In this document: positions 1 to 56,067 of the stretch, piece after piece
How the letters are laid out: every line of letters begins with the position of its first letter
How positions within the stretch are numbered: the first letter of the stretch is position 1
Notes under the pieces: generated by a model
Told to the model about the DNA's origin: nothing
Databases searched by the model: none
What the model saw: only the letters and a program-made list of their open reading frames with translations
Origin: Frankiales bacterium
GTDB taxonomy: Bacteria; Actinomycetota; Actinomycetes; Mycobacteriales; SCTD01
DNA length: 56,067 nt
Reading direction: 5' to 3'
Assembly: GCA_025965935.1 (NCBI GenBank)
Contig: JAOPVZ010000308.1
Span: forward strand, 1-56,067
Position numbers and translations under genes: made by a program

Positions 1-84
1 GGGACTGTGCGGCTTCTCCGCGCGGCATCCTCGCCTGAGCCCGCACGGTCAACGTGCGGCCACTGCTGGACGCGGCACGAGCAG

Positions 85-2424
85 CTAGCGCTCGGGGGTC
101 CTCGGAGCCCGACCGGCCGGTTGCGGCGGAGGGGGCAGCATGGCCTTCCTCGGCGTGAGCCGCATGGTGTGCGTCGTCCCGCGCGGCACGAACACCTCCT
201 CGTCCGCCAGGTACAGGGTGATGTCGTCGCTCTCGGCCGTGAACAACGCCTGGGAGTGCGTGACCTCGGTGTGCAGCAGGGCTCCGCGCCAGCGCAGGTG
301 GAAGCGCAGCCGGGTGATCCCGGAGGGCAGCGCCGGGTCGAAGCACAGCCGCGACTCGTGCTCCCGCAGGCCACCGAAGCCCTCGACCAGCGCTGTCCAC
401 GCGCCGGCGAGCGACGCCATGTGCAGGCCGTCCCGACCGTTGTCCTGCAGGTCCCGCAGGTCGATGAGAGCGGCTTCGGTGGCGTAGGCGTGGGCCAGCT
501 CCAGGTGCCCGACCTCCGCGCACATCACCGCCTGCGTGCAGGCGGACAGCGAGGAGTCCCGCACCGTGCGCCGCTCGTAGTAGTCGACGTTGCGTGCCTT
601 GTCCTCAGCGCTGAACGCGTCACCGCACCAGTGCATCGCCAGCAGCAGGTCGGCCTGCTTGGCGACCTGGGTCGCGTAGAGGACGACGTACGGCACGTGC
701 AGGAGGAGAGGGAATGAGGCGGTGCTGGCGTCGAACTCGCGGTAGCGCGTGAAGCCGGCCGACTGCGCGTGCACCTTTAAGTCCTCGTCGTACGGCACCG
801 CCACGGACGCCGCGGCGTCGCGCCAGGCCTCGAGCTCCTCGTTGTCGACGCCGAGGTCCACCCCGCGCTGGGGGTGCCGCTCGCAGGCGGCTGCCGCGGC
901 CCGCAAGTTGCGCGCCGCCATCAGGTTGGTGAACACGTTGTCGTCAGCTACGGCGCTGTACTCGTCGGGGCCGGTCACGCCGTCGATGTGCCAGGTCCCG
1001 TGCCGGTCGTGGTGGCCCAACGAGATCCAGAGCCGCGCGGTCTCGACGAGCAGCTCGATACCGGTCGTGCGGTCGAACTCCTCGTCAGCCGTCGCGGCCC
1101 GGTAGCGCTCGACCGCGTAGGCGATGTCCGCGTTGATGTGGAACCCGGCTGTTCCCGCCGGCCAGTACGCAGAGCACTCGTCGCCGGCGATGGTGCGCCA
1201 CGGGAACGCGGCGCCCTTCAACCCGAGCGTGCGCGCGCGTTCGCGCGCCTTGTCGAGCGTGGTGTACCGCCACAGAAGCGCATCGCGCGCCGCTCGTGGC
1301 ACGGTCGCCGCGAGGACCGGCAGGACGAAGCCCTCGGTGTCCCAGAACGCGTGGCCGTCGTACCCCGGTCCGGTGAGCCCCTTGGCCGCGATGGCCCGGC
1401 GCTCGGTGCGGGCGCTGGCCTGGAGCACGTGGAAGAGCCCGAACCGAACGGCCTGCTGCAGCGCCGGGTCGCCCTCGACCTCGACGTCCGCCCCGGACCA
1501 GAACTCGTCGAGGGCGGCGCGTTGCTGCTGCAGCAGCCCTTCCCAGCCGCTGTTGCGCGCGCTCGTGAGCGCCGCGGCCACCTGGTCCCGGATGGCGGGC
1601 TCCGTGCGCACGGCCGACCAGCCGTAGGCGAGCAGCTTCACGATCCGCAACCGCTGGCCGGCCCGAAGCGTGAGGGCGACGGTCGTGCGCGCCCAGTCCT
1701 CCCGCACGTCCTGGTGCAGCGTGGCGTCGTCGGGCAGGTCGACGATGTGGTCCATCCCGGCGCCGAGCAGAAGTCCCGACTCCCTCGTCCGGTGCAGCAG
1801 GATCGCACCGGCCTCGTCCAGGTCCGAGCTGACCGCGACCAGCGGGTTGGTCAGCGCGGCGGCGACCCTCGGGTCGTTCGAGGACGCCGGCTGCTTCTCG
1901 TTGGCGACCAGCTCCGACTGCAGTACCACCCGGGTGTCGTCGTCGACCGCCTCCACCTCGTAGGAGATCGCGGCGACCGCGCGGTGGGTCAGTGAGACCA
2001 GCCGGACGGTCTTGAGCCGGATCCCCTTGCCGGCGGGAGAGGTCCACTCGAGTTCGCGGGTGAGGGTGCCGGTCCGCAGGTCGAGGACCCGCTCGTGCCT
2101 GTGCAGCTCGCCGTAGCGGACGTCGAGCGGCTCGTCGTCGACGAGGAGCCGGATGGGCTTGCCGTTCGTGACGCTGACGACGCTCTGCCCGGCCTCCGGG
2201 TAGCCGTATCCCGCCTCGGCGTACGGCAGGGGCCTGACCTCGTGGACCCCGCCCAGGTAGGTGCCGGGGATGCCGTGCGGCTCACCCTCGTCGAGGTTGC
2301 CGCGCAGGCCGATGTGCCCGTTCGAGAGCGCGAACAGCGACTCCGTCTGCGCGAGGTTGCGGAGGTCGAGGCTGGTCTCGCGCAGCCGCCACGGCTCGAC
2401 AGGGAAGCACTCGTGGTCGATCAC
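85..2424 (-). CDS. Glycoside hydrolase family 65 disaccharide phosphorylase (maltose/trehalose/kojibiose phosphorylase type)
   Basis: About 780 aa ORF with GH65-like motifs ([20 protein letters not shown]). I moved the start to the GTG at 2424, which overlaps the upstream gene's TGA (GTGA). The 49-aa Arg-rich N-terminal extension in the ORF track was rejected. Confidence 0.85.
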
Positions 2425-3113
2425 AGCAGCTCCGCCAGGTCCGTGACCACGACGTCGGCACCGTGCTCGGCCAGCGCCGGGCCGTGCCCGACGCGGTCGA
2501 CGCCGACGACGTGACCGAAGCCGCCGGCCCGGCCGGCCTCGACGCCGGCCAGGGCGTCCTCGAACACGGCGCACTGCTTCGCGTCCAGCGAGAGCCGCTT
2601 GGCCGCGGCCAGGAACGTGTCGGGCCTGGGTTTGCCCGCGAGGTGCTCCGTCTTGATGGTCAGGCCGTCCACCCGCAGCTCCACCAAAGGCGCCAGGCCG
2701 GTGACCCGCAGGACCTGCTCGGTGTTCGCGCTGCTGGACACGACCGCCCGTCGCAGCCCCAGGTCGCGGCAGGCCTCCAGGTAGCGACGGCTGCCTTCGA
2801 ACACCTTCACCCCGTCGTGCTCGATCTTGTGCTGGAGGAGGTCGTTCTTCCGGTCAGCGACCCTGCGGACGGTCTGCTCGTCAGGGATCGGTCCGAGGCT
2901 GGTCAGGTAGTCCCGCACCCCGTCCTCGCGCGGCTTGCCGTCGACGTACAGCTGGTAGTCGTCAGGGGTGAAGGGCTTTCCGGTCTCCTCCTCGAAGACC
3001 TGCTTCCACGCGGCCTGGTGCACGGCCGCGGTGTCGGTGAGGACGCCGTCGAGATCGAAGAGGCAACCGAGGACCCCGGGGGGCAGACCGAGCACGAACC
3101 GAGCCTGCCCCAT
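2421..3113 (-). CDS. pgmB: Beta-phosphoglucomutase (HAD superfamily)
   Basis: HAD motif [10 protein letters not shown] near the N-terminus and a typical beta-PGM length when started at the ATG at 3113. It is translationally coupled to the GH65 phosphorylase, which is the classic pairing. Confidence 0.8.
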
Positions 3114-3183
3114 GCGTGCCGAACTTGCACCTGGGGGTACACGGGTCTTCGTGGTGGACCATGACGTACGGGCCAGCGGTCTC

Positions 3184-3531
3184 ATGAGCGAGGCCCTCGA
3201 GCGGGTCGAGCGGGCGCGGGGCGCGCTCTACGAGCTGCACCAGCTGGTGGGAGGCGCCGACGGGCTGCTCGACGAGGTGATGTCGGAGCTGCGGGCGGCA
3301 GGCCGTGACGAGCTGGCGGACCAGCTTGCCGAGGAGCTGGTGGGCATCGACGTCCTCGAGGGGCGATGGACGTTCCAGGTGGTCGAGGAGTTCGACGGTG
3401 GCTTCTACGCGTGCTGGAAGCAGTGGGAGCAGCGGGTCCGTGAGGCGACGGTGGACGGCCGGCGGCACGTGCTGGAGGCGGAGATGAAGCGGCAGCGGCA
3501 GGCAGTGCGTCGTCCGCCCACCGGCGGGTAG
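3184..3531 (+). CDS. Hypothetical protein (about 115 aa, helical and acidic)
   Basis: ORF from the ATG at 3184 ([13 protein letters not shown]...) with GC-rich third codon positions. I recognised no family. The ORF-track upstream extension overlaps pgmB in antisense. Confidence 0.4.
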
Positions 3532-3577
3532 CGGCCGACCAGGGCCACGGCCAACCATTGACACGAAGGAGCCCGAC

Positions 3578-4528
3578 GTGGAGATCGGTTACACCCTGAT
3601 GGGCGAGCAGCGCGGGCCGCGCGACCTCGTCGACGACAGCGTCCGGGCCGAGCAGGCCGGCTTCGACTTCCTGGTGGCCAGCGACCACTTCTCGCCCTGG
3701 CTGGAGTCGCAGGGCCACTCGCCGTACACCTGGACGGTGCTCGGCGCGGTCGCGCACGCGACCCAGCGCATTCCCTTCATGACCTACGTGACTTGCCCCA
3801 TCCTGCGCTACCACCCAGCCGTCGTCGCGCAGAAGGCAGCGACGCTGCAGCTGCTCTCGGACGGCCGGTTCTCACTCGGCCTCGGTGCCGGCGAGCAGCT
3901 CAACGAGCACGTGGTGGGCAAGGGCTGGCCGCCGGTGGACGTGCGCCACGAGATGCTCGCGGAGGCCGTCCAGGTCATCCGCTCTCTGTGGGGTGGCGGA
4001 TTCACGAACCTCCGCGGCAAGCACTTCCAGGTCGAGAGCGCGAAGCTCTACGACCTGCCCGAGGCCGCGCCACCGATCGGTATCGCCGCTTCGGGAGCGC
4101 AGTCGACAGCGCTGGCCGCGCAGCAGGGCGACTACCTGATCGCCACCGAGCCGAAGGCTGAGATCGTCCGCGCATATCGTGACGCGGGCGGCACCGGTGA
4201 CGTCATCGGCCAGTTCCCGGTCTGCTTCGGTGAGGACCACAAGTCGCTGCAGCTGCTGCACGAGCAGTTCCGCTGGATGGGGCTGGGCTGGAAGGTCAAC
4301 AGCGAGCTGCCGGGTACCGCGGCGTTCGACAGCGCGTCGCAGTTCGTCCGCGACGAGGACCTGGCACAGACCTCGGCGTGGGGAACGGACGTGTCGCGCT
4401 ACCAGGAGAAGGTCCAGGCGTTCGCTGACGCGGGCTTCACCAAGGTGGCACTGGTGCAGGTGGGCCCGGACCAGCAGGAGTTCTGCGACTGGTACGCCTC
4501 GGACCTCCGGCAGGCGATCGCGGCGTGA
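3578..4528 (+). CDS. F420-dependent LLM-class oxidoreductase, glucose-6-phosphate dehydrogenase-related family
   Basis: 316 aa. The motifs SDHFSPW and RYHPAVVAQ and the overall layout resemble mycobacterial Fgd-type luciferase-like enzymes. GAAGGAG lies 6 nt upstream of the GTG start. Confidence 0.8.
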   Translation: MEIGYTLMGEQRGPRDLVDDSVRAEQAGFDFLVASDHFSPWLESQGHSPYTWTVLGAVAHATQRIPFMTYVTCPILRYHPAVVAQKAATLQLLSDGRFSLGLGAGEQLNEHVVGKGWPPVDVRHEMLAEAVQVIRSLWGGGFTNLRGKHFQVESAKLYDLPEAAPPIGIAASGAQSTALAAQQGDYLIATEPKAEIVRAYRDAGGTGDVIGQFPVCFGEDHKSLQLLHEQFRWMGLGWKVNSELPGTAAFDSASQFVRDEDLAQTSAWGTDVSRYQEKVQAFADAGFTKVALVQVGPDQQEFCDWYASDLRQAIAA

Positions 4529-4659
4529 TCATGGTTTGACGTTCAGCAGCCCGGGGACAGCGCTGGCGTGACCCAGGGGTTCGTGCTGGCCGGCGCGTGG
4601 CTGCAGATGGGGCTGCTCCTGCTCCTGCTGCTCGTGCTCGTGCTCCGGCAGGGGCCGCG

Positions 4660-5106
4660 GTGAAGCGAGCCGTCGCGATCCTGACCGCAACCCTGGTGAC
4701 CGGCATGGTGACGGGCTGCGTGTCGCCCTCCCGTACCGATCGCGACTACGAGCTCAAGGCGGGGAACACCGCGAAGGCCGTGGCCTCGTCGGTGGCGACG
4801 GCGATCCTCGGGGCCGACGCCGCTGGTCGGCACAAGGCCACCGGCCCCTACCTGTCGGTGCTGCTGGGGATGGCCGAGAAGGACGCCCTCGCCGTCCAGT
4901 CGACCTTCGACAGCGTGCAGCCGCCCGATGCCACCGCAGATCGCCTGCGGGGCACGGTCGATGACCTCCTCGGCTCCGCGACGACCGGTCTCACGGAGAT
5001 GCGGATCGTGTGCCGTCGGGGCGAGCTGGACAAGCTGCCGGCCCTCGCCGACCGGTTGCGGTCCACCCTCGACGGGCTGCGCTTCCTCGCGGACCACTTC
5101 CAGTGA
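4660..5106 (+). CDS. Putative lipoprotein
   Basis: The GTG start gives VKRAVAILTATLVTGMVTGC, a signal peptide with a lipobox-like VTGC. Function unknown. Confidence 0.55.
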   Translation: MKRAVAILTATLVTGMVTGCVSPSRTDRDYELKAGNTAKAVASSVATAILGADAAGRHKATGPYLSVLLGMAEKDALAVQSTFDSVQPPDATADRLRGTVDDLLGSATTGLTEMRIVCRRGELDKLPALADRLRSTLDGLRFLADHFQ

Positions 5107-5113
5107 GCGCGCC

Positions 5114-6343
5114 GTGAAAGGCCTCCTGAAGGTCTTCCTCGGCGTCCTCACCGCGATTGGCGGCTTCGTGGACATCGGCGACCTGGTTGCCAACGCTGTG
5201 GTCGGCGCCCGCTTCGGCCTCTCCCTCGCCTGGGTGCTCGTGGCCGGCGTCGTGGGGATCTGCCTGTTCGCAGACATGAGCGGTCGGGTGGCAGCGGTCA
5301 CCGGCCGCGGCACCTTCGACCTGGTTCGCGAGCGGCTGGGTCCGCGCGCGGGCCTCGCCAACCTCGTCGCGTCGACGTTCGTCACGTTCCTGACGCTGGC
5401 AGCTGAGATCGGCGGCGTGGCACTGGCCTTCGAGCTGGCCACGAGCGTCAGCTACCTGCTCTTCGTCCCGCTGGTCGCCTTCCTGGTGTGGTTCGTCATC
5501 TGGCGAATGCCGTTCGAGAAGATGGAGCAGGCGTTCGGGCTGGCGGGGCTGTGCCTGCTCGCCTTCGCCGTGGCCCTATGGCAGCTCGGTCCCGACTGGG
5601 GCGAGCTGTTTCGGCAGGCCTCCCATCCGAGCGTGCCGGACGGAGAGGGCCACCCGACGTACTGGTTCTACGCGATCTCGCTGTTCGGGGCCGCGATGAC
5701 ACCGTACGAGGTGTTCTTCTTCTCCTCCGGCGCGGTCGAGGAGGGCTGGACCCGCAAGGACCTCAAGACCGAGCGGCTGAACGTCTACGTCGGCTTCCCC
5801 TTGGGCGGCGTCCTGTCGCTGGCGATCGCGGCGACCTCGGCTCTGGTGCTGCTGCCGCAGGGCATCGAGGTGGACCACCTGGACCAGGTCGCCCTGCCGA
5901 CGGTGCTCGCGCTGGGCAAGATCGGCCTGGCGGTGCTCATCGTGGGGTTCGTCGCGGCCACCTTCGGTGCGGCTCTGGAGACGGCCCTGTCGACCGGGTA
6001 CAGCCTCGCGCAGTACCTCGGCTGGCAGTGGGGGAAGCGCACCGCCCCGAAGGACGCCGCGCGGTTCCACGCCGTCGTGCTCGTCGCGGTCGTGCTCGGT
6101 GCGATGCTCGTGCTGACGACCCTCGACCCGGTCAAGGTCACTGAGTACAGCCTGGTGTTCTCGGCGATCGCGCTGCCGCTGACCTACTTCCCGATCCTGG
6201 TGGTAGCCAACGACCCGGAGTACATGGCGGAGTCAGCCAACGGGCGGGTCGTCAACGCGCTGGCAACCGGGTACCTGGTGCTGCTCACCGTCGTGGCGCT
6301 CGCCGCGATCCCGCTCATGATCGCCACCAAGGCGGGCCAGTGA
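5114..6343 (+). CDS. Nramp-related divalent metal cation transporter (non-canonical metal-site motifs)
   Basis: Polytopic protein of about 409 aa. The TM1-like segment GGFVDIGDLV and the TM6-like segment GAAMTPYEVFFFSSG align to the Nramp DPGN and MPH regions. Confidence 0.8.
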   Translation: MKGLLKVFLGVLTAIGGFVDIGDLVANAVVGARFGLSLAWVLVAGVVGICLFADMSGRVAAVTGRGTFDLVRERLGPRAGLANLVASTFVTFLTLAAEIGGVALAFELATSVSYLLFVPLVAFLVWFVIWRMPFEKMEQAFGLAGLCLLAFAVALWQLGPDWGELFRQASHPSVPDGEGHPTYWFYAISLFGAAMTPYEVFFFSSGAVEEGWTRKDLKTERLNVYVGFPLGGVLSLAIAATSALVLLPQGIEVDHLDQVALPTVLALGKIGLAVLIVGFVAATFGAALETALSTGYSLAQYLGWQWGKRTAPKDAARFHAVVLVAVVLGAMLVLTTLDPVKVTEYSLVFSAIALPLTYFPILVVANDPEYMAESANGRVVNALATGYLVLLTVVALAAIPLMIATKAGQ

Positions 6344-6732
6344 CGGGCCGGGTGCGCGACCTGGCGCTGCACCTGCTGGACCGTCAGGTGGTGGACACCG
6401 AGGGCAAGGCAGTCGGCAACGTCGACGACGTGGAGCTGGTCGTTCCCGAGGACGGGTCACCGCCGTACGTCGTGGCGATCCTCACCGGCCCGCAGGCCCT
6501 GGCCCGGCGGTTGGGCGGCCTGCTGGGACAGTGGCTGGGCTTCTGGTCGCATGCGCTGTCCCGCCCGGACAGCAGCGAGCCGGGCCGGATCCCCATGGAG
6601 CTGGTCACCGACATCGACACCCAGATCACGGTGGCCCGGACCCGGCAGGAGCTCGGTGTGCACCGGAACGAGGATCGCGCTCGCCAGTACCTGATCCTCC
6701 GCATCCCGGGGGCTCGCCATGCGCGGCAGTGA
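6340..6732 (+). CDS. PRC-barrel domain protein
   Basis: GTGA overlap with the transporter stop. LLDRQVVDTEGKAVGNVDDVELVV is a PRC-barrel-like signature. Confidence 0.55.
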   Translation: MTGRVRDLALHLLDRQVVDTEGKAVGNVDDVELVVPEDGSPPYVVAILTGPQALARRLGGLLGQWLGFWSHALSRPDSSEPGRIPMELVTDIDTQITVARTRQELGVHRNEDRARQYLILRIPGARHARQ

Positions 6733-7048
6733 CCTGCTCGGGGCTCCTGTGGTGAGCAGGTCGGGGGCGGCTCTCGGGCGTGTGCTCGACGTCCGGCTCG
6801 TCCAGGACGGCCCGCTGCTCGGCGCCTTCGCAGCGATGCGGGTCGAGGGACTGGTCGTGGGCCACCGCCGGACGTCGGCCCGCCTCGGCTACGACCGGGT
6901 CGAGGCCCACGGACCGTGGCTGGTCGCGACCGTCGTGAGGTGGCTCGCCCGTGACAACCGCTACCTGCCCTGGGAGCAGGCCTCGCTCGAGGGGCACCGC
7001 GTAGTCAGCGGACTCGACGAGCTGCTGCGGGTGCCGTTCATCACGTGA
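6719..7048 (+). CDS. PRC-barrel domain protein
   Basis: Its first 14 nt overlap the end of the preceding gene. LLGAPVVSRSGAALGRVLDVRLV is a PRC-barrel-like signature. Confidence 0.55.
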   Translation: MRGSDLLGAPVVSRSGAALGRVLDVRLVQDGPLLGAFAAMRVEGLVVGHRRTSARLGYDRVEAHGPWLVATVVRWLARDNRYLPWEQASLEGHRVVSGLDELLRVPFIT

Positions 7049-7081
7049 GTAACCGCCGCGTTGCCGGGTAGCGAGTGGGGC

Positions 7082-8032
7082 ATGACCGTGCCACTGGCCC
7101 TGGCTCCTGCTCTCGACGAGGCGCTCAGCACCGGCGCTCTCGAGCGCTTCGCCGATGCCGTGCCGCGCGACCGGCGGGACCGCGTTGACGTCCTGCAGAC
7201 GATCTACGACCTGCACACCGGCCCGCTGCAGGCCGTCGGCGACCGCGCCCGCTACCAGCACCACCCGGTCGTGGCGGGACTGAAGCAGCGCCTCGAGGCC
7301 GACTGGCTGCGGGAGCTCGCGGCCGAAGACGTGCCCGCGGAGTTCCGCGACCAGCCCGACGTGGTCGTCGCGATCCGCAGCATGGCAACCGTCGAGCGGC
7401 TGCCCCGCACGTACCGCTGGATCGCCGACGAGGCTTCCTGGCCGGAGGTCGTGCGGTTCCTGGCGATGGAGGGCGGACCCGACGCCGGCTTCGACGATTT
7501 GGTGGCCGTCTGCCAGGTCGGGCTGGCCGGTTCGGCGAAGCTGGAGCTGGCCCAGAACTACTGGGACGAGATGGGCAACGGACACCTCGATGCCGTGCAC
7601 ACCAACCTGCACGAGCAGATGGTGAGCGCCATCGACATGCCGCGGCTCGCGCGGGGTGACCTCCCCGTGGAGGCGCTGGAGCGCACGGCGCTGGGCGGTC
7701 TGCTGGCGACGAACCGCTGGCTGCAACCGGAGATGGTCGGCGCACTCGGCATGATCGAGCTGCAGGCCGGACCACGGTGCCGCAAGGTCGTCCAGGGCTT
7801 CGACCGGCTCGGCGCCCCTGTGGGTGCTTACCGGTTCTACGCCGAGCACGCCGACGTCGACCCGCGGCACGGCAAGGACTGGGTCGAGAAGGCGATCGCC
7901 CCGCTCGTCGCCGAGGACCCGAGCTGGGGACCACGGATCCTGCGCGGTGCCTGGTGGCGGCTCGTCCTCAGCCTGCGGTTCTTCGAGGCGGCCGAGTCGC
8001 TGCTGGTGCGCCGCGCCTCACACGCGGCGTGA
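7082..8032 (+). CDS. Haem-oxygenase-like, iron-containing redox enzyme family protein
   Basis: About 316 aa helical protein. The motifs YWDEMGNGHLDAVHTNL and FYAEHADVDPRHG resemble the Haem_oxygenase_2-type family. The start could be 7061 or 7082. Confidence 0.55.
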   Translation: MTVPLALAPALDEALSTGALERFADAVPRDRRDRVDVLQTIYDLHTGPLQAVGDRARYQHHPVVAGLKQRLEADWLRELAAEDVPAEFRDQPDVVVAIRSMATVERLPRTYRWIADEASWPEVVRFLAMEGGPDAGFDDLVAVCQVGLAGSAKLELAQNYWDEMGNGHLDAVHTNLHEQMVSAIDMPRLARGDLPVEALERTALGGLLATNRWLQPEMVGALGMIELQAGPRCRKVVQGFDRLGAPVGAYRFYAEHADVDPRHGKDWVEKAIAPLVAEDPSWGPRILRGAWWRLVLSLRFFEAAESLLVRRASHAA

Positions 8033-8536
8033 CCGCGCCACCAGGCGCAGCACCAGCGGTCCGACCAGCCAGAGAGCGAGCGCCGTCCCGCCGACCGCCG
8101 AGGCGGCCCAGCCGGCGGCGGTCCGACCGGCGACGACGTTGAAGACCAGCCCGTTGACGCCGACCATCGCCAGGCCGAGGAACACCGACCCGAGCAAGGC
8201 GCACCAGTGCGCTGTCGCGACCATGAGCTCGCGCTCGTGCTGCCGGAACAGCACCCGGTGCAGCGGCACGGGCGCAACGAGCAGCAGCGTGGCCAGCGAC
8301 GACAGCGCCACGGTGCCGAGGTACAGGTGCTTGTCGGTGTCGTCGAGCGTGGTGAACCGCTGCTGGAAGGGCAACGTCAGCAGGAAGCCGGTCAGCAGCT
8401 GGACACCGGTCTGCACCACGCGCAGCTCCTGGAGCAGCTCGCTCCAGTTGCGGTCGAGCGTCTGCTGCGGTGTCTCGTCAGGCCGGTCAGGTCGCACGGC
8501 ACCTGACTTCCCCCGGCACGCGCCGGGTATGTCCAC
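8018..8536 (-). CDS. DUF6328-like membrane protein
   Basis: RNWSELLQELRVVQTGVQLLTGFLLTLPF is followed by further TM segments, as expected for this family. The start is uncertain. Its 3' end overlaps the previous gene by 15 nt, convergently. Confidence 0.6.
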   Translation of the reverse strand: MDIPGACRGKSGAVRPDRPDETPQQTLDRNWSELLQELRVVQTGVQLLTGFLLTLPFQQRFTTLDDTDKHLYLGTVALSSLATLLLVAPVPLHRVLFRQHERELMVATAHWCALLGSVFLGLAMVGVNGLVFNVVAGRTAAGWAASAVGGTALALWLVGPLVLRLVARSRRV

Positions 8537-8554
8537 CTAGCAGAGGTACGTACC

Positions 8555-8824
8555 TCAGCTCGCGTAGCGGGCCGCCGAACGGGCCCGTGCCTTCGCCGCC
8601 TCGACTTCGCGATCCTTCGGCGGCGCCGTCGTCACGAGCTTGTCGAGAAGGGTCCTCGAGGCAGCGGACACGAGCTCGACGGCCTCCAGGAAGGCGGCCT
8701 CGTTGACCTGCGCGGGCTTGCTCGAACCGCTGATCTTCCGGACGTACTGGACAGCGGCAGCCCGCACCTCGTCGTCGGACACCGGCGGCTCGAAGTTGTT
8801 GAGCGGCTTGATGTTTCGGCACAT
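8555..8824 (-). CDS. DUF2277-like small protein
   Basis: 89 aa from the ATG at 8824 (MCRNIKPLNNFEPPVSDDEVRAAAVQYVRKISG...). The 338-aa ORF-track version is an overextension. Confidence 0.65.
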   Translation of the reverse strand: MCRNIKPLNNFEPPVSDDEVRAAAVQYVRKISGSSKPAQVNEAAFLEAVELVSAASRTLLDKLVTTAPPKDREVEAAKARARSAARYAS

Positions 8825-8956
8825 GCTGAGCAGCGTAAGCCCGTCGCGCTTCGGGCCAGAACACATGTCAGATGACAAAGGACCGCAGGCCTCGCGCTGC
8901 CGGCCGTCCAGACGTAACGTGGCCCGTCGGTGCCCCCCTGTCGCAGAGGAGGATCC

Positions 8957-9601
8957 ATGCACGCGATGCCGTTGCCCGTGCCGGTCGTCGCTCCGCGGAG
9001 TGACCTCGAAGTGCTGGTGGACCAGCTGGAGGGCATGCGAGCCTGGCACGCCGCCTTCCGGGCGCGCCTGGCGGCCGAGCAGCAGACGGCGACCACGACC
9101 CGCGAGATGCGGCTCGACGCCCGCCGCCGGATCGAGGCCCTCGAGCGGACCCAGGCGGCACTGCAGGCCCGGGCCGACCAGAGCGTGCGGCAGACCGTCG
9201 AGCTGCTCGCTGCGCGCCCGGCGCGCGCCCTGCTGGTCCACCGCAACGAGTGGATCCGCACCAAGGTGGGCCTGGGCCTGGAGGCGGAAGGAGTCCAGGT
9301 CCTGGCGTCGTTGGAGGACGGAGCGGACGGGCTTGGCTGCGCGATCATGGAGCAGCCCGACCTGCTCCTCATCGAGGATCGGTTGCCGTCGCTCCCTGGC
9401 CTCGAGCTGGCCAAGCAGGCGCGCGAGTTCGTGCCCCGGGCGGTGATCGCGGCTCAGGTGGAGGACGACCAGGGCGTGGCCGCCATGCTCGAGGCGGGGG
9501 CGCAGGCAGTGTTCAGCAGGCGGGTACCACCACAGCTGATGGCAGAGCAGGCGGCCGACTACCTGCGGCATGCCTCGGGCGGGCCGCTGCTCCTCACCTG
9601 A
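8957..9601 (+). CDS. Atypical receiver (REC-like) domain protein with N-terminal coiled coil, paralogue 1
   Basis: GAGGAGGA lies upstream of the ATG at 8957. The C-terminal half has a REC-like pattern (EQPDLLLIEDRLP) but HRNEW replaces the acidic pair. It is a clear paralogue of 20872-21525. Confidence 0.6.
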   Translation: MHAMPLPVPVVAPRSDLEVLVDQLEGMRAWHAAFRARLAAEQQTATTTREMRLDARRRIEALERTQAALQARADQSVRQTVELLAARPARALLVHRNEWIRTKVGLGLEAEGVQVLASLEDGADGLGCAIMEQPDLLLIEDRLPSLPGLELAKQAREFVPRAVIAAQVEDDQGVAAMLEAGAQAVFSRRVPPQLMAEQAADYLRHASGGPLLLT

Positions 9602-10961
9602 CGGCTCGGGTGACCGCGGGCTCGAGGTGCACCACCTTGCAGCGGGACAGTTCGTCGAGCAGTTCCGGCCCGTAGCCGAAGCCCGTGCCGCTGCCTCGTC
9701 CTGGCGTGGCCGCGCCTCCCGGCGCGCCGCCGAAGGCAGCGTTGACCTTCACGGTGCTCACCGGGAGCTCACGCACCGCCCGCTGAGCATGCTCCTGGTC
9801 GGCGGTGAGGACGACCGCGGCGAGCCCGTACCGGGACCGGCCTGCCGCCTGCAGCATCGCGTCGAAGTCAGGGAGGACCTGCACCGCCGCCACGGGCCCG
9901 AAGGTCTCGTCGGTCATCAGCCGCATCCCGTGATGGCAGCCGACCAGGACGGTGGGCGGGTACCACGCACCCGCGCCGCTCGGCACCTCGCCGCCCGTCA
10001 GCCGCCGAGCACCCGCGGCGACCGCCTCCGCGACATGGGCGTGCACCAGCTGGCGCTGCGAGCGGTCGACCAGCGGTCCGATCGAACGAGCGTGGGCCTC
10101 CGCGACAAGGGCTTCCAGGAAGGCCTCAGCCACGTCGGCGTGCACGTACACCCGCTCGATCGACACGCACACCTGACCGCTGTTGGCGAAGGCCCCCAGT
10201 GCCACCTGCGACGCGGCCCAGGCCGGGTCCACGTCCGCGTCGACCACGCAGGCGTCCTTGCCGCCGCCCTCGAGCACCGCCTTGGCGCCGCTGCGGGCGC
10301 ACGCCTCGGCGATGCCCCGGCCCGTCTCCGACGAGCCGACGTGGACCACCACGTCAACGCGCGGGTCGCTGCAGAGCTCGGCCCCGACCCGGCCGTCGCC
10401 CTGCACCACCTGCAGCACGTCGGCCGGGAGGTGCGTTGCCAGCACCTCGGCGGCGCGGCCAGCGGCGAGCGGCGCACGCTCGCTGGGCTTCAGCAAGACG
10501 GCATTGCCGGCCGCCAGTGCCGCGCCGACGTCCTGCAGCGAGATGGCGACCGGGTCGTTCCACGGCGTGATGACGGCGCAGACACCGCGGGGCTCCCAGA
10601 CCATGACGTCGGTGGCGGACCAGCTGCCCTGCAGGGAGCGCCCGCGGTGCAGCGGTGCCAGCTCGGCATAGGTCTCGAGGGAACCGATCCCGGCCAACAC
10701 CCCGCCGCGACTGTCCTGCAGCGGCTTCCCCATCTCGCGGGACTGCAGCTCCGCCAGCTCGTCGACCCGGTCGCGGAGCTCCCTGGCCGCCTCCTTGAGG
10801 GCGCCCGAGCGGTCGCCTGCCGACGTCCGGGCCCAGCCGGACGCCGCGGCGGCGGCACGGGCAACCCGGTCGCCGACGTCGGTCGTCGCGGTGACGACGC
10901 CCACGACGGTGTCGTCACGCGGGTCCACGACGTGCAGCTCCTGATCGAGGACTGTCGTCAT
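9594..10961 (-). CDS. Aldehyde dehydrogenase family protein
   Basis: 455 aa with an ALDH-like catalytic region (FANSGQVCVSIERVYV) and LEGGGKDA. Confidence 0.8.
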   Translation of the reverse strand: MTTVLDQELHVVDPRDDTVVGVVTATTDVGDRVARAAAAASGWARTSAGDRSGALKEAARELRDRVDELAELQSREMGKPLQDSRGGVLAGIGSLETYAELAPLHRGRSLQGSWSATDVMVWEPRGVCAVITPWNDPVAISLQDVGAALAAGNAVLLKPSERAPLAAGRAAEVLATHLPADVLQVVQGDGRVGAELCSDPRVDVVVHVGSSETGRGIAEACARSGAKAVLEGGGKDACVVDADVDPAWAASQVALGAFANSGQVCVSIERVYVHADVAEAFLEALVAEAHARSIGPLVDRSQRQLVHAHVAEAVAAGARRLTGGEVPSGAGAWYPPTVLVGCHHGMRLMTDETFGPVAAVQVLPDFDAMLQAAGRSRYGLAAVVLTADQEHAQRAVRELPVSTVKVNAAFGGAPGGAATPGRGSGTGFGYGPELLDELSRCKVVHLEPAVTRAVR

Positions 10962-10999
10962 CGGGATTCCTTCCTCAACAACCGGGGTAGCGGCTGCCG

Positions 11000-12013
11000 G
11001 TGAGCCTTCGCGTCCTGACGTGGCACGTGCACGGGTCCTACCTCCAGTACCTCAGCGCGGTGCCCGTCACGTGGCTGCTTCCGGTCCGGCCGGACAAGCA
11101 GCAGGGGTACGGCGGGCGGGGCGCGACCTTCCACTGGCCGGACAACGTCGTGGAGGTGCCGGCCGACGACGTGCCGTCCTGGGTGAACGGCGTGGACGTC
11201 GTCCTGACGCAGAGCCGGCACAACTGGGAGGTCGACCGGCACGAGCTGCTCGGTCCGCTGGCCCGCGACCTGCCTCGCGTGCACATCGAGCACGACCCGC
11301 CGCGGCACTGGCCCAACGCGGCGCTCCACCCCGTCCAGGACCCGACCGCCAGGCTCGTGCACGTCACGCCGTTCAACGCGCTGATGTGGGACAGCGGCAT
11401 CACCCCGAGCACCGTTGTCGAGCACGGCGTCGATGTGCCGCAGCTGCCATGGACGGGGGAGCACGACCGTGGCATCACCGTCGTCAACAACCTCTGGAGC
11501 CGCGGTCGCCGCCTCGGGCCTGACCTGTTCGAGGAGTTCGCGGGCCAGGTTCCCCTCGACCTCGCCGGCATGGGCGGCGAGCGCTGGCCCTCCTGGCTCG
11601 GCGACGTGCGGCTGGCGGAGCTGCACCGGCTGCTCCCGTCGTACCGGTTCTTCTTCAACCCGATCCGCTACACCTCGCTGGGACTGGCCGTGTGCGAGGC
11701 GATGGCCCTGGGACTGCCCGTCCTCGGCTTGGCGACCACCGAGATGGCCACGGCGGTGCAGAACGGCGTGAACGGCTACGTCGAGACGCGCCCGGATCGG
11801 CTGGTCGCGCACGCCCGCCGGTTGCTGGAGGACCCCGTCGAGGCAGCCGAGCTGTCCGCCGGCGCGGTCACCACGGCCCGGGAGCGCTTCGGGCACCAGC
11901 GCTTCGTCCAGGACTGGAGCGACGTGCTTCATCGCGCGGCCGCGAGCACGTCTGACGGGGTCAGCTCGAGCAGTCCAGGGTCCGGCTCCGGGGCGTCGTC
12001 GTCGTTCACCTGA
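11000..12013 (+). CDS. Glycosyltransferase, GT4/GT1-type
   Basis: 337 aa. The C-terminal signature YTSLGLAVCEAMALGLPVLG...NGVNGYVE is typical of retaining GT-B enzymes. Confidence 0.7.
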   Translation: MSLRVLTWHVHGSYLQYLSAVPVTWLLPVRPDKQQGYGGRGATFHWPDNVVEVPADDVPSWVNGVDVVLTQSRHNWEVDRHELLGPLARDLPRVHIEHDPPRHWPNAALHPVQDPTARLVHVTPFNALMWDSGITPSTVVEHGVDVPQLPWTGEHDRGITVVNNLWSRGRRLGPDLFEEFAGQVPLDLAGMGGERWPSWLGDVRLAELHRLLPSYRFFFNPIRYTSLGLAVCEAMALGLPVLGLATTEMATAVQNGVNGYVETRPDRLVAHARRLLEDPVEAAELSAGAVTTARERFGHQRFVQDWSDVLHRAAASTSDGVSSSSPGSGSGASSSFT

Positions 12014-12789
12014 CCACGCCAGAGCACCCGGTGCCGGTTGACGTCGGGCGGCCCCCACACCGCTGGCGACGTCGGTCCGAAGAGCAGCACGGAGGGGGTC
12101 CGGTAGGCGGTGGCGAGGTGGGCCACACCGGTGTCCGGCGCGACCACGAGGGCCGCCGTCGCGACCAGGTCGCACAGACCGTCCAGCGACGGTGAGAGCA
12201 CCCGGCCTTGGCCTGCCTGGCGCACCACCTCTGTGGCCCGCTGCTGCTCGCCGGGACCGGCCGTCACCAGTACCTCTGCGTGGTCCAGGCCCCGGACCAC
12301 CTCGGCCCAACGCTGCACCGGCCAGCGCCGCGAGGGCTTCGCCGCTCCGGGATGCACCACGACGTGACTGCCCCGGGGGCCACGGGCGGGAAGCAGCAGA
12401 TCGTCTGTGTCGCAGGGGATCCCGGACTCGGTGAGCAGCCGGCACCAGCGTACGACCTCGTGCTCGTCCGGCCTCCAGCCGCGGCCGTCCCGACCCCAGG
12501 CGAGCAGCCGGGCCGGCCCGGTCGCCTCGAGCAGCGCGGTGCTCTGCGGTCCGCGACCGTGCAGGTTGACCCCCAGCGCCGCGCCGTCGACCGAGGTAGG
12601 CAGCCGCTGCAGCGGGGCGGCGTCCACCAGCTCGTCGACGGCGCCGACCTGCGAGACGATCGGCCCCAGCGCCCGGGGGCAGGCCAGCTGGATGTGCGCC
12701 GTCGGGTGGGCGCGCCGCAGGCCGCGCAGGGCCGGCACGGCGGTGAGCAGGTCGCCGAGGCCCAGAGCGCGCAGGACGAGCACCCTCAT
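11929..12789 (-). CDS. Glycosyltransferase family 9 (heptosyltransferase-like)
   Basis: Starting at the ATG at 12789 gives MRVLVLRALGLGDLLTAVPALRGLRRAHP, the GT9 N-terminal signature. ATGA overlap with the upstream GT2. Confidence 0.75.
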   Translation of the reverse strand: MRVLVLRALGLGDLLTAVPALRGLRRAHPTAHIQLACPRALGPIVSQVGAVDELVDAAPLQRLPTSVDGAALGVNLHGRGPQSTALLEATGPARLLAWGRDGRGWRPDEHEVVRWCRLLTESGIPCDTDDLLLPARGPRGSHVVVHPGAAKPSRRWPVQRWAEVVRGLDHAEVLVTAGPGEQQRATEVVRQAGQGRVLSPSLDGLCDLVATAALVVAPDTGVAHLATAYRTPSVLLFGPTSPAVWGPPDVNRHRVLWRGQVNDDDAPEPDPGLLELTPSDVLAAAR

Positions 12790-13679
12790 CGCGACCGCCA
12801 CCAGCCCAGCAGCCACCAGCCGGTCGCAGCCTCGGGGATCGCGACGGACGTGGCGAGCATCGTGGCGACCTCGCGGGTCGTGCGCGGCCCTGGGGCGACT
12901 CGTCGTCGTGCGAAGTCACCCACCAGCAGGGCCCAGGTCGTCAGGGCGGCCCGCCGCCAGCGCGGGACGGCAGCGGCCAGCAGCGCGGCCGTCGTCGCCA
13001 GGTGCCATGGCCGCCTTCCGGCGGGGACCTGCGCGCGGTGCCGCCAGTCGGATCCGTGCTTGCGCCGCATCCGGACGTCGTCGGTGTTGCCGCGCTGGCT
13101 GCGGATGCTCTGCGTCCAGCGTGCCGGACGTACGGGATGCACGACCTGCCGTCGGCCGGTGACGATCTGCCAGCCCGCTGCCGTGACACGCAGCCCCAGG
13201 TCCGCGTCCTCCCGATAGGCGCGCGGGAAGCACTCGTCGAAGCCGCCGACCGTCTCGAGCGCACTGCGGCGGTAGGCGAGGTCGGCGGTCGCCCAGACCG
13301 CCGTCTCGAGCCCCTTGGTGGAGCGCTCCCAGTCCGTAGGTCGTTCGGAGGTGGGCACCGTGATGCGGCCCTGGACGCCGCCGACGTCCGGACCGGCCGC
13401 GTCGAGGTCGGCCTCGAGCGCGCTCACCCAGTCCCCAGGCGGCTCGACGTCGTCGTCGAGGAACGCCACCCACTCGCTGTCGGCATGCCGCCACCCGAGG
13501 TTGCGCGCGGCTGCGGGTCCGCGTCCGCCCGACCTGAGGACGGTCACGCCTTCGATGCTCAGTGACGGCCCATCCGGGCGGTCGTCCACCACGACGACCG
13601 GCACCTGGCCGACCACCGGTGCGAGGGCTCGGTGCAGCGAGGGCCGGCCCACTGTGGGGACCACGACGGTGATGGTCAC
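12786..13679 (-). CDS. Glycosyltransferase family 2
   Basis: The GTG at 13679 overlaps the carbamoyltransferase stop (GTGA). ITVVVPTVGRP, a DD motif and ARNLG are GT2-like. Confidence 0.75.
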   Translation of the reverse strand: MTITVVVPTVGRPSLHRALAPVVGQVPVVVVDDRPDGPSLSIEGVTVLRSGGRGPAAARNLGWRHADSEWVAFLDDDVEPPGDWVSALEADLDAAGPDVGGVQGRITVPTSERPTDWERSTKGLETAVWATADLAYRRSALETVGGFDECFPRAYREDADLGLRVTAAGWQIVTGRRQVVHPVRPARWTQSIRSQRGNTDDVRMRRKHGSDWRHRAQVPAGRRPWHLATTAALLAAAVPRWRRAALTTWALLVGDFARRRVAPGPRTTREVATMLATSVAIPEAATGWWLLGWWRSR

Positions 13680-15289
13680 GGCCACCGCGACCGCCGTACC
13701 GCGAAGGGACCGAGCGCCAGCAGGTCGACCGGACCGGAGCCGAAGCACTCCAGCGCGTCCCGGGGGTCGTCGACGATGGGGCGCCCGGCCGTGTTGAGGG
13801 AGGTGTTCACGACGACGGGCAGGCCGGTGCGACGCGCGAAGCCCTCGAGCACCCGAGCGACCAGCGGCTCCTCACGCCGGTCGACGGTCTGGATCCGGGC
13901 GGAGCCGTCGACGTGCGTGACGACCGGGATGCGGCCTCGCCAGTCGGGCGCGACGGCATGGGTGAAGAGCATGTACGGCGAAGGGACCGTGCCGGTGAAG
14001 ATCTCGTGCGCTCTCTCCAGCAAGACCATGGGGGCCACCGGCCGGAACTGCTCGCGGCCCTTCACGTCGTTCATTCGCTCGAGGTTCTTCTCGAAGCCCG
14101 GGTGGGCCAGCAGCGAGCGGTGCCCCAGAGCGCGGGGGCCGTACTCCGCGCGGCCTTGGAACCAGGCGACGATCCCGTCGTGGGCCAGGCACTCCGCGAC
14201 CTCCTCGGCGATGTCGCGCGGACGGTCGTAGGGCACACCGGCCGTCTGCAACCAGGCCTCGAGCTCGTCATCGGTCCAGGACCGCCCCAGGGCCGCCGTG
14301 CGCATCGGGGCCACGGGGTCACCCAGCGCGTGGGCCACGTGCATGGCAGCGCCGAGCGCGGTGCCGCTGTCACCGGCCGCCGGCTGCACCCACACCTGCT
14401 CGAAAGGGCCCTCAGCGGCGATCTTGGCGTTCGCGACGCAGTTGAGCGCGACGCCGCCCGCCATCGTCAGTGCCGTGTCGCCGGTCTGCCCGTGCAGCCA
14501 GCTGACCAGGTCGAGCAGCACCTCCTCCAGCCGCAGCTGCACCGTCGCGGCGAGGTCGGCGTCCCACTCGCCCGGCTTGCTGAAGGACCCCCACTCGACG
14601 GGCTCGACGGTGAAGCCGCCGTCGCCCGTGGGACGGACCAGCTCGCGGAACTCCTTGATCCAGCGCGGTTGGCCGTAGGACGCGAGCGCCATCACCTTGT
14701 ACTCGTCGCTCGAGCGGCGGAAGCCGAAGTGCTCGGTCAGCTCCTCGTAGAGCAGCCCGAGCGAGTGCGGCAGCTGCTGGGCGGCGAGGACGTCGAGGTC
14801 GCCGTCGACGCACCGGCCGGCCAGGTGCGAGGCAGTCTCCCCACGGCCGTCCAGGACCAGCACGGAGGAGCTGGGATACGGGGCGGCGAGCGCGGCAGAG
14901 GCCGCGTGCGCCAGGTGGTGCGGGACGTAGCGCACGGAGCCCGGGTCCAGACCCGGCAGCGCGGTCCGGAGGAACAGCGGCGCCCGTTCGGCGTACAGCG
15001 TGCGCAGTCCTTCCCAACCGTCGTCGACGACCGAGGTGTACGGCGGACAGAGCCCAGGGTCGTAGGAGTAGGCCACCGCGTCGAGGTCCTCGGGCGACAG
15101 CCCGGCCCTGGCCAGGCACCACGCGGCCGACTGCGTGGGGAGCTCCCAGGCCGCGAACGGGAGGTTGTCATGGCCGTGCTTGCGGCGGGTGAAGCGCTCT
15201 TCCTCGGCGGCGGCGACCACCTCGCCGTCGACGACGAGCGCGGCCGCCGGGTCGTGGAAGACGGCGTTCACGCCGAGCACGGCGCTCAC
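13676..15289 (-). CDS. Carbamoyltransferase (NodU/CmcH family)
   Basis: 537 aa. The N-terminus LGVNAVFHDPAAALVVDGEVVAAAEEERFTRRKH is characteristic of the family. Confidence 0.85.
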   Translation of the reverse strand: MSAVLGVNAVFHDPAAALVVDGEVVAAAEEERFTRRKHGHDNLPFAAWELPTQSAAWCLARAGLSPEDLDAVAYSYDPGLCPPYTSVVDDGWEGLRTLYAERAPLFLRTALPGLDPGSVRYVPHHLAHAASAALAAPYPSSSVLVLDGRGETASHLAGRCVDGDLDVLAAQQLPHSLGLLYEELTEHFGFRRSSDEYKVMALASYGQPRWIKEFRELVRPTGDGGFTVEPVEWGSFSKPGEWDADLAATVQLRLEEVLLDLVSWLHGQTGDTALTMAGGVALNCVANAKIAAEGPFEQVWVQPAAGDSGTALGAAMHVAHALGDPVAPMRTAALGRSWTDDELEAWLQTAGVPYDRPRDIAEEVAECLAHDGIVAWFQGRAEYGPRALGHRSLLAHPGFEKNLERMNDVKGREQFRPVAPMVLLERAHEIFTGTVPSPYMLFTHAVAPDWRGRIPVVTHVDGSARIQTVDRREEPLVARVLEGFARRTGLPVVVNTSLNTAGRPIVDDPRDALECFGSGPVDLLALGPFAVRRSRWP

Positions 15290-15969
15290 GGCCAGCTGCC
15301 TTCCCAGGAGCTGGTCACGACGAGCTCGCGCACCTCGCAGCCCGGCGGCTGCGTGAGGCAGTGCAGCACGGTGCGGGCGACGTCCTCCGGCCGGTTGAGC
15401 TTGGCGTCCGGGGGTGGCTTGTACTGCGCCTCGCGGTCGTCGAAGAAGGCGGTGTGCATGCCGCCAGGAGTCAGGAGGGTCACGCCGACCTGGCCCTTGA
15501 GCTCGCTCTGCAGCGCGCGGGTGAACCCGACGACCCCGAACTTGCTGGCGCAGTAGGCGGTGGCGTCAGGGAACACCCGGTGGCCGAGGGTGGAGGCGAC
15601 GGTGACGACCTTGCCCTTCGTCCGGCGCAGCGACGGCAGCGCCGCGCGGACCACGGCCGCGGTGCCCAGCAGGTTGACGAGGACCACGCGCTCCCAGGCA
15701 ATCGGGTCGACCTCGTCGAGCGGTCCGCAGACGTCTGTGCCGGCGGCGGTGACGACGCCGTGCAGTGGATGTTCGCCGACCAACCGCAGTACCGCTTCCT
15801 CCGCTGCCCTGCCTTCGGACAGGTCGACCACCTCGCTGCGGTAGCCCTCGACGGGCACCCGGTCCAGGGCGAGCACGGTGCCGCCCGCCGCGCGGACGGC
15901 AGCGGCGACGGCGGCACCGAGGCCGCTGGCCGCTCCGGTGACGAGAACGGTCCCGGGGTCGTCAGGCAC
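15286..15969 (-). CDS. Short-chain dehydrogenase/reductase (classical SDR)
   Basis: TGAASGLG cofactor motif and YCASK catalytic motif. 4-nt overlap with the downstream gene. Confidence 0.8.
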   Translation of the reverse strand: MPDDPGTVLVTGAASGLGAAVAAAVRAAGGTVLALDRVPVEGYRSEVVDLSEGRAAEEAVLRLVGEHPLHGVVTAAGTDVCGPLDEVDPIAWERVVLVNLLGTAAVVRAALPSLRRTKGKVVTVASTLGHRVFPDATAYCASKFGVVGFTRALQSELKGQVGVTLLTPGGMHTAFFDDREAQYKPPPDAKLNRPEDVARTVLHCLTQPPGCEVRELVVTSSWEGSWP

Positions 15970-17257
15970 GGCTTGCCTCTCGGATCAGGAGGGACGTGGA
16001 CCGGCCCTCGAGGTAGGGGAGCGCGACGGCCTGCCCGCCCCAGCGCTGGAGGACCTCTGCCTCGGCCAGCACGGCCCCGGCGTAGTCACCGCCCTTGGCC
16101 CAGACGTCCGGCCGGAGCTCCTGCAGTGCACGCACAGGGGTGTCCTCGTCGAAGACGACCACGTCGTCCACGCAGCCGAGCGCCAGGAGGACTCGGGCTC
16201 GGTCGGCCGCGGCTTGCAGAGGCCGGGAAGGCCCCTTCAACCGTCGCACCGAGTCGTCGGAGTTGAGCAGGACCACGAGGCAGTCCCCGAGGGCACGCGC
16301 CTGCTCGAGGACAGCGACATGGCCGGCGTGCAGCAGGTCGAAGCAGCCTCCGGTCGCAACAACCGTGCCCCTGGTCGCACGGGTGTGCGCCACCACGTCG
16401 ACCCCGTCGTGCGTGGTGGGTGCGTCGAGGGCGGCCGCTCCGCCTTCGGCGACGAACGCGGCGGCGGCAGCGACGGCACCGGACACCGCCTCGCTGACGA
16501 GGGCGCCATCGGCCAGGAGCCCGGCCGCGGTCGCAGCGAAGCGGTCACCTGCCCCGCACGGGTCCGCGCACGGGACGGCCGGTGCGGGGTAGACGGACGG
16601 GGTCCCGTCGCCCTGGACCAGCAGGGCACCACGGGCTCCGAGCGTCACGGCGACGGCACCTGCCCCCCATTCCGAGCGCAGCTCGGCGGCCCGTTGTGCG
16701 GCCTCGGCGAGCGACCCGGCGCCGGCTTCCGCCGCGTTGGGCGTGATGAGGACGCAGCCGGTCGTCGGACACGCCCCCCGGGGGTGGGGGTCCCAGACGA
16801 TCCGCCGACCGGCAAGCGCAGCCCGGAGCCGCGGCAAGGACGTCACGCCCCGCCCGTAGTCGGACACCAGGGTCTCGCCGGGCGGGAGCTCGCCGTCGAG
16901 GTCGCCCGTCAGGTGCGCCGCGCCCCTGTCCAGCCGAAGCAGCGAGCGGCCGCCGGACCTGACCCGGACCTTCTCGACCGTGCTCCCTTCCGCCCCGAGG
17001 TCAAGCAGCTGCACGCCGGCCTCGTCGAGGAGTGTGCGCAGCTCCTCACCCGCTGCGTCGCGGACCAGCGCGGTGACGAGCACGACCTCGCGACCGTCCC
17101 GCGCTGCCAGCAGCGCCGCCAGCCCGGCACCGCCAGGCCGGGCAAGGTCGGTCGGGTCGTCGAGAACGGGTACCGGCGCGTCCGGGCACAGCCGCTCGAC
17201 GCGGCCGACGAGGTCCCGGTCGAGCAGCGTGTCGCCGACGACGACGAGCGGCCTCAC
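15962..17257 (-). CDS. hldE: Bifunctional D-beta-D-heptose 7-phosphate kinase / D-beta-D-heptose 1-phosphate adenylyltransferase
   Basis: 431 aa with an N-terminal pfkB-type sugar kinase and a C-terminal cytidylyltransferase-fold domain carrying GGCFDLLHAGH. Confidence 0.85.
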   Translation of the reverse strand: MRPLVVVGDTLLDRDLVGRVERLCPDAPVPVLDDPTDLARPGGAGLAALLAARDGREVVLVTALVRDAAGEELRTLLDEAGVQLLDLGAEGSTVEKVRVRSGGRSLLRLDRGAAHLTGDLDGELPPGETLVSDYGRGVTSLPRLRAALAGRRIVWDPHPRGACPTTGCVLITPNAAEAGAGSLAEAAQRAAELRSEWGAGAVAVTLGARGALLVQGDGTPSVYPAPAVPCADPCGAGDRFAATAAGLLADGALVSEAVSGAVAAAAAFVAEGGAAALDAPTTHDGVDVVAHTRATRGTVVATGGCFDLLHAGHVAVLEQARALGDCLVVLLNSDDSVRRLKGPSRPLQAAADRARVLLALGCVDDVVVFDEDTPVRALQELRPDVWAKGGDYAGAVLAEAEVLQRWGGQAVALPYLEGRSTSLLIREASRA

Positions 17258-17844
17258 AGGGCCACCGGATACGGATCAGCCACGCCCAGCGCCACATCGA
17301 CCGCTGCGCACACCAGGTGCACGGCGACCTGGTGGACCTCTTGCACGGTCGCGGTGGCAGGAGCGTCAACAGTCAGGCACTCGTCGGCCAGCTGCTGCAT
17401 CGGCGAGCCCTCTCGGCCTGTCATGGCCCAGACGATCAGGCCCCGGTCCTGGGCGGACCGCATCGCGGCGAGCACGTTGCCGCTGGACCCGCTCGTCGAG
17501 AGCCCGAGGAAGACATCACCCGGCCGCCCGTGCGCCTCGACCTGGCGCGCGTAGCCGGCCCCCCAGCCGTAGTCGTTGGCGATCGCGGTCAGCGAGGACG
17601 TCTCGGCGTGCAGTGCGATGGCGGACAGGGCCGGCCGGTCGTCGCGGTAGCGCCCGACGAGCTCGGCGGTGAGGTGCTGGGCCTGAGCCGCGGAGCCGCC
17701 GTTGCCGGCTGCGAGCAGCCGGCCGCTGCCGATGAGGACCCTGGCCAGGTGCGTCCCCCAGCGATCCAGGAGGTCCGTGTCGAGCCCGGGCAGCGCGCGG
17801 GCGAGAGCCAGCACGTGCTGCCGGCCGGAGAGCAGCTGGGTCAC
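17254..17844 (-). CDS. gmhA: Phosphoheptose isomerase (SIS domain)
   Basis: The GTG at 17844 overlaps the upstream stop (GTGA). GNGGSAAQAQHLTAEL is a SIS/GmhA signature. The ORF-track N-terminal extension was rejected. Confidence 0.8.
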   Translation of the reverse strand: MTQLLSGRQHVLALARALPGLDTDLLDRWGTHLARVLIGSGRLLAAGNGGSAAQAQHLTAELVGRYRDDRPALSAIALHAETSSLTAIANDYGWGAGYARQVEAHGRPGDVFLGLSTSGSSGNVLAAMRSAQDRGLIVWAMTGREGSPMQQLADECLTVDAPATATVQEVHQVAVHLVCAAVDVALGVADPYPVAL

Positions 17845-19058
17845 GGGAGCACCTCCGAGGTCAGGGTGCGGCGGGCGAGCAGCAGGTGGTAGGTCGCCAT
17901 GGTCTGCTCGGCGACGCGGCTCCACGTGAAGCGCCGCCGGACCCGCTTCACACCGGCGGCTCCGAAGGCCGCTCGTCGAGTCGGGTCGTCGAGGAGCTCG
18001 CCCATGGCACAGGCCAGCTCGACGGGGGACCGGGGAGGGACGAGCAGCCCGGTCTGCCCGTGCACCACCGTGTCGCACAGGCCGCCGACTGCCGTGCCCA
18101 GGATCGGGACACCGCAGGCCATCGCCTCGAGCGGGACGATGCCGAACGGCTCGTACCAGGGTGCGCAGGCGACGGCGTCCGCCGAGCGCAGCAGCGCGGG
18201 AAGCTCGTCGCGACAGACCCGGCCCCTGACCTGCACCTGGTCGGCAACACCCAGCTCTTGGGCCAGCCGGTTGAGGCGCTGCACCTCCTGGTCGGTGTCG
18301 AGGCCGCTCGGGTCCGGACCGCCGGCGACGACCAGCTCCACGTCGTCGCGGCCCAGCAGGCCGAGCGCCTCGATGACGTTGCCGACGCCCTTGCGTTCGA
18401 CCAGCCGGCCGACCGACACGACCCGGTGCGGCCGGGCGGGCGCCTCACGGGGACCGTCGGGGCGGAAGACCGTGGGGTCGACGCCGCACGGCACCACCGT
18501 CACCCGGTGAGTCGGGGCCCCGAGGCGCCGCAGCTCGAAGACCTCGTCGCTGCAGGTGGCCAGCACCCGGTCGACCTCATGCACCAGATCGCGCTCGATG
18601 CCCTCGCGCTCCGGCGGACTGGTGTCGCGAGTCCCCTGGTGACGTCGCTTGACGACGCCCAGCGCGTGAAACGTCATGGCGACCGGGATGTCGAGCTGCC
18701 TGGCCGCCTGCAGCGCCGCCCAGCCGCTCATCCAGAAGTGCGCGTGGACGAGATCGGGCCGCTCGTGCTCCCAAGCCCGGCGCAGCTCGTCGGCGAAGGC
18801 CGGCATGTGGGCGAGCAGCTCGTCCTTGGCTATGTGCGCAGGTGGCCCCGCCGGCACGTGGTCGACGGACACCCCGGGCGACAACGCGACCCGGCGTGGG
18901 AGGAGCCGGTCGTCGCGTCGGGTGTGCACCGTGACCTCGGCACCTCGGCGCGCGAGCGCCGTCGAGAGCGCGGCGACGTGCACGTTCTGCCCACCTGCGT
19001 CCACGCCACCGAGTACCGCCAGCGGGCTCGCGTGCTCCGACACCATGGCGATCTTCAC
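17841..19058 (-). CDS. Glycosyltransferase family 4
   Basis: Starting at the GTG at 19058 (GTGA overlap) gives VKIAMVSEHASPLAVLGGVDAGGQNVHV. The C-terminal motif PWYEPFGIVPLEAMACGVP is typical of GT4. Confidence 0.8.
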   Translation of the reverse strand: MKIAMVSEHASPLAVLGGVDAGGQNVHVAALSTALARRGAEVTVHTRRDDRLLPRRVALSPGVSVDHVPAGPPAHIAKDELLAHMPAFADELRRAWEHERPDLVHAHFWMSGWAALQAARQLDIPVAMTFHALGVVKRRHQGTRDTSPPEREGIERDLVHEVDRVLATCSDEVFELRRLGAPTHRVTVVPCGVDPTVFRPDGPREAPARPHRVVSVGRLVERKGVGNVIEALGLLGRDDVELVVAGGPDPSGLDTDQEVQRLNRLAQELGVADQVQVRGRVCRDELPALLRSADAVACAPWYEPFGIVPLEAMACGVPILGTAVGGLCDTVVHGQTGLLVPPRSPVELACAMGELLDDPTRRAAFGAAGVKRVRRRFTWSRVAEQTMATYHLLLARRTLTSEVLP

Positions 19059-20077
19059 GCGCTCAGCTCCAGCTCCAGCGCGGCCAGCGCCGCGATGACG
19101 TCGTCGTGCGCAAGGTCCTCCAGGCACGGGTGGCCGGGCACCGGGCAGGCTCGGGCCCGGGTACCGCGACAGGCGGCCCACTGGTCGCCGAGCACGACGC
19201 ACGGCACGCCCCATGGCTTCCACCTCTCGACAGGCACCACCGGCGAGAACAGGGAGACCACCGGCGCGCCGACGGCCGCCGCCAGGTGCGCTGGTCCGGT
19301 GTTGCCGACGACGACCGCGGTGGCCCGTCGCAGGACGTCGGCCAGCTCCGCGAGGCTCGTCCTACCCCCGAGGTCGGTGGCCTGGTCCCCGCTGACCTCC
19401 TGGGTGAGCTGCATCTCGTGGGGTCCACCGGTCACGACCACCCGCCGACCGAGCCCGGTCAGCCGGCAAACGAGCTCGCGCAGCCACGCTGAGGAGGTTG
19501 CACGGCTAGGTACCGAGGCGCCGGGATGCACCACCACGTAAGGCGATGAGCCCGTCAGGTGGCTGGCGCTGGGAAGCGGTCGCCGGACGGCGAGCCGGTT
19601 GTCGAACGGGTCGCCGGCCGAGGGGTAGCCGGCCGCCTCGACGAGGGACAGCATCCGCTGGACCTCGTGCAGGCCGCGCTCCGGCGGCCGGTGCCGCAGA
19701 TCGAGCAGCGAGCCCGGGTAGTCGTGGCTGATGGCGCCGACCCACGGCACCCCCGCCAACCTGAGCAGCAAGGCCGTGGGCAACGGGCTCTGCGAGGCAG
19801 AGGTCAGCACGAGCGCCGCCTCAGGTCGGGTTTCCTGGAGGCGAGCAACCGTCTCGCCGACGTCCGCGGGGTCCACCGGCTGCGGCTCGGGGTCGACCCA
19901 GGGACACCGCCAGACGATCACCTCGTCCACCCCCGGCAGCAGCCGCGCAGCGGCTTTGCCGCGCGGTCCGCACAGCAGCAGCAGCCTGTCGCAGCCGCGG
20001 CGCACCGCACGCAGCGCAGGTCCGGACAGCAGGACGTCACCGTCACTGTCGAGCCGCGCCACCAGCACGGTGCTCAT
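19055..20077 (-). CDS. Glycosyltransferase family 9 (heptosyltransferase-like)
   Basis: The ATG at 20077 overlaps the gmhB stop (ATGA). MSTVLVARLDSDGDVLLSGPALRAVRR is GT9-like. Confidence 0.75.
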   Translation of the reverse strand: MSTVLVARLDSDGDVLLSGPALRAVRRGCDRLLLLCGPRGKAAARLLPGVDEVIVWRCPWVDPEPQPVDPADVGETVARLQETRPEAALVLTSASQSPLPTALLLRLAGVPWVGAISHDYPGSLLDLRHRPPERGLHEVQRMLSLVEAAGYPSAGDPFDNRLAVRRPLPSASHLTGSSPYVVVHPGASVPSRATSSAWLRELVCRLTGLGRRVVVTGGPHEMQLTQEVSGDQATDLGGRTSLAELADVLRRATAVVVGNTGPAHLAAAVGAPVVSLFSPVVPVERWKPWGVPCVVLGDQWAACRGTRARACPVPGHPCLEDLAHDDVIAALAALELELSA

Positions 20078-20613
20078 GGGGCACCAAGGAGGATGTCGAC
20101 CGCCTCGTCGAACCTGGTGGCCACCGCGGGAGCAGTGCTGATCTCCTCGACCCGGGTGGCCTCGGTCGGGACCAGGACCGAACGGGCGCCCACGGCAGCT
20201 GCGGCCTCCACGTCCGCACCGATGTCGCCGATGACCGCGCACCGCTCAACGGCGACGCCCAGCAGCTCCGCGGCTCTGCGGAGCAGCCCGGACGCCGGCT
20301 TGCGGCAGCCGCAGCCGTCGTCCCGACCGTGCGGGCAGATGACGAACGGTCCAAGCGGACCGAGCAGCTGGTCGAGGCGCCGGTTCACGGCGTCGACCTG
20401 CTTGCCGGTCAGCAAGCCGCGCGCGATGCCGCTCTGGTTCGACACCACCGCCGTCGGCACTCCTGCCGCCCGCAGCCGGGCAAGTCCCTCGGGCACGCCG
20501 GGCAGCACGGCGACCTTGTCCGGATCGCCGTTGTACGGCACATCAGCGACGAGCGTGCCGTCCCGATCGAGCAGGACGGCCGCAGGGGGCTGCACAAGCG
20601 GCATGGGCGGCAC
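20074..20613 (-). CDS. gmhB: D,D-heptose 1,7-bisphosphate phosphatase (HAD-IIIA)
   Basis: DRDGTL motif I, SNQSG, and the CGCRKP zinc-loop motif typical of GmhB. Confidence 0.8.
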   Translation of the reverse strand: MPPMPLVQPPAAVLLDRDGTLVADVPYNGDPDKVAVLPGVPEGLARLRAAGVPTAVVSNQSGIARGLLTGKQVDAVNRRLDQLLGPLGPFVICPHGRDDGCGCRKPASGLLRRAAELLGVAVERCAVIGDIGADVEAAAAVGARSVLVPTEATRVEEISTAPAVATRFDEAVDILLGAP

Positions 20614-20644
20614 GTGTCCCGCCTGGCCTGATCAAAACAAAGCT

Positions 20645-20654
20645 CTTCCGGAAG
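20645..20654. promoter_or_regulatory. Perfect 10-bp palindrome CTTCCGGAAG in a divergent promoter region
   Basis: Read directly from the sequence. It sits in the AT-richer gap between gmhB (minus) and the receiver-like paralogue 2 (plus). Confidence 0.3.
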
Positions 20655-20871
20655 TTCTCCTTTACCTGCAGGCAAACCGGAGACGCGCTGGTGCCGACGG
20701 ATCACCGAACGTGGTATCACGCCAGAAGCGGGTACCAGGATGGGGCAGCTCGGAGAGAGCCGTGGCCGCGACCCGAACGGCGCCGGCCGTGACAGAGGCA
20801 GGATCGCCGCAACCGACCGGACTTGCCGTCGCGCGGGAACCGCATTTTCCCGCCCGTCACCAGGAGCCCCT

Positions 20872-21525
20872 GTGAGGCACCCGACGAGCACCACCGACCT
20901 TGCCATCAGCACCCATGACCTGCCGTTGGGCAGCCGGCGACGCGGCCTCGACCTCGTCCAGCGCCAGCTCGTCGCTGTCGAGGCGTTCACACGGGATCGG
21001 GTGAAGGCGCAACGGGCGCTCGAGGTCACGGCGCGCACTCGCGAGACCAGGATGGACGTCGTTCGCCGCCTCGATGTGCTGCGGCGCGAGCAGGAGATGC
21101 TCGTGGCCCGAGCCCACCAGCAGCTCGGCGAGACGGGCGACCTGCTCAGGGCGCCATCGGGGCGCCGGGCCGTCATCGCCCATCGGAACGCGTGGTTCGC
21201 CAGCAAGCTCGCCGAGCTGCTCGCCCAGGCCGACGTTCAGCTGCTCGAGCGCGTGGACAACGGAGCCGACGCGGTCGGTCTCGTGGTCGCCGAGCAGCCT
21301 GACCTGCTCTTCGTGGAGGACAGCCTGCTCATGGTGACCGGTGACGAGGTCATCCAGGAAGCACGGCGCTTCTGCCCGAGCACCCGAATCGGCGCGCGGG
21401 TCGAGTACGACGAGCGGGTCGGTGTCCTCTTGGACGCCGGCGCTGACATGGTCGCCACCCGCCAGGTTCCTCCACTGCGGGTCGCGCAGCAGCTACTCGC
21501 GCTCGTCGGGACCCCCGCAGGTTGA
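20872..21525 (+). CDS. Atypical receiver (REC-like) domain protein with N-terminal coiled coil, paralogue 2
   Basis: CAGGAG lies 5 nt upstream of the GTG at 20872. Shared blocks with 8957-9601 include HRNAW/HRNEW, NGADAVG/DGADGLG, EQPDLLFVED/EQPDLLLIED and LDAGADMV/LEAGAQAV. Confidence 0.6.
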   Translation: MRHPTSTTDLAISTHDLPLGSRRRGLDLVQRQLVAVEAFTRDRVKAQRALEVTARTRETRMDVVRRLDVLRREQEMLVARAHQQLGETGDLLRAPSGRRAVIAHRNAWFASKLAELLAQADVQLLERVDNGADAVGLVVAEQPDLLFVEDSLLMVTGDEVIQEARRFCPSTRIGARVEYDERVGVLLDAGADMVATRQVPPLRVAQQLLALVGTPAG

Positions 21526-21562
21526 GCCGCCTGGTCAGTCCGCCGCAGACCTCGGGGAGCGC

Positions 21563-23368
21563 ATGAAATCCGCGCACCGCGGACACAAGCACGTCGTGGG
21601 AGCCAGTGCCGGCCTGGTCATGCCGCAGGCTCGCGTGCCGCGCACGCCGCCGCGCCGTCGCGGCGGCCTGTGGGCAGCTCTCAGCTACATCGGGTTGTCG
21701 GTCTGGCTGTTCCGTCGCGTCCTCGTGGACCCCGTCTCGCGTGCGCCCTTGGGCGGAGGCGGCGACGTCGCGCAGATGTGCTGGTTCCTTGCTCGCACGG
21801 CCAGAGCGGTCACGCACGGGCAGAACCTCTTCGTCGCGCACGAGATCAACGCACCCGTGGGCGTCAACCTGATGTGGAACACCGCGATGCTGCCGGTCGG
21901 GGTGCTCATGTCACCGGTGACGCTGCGGTGGGGACCCATCACCTCGTTCAACATCATGATGCTCCTTGCCCCCGTTGCGACGGCCATCTCCGGACGCTGG
22001 TGGCTCTCGCGGCACGTCGACAGCGAGTTCGCCCGCTGGGTGGGGGGTGCCGCCATCGGCTTCAGCCCCTTCGTGAGCGCCCACCTGGGCGGGCACCTGA
22101 ACTTCGTGCTGCTGCCGCTGGTGCCGGTCATCCTTCGACTGCTCGAGGACGTGCTGTGGCGGCACCCTCAGAGCTTGCCCCGGGCCGCCGTCCTCGGGCT
22201 GGTGCTCGCCGTCCAGGCGCTGCTCAGCGAGGAGGTCGTCATCCTGCTGGCCGTCGGCCTCGGTCTGGCAGCAGTGCTCTTCTTCGTCAGGCAACCGCGT
22301 GACGTCGTGCGGGTGGGCCCCCTGCTCCCGCGCCTGGGTGTGGCGGCGGGCGTGGCGACCTTGCTCCTGGCGTGGCTGCTCGCGGTCCAGCTGCTCGGTC
22401 CTGATCGGGTCAGCGGGGTGGACCCGTCCGCCCATCACGCGCAGCTGCGGGACCTGGTGGTGCCGAGCACCAGGCTTGCCCTCGGCTCGCTCAGCGAGAC
22501 GACCGAGCTGGAGCGACGCGGCACCTCGCGGTTCGAGGACGCCACCTACGTCGGCGCACCGGCACTGCTCCTGCTGGCCGGCACCGTCGTCGGGTGGTGG
22601 GGTCGGCGTGCTGTCCGGGTCGCTGCGGGCACCGCGGTGCTCGCCTTCGTGCTGGCGCTCGGCAACGGCGGGCAGGGGAGCGGCGCCACCGGGTTCACCC
22701 ACCCGGCCGGGTTCCTGTTCGCCGTACCCGGCCTATCCAGCGTGGCCCCGCAGCGGTTCGGGCTGGTGCTCGACGTGTGCCTGGCCTGGCTCCTGGCGCA
22801 GGTCTGCGAGGCCTTGGTACGACGAAGGCAGCGTGTCCTCATCCCTGCCGGCGCACTCGTGGCCGCGATGCTGGTGTCCTGGATGCCGGCGTCCCCCGAG
22901 CAGCAGGTCGACGCGGCAGTCCCGGCCTTCTTCACCTCGGGCGCTGCCACTTCCCTTGCGGGGCAGACGGTTGTGCTCCTCCCGGCGCCACACCGCTCCG
23001 ATGACCGGGCGATGCTCTACCAGGCGGTCGCAGGTCTGCCCTTCCGCATGCTGGGCGGCTATGCGCTGACCGTCGACCGTCGTGGCCGGCAGGTGAGCGA
23101 CGCACCGGCGGATCCCGTGACGCAACTGGCCGGCGCACCCGGAACACCCACCGTCGCCCAGGTGTGCGCTGCGCGGCGAGCCCTGGTCAACGACGGGGTG
23201 GACGCGGTGGCAGTCGTTCGGCACGACGATGCCGGTGGCCGCCTGGCGACCGCAGCCGCCACCGTGCTTGGCGGGCCGGGGCGCGAGCTCCGGGGCGTCG
23301 AGCTGTGGCACGTCAGGGGGCAGTCGCCTTGCCCGACGGGCCTGCGCCCGCGGCTCATTCGGCGCTGA
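21563..23368 (+). CDS. Large polytopic membrane protein, possible GT-C-type glycosyltransferase/polymerase
   Basis: About 601 aa from the ATG at 21563, with many hydrophobic segments followed by a soluble C-terminal region. The function is inferred only from topology and the neighbouring glycan genes. Confidence 0.45.
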   Translation: MKSAHRGHKHVVGASAGLVMPQARVPRTPPRRRGGLWAALSYIGLSVWLFRRVLVDPVSRAPLGGGGDVAQMCWFLARTARAVTHGQNLFVAHEINAPVGVNLMWNTAMLPVGVLMSPVTLRWGPITSFNIMMLLAPVATAISGRWWLSRHVDSEFARWVGGAAIGFSPFVSAHLGGHLNFVLLPLVPVILRLLEDVLWRHPQSLPRAAVLGLVLAVQALLSEEVVILLAVGLGLAAVLFFVRQPRDVVRVGPLLPRLGVAAGVATLLLAWLLAVQLLGPDRVSGVDPSAHHAQLRDLVVPSTRLALGSLSETTELERRGTSRFEDATYVGAPALLLLAGTVVGWWGRRAVRVAAGTAVLAFVLALGNGGQGSGATGFTHPAGFLFAVPGLSSVAPQRFGLVLDVCLAWLLAQVCEALVRRRQRVLIPAGALVAAMLVSWMPASPEQQVDAAVPAFFTSGAATSLAGQTVVLLPAPHRSDDRAMLYQAVAGLPFRMLGGYALTVDRRGRQVSDAPADPVTQLAGAPGTPTVAQVCAARRALVNDGVDAVAVVRHDDAGGRLATAAATVLGGPGRELRGVELWHVRGQSPCPTGLRPRLIRR

Positions 23369-23618
23369 GCCGTCGCTGTGCCTCCGAACGACCGTCCGCT
23401 CCGGCGAGGGAAAGCTCGAAGGCGTACCAGCGTTGCGCACGCATCTCGCTGCGCACCAGGACGATCACGGAGACGAGAGGCACGGACAGCATGGCGGTTC
23501 CGGCCCAGCGCCCATCGAGCAGCCAGCCACACCAGGCGGCCGCGATGCCCACGACCACACCCATCAGCGCGGCGACCTGGCCCCAGGTGACCGATTGCGG
23601 GCGGTCCGCGGACTTCAT
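23355..23618 (-). CDS. Small membrane protein coupled to ctaD
   Basis: 87 aa from the ATG at 23618, overlapping the ctaD stop (ATGA), with two hydrophobic segments. It may be an oxidase accessory subunit. Confidence 0.45.
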
Positions 23619-25300
23619 GGCGACAGCGCAGGTTCCTCGGGTACGGCGGGATGTGCGTCCCGGACGGGGTGGTGCAGGTCGAAGGCGGGACGCTCGGAGC
23701 GGATTCGCGGCATCGTGACGAAGTTGTGCCGGGGTGGCGGGCACGACGTCGCCCACTCCAGTGAGTTGCCGTACCCCCACGGGTCGTCGGGCAGCTGGCG
23801 CCGCGGCCGCTTGAACGTCAGCAGCAGGTTGAAGAAGAACGGCAGGGTCGAGATCGCTGTGAGGAAGGCACCGATGGTGGAGACGGTGTGCAGCGTGGTG
23901 AAGCCGTCACTGGCGCGGTAGTTGGCGTAGCGGCGCGGCATCCCCTGTGCGCCGAGCCAGTGCTGCACCAGGAACGTCGTGTGGAAGCCGACGAAGGTCA
24001 GCCAGAAGTGGATCTTGCCGAGCCGGTCGTCGAGCATCCGCCCAGTCATCTTCGGGAACCAGAAGTACACGCCTGCGAAGCCACCCATGACTGCCGTCGG
24101 GAACAGCACGTAGTGCATGTGAGCGACGAGGAAGTACGTGTCCGACACGTGGAAGTCGATCGGCGGGCTGGCGAGCATGACCCCTGTGAGGCCGCCGAGC
24201 AGGAAGCTGACGAGGAAGCCGATGCAGAACAGCATCGGTGTCTCCAAGGAGATGGCGCCCCGCCACATCGTGCCGATCCAGTTGAAGAACTTCACCCCCG
24301 TCGGGACCGCGATCAGGAAGGACAGCAGGCTGAAGAACGGCAGCAGCACAGCGCCCGTGGCGAACATGTGGTGCGCCCAGACCGTCATGGACAGCGCCCC
24401 GATACCGATGGTCGCGAAGATGATGCCCTTGTAGCCGAACAGCGGCTTGCGGCTGAAGACAGGGATCACCTCGGTGACGACGCCGAAGAACGGCAACGCG
24501 ACGATGTAGACCTCGGGATGGCCGAAGAACCAGAAGACGTGCTGCCACAGGATCGGGCCGGCGTGGCTCGAGTCGAAGACATGGGCCCCCATGCGCCGGT
24601 CGGCCTCCAGGGCGAACAGCGCCGCAGTCAGGACCGGGAACGCCATCAGGGCCAGGATGCTGGTCACCAGCATGTTCCAGGTGAAGATCGGCATCCGGAA
24701 CATCGTCATGCCGGGTGCGCGCAAGGTGATGATCGTGGTGATGAAGTTGACGGCGCCCAGGATGGTGCCGAGCCCGGAGGTGATGAGCCCGACGATCCAG
24801 AGGTCGGAGCCGATGTTGGGCGAGTGGATGATGTCGTTGAGCGGCGCGTAGGCGAACCACCCGAAGTCGGCCGATCCGGACGGCGTCAGGAAGCCGGCCA
24901 TCACCGTGAGACCGCCGAACAGGTAGAGCCAGTAGGCGAACGCGTTGAGGCGGGGGAACGACACGTCCGGGGCGCCGATCTGCAGCGGCATGATGAAGTT
25001 CGTGAAGGCGAAGGCCAGCTGCGGCGCGAACAGGAACATCATGATCGTTCCGTGCATCGTGACGGCCTGGTTGTACTGCTCCTCCGACAGCATCTGGAGC
25101 CCGGGCCGGGCCAGCTCGGCGCGCATAGCCATGGCCAGCAGCCCCGATGCCAGGAAGAAGCCGAAGGACGTGCAGAGGTACAGGATCCCGATCACCTTGT
25201 GGTCCGTGGTGGTCAGGACCCTGACCAGGTTGCCACCGGGTGACCGGTCGCGAGGAGGCGGGACTCCCACGGTCCTGGTGCGCGCATCCAAGACTGTCAT
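23615..25300 (-). CDS. ctaD: Cytochrome c oxidase (aa3-type) subunit I
   Basis: 561 aa with haem-copper oxidase subunit I signatures throughout ([25 protein letters not shown]). Confidence 0.95.
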
Positions 25301-25420
25301 CGGCAGCTCCCAGGAGGCTGTGCCGTCCCTCGGGAATGCGCCTGCCAGGTTGATCTAAACCCGGATCCGACAGCGGGTCACCGCAGGTGTGAGTGGCGGG
25401 CGCCGGGGGACCGGGAGCGG

Positions 25421-26251
25421 ATGGCGGCTCCCCGTGTGACGGTGGTGGTCGTGACGCGCGACCGCGGTCCGGAGCTCGGGCGCTCGCTACCCCACCACGC
25501 GGATCTCCCCGTGATCGTCATCGACAACGACTCGTCCGACGACAGCGCGGCCGTGGCTCGGGCGTCAGGTGCGCGGGTCGAGCAGCTCCGTCACAACGCC
25601 GGCGCTGCCGGGCGCAACCTCGGGGTGGAGCTGGCCACGACGCCGTACGTGGCTTTCGCCGACGACGACAGCTGGTGGGCGCCGGGAGCGCTCGACCGGG
25701 CCGTCGCGATCCTCGACCTGCACCCGGAGCTCGCCCTGGTGGCCGCTCGGGTGCTCGTCGGCGAGCAGGGGAGGACCGATGCGGTCTGCCAAGCCATGTC
25801 CGCCTCGCCCCTGCCCCCTACCGGCGTGGGTCCTCAGGTGCTCGGCTTCCTGGCCTGCGGTGCGGTCGTGCGGCGGGACGCCTTCCTGCAGGTCGGTGGC
25901 TTCAGCAGCCGCTACGAGACGGGTGGCGAGGAAGGACTGCTGGCCCTCGACCTCGCTGCCGCCGGCTACCAGCTGGCGTACGCCCAGGACGTCGTGGCGC
26001 ATCACCACCCGTCGTCCAAGCGGCGGTCGTCACACCGTCGGGTGGTCGAGGCCCGCAACGCGCTCTGGACCGTCTGGCTGCGTCGTCCGGTCGTGTCGGG
26101 TCTCGTCGCGGCCGCCCGCGCGACCCGCACTTCGGACGGCCGGGCCGGCCTGCTCGCGGCGCTCTCCGGAATGCGCTGGGTCGTCGCTGACCGCCGCCGG
26201 TTGCCGCCGGACGTCGAGGAGCTCGCTGCTCGGTTGGCGCGGCAGTACTGA
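25421..26251 (+). CDS. Glycosyltransferase family 2
   Basis: VTVVVVTRDRG, IDNDSSDDS, NAGAAGRN and FADDD are GT2 signatures. Confidence 0.75.
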   Translation: MAAPRVTVVVVTRDRGPELGRSLPHHADLPVIVIDNDSSDDSAAVARASGARVEQLRHNAGAAGRNLGVELATTPYVAFADDDSWWAPGALDRAVAILDLHPELALVAARVLVGEQGRTDAVCQAMSASPLPPTGVGPQVLGFLACGAVVRRDAFLQVGGFSSRYETGGEEGLLALDLAAAGYQLAYAQDVVAHHHPSSKRRSSHRRVVEARNALWTVWLRRPVVSGLVAAARATRTSDGRAGLLAALSGMRWVVADRRRLPPDVEELAARLARQY

Positions 26252-26267
26252 GCTCGCCGGCTGCACA

Positions 26268-26291
26268 ATGCCGGGAAGGATGCCGGGAAGG
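26268..26291. repeat. Perfect tandem duplication of the 12-mer ATGCCGGGAAGG
   Basis: Read directly: the units occupy 26268-26279 and 26280-26291, in the gap upstream of the GT4/debranching-type pair. Confidence 0.9.
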
Positions 26292-26429
26292 TTGCATGGC
26301 ACCGGTGGGGGTAGCCGCTTGGTGTCGCGGCCGGGTGCCGCGACGCGAGCGGAGGCTGACGTTGGCCACACCAAGGTGGGTCGACCCCCAGCCCGTCTGC
26401 GGCATCGACCCGGAACGACCGGCGCGACC

Positions 26430-27443
26430 ATGAGGATCGGAGTCCTCGCGCCGCCGTGGCTGCCCGTTCCGCCGACGTCGTACGGCGGGATCGAGGCGGC
26501 GGTCGACCTGCTCGTGCGGGGTCTCACGCAGCAAGGCGTCGACGTGGTCCTCTGGACGGTGGGGGACAGCAGCGCACCGGTGCCGAAGCGCTACGCCGTT
26601 CAGAGCGCCGTCGGTGACATGAACTCGCTCCCGGAGGAGCTCGCCCACGTGGCACTTGGCTACGCAGCACTCGCGGACTGCGACCTGGTGCACGACCACA
26701 CGGTGGCGGGACCAGCGTGGTCGTTGAGCGTCGGTCGACGGTGTGTGGTCACCACCTGCCACGCACCGATGGAGGGACTGCTCGCACCCGTCTACCGGGA
26801 GTACTCCTGGCGGCTCCCTGTCATCGCCATCTCCCACGACCAGGCAAGCCGCGCCCCTGAGGTCCGGGTCGCTCGGGTCATCCACCACGGCATCGACGTC
26901 GGGCGGTACCCGCCGGGCACCGGGGACGGGGAGTACTTGCTGTTCCTGGGGAGGATGGCTCCGGAGAAGGGCGCGGCGGAAGCCGTGCAGGTGGCACGGG
27001 CCACAGGCATGCCGCTCAAGATCGCCGCGAAGATGCGCGATGCCGACGAGCAGGAGTACTTCGCCTCGGAGGTGGAGCCCTTGCTCGGTGGCGGTGTGGA
27101 GTACCTCGGCGAGGTCGGCGGAGACGACAAGCTGCGCCTGCTCGGGGCCGCCCGCGCCCTGCTCAACCCGATCCGCTGGCCGGAGCCGTTCGGCATGGTC
27201 ATGATCGAGGCGCTGGCCTGCGGGACGCCGGTGGTGACCTACCCGCACGGCGCTGCCCCGGAGATCGTCGACGACGGGAAGACCGGCTTCCTCTGCCGGG
27301 ACCATGCCGGCATGGTGGAGGCGCTGGCCGACCTCGACACCCTGGATCGGCAGGTGTGCCGCAGGACGGTCGTCGAGCGCTTCTCGGCGGAGGCCATGGT
27401 GGCAGCACACCTCGAGCTGTACGAGCAGCTCCTGTGCCGATGA
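26430..27443 (+). CDS. Glycosyltransferase family 4
   Basis: Starting at the ATG at 26430 gives MRIGVLAPPWLPVPPTSYGGIE. The C-terminal motif EPFGMVMIEALACGTPV is typical of GT4. The ORF-track upstream extension was rejected. Confidence 0.8.
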   Translation: MRIGVLAPPWLPVPPTSYGGIEAAVDLLVRGLTQQGVDVVLWTVGDSSAPVPKRYAVQSAVGDMNSLPEELAHVALGYAALADCDLVHDHTVAGPAWSLSVGRRCVVTTCHAPMEGLLAPVYREYSWRLPVIAISHDQASRAPEVRVARVIHHGIDVGRYPPGTGDGEYLLFLGRMAPEKGAAEAVQVARATGMPLKIAAKMRDADEQEYFASEVEPLLGGGVEYLGEVGGDDKLRLLGAARALLNPIRWPEPFGMVMIEALACGTPVVTYPHGAAPEIVDDGKTGFLCRDHAGMVEALADLDTLDRQVCRRTVVERFSAEAMVAAHLELYEQLLCR

Positions 27444-29677
27444 CCGCTGACGGCCCCCGGCAGGCACCGGTGGCGAGCTCAGGGGAGGCGGCGGCCTGGG
27501 CCTCGGACGCCGCCCCACCGGCGTACCGGGACACCACCAGCGTGACCTTGCTGGAGGGGTCGTCGTTCTGCCTCTGCTCCGCGAACGGTGACATCGAGGA
27601 CGACCGGGTCGCGGGGATGTTCGTCTGGGACACCCGTTTCCTGTCGCGATGGCTGCTCAACGTCGACGGGGACCCGGTCGAGCCTCTCGCCACCGTCCGG
27701 CACGCCTCTCACTCGGCGACTTTCGTGGGCCGCGCCGCGCCCCCGCCCGGCCATGCCGACAGCAGGCTGCTGGTCATGCGGGTGCGCCAGGTCGCGGCCG
27801 GCATGCGCGAGGAGATCGTGCTGCGCAACCACAGTGACGAGACGGCCTCGGTCGTCGTGACCCTGGAGACCGACAGCGACTTCGCGGACGTGTTCGAGGT
27901 GAAGGAACGGAGAGTCGTGAACCGCGCGCGGGGGCAGCTCGGGGTGACGGGCGCAGACCTCACGCACGTCCACCCAGGCGCAGCCGACACGCGCAGCACC
28001 ACCGTCCGCACCTCGGGAGCGCACCAGCTCTCGGGTGGCCGGGCGACCTTTCGCGCTGTCGTACCGGCCCGCGGCGACTGGCGCACCACCTTGACGGTCG
28101 TCGTGGCCGTCGACGGCCACCCCGCCGGGCGGGTCGGCACCCGGGTCGCTGATCCCGGGCCGCAGGAGCACGTGCCTGGTCGGCGCGCAACGGACCGCCA
28201 GGCCGCCTGGCGGCGTTCGCTGCCGGTCCTCATGACGGGTCATGAGCCGCTGACCCACACGCTGCGCTGCACGACCGACGACCTGGGCGCGCTGCAGATC
28301 CCGGATCCTGACGAACCGGCCCGGCGGGTGGTGGCGGCTGGGGCGCCGTGGTTCATGGCGCTGTTCGGCCGTGACGCGCTGCTCACCAGCTGGATGGCGC
28401 TCCCGCTGGATCAGCAGCTCGCTCTCGGGACGCTGCAGACGCTGGCCCGCTTCCAGGGGCGGCGCACTGACCCGGTCACCGAGGAGCAGCCGGGCCGGAT
28501 CCTGCACGAGGTCCGTCTCGGTGCCACGGCGGCGCTCGCTCTCGGAGGTGGTCAGGCGTACTACGGCACCGCGGACGCGACCCCGCTGTTCGTCGCGCTC
28601 GTCGGCGAGCTGCACAAGTGGGGACTGCCTCGTCGCGACCTCGAGCCGCTGCTGCCGGCCGTGGACCAGGCCCTCGCATGGATCGCGGGTGACGGCGACC
28701 CTGACGGCGACGGCTTCGTGGAGTACCAGCGGATGACGGCAAGCGGACTGCTCAACCAGGGCTGGAAGGACTCCTTCGACGGTGTGAACCACGCGTCGGG
28801 GCGGCTGGCCCAGGCACCGATCGCCCTGGCAGAGGTGCAGGCCTACGTGTACGCCGCACTCGTGTCCCGGGCCCGGCTCGCAGAGGACTGGGGCGACCCG
28901 GGCATCGCCCTGGCCTGCCACGAGAAGGCGGCAGACCTCAAGCGCAAGTTCAACGACCGGTTCTGGCTTCCTTTCCGCGGCTGGTTCGCTGTGGGACTCG
29001 ACCGGGACAAGGAGCCCATCGACGCGCTGACCTCCAACGTCGGCCACTGCCTCTGGACCGGCATCGTCGACGACGACAAGGCGGCGGTGCTCGCTGATCG
29101 TCTCGCCGGTCCATCGATGCTGACCGGGTTCGGAGTCCGGACGCTGGACGAGGGCATGGGTGCCTACAACCCCATGAGCTACCACAACGGCTCGGTGTGG
29201 CCGCACGACAGCGCCATCGTCGCCGCCGGGCTGCTGCGCTACGGCTTCACGGACGCCGGCAAGCAGGTCGCCTTCGGCCTGCTCGACGCGGCGGCGCGGT
29301 CAGGGGGTCGGCTGCCTGAGCTGTTCTGCGGCTACTCCCGCGAGGAGTTCGCCGATCCCGTCCCGTATCCCACCTCGTGCTCGCCGCAGGCCTGGGCGGC
29401 GGCGTCACCACTGCTCCTGATGCGCGCCCTGCTGGGCTTCGAGCCCGACCTGCCTGCCGGTCGGCTGCGGATGCGACCGACCCTGCCCGAGTCCTGGTTG
29501 CCGTTGCGCATCGAGAACCTGCCGCTTGGCACGGCCCGCGTGACGGTGGAGGTGCGGGCCGACGGCTGCGCGGTTGACGGCCTGCCTCCCGACGTACACC
29601 TCGACGCGCCTGAGGTCGTCACGGGGGACGGAGCCTCACATCCGCCCGGCGGTCAGCCGCGCACTGTCGAGCGCTGA
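27440..29677 (+). CDS. Amylo-alpha-1,6-glucosidase / glycogen-debranching-type protein
   Basis: The ATG at 27440 overlaps the GT4 stop (ATGA). It has an N-terminal GDE_N-like region (LLEGSSFCLCSANGDI) and a large (alpha/alpha)6-type C-terminal domain. Confidence 0.75.
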   Translation: MTADGPRQAPVASSGEAAAWASDAAPPAYRDTTSVTLLEGSSFCLCSANGDIEDDRVAGMFVWDTRFLSRWLLNVDGDPVEPLATVRHASHSATFVGRAAPPPGHADSRLLVMRVRQVAAGMREEIVLRNHSDETASVVVTLETDSDFADVFEVKERRVVNRARGQLGVTGADLTHVHPGAADTRSTTVRTSGAHQLSGGRATFRAVVPARGDWRTTLTVVVAVDGHPAGRVGTRVADPGPQEHVPGRRATDRQAAWRRSLPVLMTGHEPLTHTLRCTTDDLGALQIPDPDEPARRVVAAGAPWFMALFGRDALLTSWMALPLDQQLALGTLQTLARFQGRRTDPVTEEQPGRILHEVRLGATAALALGGGQAYYGTADATPLFVALVGELHKWGLPRRDLEPLLPAVDQALAWIAGDGDPDGDGFVEYQRMTASGLLNQGWKDSFDGVNHASGRLAQAPIALAEVQAYVYAALVSRARLAEDWGDPGIALACHEKAADLKRKFNDRFWLPFRGWFAVGLDRDKEPIDALTSNVGHCLWTGIVDDDKAAVLADRLAGPSMLTGFGVRTLDEGMGAYNPMSYHNGSVWPHDSAIVAAGLLRYGFTDAGKQVAFGLLDAAARSGGRLPELFCGYSREEFADPVPYPTSCSPQAWAAASPLLLMRALLGFEPDLPAGRLRMRPTLPESWLPLRIENLPLGTARVTVEVRADGCAVDGLPPDVHLDAPEVVTGDGASHPPGGQPRTVER

Positions 29678-30850
29678 TCCTCGTACGAAGAAGACGACCG
29701 CGAGCAGCGCCGCCACCGAGCCCGACAGCAGCAGCGGCAGGACCCCGTCGCCGCCCCAGGCCAGTCCGGCCCAGAGCCCGGCCACGAGGACGGCCCCGCC
29801 CGAGAGCGCCTGGTAGAGCCCCTGCGCCCCGGCCTGCCGGTTGTCCGGGGCGAGACTGCTCACCCACGCCTTGCCGACCCCGTCGGTGCACGCGGCGAAC
29901 CCGCCATACACAGGCAGCAGGACGAAGACCAGCCAGGGTGACCGGCTCAGCCCGAGGCCGAGGTAGCCGACGGCGAACAGCAGGAGCCCGGCGGCGAAGA
30001 CCCGGTGTCGCGGGAGCCGGTCCGACAGCGCCCCGGCCGGGTAGGCGGCGCCGGCGTACACGGCGTTGTACGCGATGTAGGCACCGATGACGCCGGCGGT
30101 CGACAAGCCGAGGTCGTGGGCCCGAAGCAGGAGCAGCGCGTCCGGGAAGTTGACGAGCCCAAACAGGGTGAGCACGCCGATCAGCCGGCGGAGCTCGGGG
30201 CTGAGCTGCAAGGGAGCCGCGACCTGGGGCGACGGCCGGACGCTTGTCCGGTCGATCGGCGCTTCCCGCACCGCGGCGACGAGGAGCACCGACAGCACCG
30301 CGGGGATGACGGCGATGACGAGCAGCGGCCGCAGCCGGTGGTCGAGCAGCTCGTACAGCCCGAGCCCGATCGCAGGTCCGACGACCGCACCGGCCGTGTC
30401 GGCGGCACGGTGGAACCCGAAGACCCGGCCCCGCTCGGCCCGCGGCACGTCCACCATCAGAAGCGCGTCACGCGGAGCGCCGCGGATGCCCTTGCCGATC
30501 CGATCGATGCCGCGACCACCGAGGACGACCGGCCAGGAGCCGGCGACGGCGATGAGCACCTTGCCCACTGCAGCAAGGCCGTACCCGAGGGCGATGAACG
30601 GGCGCTTCGCGCGGCCGTCGGCGAGCCGGCCGAGCAGCAGCTTCGACAGCGCGCTGATGCCTTCGGCGACGCCCTCGACGACGCCGACGACTGCAGCCGG
30701 TGCGCCGAGAGTGACGGTGAGGAAGATCGGGAGCACCGGGTAGAGCAGCTCGCTGGCAGCGTCCTGCAGGAAGCTCACACCCGACAGGACGCGGAGGTTG
30801 GGCGTCAGCCAGCCGCGTCCCTCGTCCGCGGCCGGGGCGGAGGCGCTCAT
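29636..30850 (-). CDS. MFS transporter
   Basis: 404 aa with about 12 hydrophobic segments and MFS-like loop motifs (GRLADGRAKRP). Its 3' end overlaps the previous gene by 42 nt, convergently. Confidence 0.75.
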   Translation of the reverse strand: MSASAPAADEGRGWLTPNLRVLSGVSFLQDAASELLYPVLPIFLTVTLGAPAAVVGVVEGVAEGISALSKLLLGRLADGRAKRPFIALGYGLAAVGKVLIAVAGSWPVVLGGRGIDRIGKGIRGAPRDALLMVDVPRAERGRVFGFHRAADTAGAVVGPAIGLGLYELLDHRLRPLLVIAVIPAVLSVLLVAAVREAPIDRTSVRPSPQVAAPLQLSPELRRLIGVLTLFGLVNFPDALLLLRAHDLGLSTAGVIGAYIAYNAVYAGAAYPAGALSDRLPRHRVFAAGLLLFAVGYLGLGLSRSPWLVFVLLPVYGGFAACTDGVGKAWVSSLAPDNRQAGAQGLYQALSGGAVLVAGLWAGLAWGGDGVLPLLLSGSVAALLAVVFFVRGSALDSARLTAGRM

Positions 30851-30860
30851 CGCCGACCGG

Positions 30861-32990
30861 CTAGGTGGGCTGGGTCAGGGCGTCGGTCAGCAGGCTGACA
30901 AGGGCTTCGAGCTGCACGTCGACCGACGACGACACCTCGACGTCCGAGCCGTCCAGCGCCCGGGCCGCGAGCCCGGCTTTCTCATCGATCAGCTCGGCGA
31001 TGCGCGCGTCGATGGTCTGGGCGGCGATGATGCGCCACGCAGTGACAGGCTGGTCCTGACCGATCCGGTGGACGCGGTCGATGGCCTGGGTCTGCTCGGC
31101 GGCGGTCCAGGACAGCTCGGACAGGACCACGTTCGAGGCGACCTGCAGGTTGAGGCCGACGCCGGCCGCCGTCAGGGAGCAGACGACGACCTCGACCTCG
31201 GCGTCGTTCACGAACGCGTCGATGCTCAGCTGTCGGGCCTTGGGCGTCTGGTCGCCGCGAATCGAGGAGTAGCGGATGCCTGCCTGCTCGAAGGTCTTCT
31301 CCGCAGTGTCCATGACGTCGATGTGCTTGGCGAAGAACACCACCTTGCCGACGCTGCGGGCCAGTTGCGCGGCGTAGTCGGCGGCCAGGCCGGCCTTCGC
31401 CTGGCCGATGCGCCGCATCATGCTGAACACGTTCTCGCCGCTGTCCGCCTCGTCCGCGTCCCGCAGCTCCCAGGCCGCGACCTGACGCACGAGGGCGTGG
31501 TCGATGCCCACGACGACCTCGCCCGCGGCGCGGGCGGCGAGCGCGCTCTCATAGCGCTTGACCAGCCGGCGAGCGAGGGCGCGCTCGGCGGCCAGGATGG
31601 AGCGGCCCAAGGCCCCTTCCAGCTCCACGGGGAGGTCGGCGATGCGCCGGGCGGGGATGTCGGCGGCGACGTCCACCTTGCGCCGCCGGACGATGCCGAG
31701 ATCGATGACGGCCGTCCGCGCGGCCGGGTAGAAGTCGGGATCCACCGGCGTCATGCCGTTGTCCTCCAGTGCCTCCATCAGGACGTGGCCCGGCTCCTTG
31801 TCGCCGATCCAGCCGAGGAACTCCCAGATCGCCAGGAAGTCCTCGATGTCGTTGATGAGCGGCGTGCCGGTCAGCGCCATCAGCAGTGGGCGCACGGTCC
31901 GCGCCTGAATGCGCTTGGACAGCGCCAGGACGTTGCGGGATCGCTGGGAGGTCTTGTTCTTGATGAAGTGGGCCTCATCGACCACCATGCCGCGGAACCC
32001 GAGGTTGCCCAGCCAGCCGACGTGCCGGTCCAGCACCTCGTAGTTGACGACCACGATGTCGGAGAAGGCGTCGATCGTGTGGCCGTCACCGTGGATGACG
32101 GTGGCGGCGTGCTTCGGCGTCCACAGCCCCGCCTCCCGTGCCCAGTTGGTCTTGACGACGTTCGGCACGACGACCAGCAGCGGGTAGGCATCCGCGGCCT
32201 GGGCTGCCAGGAGAGCCTGGGCGGTCTTGCCGAGGCCGGGTTCGTCGGCGAGGAGGAACGTCCGGTGGCCCGCGGCCGCGGCCGCGATCACCTGCGCCTG
32301 GTGGGGCATGAGCAGCCGGCCGCCGGCGGCCTGCAGAGAGGCCGGCGGCGGCAGCTTCATGCACGACGACGCCCCGCCTGACGCCGTCTCGAAGGCCCTG
32401 AGCAGCGGGCCGAGCAGCTCCCAGGTAGACAGCAGCCGCGGACGCGCAGCGGCCGGCGCGCGCACAGAGAAGTCAGGTTCGAGGAACGGGTTCGCGAGCT
32501 GCCGCGAGACCACGGACTGGGGTACGACCTGGCGCTCCGTCCGGGGGGAGGGCGCGGCAACCTCGGGGGCGACCGGCTCGGGCGTCGGCTCGAGCCCGGC
32601 GGCGAGCTGCATCTCCCGCATGAGAGACCTGGCCCCGTCGAGGAGCTCGGCGTCCTCGGCGAGAAGGGCAAGCAGCGAGCTCTCCCGCGCAGCCGTCCTG
32701 GCCAGGATGGTGGCGATGCCGTCGATCCGCTTCAGCTGCTCGTTGCGGCGGCCCTCGCTGCCCTCCGCGCTCTTGATCCGGTTGCGCTCCTCGCGCACCA
32801 GCAGCGCGACGACCTGGAAGGTGACCCGGGTCGAGGGCCGTACCCGGCTGCGCTGGACCGCCAGCTCGACGTCGCGCACGGCCCGGGCGAGGACGGGGAT
32901 GATTCCCTCCTCGTCGCGTCCGCGGGGTCGCCCCTGCTGCTTGGGGGCGGACCGGGGAGCGCCGGACTGACGCCCGCCTCGTGTGGCCAC
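30861..32990 (-). CDS. SNF2-family helicase (HelZ-like)
   Basis: SNF2 motifs LLADEPGLGKT and VVDEAHFIKN plus helicase C motifs. I chose the GTG at 32990, which is preceded by AGGGAAGAGAGG. Confidence 0.8.
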   Translation of the reverse strand: MATRGGRQSGAPRSAPKQQGRPRGRDEEGIIPVLARAVRDVELAVQRSRVRPSTRVTFQVVALLVREERNRIKSAEGSEGRRNEQLKRIDGIATILARTAARESSLLALLAEDAELLDGARSLMREMQLAAGLEPTPEPVAPEVAAPSPRTERQVVPQSVVSRQLANPFLEPDFSVRAPAAARPRLLSTWELLGPLLRAFETASGGASSCMKLPPPASLQAAGGRLLMPHQAQVIAAAAAGHRTFLLADEPGLGKTAQALLAAQAADAYPLLVVVPNVVKTNWAREAGLWTPKHAATVIHGDGHTIDAFSDIVVVNYEVLDRHVGWLGNLGFRGMVVDEAHFIKNKTSQRSRNVLALSKRIQARTVRPLLMALTGTPLINDIEDFLAIWEFLGWIGDKEPGHVLMEALEDNGMTPVDPDFYPAARTAVIDLGIVRRRKVDVAADIPARRIADLPVELEGALGRSILAAERALARRLVKRYESALAARAAGEVVVGIDHALVRQVAAWELRDADEADSGENVFSMMRRIGQAKAGLAADYAAQLARSVGKVVFFAKHIDVMDTAEKTFEQAGIRYSSIRGDQTPKARQLSIDAFVNDAEVEVVVCSLTAAGVGLNLQVASNVVLSELSWTAAEQTQAIDRVHRIGQDQPVTAWRIIAAQTIDARIAELIDEKAGLAARALDGSDVEVSSSVDVQLEALVSLLTDALTQPT

Positions 32991-33270
32991 GTGCCTCTCT
33001 TCCCTGACGTCCACGGCCCGAGGGCCTGGAGTTGCTCGCACGACACGAGCAAGGCCGCGACGGCTCGTGCTGCCGGAGGCCTCGTCCGTGCGACACGGAC
33101 TGGACCAGCCAGTGCGAGGTCCTCGACGGGATCGACGACGCTGCCCTATAGCTGCCCAGCACGTGGCACCGGCTGGACGGTCGTCGGCCACGTCGGCAAG
33201 CGCGAAGGCGGGACGTCGCTCGGCAGATGGCAGTCCAGCGGTGGTGCTCGCCCATCCTAGCGCCGTGAGG

Positions 33271-35052
33271 TCACCCGGCGTCGAGCGCGTCGTCCGCAAC
33301 GGTCAGTGTCGTCACCGGCGTCGGGCGCCGGTGGGCGGTCTGGCCGGAGACGGACAGCGCCCCCGGCAGCTGCTTCAAGGGTACGGCGGGGGAGTACAGG
33401 AATCCCTGGGCCTCATGGCAATGCATGGCTCTCAGCAGCGCCGCTTGTTGCTGTGTCTCGACGCCCTCAGCGACCGCTGTCGCCCCTACGGCACGTGCGA
33501 GTCCGACGACGCTGCTGCAGATCGCCTCGTCGTCGCGGGTGAGGCCCAGCCCGGCGACGAAGGCGCGATCGATCTTCAGGACGCTGATGGGATAGCGGCG
33601 CAGGTAGAGAAGGGAGCTGTACCCGGTGCCGAAGTCGTCGATGCAGAGTCGGACTCCGAGCGCGGACAGCTCCTCCAGCACGAGTGCGGCTGTCTCCTCG
33701 TCAGCGATCAGGGAGGACTCGGTGATCTCCATGACGAGGCGATGGGGATCGAGGCGGCTGCTGCTGAGCGCTGAGCGCACGTGCTCGACCAGGTCTGGTC
33801 CGGTGAGCTGCCACGCCGAGACGTTGACCGCGACATCCAGGCCCGCGGCGGCCCCGGTGAAGGCGGCCGCGTCGGCGCAGGCCTGCTGGAGCACCCATCG
33901 ACCCAGCGGGCGGATCAGGCCGCCCCGCTCCGCGGCGGCGATGAACTCTGTCGGGGCGACCAGACCTTGCTGGGGGTGCTGCCAGCGCGCCAGGGCCTCG
34001 ACGGCGACCGGACGGTTCCGAGTCAGGTCGACGACGGGCTGGTAGTGCAGGACGAGGTCGCCCTGCAGCATGGCGACCCGCAGGTCCGCCTCCACACCGA
34101 TGTGCTCGCGGGGCACCTGCGCCAGCGAGCTGCTGAACATGCGGACCTGTGCTCGGCCCTTCCGCTTGGCGTCGTACATCGCGGCGTCCGCGGCGATGAT
34201 CAGGTCTTCGGGGGTCTGGTTGGGCTGCCCGACGACGACCCCCGTGCTGGCGGAAAGGGTCACCTCTTGGCCACTCACGTCGAAGGGCGCCGCGAAGGCG
34301 TCCATCAGCCTGCCTGCGAGCAGGTCGGCCTCCTCGCGGTTCCCCAGGTCGCGCCACACGACGAGGAACTCGTCCCCTGCGTAGCGGGCGAGGGTGTCAC
34401 CCGCGCGCACGGCCCAGGCCAGTCGTCTGGCCACCTTGACGAGTAACGCGTCCCCGGCTGAGTGACCGAGGCTGTCGTTGACCCGTTTGAAGTGGTCGAG
34501 GTCGACGAATCCGACGCCGACCAAGGCCCCCCGCCGGTCACTGTCGACCAGGGCCTGGGCGAGCCGGTCGTCCAGGAGAGTCCTGTTGGGAAGGCCGGTG
34601 AGCGCATCGTGCAGTGCTTCGTGCGCCAGAGCCTGCTGCACCTCGTGCAACGCGGTCACGTCGACGTGGTTGAAGACGGCGCCATGCTCCCCCAGCAGGT
34701 GCACGGGCCTGATGCGCACGCTGAACCAGCGACGTTCCCTGGGGCTGTGGCACGGGTACTCGTGCTCGAACCTGTCCAGGTCGTGGCTGAGGACGCCGCG
34801 CAGCCCGGCGGCGACCGTGGCTGCGTCCCTGGCGTCCGCGGAGCTCGCGACCTCGTCGCCTGGAGGGACGAGGCGGTCGCAGACCTGCAGGTAGTTGCTG
34901 CCGTCGCAGACCTCATCGGGGTTGGCGTCGTTCTCGGAGGCGAAGCTCCGCCAGGCGTCGTTGACCGCGAGGATCTCGCCGTTCCGGTCGACCGCGCAGG
35001 TTGAGGCCTCGATGGCATTCAGCATCGCCTGCGCAAGCTGCGCAGGCCTCAT
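33271..35052 (-). CDS. PAS-GGDEF-EAL c-di-GMP turnover protein
   Basis: PAS region (AVDRNGEILAVNDAW), I-site RAGD followed by AGDEF, and EAL motifs (EALARW, DDFGTGYSS, KIDRAFV). The ATG at 35052 overlaps the upstream stop. Confidence 0.85.
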   Translation of the reverse strand: MRPAQLAQAMLNAIEASTCAVDRNGEILAVNDAWRSFASENDANPDEVCDGSNYLQVCDRLVPPGDEVASSADARDAATVAAGLRGVLSHDLDRFEHEYPCHSPRERRWFSVRIRPVHLLGEHGAVFNHVDVTALHEVQQALAHEALHDALTGLPNRTLLDDRLAQALVDSDRRGALVGVGFVDLDHFKRVNDSLGHSAGDALLVKVARRLAWAVRAGDTLARYAGDEFLVVWRDLGNREEADLLAGRLMDAFAAPFDVSGQEVTLSASTGVVVGQPNQTPEDLIIAADAAMYDAKRKGRAQVRMFSSSLAQVPREHIGVEADLRVAMLQGDLVLHYQPVVDLTRNRPVAVEALARWQHPQQGLVAPTEFIAAAERGGLIRPLGRWVLQQACADAAAFTGAAAGLDVAVNVSAWQLTGPDLVEHVRSALSSSRLDPHRLVMEITESSLIADEETAALVLEELSALGVRLCIDDFGTGYSSLLYLRRYPISVLKIDRAFVAGLGLTRDDEAICSSVVGLARAVGATAVAEGVETQQQAALLRAMHCHEAQGFLYSPAVPLKQLPGALSVSGQTAHRRPTPVTTLTVADDALDAG

Positions 35053-35330
35053 GTCGGCGGTGCGTCGTCGTCGTCGTAGGGGACCGGGTGGTTGCGGCCG
35101 AGCTCGGAGAAGCGCTCGTTCAAGGCGTGTACGACGTGCTCCGCGTCGTCGGCCCCCGCGGTGAGTGCTCCGAGGCACATGGCCTCCAGCTCCAGAGCCG
35201 GCATCATGCCGCCGAGCGCGAAGTAGCGGAGCCACAGCTCGTCCTGCGACAGCCCCGCATCTCGTCTGGCCAGGTCGAGGGAGTCCACTCTCCGGTCAGG
35301 CACCGTGTGCTCCGACGCCGCTCTGGTCAT
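35049..35330 (-). CDS. Small hypothetical protein coupled to the GGDEF-EAL gene
   Basis: About 93 aa (or 79 aa if it starts at the GTG at 35288). It contains LSQDELWLRYFALGGMMPALELEAMCLG. ATGA overlap with the downstream gene. Confidence 0.45.
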   Translation of the reverse strand: MTRAASEHTVPDRRVDSLDLARRDAGLSQDELWLRYFALGGMMPALELEAMCLGALTAGADDAEHVVHALNERFSELGRNHPVPYDDDDAPPT

Positions 35331-36420
35331 CGCCAAACGGACCCCCGTGGGAGCGCTCGACGAGGCGTTCGCAGAGGTCCCGCAGTGGCTGGGAGGTCCG
35401 ACGGCTCTCGCGGCGCAGGGCCGCACGGGCTGTCGGCGCGCTCATGGAGTAGCGCTCCATCATGACACCCTGCGCCAGCGCGATGACCTCCCGCGAGAGC
35501 AGTGCCTGTCGTACCTGAGCGTCGAGTCCCTCTGGGGAGGCGGTCGCCTGCGCAGTGGACAGGACGGTGGCCGCCTCTGAGGCGAACTGATCGGCCCAGT
35601 CCGTCTCGGTGGCGGAAAAGGCGCTGACACTCCGGGAGTAGAGGTTCAGAGCACCCAGCGGCCCCACTCTCACGTTCAACGGCGTGGACAGAATGCTGCG
35701 AATGCCTCTGGCGCGCGCGCGAGGGACGAAGACCGGCCACCGAGCCTCGTCGTCGAGCGACGTCGCGAGGTACCGCACCCCGGTGCGTGCGGCGTCCAGG
35801 CACGGACCCTCGCCCGTCTCGTACTGGTCGTGATCCATCTCCAGGACCGTGTCATTGCTGGCCGCGACGGTCTGGAAGGTGCCGTTGGCCGGCAGCGTGA
35901 TGCTCGCGCCGTCGGCTCCGTGGACGACCGCCTGGGTCATGGTGGCGACCAGCTGAAGGGTTGCGGTCAACACGGCCTGGGCGTGTGCGGCCTCCCTCGA
36001 TTTGTGCAACCCGCGCAGCAACGCCTCGCTCGACGGGGGACGCTCGACACGCAGCAGACTGACGAGGTCGCTCAGCTGGAAGAGCCGGAACAGGTTGGCG
36101 TCGGCCCCCCTCACCGAGAGCTGCGTGCCCGTCCGCTGCAAGCGGTTGGCAGCGACGACCAGCAAGCCAAGTCCGTAGGCGTCGCAGAACGTCACGCCCG
36201 TGACGTCGACGACGACCTGGGAAGCCCCGAGACGGGCGACCTCGTCCAGCAGCAGCTGGAACGGCTCGTGGACCGCGACGTCGATCTCTCCTGCCAGCCG
36301 GAGGACTGCGACGTTGGCGTTCGGTGTCGTGCCTGAGCGGCCGCTGGCGGCGGCGGCGTCGGGAAACTCGAGGAATTCGAGGTCCACGAACCCCGACAAC
36401 TGCTCCGGGCCGGTCGTCAT
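35296..36420 (-). CDS. STAS-GAF-ANTAR fusion regulator
   Basis: N-terminal STAS (VVVDVTGVTFCDAYGLGLL), central GAF (YETGEGPCLDA), and C-terminal ANTAR (LLSREVIALAQGVMMERYSMS). Confidence 0.8.
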   Translation of the reverse strand: MTTGPEQLSGFVDLEFLEFPDAAAASGRSGTTPNANVAVLRLAGEIDVAVHEPFQLLLDEVARLGASQVVVDVTGVTFCDAYGLGLLVVAANRLQRTGTQLSVRGADANLFRLFQLSDLVSLLRVERPPSSEALLRGLHKSREAAHAQAVLTATLQLVATMTQAVVHGADGASITLPANGTFQTVAASNDTVLEMDHDQYETGEGPCLDAARTGVRYLATSLDDEARWPVFVPRARARGIRSILSTPLNVRVGPLGALNLYSRSVSAFSATETDWADQFASEAATVLSTAQATASPEGLDAQVRQALLSREVIALAQGVMMERYSMSAPTARAALRRESRRTSQPLRDLCERLVERSHGGPFGDDQSGVGAHGA

Positions 36421-36470
36421 GAGAGCGGCTGTCGGGTCGGGTGGGGGGTCTTGCCGGTTGACGGTCGTAA

Positions 36471-36513
36471 TGAGGACACTTCAGGCCTGACGTTGTTTGC
36501 GGCCTTATCCTCA
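36471..36513. promoter_or_regulatory. Nested inverted repeat in the divergent ANTAR-gene intergenic region
   Basis: TGAGGA (36471-76) pairs with TCCTCA (36508-13), and AGGCC (36483-87) pairs with GGCCT (36501-05). The surrounding stretch is AT-richer. Confidence 0.3.
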
Positions 36514-36570
36514 CAGGTCGAAGACGACGTCATCGTACGCCTCGATGACCCCGACGGAAGTGATTGCTTG

Positions 36571-37338
36571 ATGACGGGACCCACCCCGGCAGGTGACGGG
36601 GCCGTCTCTGGCTACGGCATCGCCGACGCGGGGATGGCAATGAGCCTGGTGGAGATCGCGCGCGTCCTGCTGGCGCCTGGCAGCGTCGCGCAGATCCTGG
36701 AGCGAATCGTCGTCCTCTCGATGGCCGCGATCGATGGCTGTGACGCCGCTGGGTTGTGCCTCCACGCAGGCCCTTCGACCGAACTGGGGCTCGTGGGCGG
36801 CGACGTGCTGACCGCGCTGGACGCGGCGCAGCACGAGGTCGGCGAGGGGCCCTGCGTCGACGTGCTGGCAGGCGCCGACAGCGCGTATGTCGCCGAGCTG
36901 ATGGACAGCAGCCGCTGGCCAGAGTTCGCGCCCCGTGCGACTGCGGCCGGGATGCGCTCCGCCCTGGCTTACCGGCTCGCGAACGGGTCGGTCACCCTCG
37001 GTGGGCTGCAGATGTACGCGCACCTGCCGGCGGCCTTCAGCGCCACTGATCGCGCGCAGGGCCTGCTGTTCGCCGCGCACGCCGGGATGGCTCTGGCCAA
37101 CGCCCAAGCGCAGGCCGAAGCGGATGACCGGCGGACCAACCTGCATGCGGCGATGTTGTCGCGTGAGGTCATTGGGCAGGCCCAGGGCATCCTGATGGAA
37201 CGAGAGCGGATCACTGCAGAGCAGGCCTTCCACCTGCTCAGGAAGGCATCGCAGGGTCTCAACCGCAAGCTCAGGGACGTCGCCCAGGAGCTCGTAGACA
37301 CCGGCACGGTCCCGGGAGAGCGCGATGAACAGCGGTGA
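36571..37338 (+). CDS. GAF-ANTAR regulator
   Basis: GAF (HEVGEGPCVDV) and ANTAR (MLSREVIGQAQGILMERERITAEQAF). GC-rich third codon positions begin near the ATG at 36571. The ATG at 36634 is an alternative start. Confidence 0.75.
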   Translation: MTGPTPAGDGAVSGYGIADAGMAMSLVEIARVLLAPGSVAQILERIVVLSMAAIDGCDAAGLCLHAGPSTELGLVGGDVLTALDAAQHEVGEGPCVDVLAGADSAYVAELMDSSRWPEFAPRATAAGMRSALAYRLANGSVTLGGLQMYAHLPAAFSATDRAQGLLFAAHAGMALANAQAQAEADDRRTNLHAAMLSREVIGQAQGILMERERITAEQAFHLLRKASQGLNRKLRDVAQELVDTGTVPGERDEQR

Positions 37339-37341
37339 CGG

Positions 37342-37971
37342 CTACGTGGTGCGCGTCGCGAAGACGATCACGTTGTCGAGGTAGTGGCCGGTCCCCTGGT
37401 CCAAGCGGCCGCCGCACGTGATGAGGCGCAGCTCCGGGTCGCTGGTGTCGCCGTAGACGAGCGCCGTCGGGAAGTCCTTCTTGGCGACTCGGACCACCTT
37501 CCGCACCGTGAAGCGGATGACGCGTCCGTCGGCTCCGGTGACAAGCACTTGCTCTGCCACCCGGACCGCGCCGAGCCGGAAGAACACAGACGGCCCGCCG
37601 TGCGCGGAGTCGACGTGACCGACGATGATGGCCGGCCCGCCCGATCCTGGGGTGGGCGAGTAGCGGTACCAGCCGGCTCGGTCGTAGTCCGGACCTGGCG
37701 CGGGCACTGCCACCGTGCCGTCCTTGGCCTGTCCGAGAGCCAGCAACGACGAGTCGATGCCGAGCGCGGGGACTTGTAGCCGGACCGGGCGGGCGGCCGC
37801 CGGTGCCGGCTGCGCGGACGGCTCCGTGGGGGCCGGCAGCTGGATCGCCGAAGGGACCGTGAGCGGTGGCTCCATCCGTACCGGGTGCTGACCGTGGAAG
37901 AGCAGGATCAGACCGGCCCCGCCGAGCACCGCGCTGGCAGTCAGACGACCCGCGCGCCAGTGGGACGTCAC
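37342..37971 (-). CDS. Class F sortase
   Basis: The GTG at 37971 overlaps the upstream stop (GTGA). It has an N-terminal TM anchor, the catalytic His (IIVGHVDS), the Cys motif LRLITCGG, and a C-terminal Arg. Confidence 0.8.
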   Translation of the reverse strand: MTSHWRAGRLTASAVLGGAGLILLFHGQHPVRMEPPLTVPSAIQLPAPTEPSAQPAPAAARPVRLQVPALGIDSSLLALGQAKDGTVAVPAPGPDYDRAGWYRYSPTPGSGGPAIIVGHVDSAHGGPSVFFRLGAVRVAEQVLVTGADGRVIRFTVRKVVRVAKKDFPTALVYGDTSDPELRLITCGGRLDQGTGHYLDNVIVFATRTT

Positions 37972-38927
37972 AGCACTCGGCGGTGACCGCGGCGCCTGAG
38001 GAGGGCCACATTCATCCCGGCGGCCAGCAGCAGTCCGACGGCCAGCACTGACCGCAGGGTGTGGGGCCGACCGGCGGTGGACCCGCCGCCCGTCTGAACG
38101 CCGCCTGTCGGGACGCGAGTGACCTGTGCGGTGTCGGTGACTGTCGAGGGGGACGGCACGCTCGCGGGGACGGGGGTGCTGGGCGTGTCGGAAGGAATGG
38201 CAGCGGGGCTGGCGGATGGCGTCGGCGTCGCGCTTACCGCGATCACGCGGGTCAGGATGCTCACGCTGCAGCTGACCGTGCTTCCCCCGGGGTTGCCGGA
38301 GCCGTTGCACTGGTTGACCGTGATCGGGACCGCCGCGCTGATCGTGGATGCCGAGGCGACGTCGCAGCTCACCGTGGCGCCGCCGCCGTTGGCCGAGCCA
38401 TTGCACTGGGTCACGGTGGCACCGGTGGTGTTTGCCGGGTACGGCGAGCAGTTCGTGGTGCCGCCGCCGCCATTGCCCGAGCCGACGCACTGGTTCACCG
38501 TCGCCGCGGACAGCGGGAGCGCACCAGGAGTATCGGAGCTGATGTCGTTGAGGATCGTGACGCTGCACGTGATGGGGTGAGCTGCGTCGTTGTCCGAGCC
38601 GTTGCACTGGTCGACGCTGGTGACGAGGCTCGTCGAGGTCGTCGTGAACGTCCCGTTGCCCGGCGGGCAGGGTCCGAGGGCGCACTGTCGCGTCACGGTG
38701 GTGGTCGACCCGACCGTGCCGCCGCTGATCGTGTTCACCACCTGCACCGTGCAGGTCATCGCTGTCGTGGCACCGCTGGCGCTCGGCCCGATGCCGTTGC
38801 ACTGGTTGATGCCGATCGCCGCCGCCTGGGCCGGCACGGATGACAGCGCCAGCATGGCGAGCAGGGCCGCGCAGAGGAGGGCGAAACAGGCTGACAACGA
38901 ACGGACGAGGGCGCGAGGAGAGGCCAT
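37968..38927 (-). CDS. Secreted Cys-repeat surface protein with a C-terminal sorting-signal-like tail
   Basis: Signal peptide ending AQA, six Cys pairs (five of them in QC(N/V)G-x-C modules), a Pro/Ser/Thr linker, then VPTGG/VQTGG, a hydrophobic segment and RRRGHRR. Confidence 0.7.
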   Translation of the reverse strand: MASPRALVRSLSACFALLCAALLAMLALSSVPAQAAAIGINQCNGIGPSASGATTAMTCTVQVVNTISGGTVGSTTTVTRQCALGPCPPGNGTFTTTSTSLVTSVDQCNGSDNDAAHPITCSVTILNDISSDTPGALPLSAATVNQCVGSGNGGGGTTNCSPYPANTTGATVTQCNGSANGGGATVSCDVASASTISAAVPITVNQCNGSGNPGGSTVSCSVSILTRVIAVSATPTPSASPAAIPSDTPSTPVPASVPSPSTVTDTAQVTRVPTGGVQTGGGSTAGRPHTLRSVLAVGLLLAAGMNVALLRRRGHRRVL

Positions 38928-39169
38928 GGGGCGACGATCCCGTTCTGTACGAACGTGGCGAGTCACGAGCAACGAGTCACGAAGGCGGATGGGCCGATGC
39001 GACGGGCGGCTCGGCGGAGGCGAAAACGTCATCCCCGTGCGGCGCAACAAGGGAGGCATCGACGCATTCGTCACTCAACTGAAGGCCTACGCCCTATTGC
39101 TCCCCACCCGCTACCTCGGGCAGGTGTCGGCCCGCGCCCGACGAAGGCGGAGTCCGCCGGGACCGCCTG

Positions 39170-40240
39170 TCAGGGCGCCGTCCCGGCGAACGCGTCGGTC
39201 ATCGGGGCCGCAACTGCCGCGAGGTTCAGGTGCTCGGAGATGCCGAAGCTGTCCTCTATCGTCCGCAGCAGGCTGTGGTGGTCGTAGCTCGTGGTCACGA
39301 CCTTGCCTTGGGGGAGCCGGGGCGAGATGAGAACGGCCCCCGTCCGTCCGCCGGCGCCGAGTGAGGCGCAGGCGGGGCAGGAGTAGTCGCTCGGCGCGGC
39401 GAGGGCCGCCGCGGCACTGGTCGGCGTGCTGCCCTCGTCGAAGTTGATGACAAGCAAGCCGTTGTTGGCAGCGAGGTAGTCCAGCAGGGGCGGCAGTTGC
39501 GCCTGCAGCCACGCGTCAGCCGCGGTGAGGCCTCCGACGGTCTGCCCGGCGCAAGGGTCGTCGTGGCCGTCGTTGCAGGTGTCCGGCGTGATGAACGAGA
39601 AGGCCGGCAGCAAGCCGGCAGCCAGGTCCGCGGACAGGTCGGTGTATGGCCGCTGGTGCGCGGCGCATCGAGCCGCGTTCTCGATGACGTCAGGGAAGTA
39701 GATGAAGGGGTTGTGGCGGTCGGCGTAGTTCTTGGCGCCGGTGGTGCTGTTGCCCTGGTAGGGGTCGGGTGTCAAGTCACCAGCGGCGTACGGCCCGTGG
39801 AAGCACGGCGTGCTCGTGCTGTCCTGGTAGCTCTTCCAAGACAGCCCCGCGCCCTCGAGCTGGTCGGCCAGGTTGCGCCCGCCTGACAGAGCGGCCTGCG
39901 GCTGCACGCACGTCCAGAGGCTGACCGTGCTGCAGTCGCTGGCAGTCAGCGGGTTGAGCGGCTGCCCCGAGACCATCGCGATGTAGTTGTCCAGGCTGAC
40001 GTGGCCGGTGCCGTAGTAGTTGGGCAGGAAGACGCCCTTGCTGCGCAGGCTGTTGAGGTAGACGGCGGGGCTGCCGGGACCGAACGTCGTCGACGCGGAC
40101 TCGTTCTCCTCGGTGAGCACGACGACGTGGTCGAAGTGCGGCACGCCCTCCAGCGCGGGCCCGGTCGCAGCCTGTGCCGTGCCCGGGCCCTGCAGCGTGG
40201 CCGCGACCAGGGCGACGACGGCCAGACAGATCTTCCTCAA
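39170..40240 (-). CDS. Secreted phosphoesterase family protein (PLC/AcpA-type)
   Basis: AAGGAG lies 6 nt upstream of the TTG at 40240. It has a signal peptide ending AQA, and HVVVLTEENES is a phosphoesterase-family motif. Confidence 0.65.
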   Translation of the reverse strand: MRKICLAVVALVAATLQGPGTAQAATGPALEGVPHFDHVVVLTEENESASTTFGPGSPAVYLNSLRSKGVFLPNYYGTGHVSLDNYIAMVSGQPLNPLTASDCSTVSLWTCVQPQAALSGGRNLADQLEGAGLSWKSYQDSTSTPCFHGPYAAGDLTPDPYQGNSTTGAKNYADRHNPFIYFPDVIENAARCAAHQRPYTDLSADLAAGLLPAFSFITPDTCNDGHDDPCAGQTVGGLTAADAWLQAQLPPLLDYLAANNGLLVINFDEGSTPTSAAAALAAPSDYSCPACASLGAGGRTGAVLISPRLPQGKVVTTSYDHHSLLRTIEDSFGISEHLNLAAVAAPMTDAFAGTAP

Positions 40241-40518
40241 GAGGCGCTCCTTCAGTTGCGTTGCCGGTACAACGTCCCAACGGCTCGTCCCTCGCGGTGG
40301 CGAGCTGCCAGACCACCGTAAAGGGGACAGAGGCGCGTGCGAGGGCCAGGGTGATCGTCCGCGACGGTCCGGGGTGCGCGCTTCGCCGTTGGTCAGTGAG
40401 GTCGTTGGCCACCACCGGCCGGACCTGCACACGTCCATGGGGTGAGATCCACCATCCACGACACCGTCCTGAAGGCGCGCAGAACCTGATCAGACACCGC
40501 GGGGGGCGGAGTCGCGGG

Positions 40519-42495
40519 CTACCAGTCGGTACGTGCGATGGCCGACGGAACCTCCTGCGGGGGCAACGGCCGTGCGAACAGGTAACCCTGTCCCTGGTTG
40601 CAGCCGATCTGTTGCAGGCGGAGGAGTTGCTCGGTCGTCTCGATCCCTTCGGCGACGGAGCGCAGGCCGAGGTTGGCGGCTAGGTCCACCACGGCAGCGA
40701 CGATGCCTTCGTCCTCCTTGTCGGTGAGAAGGCGTTGCACGAAGGACCGGTCAATCTTGACGAACGAGAGCGGCAGCCTGCGAAGGTGCGTCAGGGATGC
40801 GTATCCGGTTCCGAAGTCGTCCAGGCCGATTTCGACGCCCAGATCCCTGATCTGACCCAGCTGGTTCAGGATGTCGGGGCGAAGGTCGAAGACGGCGGTC
40901 TCGGTGAGTTCGAGACTCAAGCAGGTCGCATCCAGGCCCGATTCCTCGAGGCTGCTCTGCACCAACATCGTGAGGTCTCCAGGCCCGAGCTGCCGCACGG
41001 AGACGTTGACGGCGATCGTCAAGCGTTCCTCAACTCGTGCCCTCTGCCATTCGGCAGTCGCCTCACATGCGAGGCGCAGGACCTGCGCTCCCAGCGGGTT
41101 GATGAGCCCGCTTTCCTCTGCCACGGCGATGAAGGACGGCGGGAGCAGCATGGAGCCGTCGTGCTGGGAGATGCGGGCAAGTGCTTCGAGGCCCGAGACG
41201 ACTCCGGTGGCGAGGTCCACGATCGGTTGGTATCGGACGACGACGCGGTGGTCGTCGATGGCGGCTTGCAGCATCCGCTGCGCGGCGCTCCGTTGTTCGA
41301 CGCGACGGCCCAACGCCGCGTCGAAGGTCTCAACCCGCCCGCCACCCAACGACTTGGCGTGGTACATGGCCGTGTCGGCTTCCTTGATCAGGATCTCAGC
41401 CGTCCCTCGTCCCTCCGTTGAGATGGCGATTCCGACGCTTCCGGAAAGAGGCGTTGCGGGGTCGAGTTCGTCCCCCATGTCGCTCAGTCCGGCGACGAGG
41501 CGCTTACCGAGGCCGACGACGTCGAAGTTGTTGTCGACATCGGGGGCCAGGACGACGAACTCGTCGCCGCCGATGCGAGCGATGGTGTCCATCGGTCGGA
41601 GACTTGCTGCGAGCCTGTCGGCGGCGATTCGCAACGCCGCATCTCCGGCGGCGTGGCCGTAGGAGTCATTGATGTTCTTGAAGCTGTCGAGGTCGACGAA
41701 CAAGACGACGGTGCGTCGATTGGTGCGCTGAGCATGCGCGAGGGCCTGGTCGATCCGGTCCACCACGAGCGCTCGGTTGGGCAGACCAGTCAGGGCGTCG
41801 TGCGTGGCTTGCATCGTGAGGGCAGCTTGCGCGTCCTGCAGGTCCGTCATCCGCTCGGCCTGATCCATGCTGAGCTGTGCGATCACGCGGTCCTGAGTTC
41901 TCTGGGCGCGGAGGTCGGTGAACGTGAGACACGTGAGCCCCTCGCCATCTGCATCCAGTGGTGAGCTCCCGACAAGAACAGGGACGACCAATCCGGCAGA
42001 GTCGACCAAGTCGAGCTCGACAGTTGCGCCGAGTCCGCTCGGACCTCGCACCTCGTGCAGATCGATGGGGTCGGCCCCTCCGCCGAAGGTCGCAAGTGGC
42101 AACCCCACCAGCGACTCCCGTGGGCAGGACAGGAGTTCGGCCAGTCGTCTGTTGGCATACAGGATGATGCCGCTCAACGAGACCGTTGCGGCTCCTTCAC
42201 GCATGTTCTCCACGAACACCCGGTACGGTCGATCGGCAGTCGACAGCGTGAAGACACGCTGGCTGTCCGCTCCGTCGGAGACGACAAAGGCATCCACCTC
42301 GCCCGCGCCGATGGCTCGCAGGGTCTCCTCCGCTTCCGCAAGGCAGATCAGAGCGTCGGCAAGCATCCTCTGCGCTTCGTCCAAGGCGTCTGCCATCGCA
42401 TCGACATCCGCCAGTCCGGTGCCCATGCCCTGGCGTAGGCCACCACCAGCCGGCTGGGACTGCGAACGCCGGGGAAAGGGCAGACGTGGGGTCAT
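40519..42495 (-). CDS. PAS-GGDEF-EAL c-di-GMP turnover protein (last gene of the kai operon)
   Basis: PAS region, I-site RPMD followed by a canonical GGDEF, and an intact-looking EAL (EALARI, ELTE, DDFGTGYAS, KIDRSFV, EGIET). The ATG at 42495 overlaps the kaiB stop (ATGA). Confidence 0.85.
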   Translation of the reverse strand: MTPRLPFPRRSQSQPAGGGLRQGMGTGLADVDAMADALDEAQRMLADALICLAEAEETLRAIGAGEVDAFVVSDGADSQRVFTLSTADRPYRVFVENMREGAATVSLSGIILYANRRLAELLSCPRESLVGLPLATFGGGADPIDLHEVRGPSGLGATVELDLVDSAGLVVPVLVGSSPLDADGEGLTCLTFTDLRAQRTQDRVIAQLSMDQAERMTDLQDAQAALTMQATHDALTGLPNRALVVDRIDQALAHAQRTNRRTVVLFVDLDSFKNINDSYGHAAGDAALRIAADRLAASLRPMDTIARIGGDEFVVLAPDVDNNFDVVGLGKRLVAGLSDMGDELDPATPLSGSVGIAISTEGRGTAEILIKEADTAMYHAKSLGGGRVETFDAALGRRVEQRSAAQRMLQAAIDDHRVVVRYQPIVDLATGVVSGLEALARISQHDGSMLLPPSFIAVAEESGLINPLGAQVLRLACEATAEWQRARVEERLTIAVNVSVRQLGPGDLTMLVQSSLEESGLDATCLSLELTETAVFDLRPDILNQLGQIRDLGVEIGLDDFGTGYASLTHLRRLPLSFVKIDRSFVQRLLTDKEDEGIVAAVVDLAANLGLRSVAEGIETTEQLLRLQQIGCNQGQGYLFARPLPPQEVPSAIARTDW

Positions 42496-42833
42496 GACGC
42501 TGCCAATGGGGTGTGTGCTGCGCGGCTCGCGTCGGGAAGCTCCAGCGCGAGAAGCACCTTGTGGACGTCCGAGAGGTCGCCGACATGCCTACGGACGGGG
42601 AGCGGCAAGGCCCTGACCAAGGTCGGCGACGCAAGCACCCCGCTGTCGACGGCCGCACCCGGGTCCTCGTTGAGATCGATGACCACGAGATGACTGTTCT
42701 GCACGTGACGCTCACACAGCTGCCGAGCATTCGTGATGGCGCGAGCCGAAAGGTTCGAGGCCCCGCTGACGAAGAGGGTCAGCTCTACGCCGGGGACGAC
42801 CGAGCCCGGGCGGTCAACCCGTGAGCTCGTCAC
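42492..42833 (-). CDS. kaiB: KaiB-family protein (divergent second copy)
   Basis: [15 protein letters not shown]...[21 protein letters not shown] matches the KaiB thioredoxin-like pattern. GTGA overlap with the first kaiB. Confidence 0.75.
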
Positions 42834-43147
42834 GCTGGTCGCAAGTGAAGGCCGGCAATGACCCGCTCGGTGTTGGACAGATCACCGATGATCTTGTGGC
42901 GCGGTTCGGGGAGCCGGCGCACCAGCGTGGGGATGGCGAGGATGTCGTCGCCCCGGGCGAGAGCGGGATACTCGACCAGGTCAATGATCTCGATCTCGTA
43001 GTGTCCGAGTAGGTATTGGTCGCACAGGCGCTTCAGATTGGCGTGTGCATGTAGAGACTTCGGCGACTGGCCTGCCACGTACAGGCGGAGGTACCAATGC
43101 TCGGCCCGCGAAGGATTGACGGGCTCTAGCCTGTCGATCGTGGTCAC
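42830..43147 (-). CDS. kaiB: KaiB circadian-clock-type protein
   Basis: [12 protein letters not shown]...[30 protein letters not shown] closely follows the KaiB consensus. GTGA overlap with the kaiC stop. Confidence 0.85.
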
Positions 43148-44928
43148 GTCAGCCCGCTGAGACTGTCCAGTGGTTCAGGTCCTTCTGCGAGCTCCGCGAT
43201 GTCCGCACGACGTAGCCGGCCCTGTTCTGCGCGCTGCCCGGCCTGGTCCTCGGTGCCGGTCGAACCATGGCTCAGCAGTCGGCCAACCATGTCGGCCTCG
43301 GTCTCGAACTCCCGCCACAGGGTGGCGGTCTGCGACTCGACGGATTCGCGACGCCGCTCCAGGTTGACCCGACGCTGCTCAAGGTCGTCAAGGCGGGCAG
43401 TGCCGTCGGACCGTTCCTTGGCCTCCTGAGCTTGACGGGCAGAGCCGGTGAGCACGCCATGCGGCCCGACGTAGACATCAACCAGCTCAATGCCTTGGCT
43501 GGTGATGTGGAACTCGCGGATCTGGTTTGAATGGGCCATCCCACGTGACTTGCGGACGTAGAGCACGCGGTTGTGCTCGCCATTGCCCTCCATGGTCTTC
43601 ACCAGGATCCAGGTGTCGACGAGCGAGGCGATGTGCTGGTCGGATCCGGTCGACTGCGCGTCCGCGTTCAGGCTGGTGAACAGCGATGTCACGCCCCTTG
43701 ACTTCAGGAAATCGACCTGCCTGGTCAGAAGCGCTGACACGTCCAACCCGGTGCCGACGCGCAGGAGGTCTGAGACAGGGTCTTTGACGACGACGGCTGG
43801 GTCGAACTCGCGGACGTACTTCTGCATGGCGAACAGGTGCGCCTCCAGCCCCAAGAGGCTGGGGCGGAAGCAGTGGAACTGCAGCAGTCCTGCATCGATC
43901 CAGCGCTGCAGGTGGATGCCGACCGAGGACATGTTTCGGACGATCTCCGCCTGGGACTCCTCGAACGCGAAGTACAAAGCCCGTGCTCCACGGCCGCAGC
44001 TCGCGTCGCAGAACTGCGCCGCCAACGTGGACTTGCCAGTACCGGCGGTGCCACTGATGAGCACGGCGCTGCCTTGGAAGAAGCCTCCGTCGCCGAACAT
44101 GGAGTCCAGACGGGGTACGCCGGTGGAGACCCGTCGCGACGACACGCCGTGCTGCAGCCCGAGCGACGTGATCGGGAGGACGGAGACGCCGGACTCGCCG
44201 ATGAGGAACGGGTACTCGTTCGTCCCGTGCAGGGAACCGCGGTACTTCAGGATCCGCAGTCGCCGGGTCGACGTCTGCTCCGTGACCCGGTGGTCGAGGA
44301 CGATCACGCAGTCCGAGACGTACTCCTCGATGCCATGACGCGTGAGCGTGCCGTCACCCCGCTCGCCGGTGATCACCGCCGTGATGCCGCGGTCCTTGAG
44401 CCATCTGAAAAGGCGCTGCAGTTCCGCGCGGAGGACGGCGGCGTTCGAGAACGCGCCGAACAGGTTCTCGATGGTGTCGATGACGATGCGCTTCGCGCCG
44501 ATCGAGTCGATGGCCTCGCCCAGGCGGAGGAACAACCCGTCGAGGTCCCAGTCCCCGGCATCCTCCATCTCGATCGCGGAGACCTGCACTTGGTCCATCA
44601 CGAGCTTGCCTTCGGCCTCCAGACGCCGCAGGTCGAAGCCCATCGATGCGACGTTGGCGACGAGGTCCTCAACGGTCTCTTCGAACGCCACGAACACCCC
44701 CGGCTCGTCGAACTCGGTGATCCCGCGGACAAGGAACTCCATGGCCAGCAGCGTCTTGCCGCAGCCGGCTGGGCCGCAGACAAGGGTGGGCCGTCCCCAC
44801 GGCAGCCCGCCACCGGTGACCTCGTCGAGCCCGCTGATGCCCGTCGGCGCCTTGGGCAACGTGGCTAGGTGGGGCTCTTGGCTGGCTCCGGTGGCATGCC
44901 CTGGAGTTGGTCGCTTCGAGGGAGACAT
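43144..44928 (-). CDS. kaiC: KaiC double-domain ATPase with a long C-terminal coiled-coil-like extension
   Basis: Two RecA-like halves, each with a Walker A ([16 protein letters not shown]) and a catalytic EE pair (AFEET, AFEES). The protein is 594 aa. GAGAGGA lies upstream of the ATG. Confidence 0.9.
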
Positions 44929-45022
44929 GACGCGATTCCTCTCATAGAGGAGGCGTCGAGCCAGTTACGAGGGCGACGACCATTGCGTCGTATTTGGCCC
45001 TGCCAGGCGTCTCATTGCGTGC

Positions 45023-45043
45023 GCAACGGCAACCTTCCGTTGC
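45023..45043. promoter_or_regulatory. 7-bp stem hairpin in the kaiC upstream region
   Basis: GCAACGG, loop CAACCTT, then CCGTTGC, read directly about 100 nt upstream of the kaiC start. The 8-mer CATTGCGT occurs at 44981 and again at 45013. Confidence 0.3.
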
Positions 45044-45857
45044 CCGCCGACTGTATCAAGGATCGAAATTCCGCGCAGTTGATCGTGAACCGACCGTCGC
45101 AGGACGAATGGCTCGCCCGCGCGGCCTTGAATGGCTAGCCAGCGAAAAGCCCTGACACGACGCGCTCTGACGCGACGAGGGAGTGCTGACAGCGGAGACC
45201 TGCGCGCCCCAGGGGAACGGATGGCGTCGCCATGGGTGGTCACATTTGCCGTGTTGAATACGGCTGTTCGCCTGGGCAGAGTTGTCGGAACTCGTGCAGG
45301 TCCTGCTCGGTCGTCTTGCTCCAGTGCGGGTTGCAGCGCGAAGTGTCGCGCGGCTGCATCAACTCCATACTCTGCGACTCGGCGTGCCTGGTGTACGGAC
45401 TGCACACCTTCTTCGTCGGCCCCGCAGCCGTCGCCCTGGCCGAGCGCTACGACCGCGACTCGCGGGACCAGGGGCACGCTGCTCGGCATGTTCGTCGTGA
45501 TGCCTGTGCACAGCGCTCATCGCCTGCGTCTCACTCTGTCCGACGGGCTGCAGATCAAGCCAGGAGGACGGTCGTCGTCCTGACGAACTGCTTCGCTCCG
45601 AATCGTCGCGGGACGTCCGGCCTGCTCGCTGCGGTGGTGCGACATCCAGGAGCTGCGCACCAGAGGCGAACCGGATCCACTACCGCGCCACCCGGGTTAC
45701 CTGACCGCGAGCTCTCGGCGACACAGTCCTCGACGTCGCCAACACCGCCGCTTGTCCGCCTTGACGGCTGATGCCCGACTTCTTCATGCCGCCTGATCGC
45801 GCACGCAGGCACGAACAGGGCCAGGATCGGAGATCGTTCCGAACTGAGGTGAGCACG

Positions 45858-46874
45858 ATGAAGGCGATCGTCCAGGACGCCTACGGCGAGGCACAGGACG
45901 TCCTTCGACTCGAGGAGATCGACCTGCCCTCCATCGGGCCTCAAGAGGTGTTGCTCCGTGTGCACGCCGCGGGCCTGGACCGCGGGGTCTGGCACTCCAT
46001 GGCTGGCCTGCCCTACCCGATCCGGCTTGCCGGCTACGGCCTGCGAGCGCCCAAGAACGCCGTGCTCGGCACGGACGTCGCCGGCCGCGTCGAGGCACTC
46101 GGCTCAGACGTCACCACGCTGCAGGTGGGGGATGACGTCTACGGCGGTGGGCGGGGGACCTTTGCCGACTACACCCGGGCCGCGGCGGACAAGCTGGCCC
46201 GAAAGCCGAAGAACCTTGGCTTCGAGCAGGCGGCGGCGTTGCCGGTTTCGGGCTGCACCGCCCTGCAGGCGGTCCGAGACCGCGGACGGGTGTTGCCTGG
46301 GCAGCACGTGCTCATCATCGGCGCGTCCGGCGGCGTCGGCAGCTACGTCGTGCAGATCGCCAAGGCCTTCGGCGCGGTCGTCACCGGGGTGTGCAGCACG
46401 GCAAAGATGGACCTGGTCAGGTCCCTCGGCGCCGACAACGTCATCGACTACAGCGCCGAAGACTTCGCTCAGGCGGGTGAGCGTTACGACGTCATTCTCG
46501 ACACCGGCGGCAACACGTCGCTGCGGCGGCTGCGGTCCGCACTCGCCTCCCGAGGCACGCTCGTCATCATTGGGGGAGAGACGTCCGGCAAGTGGCTGGG
46601 CGGAAGCGATAGGCAACTCCGGGCGATGAGCCTGTCGCCCTTCGTCGCCCAGAAGCTCGGCACGTTCATCGGCCTGGTGAACGCGGCCGACCTGGAGGCG
46701 CTCACGGGGCTGGTCGAGTCGGGACAGGTGACGCCGACGATCGACAGGGCGTATCCGTTGAGCGACGTGGCCGACGCGATCCGCTACCTGCAAGCCGGTC
46801 AGGTGCGCGGCAAGGTCGTCATCACGCTCGCTGACGAGACCCAGGGCGGGGGCCCATCAGACGCCCTTGGCTGA
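45858..46874 (+). CDS. Zinc-type alcohol dehydrogenase / NADPH:quinone oxidoreductase family protein
   Basis: GAGGTGAG lies upstream of the ATG at 45858. MKAIVQDAYGE, and the motif GASGGVGSYVVQIAK is a Rossmann signature. Confidence 0.8.
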   Translation: MKAIVQDAYGEAQDVLRLEEIDLPSIGPQEVLLRVHAAGLDRGVWHSMAGLPYPIRLAGYGLRAPKNAVLGTDVAGRVEALGSDVTTLQVGDDVYGGGRGTFADYTRAAADKLARKPKNLGFEQAAALPVSGCTALQAVRDRGRVLPGQHVLIIGASGGVGSYVVQIAKAFGAVVTGVCSTAKMDLVRSLGADNVIDYSAEDFAQAGERYDVILDTGGNTSLRRLRSALASRGTLVIIGGETSGKWLGGSDRQLRAMSLSPFVAQKLGTFIGLVNAADLEALTGLVESGQVTPTIDRAYPLSDVADAIRYLQAGQVRGKVVITLADETQGGGPSDALG

Positions 46875-46982
46875 GTTGGCTAACGGCGAGGAGTGAGCCG
46901 ACTCACCCGCTCATCGCTTGCTCGTTGGAATGAGTGGTGTCTTGACGGGCAGGAGGCGAAGACCTTCCCACGAAACGCGAGG

Positions 46983-47969
46983 ATGCCTGTGACCACGCAG
47001 AACGCCGAGCTCATCAGCCAGCTCAACACTCTCCTTCGTCTCACCGCGCACGAGGCGGCGACCGCCCGGGCCCGCGTCAGCCAAGCCACCACCGACGCCA
47101 CCCGCAAGGAACTGCTGGAGAACGCCCGCAACTGCGACCTGCGCGCCGATGCACTGCGCCAGGCAGTGCGTGACCTCGGGGGTGCACCGGACGCCCTCGG
47201 CGTCGCTCTCGGCAAGGCTGCTGCCGCCGCGAAGCTGCCGTTGGAGCAGACCCTGCCGATCACCGAGGCCCTGCTGAGCGACCTGGCACTCGAGCACCAG
47301 CTGTTCGACCGCGCTCGGTTCGTGAAGGTCCTGGCTGCGGACGCCGACGCGCCTGAGCTGGTGGCGCTGGCCGAGCGGCTCGAGAACGCGCACGGCAACA
47401 CCATCCAATGGCTGTTCACCGTTCTCTCGGAGACTGCCCTGCGCGGGCCAGCCGCGCTGGCCCCGACCGCGATGCAGAGCGTCGCAACGACAGCGCGCAC
47501 GGCGGCGACCTTCGCGGGGTCAGCCACCGCGATCGGCGTCAACAAGGCCTTCGCGACGGCCAACAGCCTGACCGAGAAGGTGCAGGAGACGACCACCCAG
47601 GCCGTGACGAGCCGGGTCGGCCGGCTCGCCGGGCTGGCCACGAGCGCCAAGCGGATCGCCCGGGTCGGTCGAGACGCGACTCTCGCGGAGACCGAGAAGC
47701 AGGCCGGCCGGGAGCTCGGCAAGGACAAGGCCGCGGCGGTTCGCCACGTCAGGGAGCAGCTTGGTGCGGTCAGCGCCTCAGAGCTGCCGATCAGGGGGTT
47801 CGACAACCTCGCTGCGAAGGACGCGGCCAGCCGGATAGGACGGGTCCAGAGCGCCGACGAGGTGCGGGTCGTGCTCGCCTACGAGCAGGCGAACAAGAAC
47901 CGGCAGGCCGTCGTCGATGCGGCCAACAAGCGCACGCGGGAACTCGCGCAGGAGTTCGTCGACCGCTGA
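46983..47969 (+). CDS. Ferritin-like-domain stress protein with an Ala/Thr-rich middle and a conserved C-terminal domain
   Basis: The N-terminal four-helix-like region (LLRLTAHEAATA...LALEHQLF) resembles DUF892/ferritin-like proteins. The start is the ATG at 46983 or the GTG at 46989. Confidence 0.55.
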   Translation: MPVTTQNAELISQLNTLLRLTAHEAATARARVSQATTDATRKELLENARNCDLRADALRQAVRDLGGAPDALGVALGKAAAAAKLPLEQTLPITEALLSDLALEHQLFDRARFVKVLAADADAPELVALAERLENAHGNTIQWLFTVLSETALRGPAALAPTAMQSVATTARTAATFAGSATAIGVNKAFATANSLTEKVQETTTQAVTSRVGRLAGLATSAKRIARVGRDATLAETEKQAGRELGKDKAAAVRHVREQLGAVSASELPIRGFDNLAAKDAASRIGRVQSADEVRVVLAYEQANKNRQAVVDAANKRTRELAQEFVDR

Positions 47970-48006
47970 CGCAGGTCTCACCAACCGACCGTCCGAGGCT
48001 TCACGA

Positions 48007-48041
48007 CCGGGGCCCGCCATCAGCGCGATGGCGGGCCCCGG
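48007..48041. terminator. Bidirectional intrinsic terminator
   Basis: Perfect 14-bp stem CCGGGGCCCGCCAT / ATGGCGGGCCCCGG with a 7-nt loop, followed by TTTCGTTCT. It lies between two convergent genes. Confidence 0.8.
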
Positions 48042-48057
48042 TTTCGTTCTCTCGTGG

Positions 48058-49917
48058 TCAGTTGCGGGAGTCAGCCACCGACGCCGTGAGGGCGGGCTGC
48101 CCAGTCGCCGGGTCCAGCAGGAACGGGCGGCTGTTCGGCGGCTCGCCGTGATCCTTGCTGAGGTCGAGCATCCCTGTCAGGGAGCCGGCCTGGGCGTCGA
48201 AGCTGCCCGGGATGCGTCCGAGCGCCCAGTTGTCCTCGACGAAACGAGTGATGGAGGACTGGTCGGTCAGCGTATGGTCGACGTAGTTGGTCTTCGCCCA
48301 TGGCGAGACGACCAGCAGCGGCAGCCGCGGGCCGTAGCCGCAGCGACCCTGCTGCCCACCAATGGCAGTCCCGCTTCCGCACTGCCCCGGGCCCGTGAGG
48401 GCGTCTGCGACGGTGGTCGACGGGTTGCTGACACCGCTGTAGGCGTGGTCGTACCAGCCGTCGGAGTCGTCGTAGCTGATGACGACCGCGGTGCTTCGCC
48501 AGTCCGGGGTCTTCATGAGGGCGTTGATCTCGTGAGTGACGAACTGCTGCTCGTCGAGCGGGTCCGAGTAGGCGGCGTGACCGTCCTGGTAGCCAGGGGC
48601 CTTCAGGAAGCTGACCGATGGCAGCGCCGACGGCGGCAGGTCGCCGCTGTTGATGCCGGCGACGACCTGGTCGAAGTCGCTCGTGTCGTACTGGTGATTG
48701 GGGGTGTCGAACTGCGGCACCCCGTTGACGTAGTGCTGGGTGTCAGTGCCGATGGTCTTCAGGGCGGCAGGCGCGACCGCACCGTCCGCGCCGGTCGGGA
48801 GCGTCAGGTGGTGCGGGTTTGCCGTCGAGGCGTAGTACTCGAACGGTTGGTGGTGCGCGATGTAGTCGTCCTTGTAGCCGTACTGCCCCGTGCCGGGCGT
48901 CAGGGGGCTGGCCAGGCCGGCGCCGACCGGGTGCACCGCGTTGCACAGGCCCTGGTTGGACGAGTGCGGTACGGAGCTGTTGAAGCCTGCCGCCCTGAAC
49001 TCGTCCGGGATGAACGTCGAGGACTTCTGGCCGGCGTGGCCGGTCGAGGCAGCGGCGTCGGCGAACGACGTCGTCGGCCGGAACCCGCCTTGGAAGAAGC
49101 CCCAGGACAGGCCCTTGCTGTTGAGCTCGTCGCCGATGTTCGTCCCGCTCATGGCGACGGCGTCGCGGGTGGAGCAGTCATCCCAGTACGGCTGCGCGTC
49201 GGAGATCAGCGAGTAGCCACCCTTGCCGTCGGCCACGAGGTCAGCGTTGGGGTTCGTGGCGGTCGCGATCGACGGGTTGTTCGCGGTGTGCCCCATGTCC
49301 ACGCCGCCGGTGTTACCGGAAACGAGGTTGATCGCCCCGGGTGCGGACGGGCCGAAGGTCGTACCGAAGGAGCGGTCGCTCATCGCGTACTGCTGGGCGT
49401 AGTTCCACAACCCGGTGACGGTGTTGCCGTCGTAGTAGTTCATGACGTCACCGGCGACGCACTTGCTGCCGGTGGGGCTGGTGCCCTTGCCGGTACCGAC
49501 GGAGGCGACGAACTTGTCCATCGCGCCGTTGTCCATGGCCTTCTGCTCGTCGGTGTAGGTGTGGTCCTGATCGCAGGTCAGGACGTCGCTGCTGCTGGCC
49601 GCGTACCTGCGGGGGTTGGTGCCATTCGGGTTGTTGGTCAGCAACGGCCCGCTCAGGCCGTCGACCGAGGGGGTACCGGGGCGTGCGGCGAAGGTCGAGC
49701 CGTCGGTGTTCGCGGCCTGCGGGTAGGTCCCGAAGTAGTGGTCGAAGGAGACGTTCTCCTGGAAGATCACCACGAGGTGCTTGATCGGCGTGCTGGTGTC
49801 GGCCTTGGGTGCCGCCAGCCCGACCCCGGCGCCGGGTCCGACAGCCAGGGCCGTCAGACCGAGCGCGAGCGCGCCCGAGCAGGCCAGAAGCTGGTTGGCG
49901 CGTGTGCGTGAGCTCAT
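48058..49917 (-). CDS. Secreted phosphoesterase family protein (phospholipase C / acid phosphatase AcpA-type)
   Basis: Starting at the ATG at 49917 gives MSSRTRANQLLACSGALALGLTALAV. IKHLVVIFQENVSFDHYFGTYP is the phosphoesterase-family signature. The 190-aa upstream extension was rejected. Confidence 0.8.
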   Translation of the reverse strand: MSSRTRANQLLACSGALALGLTALAVGPGAGVGLAAPKADTSTPIKHLVVIFQENVSFDHYFGTYPQAANTDGSTFAARPGTPSVDGLSGPLLTNNPNGTNPRRYAASSSDVLTCDQDHTYTDEQKAMDNGAMDKFVASVGTGKGTSPTGSKCVAGDVMNYYDGNTVTGLWNYAQQYAMSDRSFGTTFGPSAPGAINLVSGNTGGVDMGHTANNPSIATATNPNADLVADGKGGYSLISDAQPYWDDCSTRDAVAMSGTNIGDELNSKGLSWGFFQGGFRPTTSFADAAASTGHAGQKSSTFIPDEFRAAGFNSSVPHSSNQGLCNAVHPVGAGLASPLTPGTGQYGYKDDYIAHHQPFEYYASTANPHHLTLPTGADGAVAPAALKTIGTDTQHYVNGVPQFDTPNHQYDTSDFDQVVAGINSGDLPPSALPSVSFLKAPGYQDGHAAYSDPLDEQQFVTHEINALMKTPDWRSTAVVISYDDSDGWYDHAYSGVSNPSTTVADALTGPGQCGSGTAIGGQQGRCGYGPRLPLLVVSPWAKTNYVDHTLTDQSSITRFVEDNWALGRIPGSFDAQAGSLTGMLDLSKDHGEPPNSRPFLLDPATGQPALTASVADSRN

Positions 49918-50202
49918 GAAGTGCCGTTTCGTTGAGATCGGACGGGACGGCGACAGCAGACTCTCGGCGGATCGCTGCGAGACAACGCCCGGGTGAACGG
50001 TCCCGGCACACGCACTGAACTTCTCCGGACGTTCAGGTTCTGTACATGTATCCGCTAGTCCGACCGGACCGCTAGGGCACTCGACCGGCCGGGGGCACCG
50101 TGAAGAAGCGGCCTGCTTCTCGGCACTCGGCTCACCGGTCTGACAAACCAGGTCTCTCCAATGTGTGGGTAGGGCACCCCTTGGGATGCCTTGGGGTGCA
50201 GG

Positions 50203-52974
50203 ATGGGTCGCTCGAGAGGGGGCAACGACCGCGTGTCTGAGTTGGGCAGCAACGTGGTGCCGCTGTTGCCGGATGACCCCTTGACACGTGAGGCGCTGTC
50301 TGACGCCTTGCTGGCAGCTAGTTCGCTGCTGGACCCGTCGGCGGTGGCGCAGTTGACGGTGCGGCATCTCCGTGACCAGTGCGGCGCCGATGGTGCGGCC
50401 CTGTACTGGTGGGACGACGCCGAACAGGTCTTGCTGCCGCTGGCGGTTCTGGATCCGCATGCGCGTTCGCTCCACCAGGTGTTCCATCCACGGCAGGGCG
50501 TCACAGGTGCGGCGTTCGCAACGGGGATGCCCGTGATCGCGAACGGCTACCCGTCGGGGGTCGAGTCACCACCCGCGTGGAAGGTCGCTGAGGGCGTCTG
50601 CGCGGTAGCGGCGGTACCGCTCGTGGTCCATGGCCAGGTGTGTGGGGTGCTGACCCTCACCGAGCATCACGAGGCGGAGCTGACGGATGGCGACGTCGAG
50701 CTGATGCAACGTGTCGGCGAGCAGGTCGCGCCGACTTTGCACAGCATGCGCGCTCTCGCGCACGCTCAGTTCCGACTGTCCGAGGCCCGCGAACTGTCCT
50801 CGCTGATCCGAGACTCCGCCACCAGCACGGACGTGACTCCGCTGCTCGATCGCATTTGTGAGCTGTCCTGCCGGATGCTCGGCACCGAGTTTGCCGGCGT
50901 GGTGCTGCCGACGGCGGGAGGGGACGTGTGGGCGGGGATCTACGGCAGCATCTCGGACCGTCCTGGGTGGCGTCGCGAAGCGCGGGACTGGCCGCTGCTG
51001 CCCAGTCTCATGGATGGCGAGCCTCTTCTCCTGAGCGACCTCGGCGACAACCCCGACTTGCCGCTTGACGCGATGCCTGTCGTCAGAGCGGAGAAGCTGC
51101 GCACTGTCTTGGCCGTTCCGCTCATGCCGGCGGATGGCGACCTGTTGGGGGTGCTCGTTCTCGGGTGGCGGCTGAGCTTGACGCCGTCACTACAGCTGGT
51201 TGGCCTGGGCCGCACCTTGGGGGCGGCGGCCACGTCGCTGTTGACCCAGGCCCGGACGATCGCCGCGCTGCGTGATCGGGAGACGCTGTGGCGGCTGACG
51301 TTGGACAACGCGCCGGTGGGCATCTGCCTCGTGCATCTGAACGGGACGTTCAGGCTCGTCAATGATGCGATGAGCAGGATCCTTGGCTACGCCGCGGATG
51401 ATCTGCTCGCACGAGAGTTCACCTCCGTCCTCGAGCCGACGGACGTACGACTTGGCATGGCAGCGTTTGACCGGCTGCTCGCCGATGGAGGCAGCTCCCA
51501 GCCGATCCAGGTCCGTTGCGTGCACGCCGACGGGCATGTGGTCTGGTCACTGCTGTCGGTGCAGCTGGTGCGGGACGTCGACGACGTCGCTGAGTACTTC
51601 TGCGTCCTGCTGGAAGACATCACCTCGCAGCACGAGCAAACCGCTCAGCTCACCCACCTGGCGACACACGACCAGGTCACCGGATTGGCCAACCGGCGGC
51701 TGTTCTACGACTTGCTGAACGACCGCGTCAGCCGGTCGGGGGACACCCTCGTCGCGTTGCTGGAGGTGCCGCAGCTCCACGGTCTGGAGGACCGGCTCGG
51801 GCATCTCAGCGCGGACGAGGTCGTCCGGGCGCTGTCGGACCGACTCGCCGAGTGCATCGACGTACTCGGTGCCTCCGACTCCGTCGACGCCGCCGCCCGC
51901 CGCAACGCTGAAGCCGACGGTCAGGAGTGCCTCGCCAGGTTCGCCTCCGACGAGTTCGCGGTCATGCTGACCCCTCGCGCAGGGCAGCCGGCCGAGGAGA
52001 TGGTTCTCGACCGGCTCGCCAGCGCGTTCAACGAACCCTTCACCGTCGCCGGACGTAGCCACAGGCTGTCTGCGCACATCGGTGTTGCGGTCAGCCCCGC
52101 CCACGGCAGCACGGCACAGGATCTCCTGCGCGCTGCCGACATCGCGCTGGCCGGCGCCCGCCACGACTCAGCCGCTGTCCGGCAGTACAGCACCGCCATG
52201 GGCGATGCCCTGCTGCACAGTCAACGGCTGATCCTCGACCTGCGCGCCGCTGTTGCGGGTGGGGGGCTGTCGCTGGCGTATCAGCCGATCATCGACGGCG
52301 ACGGGAGACTCGTCTCAGCCGAAGCGCTTGCCCGCTGGACTCACCCCGAGTTCGGTGCCGTCGGCCCCGACGCCTTCATTCCCCTCGCCGAGGAGTCGGG
52401 CGTCATGCCCGCACTCACGGCCTGGGTGCTCGACACGGCGCTCGCATCGTGCGCCCGATGGCAGCGCGACAAGCCCGGCGTCGCGGTCGCCGTCAACCTT
52501 GCGGCCACGGATCTGCAGGACCCAACAGCAGTCCAGGGAATCGCCGAGGCGCTGCGCAAGAACCAGCTGCCGCCGGAGCTCCTCGAGATCGAACTCACCG
52601 AGACAACGCTGATGACCGACCCGCTGACCGTGGCGACCAACCTCAATCACCTGGCAGCGCTCGGTGTCAAGCTCGCGATCGACGACTTCGGCACCGGCTA
52701 CAGCTCTTTCACGTACCTTCAACGCCTCCCGGCCACGACCCTCAAGATCGACCGGTCGTTCGTCACCACCATGCTCACCGACACCGGCAACGCCGCCATC
52801 GTCACCATGGTCCTTCAACTGGCCCGGATGCTCGGCCTGACCACAGTCGCCGAAGGCGTCGAGGACGCCGAGACCCGCGACCAGCTCAACGCCCTTCACT
52901 GCGACCGGCAACAGGGCTACGGCATAGCCCGACCCATGTCTGAGGACCAGTTCGCCACCTGGCGGGCTACCTGA
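50203..52974 (+). CDS. GAF-GAF-PAS-GGDEF(degenerate)-EAL protein
   Basis: N-terminal GAF-like regions, PAS (NAPVGICLVHLNGTFRLVND), ASDEF in place of GGDEF with no RxxD, and an intact-looking EAL (EALARW, ELTE, DDFGTGYSS, KIDRSFV). The start is uncertain (50191-50230). Confidence 0.8.
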   Translation: MGRSRGGNDRVSELGSNVVPLLPDDPLTREALSDALLAASSLLDPSAVAQLTVRHLRDQCGADGAALYWWDDAEQVLLPLAVLDPHARSLHQVFHPRQGVTGAAFATGMPVIANGYPSGVESPPAWKVAEGVCAVAAVPLVVHGQVCGVLTLTEHHEAELTDGDVELMQRVGEQVAPTLHSMRALAHAQFRLSEARELSSLIRDSATSTDVTPLLDRICELSCRMLGTEFAGVVLPTAGGDVWAGIYGSISDRPGWRREARDWPLLPSLMDGEPLLLSDLGDNPDLPLDAMPVVRAEKLRTVLAVPLMPADGDLLGVLVLGWRLSLTPSLQLVGLGRTLGAAATSLLTQARTIAALRDRETLWRLTLDNAPVGICLVHLNGTFRLVNDAMSRILGYAADDLLAREFTSVLEPTDVRLGMAAFDRLLADGGSSQPIQVRCVHADGHVVWSLLSVQLVRDVDDVAEYFCVLLEDITSQHEQTAQLTHLATHDQVTGLANRRLFYDLLNDRVSRSGDTLVALLEVPQLHGLEDRLGHLSADEVVRALSDRLAECIDVLGASDSVDAAARRNAEADGQECLARFASDEFAVMLTPRAGQPAEEMVLDRLASAFNEPFTVAGRSHRLSAHIGVAVSPAHGSTAQDLLRAADIALAGARHDSAAVRQYSTAMGDALLHSQRLILDLRAAVAGGGLSLAYQPIIDGDGRLVSAEALARWTHPEFGAVGPDAFIPLAEESGVMPALTAWVLDTALASCARWQRDKPGVAVAVNLAATDLQDPTAVQGIAEALRKNQLPPELLEIELTETTLMTDPLTVATNLNHLAALGVKLAIDDFGTGYSSFTYLQRLPATTLKIDRSFVTTMLTDTGNAAIVTMVLQLARMLGLTTVAEGVEDAETRDQLNALHCDRQQGYGIARPMSEDQFATWRAT

Positions 52975-53027
52975 TCAGCTGCGAAGTCCGTGGCGGCTTC
53001 CGTCGCGACGGGGACGGCCGGCAAGCC

Positions 53028-53333
53028 TCACCCCCGGACGACCCGATGCACGTCGGTGTACGTGAGCTCAGGCGCGCCGGCGGCCGCGATGTCGAAGCCT
53101 CGGGCAGCGGCGACCTTTCCCATGGCAGGCATGAGTCGGGACTCCGCGAAGCGCTGATGCGCCTCGGCTGACTCCCAGACGTCCAGGATGTGCACGCGGC
53201 CGTCCTGTTCGTAGTGCGCGTGCACGATCATGCCCTCGGGTGGTGAGCTGTCGACGCCCATTTCTTCGGTGACCTCATCGATCATGTCGATGGGGACTCC
53301 GGCGGGCATGACCTGCTTCAAGATGACTGCCAC
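53028..53333 (-). CDS. Small alpha+beta protein (ABM/Dabb-like), hypothetical
   Basis: GAGGAG lies 6 nt upstream of the GTG at 53333. It is 101 aa. The family assignment is tentative. Confidence 0.45.
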   Translation of the reverse strand: MAVILKQVMPAGVPIDMIDEVTEEMGVDSSPPEGMIVHAHYEQDGRVHILDVWESAEAHQRFAESRLMPAMGKVAAARGFDIAAAGAPELTYTDVHRVVRG

Positions 53334-53485
53334 TGCTGGCTCCTCTGCTGGATGCTCGGTAACAATCAGCCAACACCCCACGGGCCTTCGGCGCGAATGA
53401 AACCCAGAGATTGACGTCTTGCAGTCACCCGCGGCGGAAGCTGACCTAGCCTCCGCCTGAATCCATAACGGGGGACTGAAACGGC

Positions 53486-54055
53486 TTAGGAAGCGGCGGG
53501 TCGGCGTAGCGGCGCGAGGGCACTGCTCCAGGCGACGACCTGGTCAAGAAGTGGGTCTAGCGCGGCGACCTTGTCGTCACCAGGCTTGAAGACGCTGTAG
53601 CTCTCGAATTCCGTGATCAACGAGAGCTCAACCTGCTGGCGGACATCCGCCATTTGCAGCTCGCCGGCCACGAGTCGAAGATGCTCGGCCGCTCGCGCGC
53701 CGCCGGACGCCCCATAGGACACGAAGCCGACGGCCTTGTTGTTCCACTCGGCGTAGACGTAATCGAGCGCGTTCTTCAAGACGCCGGACGTGCTGTGGTT
53801 GTACTCAGGCGTCACGATCACGAAGCCGTCGAAGGAAGCGATCTTTCCCGCCCATGCCCTGGTGTGCGCCTGCTGGTACTGCCCGAGCGAGGGCGGCAGC
53901 GGCTCGTCAAGGTGGGGAAGCGGATAATCGCGCAGGTCGACGAGATCGAACTCGGCGTCTCCGCGGCGCGAGGCGATGTCATACACCCACTTCGCCACCT
54001 GCTCACCGTTTCGGTTGGGCCGGGTACTGCCCAGGATGATTCCAATCTGGATCAC
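53486..54055 (-). CDS. NADPH-dependent FMN reductase
   Basis: AAGGAG lies 9 nt upstream of the GTG at 54055. IGIILGSTRPNRNG and VIVTPEYNHSTSGVLKNALDY are family signatures. Confidence 0.8.
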   Translation of the reverse strand: MIQIGIILGSTRPNRNGEQVAKWVYDIASRRGDAEFDLVDLRDYPLPHLDEPLPPSLGQYQQAHTRAWAGKIASFDGFVIVTPEYNHSTSGVLKNALDYVYAEWNNKAVGFVSYGASGGARAAEHLRLVAGELQMADVRQQVELSLITEFESYSVFKPGDDKVAALDPLLDQVVAWSSALAPLRRPAAS

Positions 54056-54538
54056 TGCTAGTTGCTCCTTCGCAAGAGTGATGGCCGCGGTCGGCAAGGG
54101 CAGCAGAGTGCACGATCCGCAAACGAGGCCTTGCGCGGTCGCCCGTACGTCGATCTCAAGCACGCCCGCGCTGCGGGGTCGCGATCCTGTGTTGCCATGT
54201 CTACGACGATCACCGCTTCGAGCCCGGGTCAGGAATCCCACGCCTGGGGGATCCCTGATCACATTGCTGCTCGAGCTCCTCAGGAGATCTCGCCGACCGA
54301 CTGCCACCTGTGCCGCAACACCTTCGGGCTGGCGTCCAAACGGGACTGGGACCAGCCGAAGGGTGCCGTGACGGGTCACCGCCGAGCACCGACCGACGCG
54401 TCGCCGGCCGGCCCTGTCGTGGGCGGGCACCCTGGTGGCATCGGCCGCAGCTGCCACCGGATCGCGACCGTGAACCAGACGGGCACCAGGTGCGGTGCGC
54501 CGCCGCGGTCAACCGGCGGTTTCCGCTCAACGCGCACA

Positions 54539-54564
54539 GTCGGTCACCTGCAGGGGTGACCGAC
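54539..54564 (-). terminator. Possible terminator hairpin after the sigma/anti-sigma-like operon
   Basis: Perfect 10-bp stem GTCGGTCACC / GGTGACCGAC with loop TGCAGG, about 20 nt downstream of the stop at 54585. There is no clear U-tract. Confidence 0.4.
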
Positions 54565-54584
54565 CGACCGTGCGCTTAGTGCCG

Positions 54585-55223
54585 TCAGCCGACGCCGGCT
54601 TGGGCGCTGGCGTTGACGTGCACAGCTGAGCCGAACTCGCCGATCTCCTGATCGGTCCAGTGCAGCGATGCGGGAACCTGGATGTCGACGGCGTGACCGG
54701 CCGCGTCGGTGAAGAACAGCTGCGCGGTGCTGGGGTCGAAGTGAGAGACGATGCCCGTCGTGGCACCGACGCGGACGTGCGTACCTGATGTCGGGATGGA
54801 TAGGGACTTGGACAGCAGCATGACCACGAGCTTGCCGGCGAAGCTGTCCAGGCTCTGATCTGGGTCGCCCTTGGCGGCGATGGTCAGCGCGTAGCCATTG
54901 ACCCCCTGGATCTCCCAGCCGGACGGGACGGAGTCGACCGTGAAGCCTTCCGGCTGGGTGCCGGTGTACGCGACCAGCTGCGTCCTCGACCCCGCCGATT
55001 GCGTTGCTGCCTGTCCCGGGCGCGAAGTGCCGCCGCCGGTCTGCGTGATGACCAGGGTGCCGACGGCAGCCGCGGCCAACAGGACGCCCCGTGTGCCCAC
55101 TCGGCGCATGTTGCGGCGTGCGAGGGCGCGGCGACCCCGTGCGACATCCTGGTCGACGACGTACGCGGCTGGCTCGGCTCCGGGCCGACTGGCTTCGAGA
55201 AGACGGGTGTGAAGGTCGGTCAT
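54585..55223 (-). CDS. Single-pass membrane protein, putative anti-sigma factor
   Basis: ATGA overlap with the sigma-factor stop. It has a short cytoplasmic N-terminus, one TM segment (VLLAAAAVGTLVI) and an extracytoplasmic domain. Confidence 0.5.
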   Translation of the reverse strand: MTDLHTRLLEASRPGAEPAAYVVDQDVARGRRALARRNMRRVGTRGVLLAAAAVGTLVITQTGGGTSRPGQAATQSAGSRTQLVAYTGTQPEGFTVDSVPSGWEIQGVNGYALTIAAKGDPDQSLDSFAGKLVVMLLSKSLSIPTSGTHVRVGATTGIVSHFDPSTAQLFFTDAAGHAVDIQVPASLHWTDQEIGEFGSAVHVNASAQAGVG

Positions 55224-55741
55224 CGGGGGCTCCTGGAGATCATGGGGTTGGGGGTCAGGCGGGCTCGTAGGTGGTCGAGTCCGCGGGCGGTCTGGCTCTT
55301 GACGTTGCCCTCGCTACAGCCGAGGGCGCGTGCTGTTTCGGCGACGGAGAGCTCGTGCACGTGGCGGAACACGACCGCGGCCCGCATGCCGGCGGGCAGT
55401 TCGCCGAGCGCAGCGAGCAGCGTGTGAAGCTCCGGACCCTCATCGATGCTGACGTCGCTGGCATGTTCGGGGACATCGGCGTGTGATCTCTCGCGGCGCC
55501 AGTAGGGTCGTCGTCGTTCGTCGATGAGTGCGTTGGCCAGGATCCGTCGGGTGTAGCTGTCGGGTCCCTCCGCCGGCCGCACCCGCGGCCATGCCAGGTA
55601 GAGCCTGGTGAGGGCGGTCTGGACGAGGTCTTCGGCGAGGTGGGCGTCGCCGGCTGTCAGCAGGGTCGCAGTCCGCACTAGCGCGCTTCGCGACCTTACG
55701 ACGTAAGCGCGGAACTCGTCGTCTCGGCTGGCCCGGGTCAT
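55220..55741 (-). CDS. ECF RNA polymerase sigma factor, SigE family
   Basis: 173 aa from the ATG at 55741, with region 2 (AEDLVQTALTRLYLAW) and region 4 (LSVAETARALGCSEGNVKSQTARGL). Confidence 0.85.
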   Translation of the reverse strand: MTRASRDDEFRAYVVRSRSALVRTATLLTAGDAHLAEDLVQTALTRLYLAWPRVRPAEGPDSYTRRILANALIDERRRPYWRRERSHADVPEHASDVSIDEGPELHTLLAALGELPAGMRAAVVFRHVHELSVAETARALGCSEGNVKSQTARGLDHLRARLTPNPMISRSPR

Positions 55742-55885
55742 GGTCGCTCTGCGCTCATGTCTGTAGTACGGAATCGCACAGGGCTCAGGTTGCATCAGGT
55801 CGCATCGGACTTCAGCGCTGCCGCGCTGGTGACGATTGTCTGTGCCGGCCGTCTGAGGGGCGCCAACGTGGCAGTCGTGCAGCAC

Positions 55886-56067
55886 CTGTTCGGGCTCGGC
55901 CAGGCGGTCTACGGGCTCGAAGTCCTCGTCGACGTGCAGCACCGTGAGGCCTGCGAGTTCGGCGGTCGTCGCGATGAGTAGGCCCGGGACGGACGCGCGA
56001 AGAAGCGGCAGATCTTGCACCCTCGCGCGCCCGGATCGGTTGGAACTGATCGCGCTGACGCTCAGCG
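55886..56067 (-). pseudogene. Possible 3' remnant of a PIN-domain (VapC-like) gene, running off the window
   Basis: GLLIATTAELAGLTVLHVDEDFEPV resembles the VapC C-terminal block DLLIAATA...LVTxDxDF. The frame has no stop of its own before the sigma gene, and Gly replaces the expected Asp. Confidence 0.25.

Follow-up and report, generated by a model that had tools for sequence, protein, structure and literature searches.

The cwg operon of Streptomyces coelicolor (sco6179-6190) is a sigma-E target that is induced by vancomycin (Tran et al. 2019, PMC6767563). Its published annotation lists a "dehydratase" (cwgD), a heptosyltransferase (cwgE), a phosphoheptose isomerase (cwgH) and a bifunctional synthase/transferase (cwgI) (PMC5839063; PMC5882110), and expression of cwgA rises in response to salt (PMC13011467). 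The cwgD "dehydratase" is a HisB-like HAD protein. An earlier note on the DNA analyzed here mentioned streptomycete clusters without an assigned product; this is correct and refers to the cwg operon, for which papers up to 2026 define none. Heptose is otherwise known from the lipopolysaccharide (LPS) inner core of E. coli (GmhA, HldE, GmhB and HldD, followed by WaaC, WaaF and WaaG). A second route, via GDP-D-glycero-alpha-D-manno-heptose (GmhA, HddA, GmhB and HddC), operates in Gram-positive S-layer glycans and M. tuberculosis; its kinase belongs to the GHMP family, and its nucleotidyltransferase is a GDP-forming one. In Pseudomonas, the core is built by two heptosyltransferases, a GT4 enzyme and the carbamoyltransferase WapO, which acts on heptose II (PMC8005017). 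Septacidin biosynthesis in Streptomyces is described as drawing on ADP-heptose (PMC9978623; PMC11461863).

Operon structure and comparison with cwg

The window (the whole stretch of DNA that was analyzed, 56,067 nucleotides) contains nine minus-strand genes that run from 20613 to 11929 in the order gmhB, GT9, GT4, gmhA, hldE, SDR, O-carbamoyltransferase, GT2 and GT9 (Table 1). All eight junctions, which were read directly, overlap: seven by 4 nt (ATGA or GTGA start/stop) and hldE/SDR by 8 nt. Every open reading frame starts with ATG or GTG and is free of internal stops. The gene order and overlaps listed in the earlier note were thus reproduced, as were the opposing GT4-type gene and the aldehyde dehydrogenase at the distal end; Pfam and NCBIfam profiles returned the same assignments for all genes. 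GT4b and GT9b converge, and their 3' ends overlap by 85 nt within the Ser/Gly-rich tail of the GT4b protein. Contigs from four independent soil metagenomes span every junction, which rules out an assembly artefact. The operon is one translationally coupled transcription unit.

Table 1. Genes of the heptose operon and its surroundings
Gene	Assignment	Position	Strand	Length (aa)	Basis
GmhB	HAD-IIIA	20074-20613	-		Pfam + NCBIfam
GT9a	putative heptosyltransferase	19055-20077	-	340	Pfam + NCBIfam
GT4a	retaining; MshA/sucrose-phosphate synthase relative	17841-19058	-	405	Pfam + NCBIfam
GmhA	SIS; sedoheptulose-7-phosphate isomerase	17254-17844	-	196	Pfam + NCBIfam
HldE	PfkB + cytidylyltransferase-like; bifunctional heptose-7-P kinase/heptose-1-P adenylyltransferase	15962-17257	-	431	
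SDR	classical SDR	15286-15969	-	227	Pfam + NCBIfam
CarbT	O-carbamoyltransferase, TobZ/NodU/NovN family	13676-15289	-	537	Carbam_trans_N/C
GT2	inverting, soluble	12786-13679	-	297	PF00535
GT9b	putative heptosyltransferase; last operon gene	11929-12789	-	286	PF01075
GT4b	second GT4-type	11000-12013	+	337	Glycos_transf_1 C-terminal domain
ALDH	aldehyde dehydrogenase	9594-10961	-	455	PF00171
GT2c	possible accessory glycosyltransferase, extended system	25421-26251	+	276	PF00535

Four Streptomyces loci (L077, L078, L081 and L082) display the order epimerase-CarbT-GT2-HAD-GT9-GT4-GT4-SIS-HldE-GT9 with 4-nt overlaps. This order equals the published cwgB-cwgJ annotation and was therefore counted for orthology to cwg. 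The carbamoyltransferase, GT2, HAD/GmhB, GT9, GT4, GT4, GmhA, HldE and GT9 families are common to both clusters, both contain runs of 4-nt overlaps, and protein identity to the Streptomyces orthologues is about 50 to 65%. The CarbT-GT2 pair, however, lies 3' of the SDR gene here but at the head of the cluster in Streptomyces, and GT4b is displaced, inverted and adjoins the ALDH gene. The classical SDR gene that follows hldE is missing from the Streptomyces cluster; conversely, no sigma-E-like promoter motif was found upstream of gmhB, and tblastn (E<1e-3) detected neither a cwgA-like extended-SDR epimerase/dehydratase nor an HldD-type epimerase in the window, the latter as had been claimed before.

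ADP-heptose enzymes and putative heptosyltransferases

The gmhA, hldE, gmhB and GT9 calls of the earlier note withstood comparison with profiles, the structure database and E. coli proteins, and profile searches gave no reassignment. GmhB was best matched by NF006506 (114.7 bits; cut-off, 178) and, in the PDB, by the Bordetella, M. tuberculosis (4PNH) and E. coli GmhB proteins (E 2e-22); it retains both the DRDGT sequence and a zinc motif, CPHx6CxC, and is 35% identical to E. coli K-12 GmhB (BLASTP, E 4e-23). GmhA scored 175.6 bits with NF010546 and 170.9 bits with TIGR00441, both under the cut-off, and matched 12 phosphoheptose isomerases of known structure (best E 1e-40). Its GNGGSA, AQHxxxEL, STSG and QEVH motifs are kept, with 38% identity to the K-12 protein. 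HldE comprises PfkB and CTP_transf_like domains (Pfam) and aligns over its full length to NF008454 (251 bits); domain II reached 178 bits with TIGR02199 (cut-off, 181.5) and the kinase domain 120 bits (NCBIfam cut-off, 345). HldC (5X9Q, E 2e-35) and HldA (4E84, E 6e-20) were its PDB matches, GAGD and FDLLHAGH motifs are present, and identity to K-12 HldE is 34% over 462 aa (E 3e-55). For all three enzymes, the similarity to the K-12 proteins spans the full length. The heptose enzymes and the GT9 proteins all stayed below the NCBIfam equivalog cut-offs; the function calls therefore rest on homology and conserved motifs, not on equivalog-level identity. Judged by their sequences, the GmhA, HldE and GmhB pathway calls hold, with catalytic motifs intact.

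The locus thus shares with the E. coli LPS pathway the four-activity route to ADP-heptose, but HldD is missing, so the D,D form of heptose would be expected to be used rather than the L,D form. Like the GDP-heptose route, it is a heptose pathway in a bacterium that lacks LPS; the fused kinase/adenylyltransferase HldE, however, is typical of the ADP-beta route.

GT9a (PF01075, E 8e-23) matched only LPS heptosyltransferase I/II/III models in NCBIfam, all under cut-off, and 3TOV and WaaC in the PDB; its identity to E. coli WaaF is 26% (E 3e-9). GT9b scored 79 bits with the heptosyltransferase I model, again under cut-off. Aligned to E. coli WaaC (BLASTP E 7e-14), it retains Asp13, Glu222, Asp261-Thr-Gly and His266, with Lys192 replaced by Arg. 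Identities between E. coli GT9 enzymes and the cluster GT9 proteins range from 22 to 26%. The LPS inner-core system likewise combines two GT9 enzymes that carry the WaaC catalytic residues with a GT4 enzyme. GT9 enzymes could alternatively heptosylate proteins in the manner of the autotransporter heptosyltransferases TibC and Aah, which would make the cluster a protein glycosylation system. E. coli GT9-fold enzymes do use ADP-heptose on protein acceptors (aah, PMC11461863), and the cluster encodes no lipid-linked machinery. We consider this very unlikely: when every PDB chain was searched with GT9a and GT9b, only LPS-type GT9 enzymes (WaaC, WaaF and 3TOV) came up, TibC being absent at E<=1e-3. 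Nor does any conserved protein that might serve as a substrate adjoin the cassette, and three further glycosyltransferases plus a carbamoyltransferase imply an oligosaccharide rather than mono-heptosylation.

Among the remaining enzymes, GT2 gave weak MftF/EpsD-like matches (NCBIfam) and has no predicted transmembrane segment. The carbamoyltransferase matched TobZ (E 2e-85), NovN and GdmN in the PDB, and a NodU-type carbamoyltransferase is likewise part of the Pseudomonas core system (WapO). The SDR protein (adh_short, E 9e-32) carries TGAASGLG as its cofactor motif and S...YCASK as its catalytic motif; it had no PDB match at E<1e-18, and a BLASTP comparison with E. coli HldD was likewise negative. 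ALDH (PF00171, E 1e-112) meets no specific NCBIfam equivalog.

Conservation across the phylum

The synteny comparison across Actinobacteria that had been suggested covered 61 related loci with enough flank, most of which keep the gene order. Together with the 4-nt overlaps in Streptomyces, this places the arrangement far beyond chance. A six-gene core (GmhB, GT9, GT4, GmhA, HldE and SDR) was apparent, with the SDR gene directly 3' of hldE in 53 of the 61 loci. The carbamoyltransferase gene occurs in 33, each time adjoining the GT2 gene, which is present in 37. In 54, a GT4b orthologue is part of the cassette itself, its usual place being between GT9a and GT4a; in L002, a related locus, it is the first operon gene and adjoins the ALDH gene. 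ALDH is a frequent divergent neighbor that adjoins the cassette in 21 loci, and GT2c homologues are neighbors in 14 of the 61. GT2c is 42 to 50% identical to two GT2 genes flanking the Streptomyces cwg cluster, which are accompanied there by a third GT9 and an epimerase. CarbT-GT2, GT9b and GT4b are missing from some relatives (L001 and L004), and the product therefore probably varies between lineages.

The kind of cluster is neither new nor special to this genome but conserved phylum-wide, and has been known since 2002 (Hong, Paget and Buttner). TobZ/NovN-type carbamoyltransferases are typical of antibiotic pathways, and septacidin, like hygromycin B, involves activated heptose made from sedoheptulose-7-P in an actinobacterium (PMC9978623). 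A specialized-metabolite pathway diverting ADP-heptose into a small bioactive molecule nevertheless appears highly improbable, the least likely of the readings. Septacidin and hygromycin B clusters are strain specific, and their heptose is tailored by aminotransferases and epimerases and joined to a base or aminocyclitol. The present cassette, in contrast, is dominated by GT9, GT4 and GT2 enzymes, near-universal in Streptomyces, and kept in order in Actinomycetes, Acidimicrobiia, Thermoleophilia and Dormibacteraeota, that is, across at least three actinobacterial classes plus Dormibacteraeota. It also lacks an aminotransferase, N-glycosyltransferase, acyltransferase, resistance gene and pathway regulator.

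Proposed product and its location

GT4a (Glyco_transf_4 and Glycos_transf_1, Pfam) scored 258 bits with the MshA model TIGR03449 (cut-off, 462) and shares 28% identity with E. coli WaaG over the C-terminal half of the latter. Its best PDB matches are sucrose-phosphate synthase of T. elongatus (6KIH, E 6e-64) and MshA of C. glutamicum (3C4Q, E 2e-52). Both of these enzymes act on sugar- or inositol-phosphate acceptors, and GT4a keeps Lys78, Arg154, Asn25 and His133, which are phosphate/inositol ligands in MshA. These features favor a soluble cytoplasmic heptose glycoside or oligosaccharide (a stress protectant, storage compound or decorated small molecule) instead of a cell-wall polymer. In this scheme, GT4a would attach a sugar to a small acceptor bearing a phosphate, which a HAD phosphatase would take off, with the GT9 enzymes elongating the product. 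Further points in its favor are that no acceptor, membrane protein, priming transferase, flippase, ABC exporter, polymerase or ligase is conserved beside the cassette in 80 loci, that all 11 cluster proteins are predicted to be soluble, and that a minimal version exists with only GmhB-GT9-GT4a-GmhA-HldE-SDR. Stress-type genes (Mn catalase, ChaB, DUF2795, trehalase-like GH15 and aldehyde dehydrogenase) are abundant in the neighborhoods, and a Streptomyces cwg gene and, according to the literature, a Frankia heptosyltransferase gene respond to salt. However, GT4a departs from MshA at two of four phosphate ligands (Tyr110 to Phe and Thr134 to Ala), we know of no heptose-containing compatible solute, and induction by sigma-E and vancomycin points to the envelope. 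The missing transporter is weak evidence, since the assembly of the LPS core and of PIMs likewise relies on soluble or peripheral glycosyltransferases and has no cluster-encoded exporters. We therefore regard a soluble product as unlikely, albeit less so than the two alternatives discussed above.

Taken as a whole, the region is probably an orthologue of the cwg operon, in an uncultured soil actinobacterium, that directs synthesis of a carbamoylated heptose oligosaccharide, most likely an envelope-associated glycoconjugate. Such an oligosaccharide is suggested by analogy, as the toolkit of two GT9 enzymes, GT4 and carbamoyltransferase parallels LPS inner-core assembly in Pseudomonas. The two soluble GT9 enzymes would transfer heptose from the ADP-heptose donor, and the two GT4 enzymes and GT2 may add further sugars. 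The TobZ/NodU-type enzyme would O-carbamoylate one sugar hydroxyl, much as heptose II of the Pseudomonas LPS core is modified at O-7, and the classical SDR might catalyze a redox step on a sugar or the acceptor. The predicted product is a short hetero-oligosaccharide, roughly 3 to 6 sugars long, whose assembly would take place either within the cytoplasm or on the inner face of the cytoplasmic membrane, on an acceptor presumably encoded outside the cluster. This acceptor must differ from that of the LPS system because the host is a monoderm actinobacterium; genes for Kdo, lipid A, heptose kinases, WaaL and MsbA are missing from the cluster.

Of the heptose-containing cell-envelope glycan proposed in the earlier note, the heptose pathway stood, whereas the envelope location was an assumption: given soluble proteins and no conserved export or membrane genes, it draws no support from the sequence itself. 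The envelope is favored since the S. coelicolor orthologue is induced by cell-wall antibiotics via sigma-E. Our literature search found no paper reporting a heptose-containing primary glycoconjugate from any actinobacterium. The conserved cassette would mean that ADP-heptose, an LPS-type sugar donor, is encoded across a phylum together with transferases for a small heptose glycan.

Gene layout of the cluster and its surroundings

The window has a G+C content of 72% and carries nine minus-strand open reading frames (ORFs) with actinobacterial codon bias, which are called here gmhB, GT9a, GT4a, gmhA, hldE, SDR (a classical short-chain dehydrogenase/reductase), CarbT (an O-carbamoyltransferase of the TobZ/NodU/NovN type), GT2, and GT9b. 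GT4b denotes the opposing GT4-like gene and ALDH the aldehyde dehydrogenase gene. Each operon junction was read directly; seven of them are 4-nt ATGA/GTGA overlaps and one is an 8-nt overlap, which exactly reproduced the overlaps listed by the earlier note. Every junction was spanned by contig pieces of four independent soil metagenomes with 95 to 100% identity (long contig pieces were counted, and 20- to 24-nt contig-end matches were disregarded). Thus, the arrangement exists in nature. The cluster as it had first been observed was therefore confirmed by Pfam and NCBIfam, by the junction reading, and by the metagenome contigs. No sign of a mobile element was found around the cluster, and the DNA repeats present there were short chance matches.

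Coordinates of the cluster, its surroundings, and selected features of related loci
Feature	Sequence	Position	Strand	Description
Nine-gene operon	Window	20613-11929	-	Pfam domains in gene order: HAD hydrolase; Glyco_transf_9; Glyco_transf_4 + Glycos_transf_1; SIS; PfkB + CTP_transf_like; adh_short; Carbam_trans_N/C; Glycos_transf_2; Glyco_transf_9
GT4b (GT4-like gene)	Window	11000-12013	+	Convergent with last GT9 gene, 85-nt 3′ overlap
ALDH	Window	9594-10961	-	Divergent from GT4-like gene, gap of 38 nt
Flanking paralogue	Window	8930-9601	+	Opposite to operon; 38% amino acid identity to the other paralogue, E 4e-38
Flanking paralogue	Window	20740-21525	+	Opposite to operon
Polytopic membrane protein	Window	21563-23368	+	About 600 aa; C-terminal soluble domain; no Pfam match; adjoins upstream region of operon
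Second sugar operon	Window	25421-29677	+	Three genes below
GT2 gene	Window	25421-26251	+	
GT4 gene	Window	about 26280-27443	+	
Glycoside hydrolase gene	Window	from 27440	+	GDE_N_bis/MGH1-like; ATGA overlap
GH65 phosphorylase + HAD phosphatase, DUF6328, DUF2277	Window	85-3185; 3578-4528; 8018-8536; 8555-8860	-; +; -; -	Stress-/dormancy-type neighbors
Topoisomerase IB	L001	5427-6467		
Topoisomerase IB	L003	4784-6085		
Topoisomerase IB	L004	5274-6320		
Topoisomerase IB	L033	13171-14154		
GmhA-HldE fusion	L003	9251-11386		SIS + PfkB + nucleotidyltransferase
Second block	L081	14362-18299	-	Epimerase, third GT9, two GT2

The two paralogous genes that flank the cluster encode a helical N-terminal part and a degenerate receiver (REC) domain without the usual acidic pair. 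The upstream copy lies divergent from gmhB across an intergenic region of 126 nt and, due to this placement, could be a lineage-specific regulator; neither paralogue accompanies the cassette in the 80 related loci described below. The polytopic membrane protein is the sole membrane protein nearby; in other loci, it is not a conserved companion of the cassette. The second sugar operon may constitute an accessory module of the heptose system, because homologues of its GT2 often adjoin the heptose cassette in other loci.

Identity of the heptose enzymes and transferases

The top-ranked NCBIfam models of the three proteins were those for GmhB, GmhA, and HldE, respectively, with scores below the equivalog cut-offs (GmhA, 175.6 versus 276; HldE, 251 versus 521; GmhB, 114.7 versus 178). 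The single HldE domains also scored below theirs (kinase, 119.6 versus 345; transferase, 178 versus 181.5). Therefore, the heptose calls were tested in three further ways, namely, by comparison to solved structures, by BLASTP against the characterized proteins of the annotated E. coli K-12 genome, and by the names of orthologues. The best PDB matches of GmhA were 12 phosphoheptose isomerases (best E value, 1e-40); its AQHxxxEL, STSG, and QEVH motifs are intact, and it shares 38% identity with E. coli GmhA. HldE comprises both domains, a PfkB kinase fused to a nucleotidyltransferase; its full length aligned with NF008454 as well as with E. coli HldE (34% identity; E value, 3e-55). Its halves matched the Burkholderia HldA kinase (4E84) and HldC adenylyltransferase (5X9Q), and the GAGD and FDLLHAGH (HxGH) motifs are present. 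GmhB retains the DRDGT motif and the Cys/His zinc loop CPHGRDDGCGCRKP, its best PDB matches being the GmhB enzymes of Bordetella, Mycobacterium tuberculosis, and E. coli (35% identity to the last by BLASTP). The Streptomyces orthologues are named heptose-1-P adenylyltransferase by NCBI. On these three lines, the gmhA, hldE, and gmhB assignments of the earlier note stand, all of them below the NCBIfam cut-offs. Its claim that an hldD-type epimerase is lacking also held, since no HldD-like extended-SDR epimerase was detected in the 56-kb window (tblastn, E < 1e-3) and the SDR did not match E. coli HldD in BLASTP. The SDR, considered as a possible HldD substitute, gave no PDB match at an E value of <1e-18 either. 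In some relatives (P0078, P0109, P0116, and a gene of L003), GmhA and HldE are fused into one protein of about 710 amino acids, which supports a functional link between the two.

PF01075 was found in both GT9a and GT9b. GT9b aligned with the heptosyltransferase WaaC from residue 1 and has kept Asp13, Glu222, Asp261-Thr-Gly, and His266, while K192 is changed to R. We take Asp13 of WaaC to be catalytic and Asp261 and His266 to bind the heptose. GT9a carries an N-terminal DGD motif, the residue-level alignment to WaaC covering GT9b only. PDB sequence searches with the GT9 proteins returned only WaaC, WaaF, and 3TOV, and no match to TibC-type enzymes was obtained at an E value of ≤1e-3. CarbT displays the two-domain architecture of a Kae1-like and a YrdC-like part (Carbam_trans_N and Carbam_trans_C) and matched TobZ over both parts with an E value of 2e-85. 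The nearest solved relatives of GT4a are sucrose-phosphate synthase and MshA, both of which glycosylate phosphorylated small acceptors. Compared to MshA, four acceptor ligands are conserved in GT4a and two phosphate ligands are not.

The cassette among related loci

A scan with the HldE profile over one genome per GTDB species yielded 369 confirmed relatives. The best 80 of these 369 stem from Frankiaceae and other Mycobacteriales metagenome-assembled genomes (MAGs), Geodermatophilaceae, Micromonosporaceae, Pseudonocardiaceae, Nocardioidaceae, Streptosporangiales, Streptomycetaceae, Intrasporangiaceae, Acidimicrobiales, Thermoleophilia, and two Dormibacteraeota MAGs. When the window proteins were compared to these loci by tblastn, one cassette in one order was observed: CarbT-GT2-GmhB-GT9a-GT4b-GT4a-GmhA-HldE-SDR-GT9b. 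Counted over the 61 loci with enough flanking sequence, GT9a and GT4a were each present in 58, GmhB and GmhA in 57, GT4b and GT9b in 54, and SDR in 53, followed by GT2 (37/61), CarbT (33/61), and ALDH (21/61). The order of the window, with CarbT-GT2 placed after SDR, recurs in L006. In L001 and L004, the closest relatives, the cassette consists of GmhB-GT9-GT4a-GmhA-HldE-SDR alone, and for this reason we take these six genes as the putative core.

All coding-like ORFs of the 80 loci were clustered without bias, several large "families" being discarded as antisense shadow ORFs; no priming transferase, polymerase, ligase, flippase, or exporter proved to be conserved with the cassette. Extra neighbors that recurred were topoisomerase IB, an extended-SDR epimerase, stress-type genes, and further GT2 genes. 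In 23 of the 80 loci (the four in the table and 19 others), the cassette directly adjoins a gene for a bacterial type IB DNA topoisomerase, which is absent from the window. The side on which this gene lies varies by family: Frankiaceae-type MAGs have it upstream of gmhB, and in Micromonospora it lies downstream of GT9b. Stress- or dormancy-type genes recurring near the cassette (flanks of L063, L024, L033, and L043) encode Mn catalase, ChaB, DUF2795, Holin-X, Zn-ADH, ALDH, a trehalase-like GH15 protein, a STAS-sigma factor, and a monooxygenase of the luciferase-like type; the window has such neighbors of its own (see the table).

Relation to known systems and the proposed product

A specialist would recognize the cwg operon of Streptomyces coelicolor (sco6179-6190) at once. 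The genes called in two Streptomyces loci (L081 and L082) are, in order, epimerase, CarbT, GT2, HAD, GT9, GT4, GT4, SIS, HldE, and GT9, with consecutive 4-nt overlaps. HisB-like HAD phosphatases were formerly annotated as "dehydratase." In the cwg operon, cwgB and cwgC are described as "transferases," cwgD as a "dehydratase," cwgE as a heptosyltransferase, cwgG as a transferase, cwgH as a phosphoheptose isomerase, cwgI as a bifunctional synthase/transferase, and cwgJ as a transferase (PMC5839063, PMC5882110). Judged by its called genes, the layout of the two Streptomyces loci is that published for cwgB-cwgJ. By gene content and order, the window cluster is likewise a member of the cwg kind, an orthology that rests on the gene tables of later papers and the Streptomyces loci rather than on direct alignment to sco6179-6190. 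The same families occur in the window, but with a local rearrangement common to L006. In L081, a second block lies past the cwg genes at a distance of about 2 kb, with an MFS transporter gene and a DUF2795 gene in between; this block suggests that the heptose-related locus in Streptomyces may be larger than the operon alone.

The Streptomyces orthologue is reportedly among the first known targets of the sigma-E cell envelope stress response. The sigma-E motif AAC-N15-19-CGTC was absent from the 400 nt upstream of gmhB and also from the region upstream of the cwgA homologue in L081, which served as a control and marks the search as a weak one. Salt has been described to induce cwgA (PMC13011467, published in 2026). 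No definition of the cwg product or of an actinobacterial heptose glycan was found in the searched literature, which reached up to 2026; the review by Chandra and Chater does not mention cwg, and papers on umbrella-toxin receptors deal with teichuronic and teichoic acid rather than cwg.

The enzyme set of the cassette (two GT9 enzymes, GT4, and a carbamoyltransferase) closely parallels that of the Pseudomonas inner core, where the two heptoses come from WaaC and WaaF and the sugar after them from the GT4 enzyme WaaG, and where heptose II is the target of the carbamoyltransferase WapO (PMC8005017). The cluster would work like the lipopolysaccharide (LPS) core pathway but is not a member of it, as there is no HldD in the window, genes for Kdo or lipid A did not appear in the scanned parts of the window, and GT9 identity amounts to 22 to 26%. 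It is also unlike strain-specific heptose antibiotic clusters and, lacking a TibC match, unlike TibC/Aah protein heptosyltransferases. In contrast to Wzx/Wzy- or ABC-dependent cell wall glycopolymer clusters, a conserved priming transferase, flippase or ABC exporter, and polymerase or ligase are missing across the 80 loci.

In the proposed working of the cassette, the two soluble GT9 enzymes would use the heptose donor, the two GT4 enzymes and the GT2 enzyme would add other sugars, and the TobZ/NodU-type enzyme would carbamoylate a hydroxyl. No transmembrane segments were predicted in the cluster proteins. Together with the lack of conserved export genes and the use of phosphorylated small acceptors by the relatives of GT4a, this indicates that assembly is, by prediction, cytoplasmic. 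The earlier note had inferred an uncharacterized heptose glycoconjugate of the cell envelope; the glycoconjugate part of this reading stood, whereas the envelope part was left unproven by the same missing transmembrane segments and export genes. Once assembled, the product may remain soluble, be linked to a lipid, or be exported through machinery encoded elsewhere. The first of these appears unlikely to us, and the regulation of the cwg orthologue by sigma-E tips us towards an envelope-associated product. Tentatively, the cassette might represent an "LPS-inner-core-like" module of ancient origin that extends across the phylum of the monoderm Actinomycetota and occurs in Dormibacteraeota as well. 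With its six-gene core and lineage-specific add-ons, it would attach a carbamoylated heptose oligosaccharide to an acceptor other than lipid A, and the never-isolated product would be either a primary glycoconjugate of its own class or a stress oligosaccharide of the cytoplasm.

The cwg kind has been known since 2002, and the window cluster adds one more member. Since its source is an uncultured soil bacterium, the window makes the question of the product no more tractable than do the model organisms, and this question is better attacked in Streptomyces. What is added to the literature consulted is the phylum-wide modular conservation, a six-gene core that includes an SDR without an explained role, the absence of dedicated export genes, and the likeness to the carbamoylated Pseudomonas core. 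ADP-heptose is seen both as a hallmark of LPS in Gram-negative bacteria and as an innate immune signal. A conserved pathway consuming it across Actinomycetota implies a heptose glycoconjugate so far undescribed by chemists, and the breadth and modularity of the cassette, the absent export machinery, and the Pseudomonas parallel sharpen the target to a short carbamoylated D,D-heptose oligosaccharide.

Follow-up and report, generated by a model that had tools for sequence, protein, structure and literature searches.

A KaiA-less kaiC-kaiB-kaiB cassette, in tight coupling with a PAS-GGDEF-EAL protein that appears competent for catalysis, is supported by our analysis of a contig of a Frankiales bacterium (the whole stretch of 56,067 nucleotides, hereafter the window), whose host is probably an uncultured, non-phototrophic soil or peat actinobacterium. 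The layout is real, is what a large actinobacterial clade normally has and had been noted in the literature; new here are a Kai-dedicated PAS module, a clade-wide change at a phosphosite of KaiC and a clade-specific KaiB2. On balance we consider it probable, though only just, that a KaiA-independent Kai hourglass or switch is joined through this PAS to the c-di-GMP enzyme, Kai state being passed on to c-di-GMP.

Gene organization of the operon

The four minus-strand open reading frames reported in the preliminary description, with their three 4-nt start/stop overlaps, were seen in the sequence: kaiC (43144..44928, 594 aa), kaiB1 (42830..43147, 105 aa), kaiB2 (42492..42833, 113 aa) and the gene of the PAS-GGDEF-EAL partner (40519..42495, 658 aa). 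The junctions read GTGA (kaiC/kaiB1), GTGA (kaiB1/kaiB2) and ATGA (kaiB2/partner), and all four products scored with their own family models in profile searches. In the related clade, 34 of the 46 kai-kai junctions were 4-nt overlaps, and so were 11 of the 27 junctions between kaiB and the partner, with no more than 30 nt between the genes in nine more. Because the overlaps are kept in this clade, the tight junctions are not due to chance, and from the overlaps we infer that kaiC, kaiB1, kaiB2 and the partner gene are co-transcribed. The kai cassette was the only syntenic unit across loci, and we read it as a self-contained signalling unit of the kaiC2-kaiB-PAS-output family.

The cyanobacterial KaiABC oscillator sends its output via SasA/CikA-RpaA. 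About 45 likely genes of the window were scanned with Pfam; a few open reading frames were matchless, and neither a KaiA, HisKA, HATPase_c or receiver domain nor a SasA-, CikA- or RpaA-like gene turned up, in agreement with the earlier claim that the window holds neither kaiA nor a histidine kinase.

KaiC and the two KaiB proteins

KaiC matched Pfam PF06745 in two stretches (360 bits) and NCBIfam NF006799 with 706 bits (cut-off 408), placing it in the double-domain KaiC2 / R. sphaeroides type, while its score with the cyanobacterial equivalog TIGR02655 was 357, below the cut-off of 546. Its closest solved relative is KaiC-RS (8DBA, 630 bits), to which it aligns without gaps over residues 24-553, coil included. 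Each half carries a Walker A motif (residues 52-59 and 293-300) and an EE pair (83-84 and 323-324), as in both domains of KaiC-RS, and from its motifs KaiC is thus read as an R. sphaeroides-type ATPase/autokinase whose catalytic sites are intact. The C-terminal extension (residues 499-594, 43147..43434, minus strand) shares homology with the KaiC-RS coiled-coil tail, the 8DBA alignment running on through residue 553, and most relatives keep some 90 aa of tail. In KaiC-RS, the extension forms a coiled-coil dodecamer and thereby frees autophosphorylation from KaiA (PMC10076222).

When the phosphosites were compared with 8DBA (wild type, SS) and 8FWI (phosphomimetic, EE), A434-S435 (codons at 43624..43629, minus strand) fell at S413/S414 of KaiC-RS and S431/T432 of Synechococcus elongatus KaiC. 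The first serine is gone across the actinobacterial clade, where the doublet is AS, TS or VS, while other phyla have SS. By alignment, the first phosphosite is lost and S435 is the single remaining one. Since the first position is Ala, the two-step phosphorylation of KaiC-RS and cyanobacteria cannot occur, and the timing properties may be different or absent.

Both KaiB proteins exceeded the PF07689 cut-off of 27 bits, the canonical KaiB1 with 83 and the divergent KaiB2 with 53 bits, and the best PDB match of both was KaiB-RS 8FWJ (93 and 65 bits, respectively). KaiB1 grouped with 71 first-position KaiBs in a cross-phylum orthologue group, and KaiB2 fell in a separate clade with second-position actinobacterial KaiBs. 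This grouping indicates a further new point, that KaiB2 is a divergent paralogue specific to the actinobacterial clade.

The KaiBC-RS system of Rhodobacter sphaeroides (PDB 8DBA, 8FWI, 8FWJ; Pitsawong et al. 2023, PMC10076222) is likewise KaiA-less. It differs in its Ser-Ser phosphosites, against Ala-Ser here, and in the single KaiB studied, against two paralogues here; the present operon also runs on into a PAS-GGDEF-EAL gene, in a probable non-phototrophic actinobacterium. Output is not addressed in PMC10076222, in whose text the term 'histidine kinase' occurs 0 times.

The kaiC leader

Upstream of kaiC lies a conserved and apparently structured leader of about 110 nt (44929..45021, minus strand), for which Rfam gave no match. 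A covariance model matched positions 44909-45021 with 61.7 bits (E 5e-10), and compensatory changes were found in 11 of the 16 base pairs. The order is box 1 GAGACGCC, a hairpin whose distal stem varies, box 2 GGCUCGACGCCUCC and the Shine-Dalgarno sequence GAGAGGA. Box 2 is invariant and can pair with the Shine-Dalgarno sequence; the duplex that it would form with the SD-AUG region had a z of -2.3 in the window and a mean of -1.5 over 20 loci. The leader would thus probably gate operon expression post-transcriptionally, with box 2 sequestering the ribosome-binding site. A consensus scan found no full sigma-70 match; TGATACAGT (45050..45058, minus strand) is a possible extended -10 element of the operon promoter, read from the sequence, and related loci have an equivalent TGnTAnnnT at the corresponding place in their kaiC-linked leaders. 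In metagenomes, the kaiC-type leader also precedes stress-type genes, among them those of CsbD, STAS, an F420H2-dependent reductase and MFS transporters. The leader, the alanine at the first phosphosite of KaiC and the Kai specificity of the PAS are all absent from the preliminary description.

The PAS-GGDEF-EAL partner

In the partner, an N-terminal helix and the Kai-associated PAS (residues 29-195, 41911..42411) are followed by a long signalling helix (196-229, 41809..41910; pLDDT >95 in the model), a GGDEF domain (41341..41808; PF00990, 144 bits) and an EAL domain (40567..41277; PF00563, 224 bits), all on the minus strand. The GGDEF motif (309-313) has an RxxD I-site (R300-D303) five residues upstream, and the EAL domain has a complete set of catalytic and metal-binding residues (EALxR, N, ELTE, DDFGTG, KID, EGIE and QG). 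Both c-di-GMP centres therefore appear intact by motif reading, as had been described, and they are conserved in orthologues: GGDEF and I-site in 19-20 of 20, the EAL motifs in 18-20 of 20. The first 28 or so residues were modelled with low confidence, so that the true start could be further downstream.

With Pfam, the PAS scored 20.6, under the cut-off of 22.6. Its identity is nevertheless established by matches at the family level (PAS-model matches in 42 of 43 homologous partners) and by the AlphaFold model of the region (pLDDT 84.7), whose best PDB matches were all PAS/LOV domains. Among its structural neighbours are FixL, DosP and LOV, and Escherichia coli DosP, a neighbour of the partner by profile as well as by structure, has the same PAS-helix-GGDEF-EAL layout, although the PAS subfamily here is defined by kai linkage and not by cofactor.

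This PAS has the signature ...LRAIxxGEVDAxVV...FTL..AD..YR..E.M.EGA...G.ILY.N, and in 69 of the 80 loci sampled by KaiC (1.27 Mb scanned) its homologue is the partner gene directly after kaiB. Elsewhere in these loci there was a single match, beside a second kaiB pair in one locus. Conversely, in all four contigs sampled by PAS similarity kaiC/kaiB lay directly upstream, and in two database matches KaiB and the PAS are within one gene call. The sequence data thus indicate, as another new point, that the N-terminal PAS forms a module dedicated to Kai, which in the DNA examined occurred solely beside kai genes. Outside the clade, the output attached to it was a histidine kinase in 30 of 43 partners, confirming for non-cyanobacteria the usual partner named in the preliminary description, and GGDEF-EAL in 7 of 43 (Proteobacteria and Eremiobacterota); in another lineage a sigma-54 activator adjoins the Kai-type PAS, apparently as a third output. 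The same PAS joined to either of the first two outputs or, apparently, the third is the pattern expected of an input adaptor with swappable outputs.

Distribution and origin of the cassette

The same cassette was found in about 20 of 22 assessable GTDB species representatives of a large actinobacterial clade; the best 120 metagenomic KaiC clusters listed all had at least 76% identity. The cassette is the norm in this abundant clade, so that host and output cannot be called unusual as first supposed. The output also occurs in the two other phyla named above, and kaiBC-adjacent GGDEF/EAL partners had been described as a minority alternative in 2011 (De Luca et al. 2011, PMC3164672), whereas within the actinobacterial clade they are the majority; in 2022, KaiB was shown to bind KidA, a PAS-GGDEF-EAL protein. 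The gene order is the same in non-cyanobacterial kaiC-kaiB-(PAS histidine kinase) operons (De Luca et al. 2011, 'orange group'; Loza-Correa 2014, as cited in PMC9478674). These share the Kai-type N-terminal PAS (30-45% identity over residues ~52-200) and often the second kaiB, with HisKA-HATPase_c instead of GGDEF-EAL as output.

A lower GC bias at third codon positions had been noted for the whole operon. This holds, as a real but modest effect, for kaiB1, kaiB2 and the GGDEF-EAL gene (GC3 0.77-0.79, the lowest values, z -1.7 to -2.1 against a mean of 0.857, sd 0.040, in the 35 other likely genes of the window), but not for kaiC (0.84), which is average. Horizontal acquisition of the operon is a candidate explanation, favored also by the unconserved flanks of the cassette, the IS elements beside one relative and the identity of KaiC, 82% to Solirubrobacterales-type MAGs versus 75% to Frankiaceae/Mycobacteriales, where the host CtaD looks Mycobacteriales/Frankiales-like. 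However, CtaD too keeps 77% identity between classes, and there is thus nothing anomalous in the identity levels by themselves.

Discussion

The most economical interpretation would be that of the preliminary description, that Kai state is read out as c-di-GMP turnover. KidA of S. elongatus, with four PAS domains followed by GGDEF-EAL, binds fold-switched KaiB via its PAS domains, and KaiB-PAS binding was proposed as general for kai homologues (Kim et al. 2022, PMC9478674). KidA resembles the present partner in domain architecture; it too is KaiB-linked with apparently active motifs, and the same idea, that Kai state is possibly relayed to c-di-GMP, has been raised for it (PMC9478674). It differs in that its gene lies away from kaiABC, beside a heme oxygenase gene, whereas here the partner overlaps kaiB2 by 4 nt, and in that it belongs to a KaiA-containing self-sustained clock, whereas here there are one PAS and no kaiA. 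The present KaiC and KaiB are homologous to those of the cyanobacterial oscillator, and fold-switched KaiB would be expected on the CI ring. KaiC here differs in having the C-terminal extension, a single phosphosite and a TIGR02655 score below cut-off. Against a readout as c-di-GMP, the sole demonstrated effect of KidA in S. elongatus is on the oscillator, on its period and not on c-di-GMP; signalling may run in either direction. To our knowledge, ATP does not obviously cycle with day and night in an actinobacterial heterotroph, which also counts against it.

A tentative alternative is that no time is kept: the module would be a switch for stress or energy state, as in the kai operons of Legionella or Pseudomonas, and would report ATP:ADP or stress to behaviour under c-di-GMP control, for example biofilm formation or development. 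With the first phosphosite lost, an ordered two-site cycle is no longer possible, the leader is common to general-stress-type genes and the host is probably non-phototrophic; work cited in PMC3164672 suggested a possible rudimentary hourglass role for the Kai homologues of two heterotrophs, Pseudomonas putida and Legionella pneumophila, and Loza-Correa 2014, cited in PMC9478674, connects stress response with the Legionella kai operon in its title. The strong conservation of the KaiC machinery, coiled-coil tail and KaiBs (75-84% identity across classes) argues in the other direction, and switch and hourglass differ in kinetics alone, which cannot be read from sequence, KaiBC-RS itself being environment-driven.

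It is rather unlikely that the partner is instead a KidA-like input or tuning factor, whose PAS stabilises fold-switched KaiB and changes KaiC kinetics while the c-di-GMP domains answer another signal. The only experimental precedent is of this kind, since KidA PAS-ABC shortens the clock period and GGDEF/EAL are dispensable there (PMC9478674), and PAS domains, including the structural neighbours above, often bind ligands or cofactors. Nevertheless, the strongly conserved residues of this PAS are those of the N-terminal cap and first strands rather than of any evident cofactor pocket, strict conservation holds for both catalytic sites in the orthologues, and the modules joined to the Kai-type PAS are all effectors. 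Conservation of the sensor with variation of the effector classically points to information flowing from the PAS to the enzymatic part. Mere co-location and co-expression, the GGDEF-EAL protein making no physical contact with the Kai proteins, is improbable even though such genes are very common in the region, with two more in the window, because those two have no Kai-type PAS, the PAS subfamily was only kai-adjacent in the scanned loci and the independent look-ups, and the overlaps are conserved.

In KaiBC-RS, KaiB binds ADP-bound CI whatever the phosphorylation state, and the ATP:ADP ratio resets the system (PMC10076222). For the readout of Kai state as c-di-GMP, we propose by analogy with KaiBC-RS and KidA that at high ATP KaiC would autophosphorylate at S435, and that with a falling ATP:ADP ratio KaiB would bind the ADP-bound, post-hydrolysis CI ring, accelerating ATP hydrolysis and dephosphorylation of KaiC. 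The Kai-dedicated PAS would dock on fold-switched KaiB or the KaiB-KaiC complex and, via the long signalling helix, shift the balance of diguanylate cyclase and phosphodiesterase. The Kai module would then be an energy-state-driven hourglass or switch and not a free-running clock, and its state would become a c-di-GMP level instead of a phosphorelay.

Gene order and domain content of the kai operon

The four ORFs on the minus strand at 40519-44928, kaiC (43144-44928), kaiB1 (42830-43147), kaiB2 (42492-42833) and the PAS-GGDEF-EAL gene, here called the partner (40519-42495), had exactly the coordinates given in the preliminary description. The 4-nt start/stop overlaps reported there were read directly from the sequence at all three junctions, CTGACGTGACC for kaiC/kaiB1, GCGTGACG for kaiB1/kaiB2 and GTCATGACC for kaiB2/partner, where the start codons GTG (kaiB1), GTG (kaiB2) and ATG (partner) each share 4 nt with the TGA of the upstream gene. 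This arrangement of kaiC, one or two kaiB and an output gene on one strand, closely spaced and with a Kai-type PAS at the N-terminus of the output protein, is the gene order of the non-cyanobacterial kaiC-kaiB-PAS-output operon family.

When profile searches were performed, KaiC, both KaiBs, GGDEF and EAL were all matched unambiguously, in agreement with the first assignment. KaiC matched PF06745 in two stretches (360 bits), corresponding to tandem RecA-like domains, and NCBIfam NF006799 with 706 bits (cut-off 408). Its Walker A motifs are GPAGCGKT at residues 52-59 and GTAGTGKS at 293-300, and the catalytic Glu pairs (FEE at 82-84 and 322-324) are present in both CI and CII. KaiB1 and KaiB2 scored 83.4 and 53.3 bits, respectively, against PF07689 (gathering cut-off 27), and both were below the cut-offs of the cyanobacterial equivalogs NF006798 and TIGR02654.

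The partner scored 224 bits for EAL and 144 bits for GGDEF. Motif reading and alignment of orthologues bore out the canonical GGDEF, the RxxD I-site and the complete EAL set that had been described. The GGDEF domain contains GGDEF at residues 309-313, an RPMD I-site five residues upstream (300-303) and a DLDSFKNIND motif, and its active-site and I-site motifs are kept in 19-20 of 20 orthologues; the EAL domain contains ExLxR, N, ExxE, DDFGTG, KxD, EGxE and QG, kept in 18-20 of 20. The partner has the motifs of an active diguanylate cyclase and of an active c-di-GMP phosphodiesterase, and both activities are predicted for it.

Type of KaiC and its phosphosite

Compared with the cyanobacterial KaiABC oscillator, the window KaiC falls below the cut-off of the circadian KaiC equivalog TIGR02655 (356.6 bits against 546), and no KaiA domain was found among approximately 45 likely genes of the window. 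The same Pfam scan of these genes detected no HisKA, HATPase_c or receiver domain, so that the reported lack of kaiA and of a histidine kinase in the window was upheld.

The nearest solved structure was 8DBA, the KaiC of Rhodobacter sphaeroides (KaiC-RS), with 630 bits and an alignment free of gaps over residues 24-553, the C-terminal extension included. An extension of about 50 amino acids or more is the mark of KaiC2-type proteins; in the window KaiC it follows the A-loop at residues 499-594, and it is kept in relatives. In KaiC-RS, the tail forms a coiled-coil bundle that links two hexamers and renders autophosphorylation independent of KaiA; KaiB-RS binds ADP-bound CI irrespective of the phosphorylation state and speeds up ATP hydrolysis, and the KaiBC-RS system is an hourglass reset through the ATP:ADP ratio (PMC10076222). 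From the alignment, the tail of the window KaiC corresponds to that of KaiC-RS, and a coiled coil and a dodecamer are predicted. Because KaiC-RS works without KaiA, the absence of KaiA is expected for a KaiC of this type and is not an anomaly. Five surveyed loci (L028, L029, L030, L073 and L080) encode a KaiC without the C-terminal extension, yet keep kaiB and a GGDEF-EAL partner, and are natural 'delta-coil' variants.

The window KaiC differs from KaiC-RS at the phosphosites, which are S413/S414 in the latter (EE in the phosphomimetic 8FWI) and A434-S435 in the former; the two serines that characterize the KaiC-RS type (PMC10076222) are not both present. Among the 80 related loci, Ala, Thr or Val precedes Ser at this doublet in every KaiC of the actinobacterial clade that shares the cassette, and Ser-Ser was found in 47 of the 50 KaiCs of other phyla. 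The position matching cyanobacterial T426 is mostly Ala in the clade. A tie between Ala-Ser and GGDEF-EAL output was considered and rejected, since two clade members whose partners are hybrid histidine kinases also have Ala-Ser, and Ser-Ser is present in the proteobacterial KaiCs that are linked to GGDEF-EAL. The substitution tracks the clade, not the output type. This natural Ser-to-Ala change at the first phosphosite provides a ready test of whether one site suffices for hourglass behaviour.

The two KaiB proteins

KaiB-RS was the nearest match of both window KaiBs, and because of this likeness to a protein solved in the fold-switched, bound state, a metamorphic fold switch and the ability to bind CI in its ADP-bound form are putative properties of both. 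In the phylogeny, KaiB1 grouped with the first-position KaiBs of all phyla in a single clade of 71 sequences. KaiB2 fell into a divergent clade limited to the actinobacterial lineage, and the second KaiBs of other phyla form a further clade; this separation gives no support to the second KaiB being a single ancient orthologue group across phyla. Certain clade members retain a KaiB of the KaiB1 type alone and others one of the KaiB2 type alone, and for this reason the two may be partly redundant.

A PAS domain dedicated to Kai and its output domains

The PAS of the window partner was below the Pfam threshold; 42 of 43 homologous partners matched PAS models. An AlphaFold model built with 58 homologues (mean pLDDT 84.7) begins with a long N-terminal helix, continues with a PAS core and ends in a C-terminal helix of 34 residues, and its best PDB matches were the PAS domains of FixL, SO_1695, YtvA/LOV and DosP (probability 1.0 each). 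The conserved signature of this PAS is confined to residues ~55-115.

When partner residues 1-215 were searched by tblastn, a match was located directly downstream of kaiB in 69 of 80 loci (the best 80 of 187), in phyla including Proteobacteria, Bacteroidota, Acidobacteriota and Verrucomicrobiota and in three methanogen or Methanoperedens MAGs. The only other match in the 80 loci adjoined a second pair of kaiB genes in a deltaproteobacterial MAG (L064). That locus carries a second kaiB-kaiB-PAS partner set (12380-13535), which lies about 2.7 kb downstream of the first; no second kaiC was detected near it. In the reverse direction, four distant PAS matches on long contigs were sampled, and all four lay just downstream of kaiC/kaiB. 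Because a database search with the PAS alone gave short fragments for the most part, the census of outputs was taken from the locus surveys and context look-ups instead.

Partners outside the actinobacterial clade were mostly histidine kinases (HATPase_c in 30 of 43), with GGDEF or GGDEF-EAL in 7 of 43; CZB (3) and HD (1) domains were also found. In one of the four loci sampled through the PAS (L082, 3550-7981), the ORF downstream of kaiC-kaiB-kaiB encodes a Kai-type PAS and overlaps the ORF of a sigma-54 activator (AAA+ plus HTH_8). These two ORFs are probably one frameshifted gene, and the activator would be a third, transcriptional type of output for the Kai PAS adaptor.

Two other GGDEF-EAL proteins are encoded in the window within 10 kb of the operon, at 33271-35295 (minus strand) and at 50191-52974 (plus strand), the second being GAF-PAS-GGDEF-EAL; the Kai-type PAS is absent from both. 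The region around the operon is rich in c-di-GMP turnover genes.

A constant PAS joined to interchangeable effector domains argues for a signal that would start at the Kai proteins and reach the effector by way of the PAS. In S. elongatus, the PAS-GGDEF-EAL protein KidA is bound at its N-terminal PAS domains by fold-switched KaiB (Kim et al. 2022, PMC9478674). By analogy, the window PAS is a candidate for KidA-like binding of KaiB, and its genomic linkage to kai genes is very strong. Viewed as a portable adaptor, the Kai-specific PAS predicts a docking surface common to partners of the histidine kinase and GGDEF-EAL types and probably to those with a sigma-54 activator.

Distribution and origin of the cassette

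In a survey of KaiC that covered one genome for each GTDB species, 187 relatives were obtained and the best 80 retained. The closest KaiCs, about 28 with 68-82% identity, came from Actinomycetota MAGs (Acidimicrobiia, Thermoleophilia, Actinomycetes and Nitriliruptoria). In about 20 of the 22 clade loci with enough DNA, kaiC, one or two kaiB and a partner colinear from end to end (N-terminal module, GGDEF and EAL) were found. In a collection of 5.8 billion proteins, the best 120 KaiC matches all had at least 76% identity, and three had 97-98%. The architecture is common in this clade and in metagenomes, and the rarity first ascribed to it was an error. The tight gene junctions are kept across related loci, as are both catalytic centres of the partner.

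None of the genes flanking the operon in the window recurs beside the cassette in any surveyed locus, and a relative with 87% identity has the same four-gene cassette in another neighbourhood. On a 5.26-Mb contig (L085, 7001-15809), a kaiC-kaiB pair has 79% KaiC identity and the conserved kaiC leader, but ISL3 and IS21/Mu-type transposase genes occupy the place of kaiB2 and the partner; the cassette has either decayed here or shows signs of mobility. MAGs of Methanoperedens (L032), Methanoregulaceae (L057) and Methanospirillum (L063) carry a bacterial-type kaiC-kaiB(-kaiB)-PAS with 57-58% KaiC identity and the C-terminal tail, an occurrence that points to inter-domain transfer.

The window is a whole metagenomic contig of 56,067 bp. 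Its host had been described as a high-GC actinobacterium, correctly, and is uncultured; the proteins nearest to the CtaD of the host, with 77-80% identity, come from MAGs of Mycobacteriales/Frankiales. The window KaiC is nearest to Solirubrobacterales-type MAGs. This mild taxonomic mismatch may point to transfer, but CtaD is also 77% identical to an Acidimicrobiales protein. Third-position GC (GC3), said to be lower in the operon, has its lowest values of the window in kaiB1, kaiB2 and the partner (z about -2), with kaiC at the average, and GC remains lowish up to the end of the contig. Together, the non-conserved flanks, the IS-flanked relative and the mild mismatch are suggestive of a possible horizontal transfer of the cassette.

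Elsewhere in the window, at ~10991-21000, two GT9 heptosyltransferase-like genes, a PfkB kinase/cytidylyltransferase fusion (HldE-like), a HAD phosphatase, a carbamoyltransferase and several GT2/GT4 genes make up what looks like an ADP-heptose-type glycan pathway, unusual in an actinobacterium.

The conserved leader of kaiC

The interval between kaiC and the divergent Zn-dehydrogenase gene (44929-45770) is unusually long, about 840 bp, and lower in GC, with neither a GC3 coding signal nor a Pfam match. Conservation elsewhere is limited to the ~110 nt next to kaiC. The nucleotide sequence of this leader (44909-45021, minus strand) is shared by 20 Kai loci of Actinomycetota (the window, L003, L005-L007, L009, L011-L018, L021, L022, L081 and L084-L086), among which the genes upstream of it are unrelated. 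It consists of box 1 (GAGACGCC) in the 5' part, a hairpin whose distal stem sequence varies from locus to locus, and an invariant box 2 (GGCUCGACGCCUCC), followed by the Shine-Dalgarno (SD) sequence and the start codon. The kaiC leaders of L019, L028 and L030 are of a different kind. Further upstream in the window, a candidate extended -10-like element (TGATACAGT) lies at 45050-45058 and is followed by a 5' hairpin (GCAACGG...CCGUUGC).

In single-sequence folds, the hairpin is closed by base pairs between the 3' end of box 1 and the 5' end of box 2, and box 2 pairs with the segment from SD to AUG; the latter duplex was stabler than shuffled controls in 18 of the 20 loci (mean z -1.5). A covariance model found exactly one leader per locus, invariably 5' of kaiC, and none elsewhere in the window or in non-actinobacterial Kai loci. 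In the alignment guided by this model, compensatory changes occurred in 11 of 16 pairs, double-sided cells numbered 39 against 17.2 +/- 3.1 in shuffles, and 72.8% of pairing cells were paired against 27-50% with slid partners, figures that are biased in favour of structure because the alignment was fitted to the model. The unfitted MAFFT alignment, with 80.5% paired against 28-47% slid, gave weaker support, and RNAalifold on the MAFFT alignments detected no consensus structure past the invariant 3-bp GGC/GCC stem, because the variable spacer was misaligned. The evidence for structure thus comes from the single-sequence folds, the structure supplied by hand and the model-fitted alignment, which are biased towards it, and we consider the apparently structured leader a candidate cis-regulatory RNA. 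A DNA-level operator is a possible alternative. A c-di-GMP riboswitch or other Rfam family upstream of kaiC was ruled out by Rfam searches, which gave no match in the window at gathering score, none relevant on the leader at E ≤ 10 and none in the 19 other copies at E ≤ 0.1. The motif strings were found in no relevant paper.

A metagenome scan yielded at least 120 exact matches to the two boxes (L087 onwards). Only 3 of the approximately 110 assessable copies among the matches listed were 5' of kaiC, and the leader was rejected as a Kai-specific element on this ground. The others precede genes for alpha/beta-hydrolases, MFS transporters, CsbD, STAS, F420H2-dependent reductase, Zn-ADH and small membrane proteins. 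Two metagenomic leaders (L120 and L130) contain tandem partial duplications of box 2 or of the SD part. The candidate RNA, with its structure as modelled, could sequester the SD and be recognized by a ligand, protein or sRNA, and the kai operon would then belong to a regulon of the stress type.

ANTAR proteins bind RNA leaders. The window has a STAS-GAF-ANTAR gene (35296-36480, minus strand) and a second ANTAR gene (36337-37338, plus strand), divergent and with ORFs overlapping at their 5' ends; neither is conserved beside other Kai loci.

Relation to described Kai systems

The unusual host and output claimed for the operon are not borne out: the cassette is standard in the actinobacterial clade, and the concept and the GGDEF-EAL architecture are already in print. 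De Luca et al. (2011, PMC3164672) had listed GGDEF/EAL partners of kaiBC as a minority alternative. Kim et al. 2022 (PMC9478674) pointed out PAS genes adjoining kaiBC homologues and proposed a relay to c-di-GMP. The sole demonstrated effect of KidA is on the clock period, for which GGDEF/EAL is not required (PMC9478674), and in a 2026 study of S. elongatus, alteration of c-di-GMP shifted period and phase without direct action on the Kai proteins. The best-studied example outside cyanobacteria, KaiBC of R. sphaeroides, was analyzed only in vitro, and its output was not addressed (PMC10076222).

Our literature search found no paper on Kai systems of Actinomycetota. To our knowledge, the outputs of KaiBC outside cyanobacteria are essentially unknown. 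We have seen no earlier description of the actinobacterial clade, of its single phosphosite, of the KaiB2 specific to it or of the PAS signature specific to Kai.

With a module of the KaiC-RS type, a Kai-dedicated PAS and conserved catalytic sites, the idea that the Kai state may be read out as c-di-GMP is reasonable and now better grounded. We also entertain a more specific scheme, although as a whole we judge it improbable: a single-phosphosite KaiBC hourglass would convert energy state or elapsed time directly into c-di-GMP via the Kai-dedicated PAS, and its translation would be gated by a new structured leader (box 1, hairpin, box 2 and sequestered SD), a riboswitch-like or protein-bound RNA class defining a post-transcriptional stress regulon of soil/peat Actinomycetota that comprises CsbD, STAS, F420H2-dependent reductase, MFS, alpha/beta-hydrolase and the kai operon.

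The architecture alone will not surprise specialists, because it is widespread in metagenomes and had been foreseen in the literature. If the leader is a true regulatory RNA, it is perhaps a more original lead than the operon architecture. The locus is a variant of a known system type, and is of value mainly because it offers experiments a convenient way into the output of KaiBC: as the presumed output enzyme shares the overlapping-gene unit and c-di-GMP is easily measured, the question of what a primordial Kai timer controls could become directly testable in this clade.
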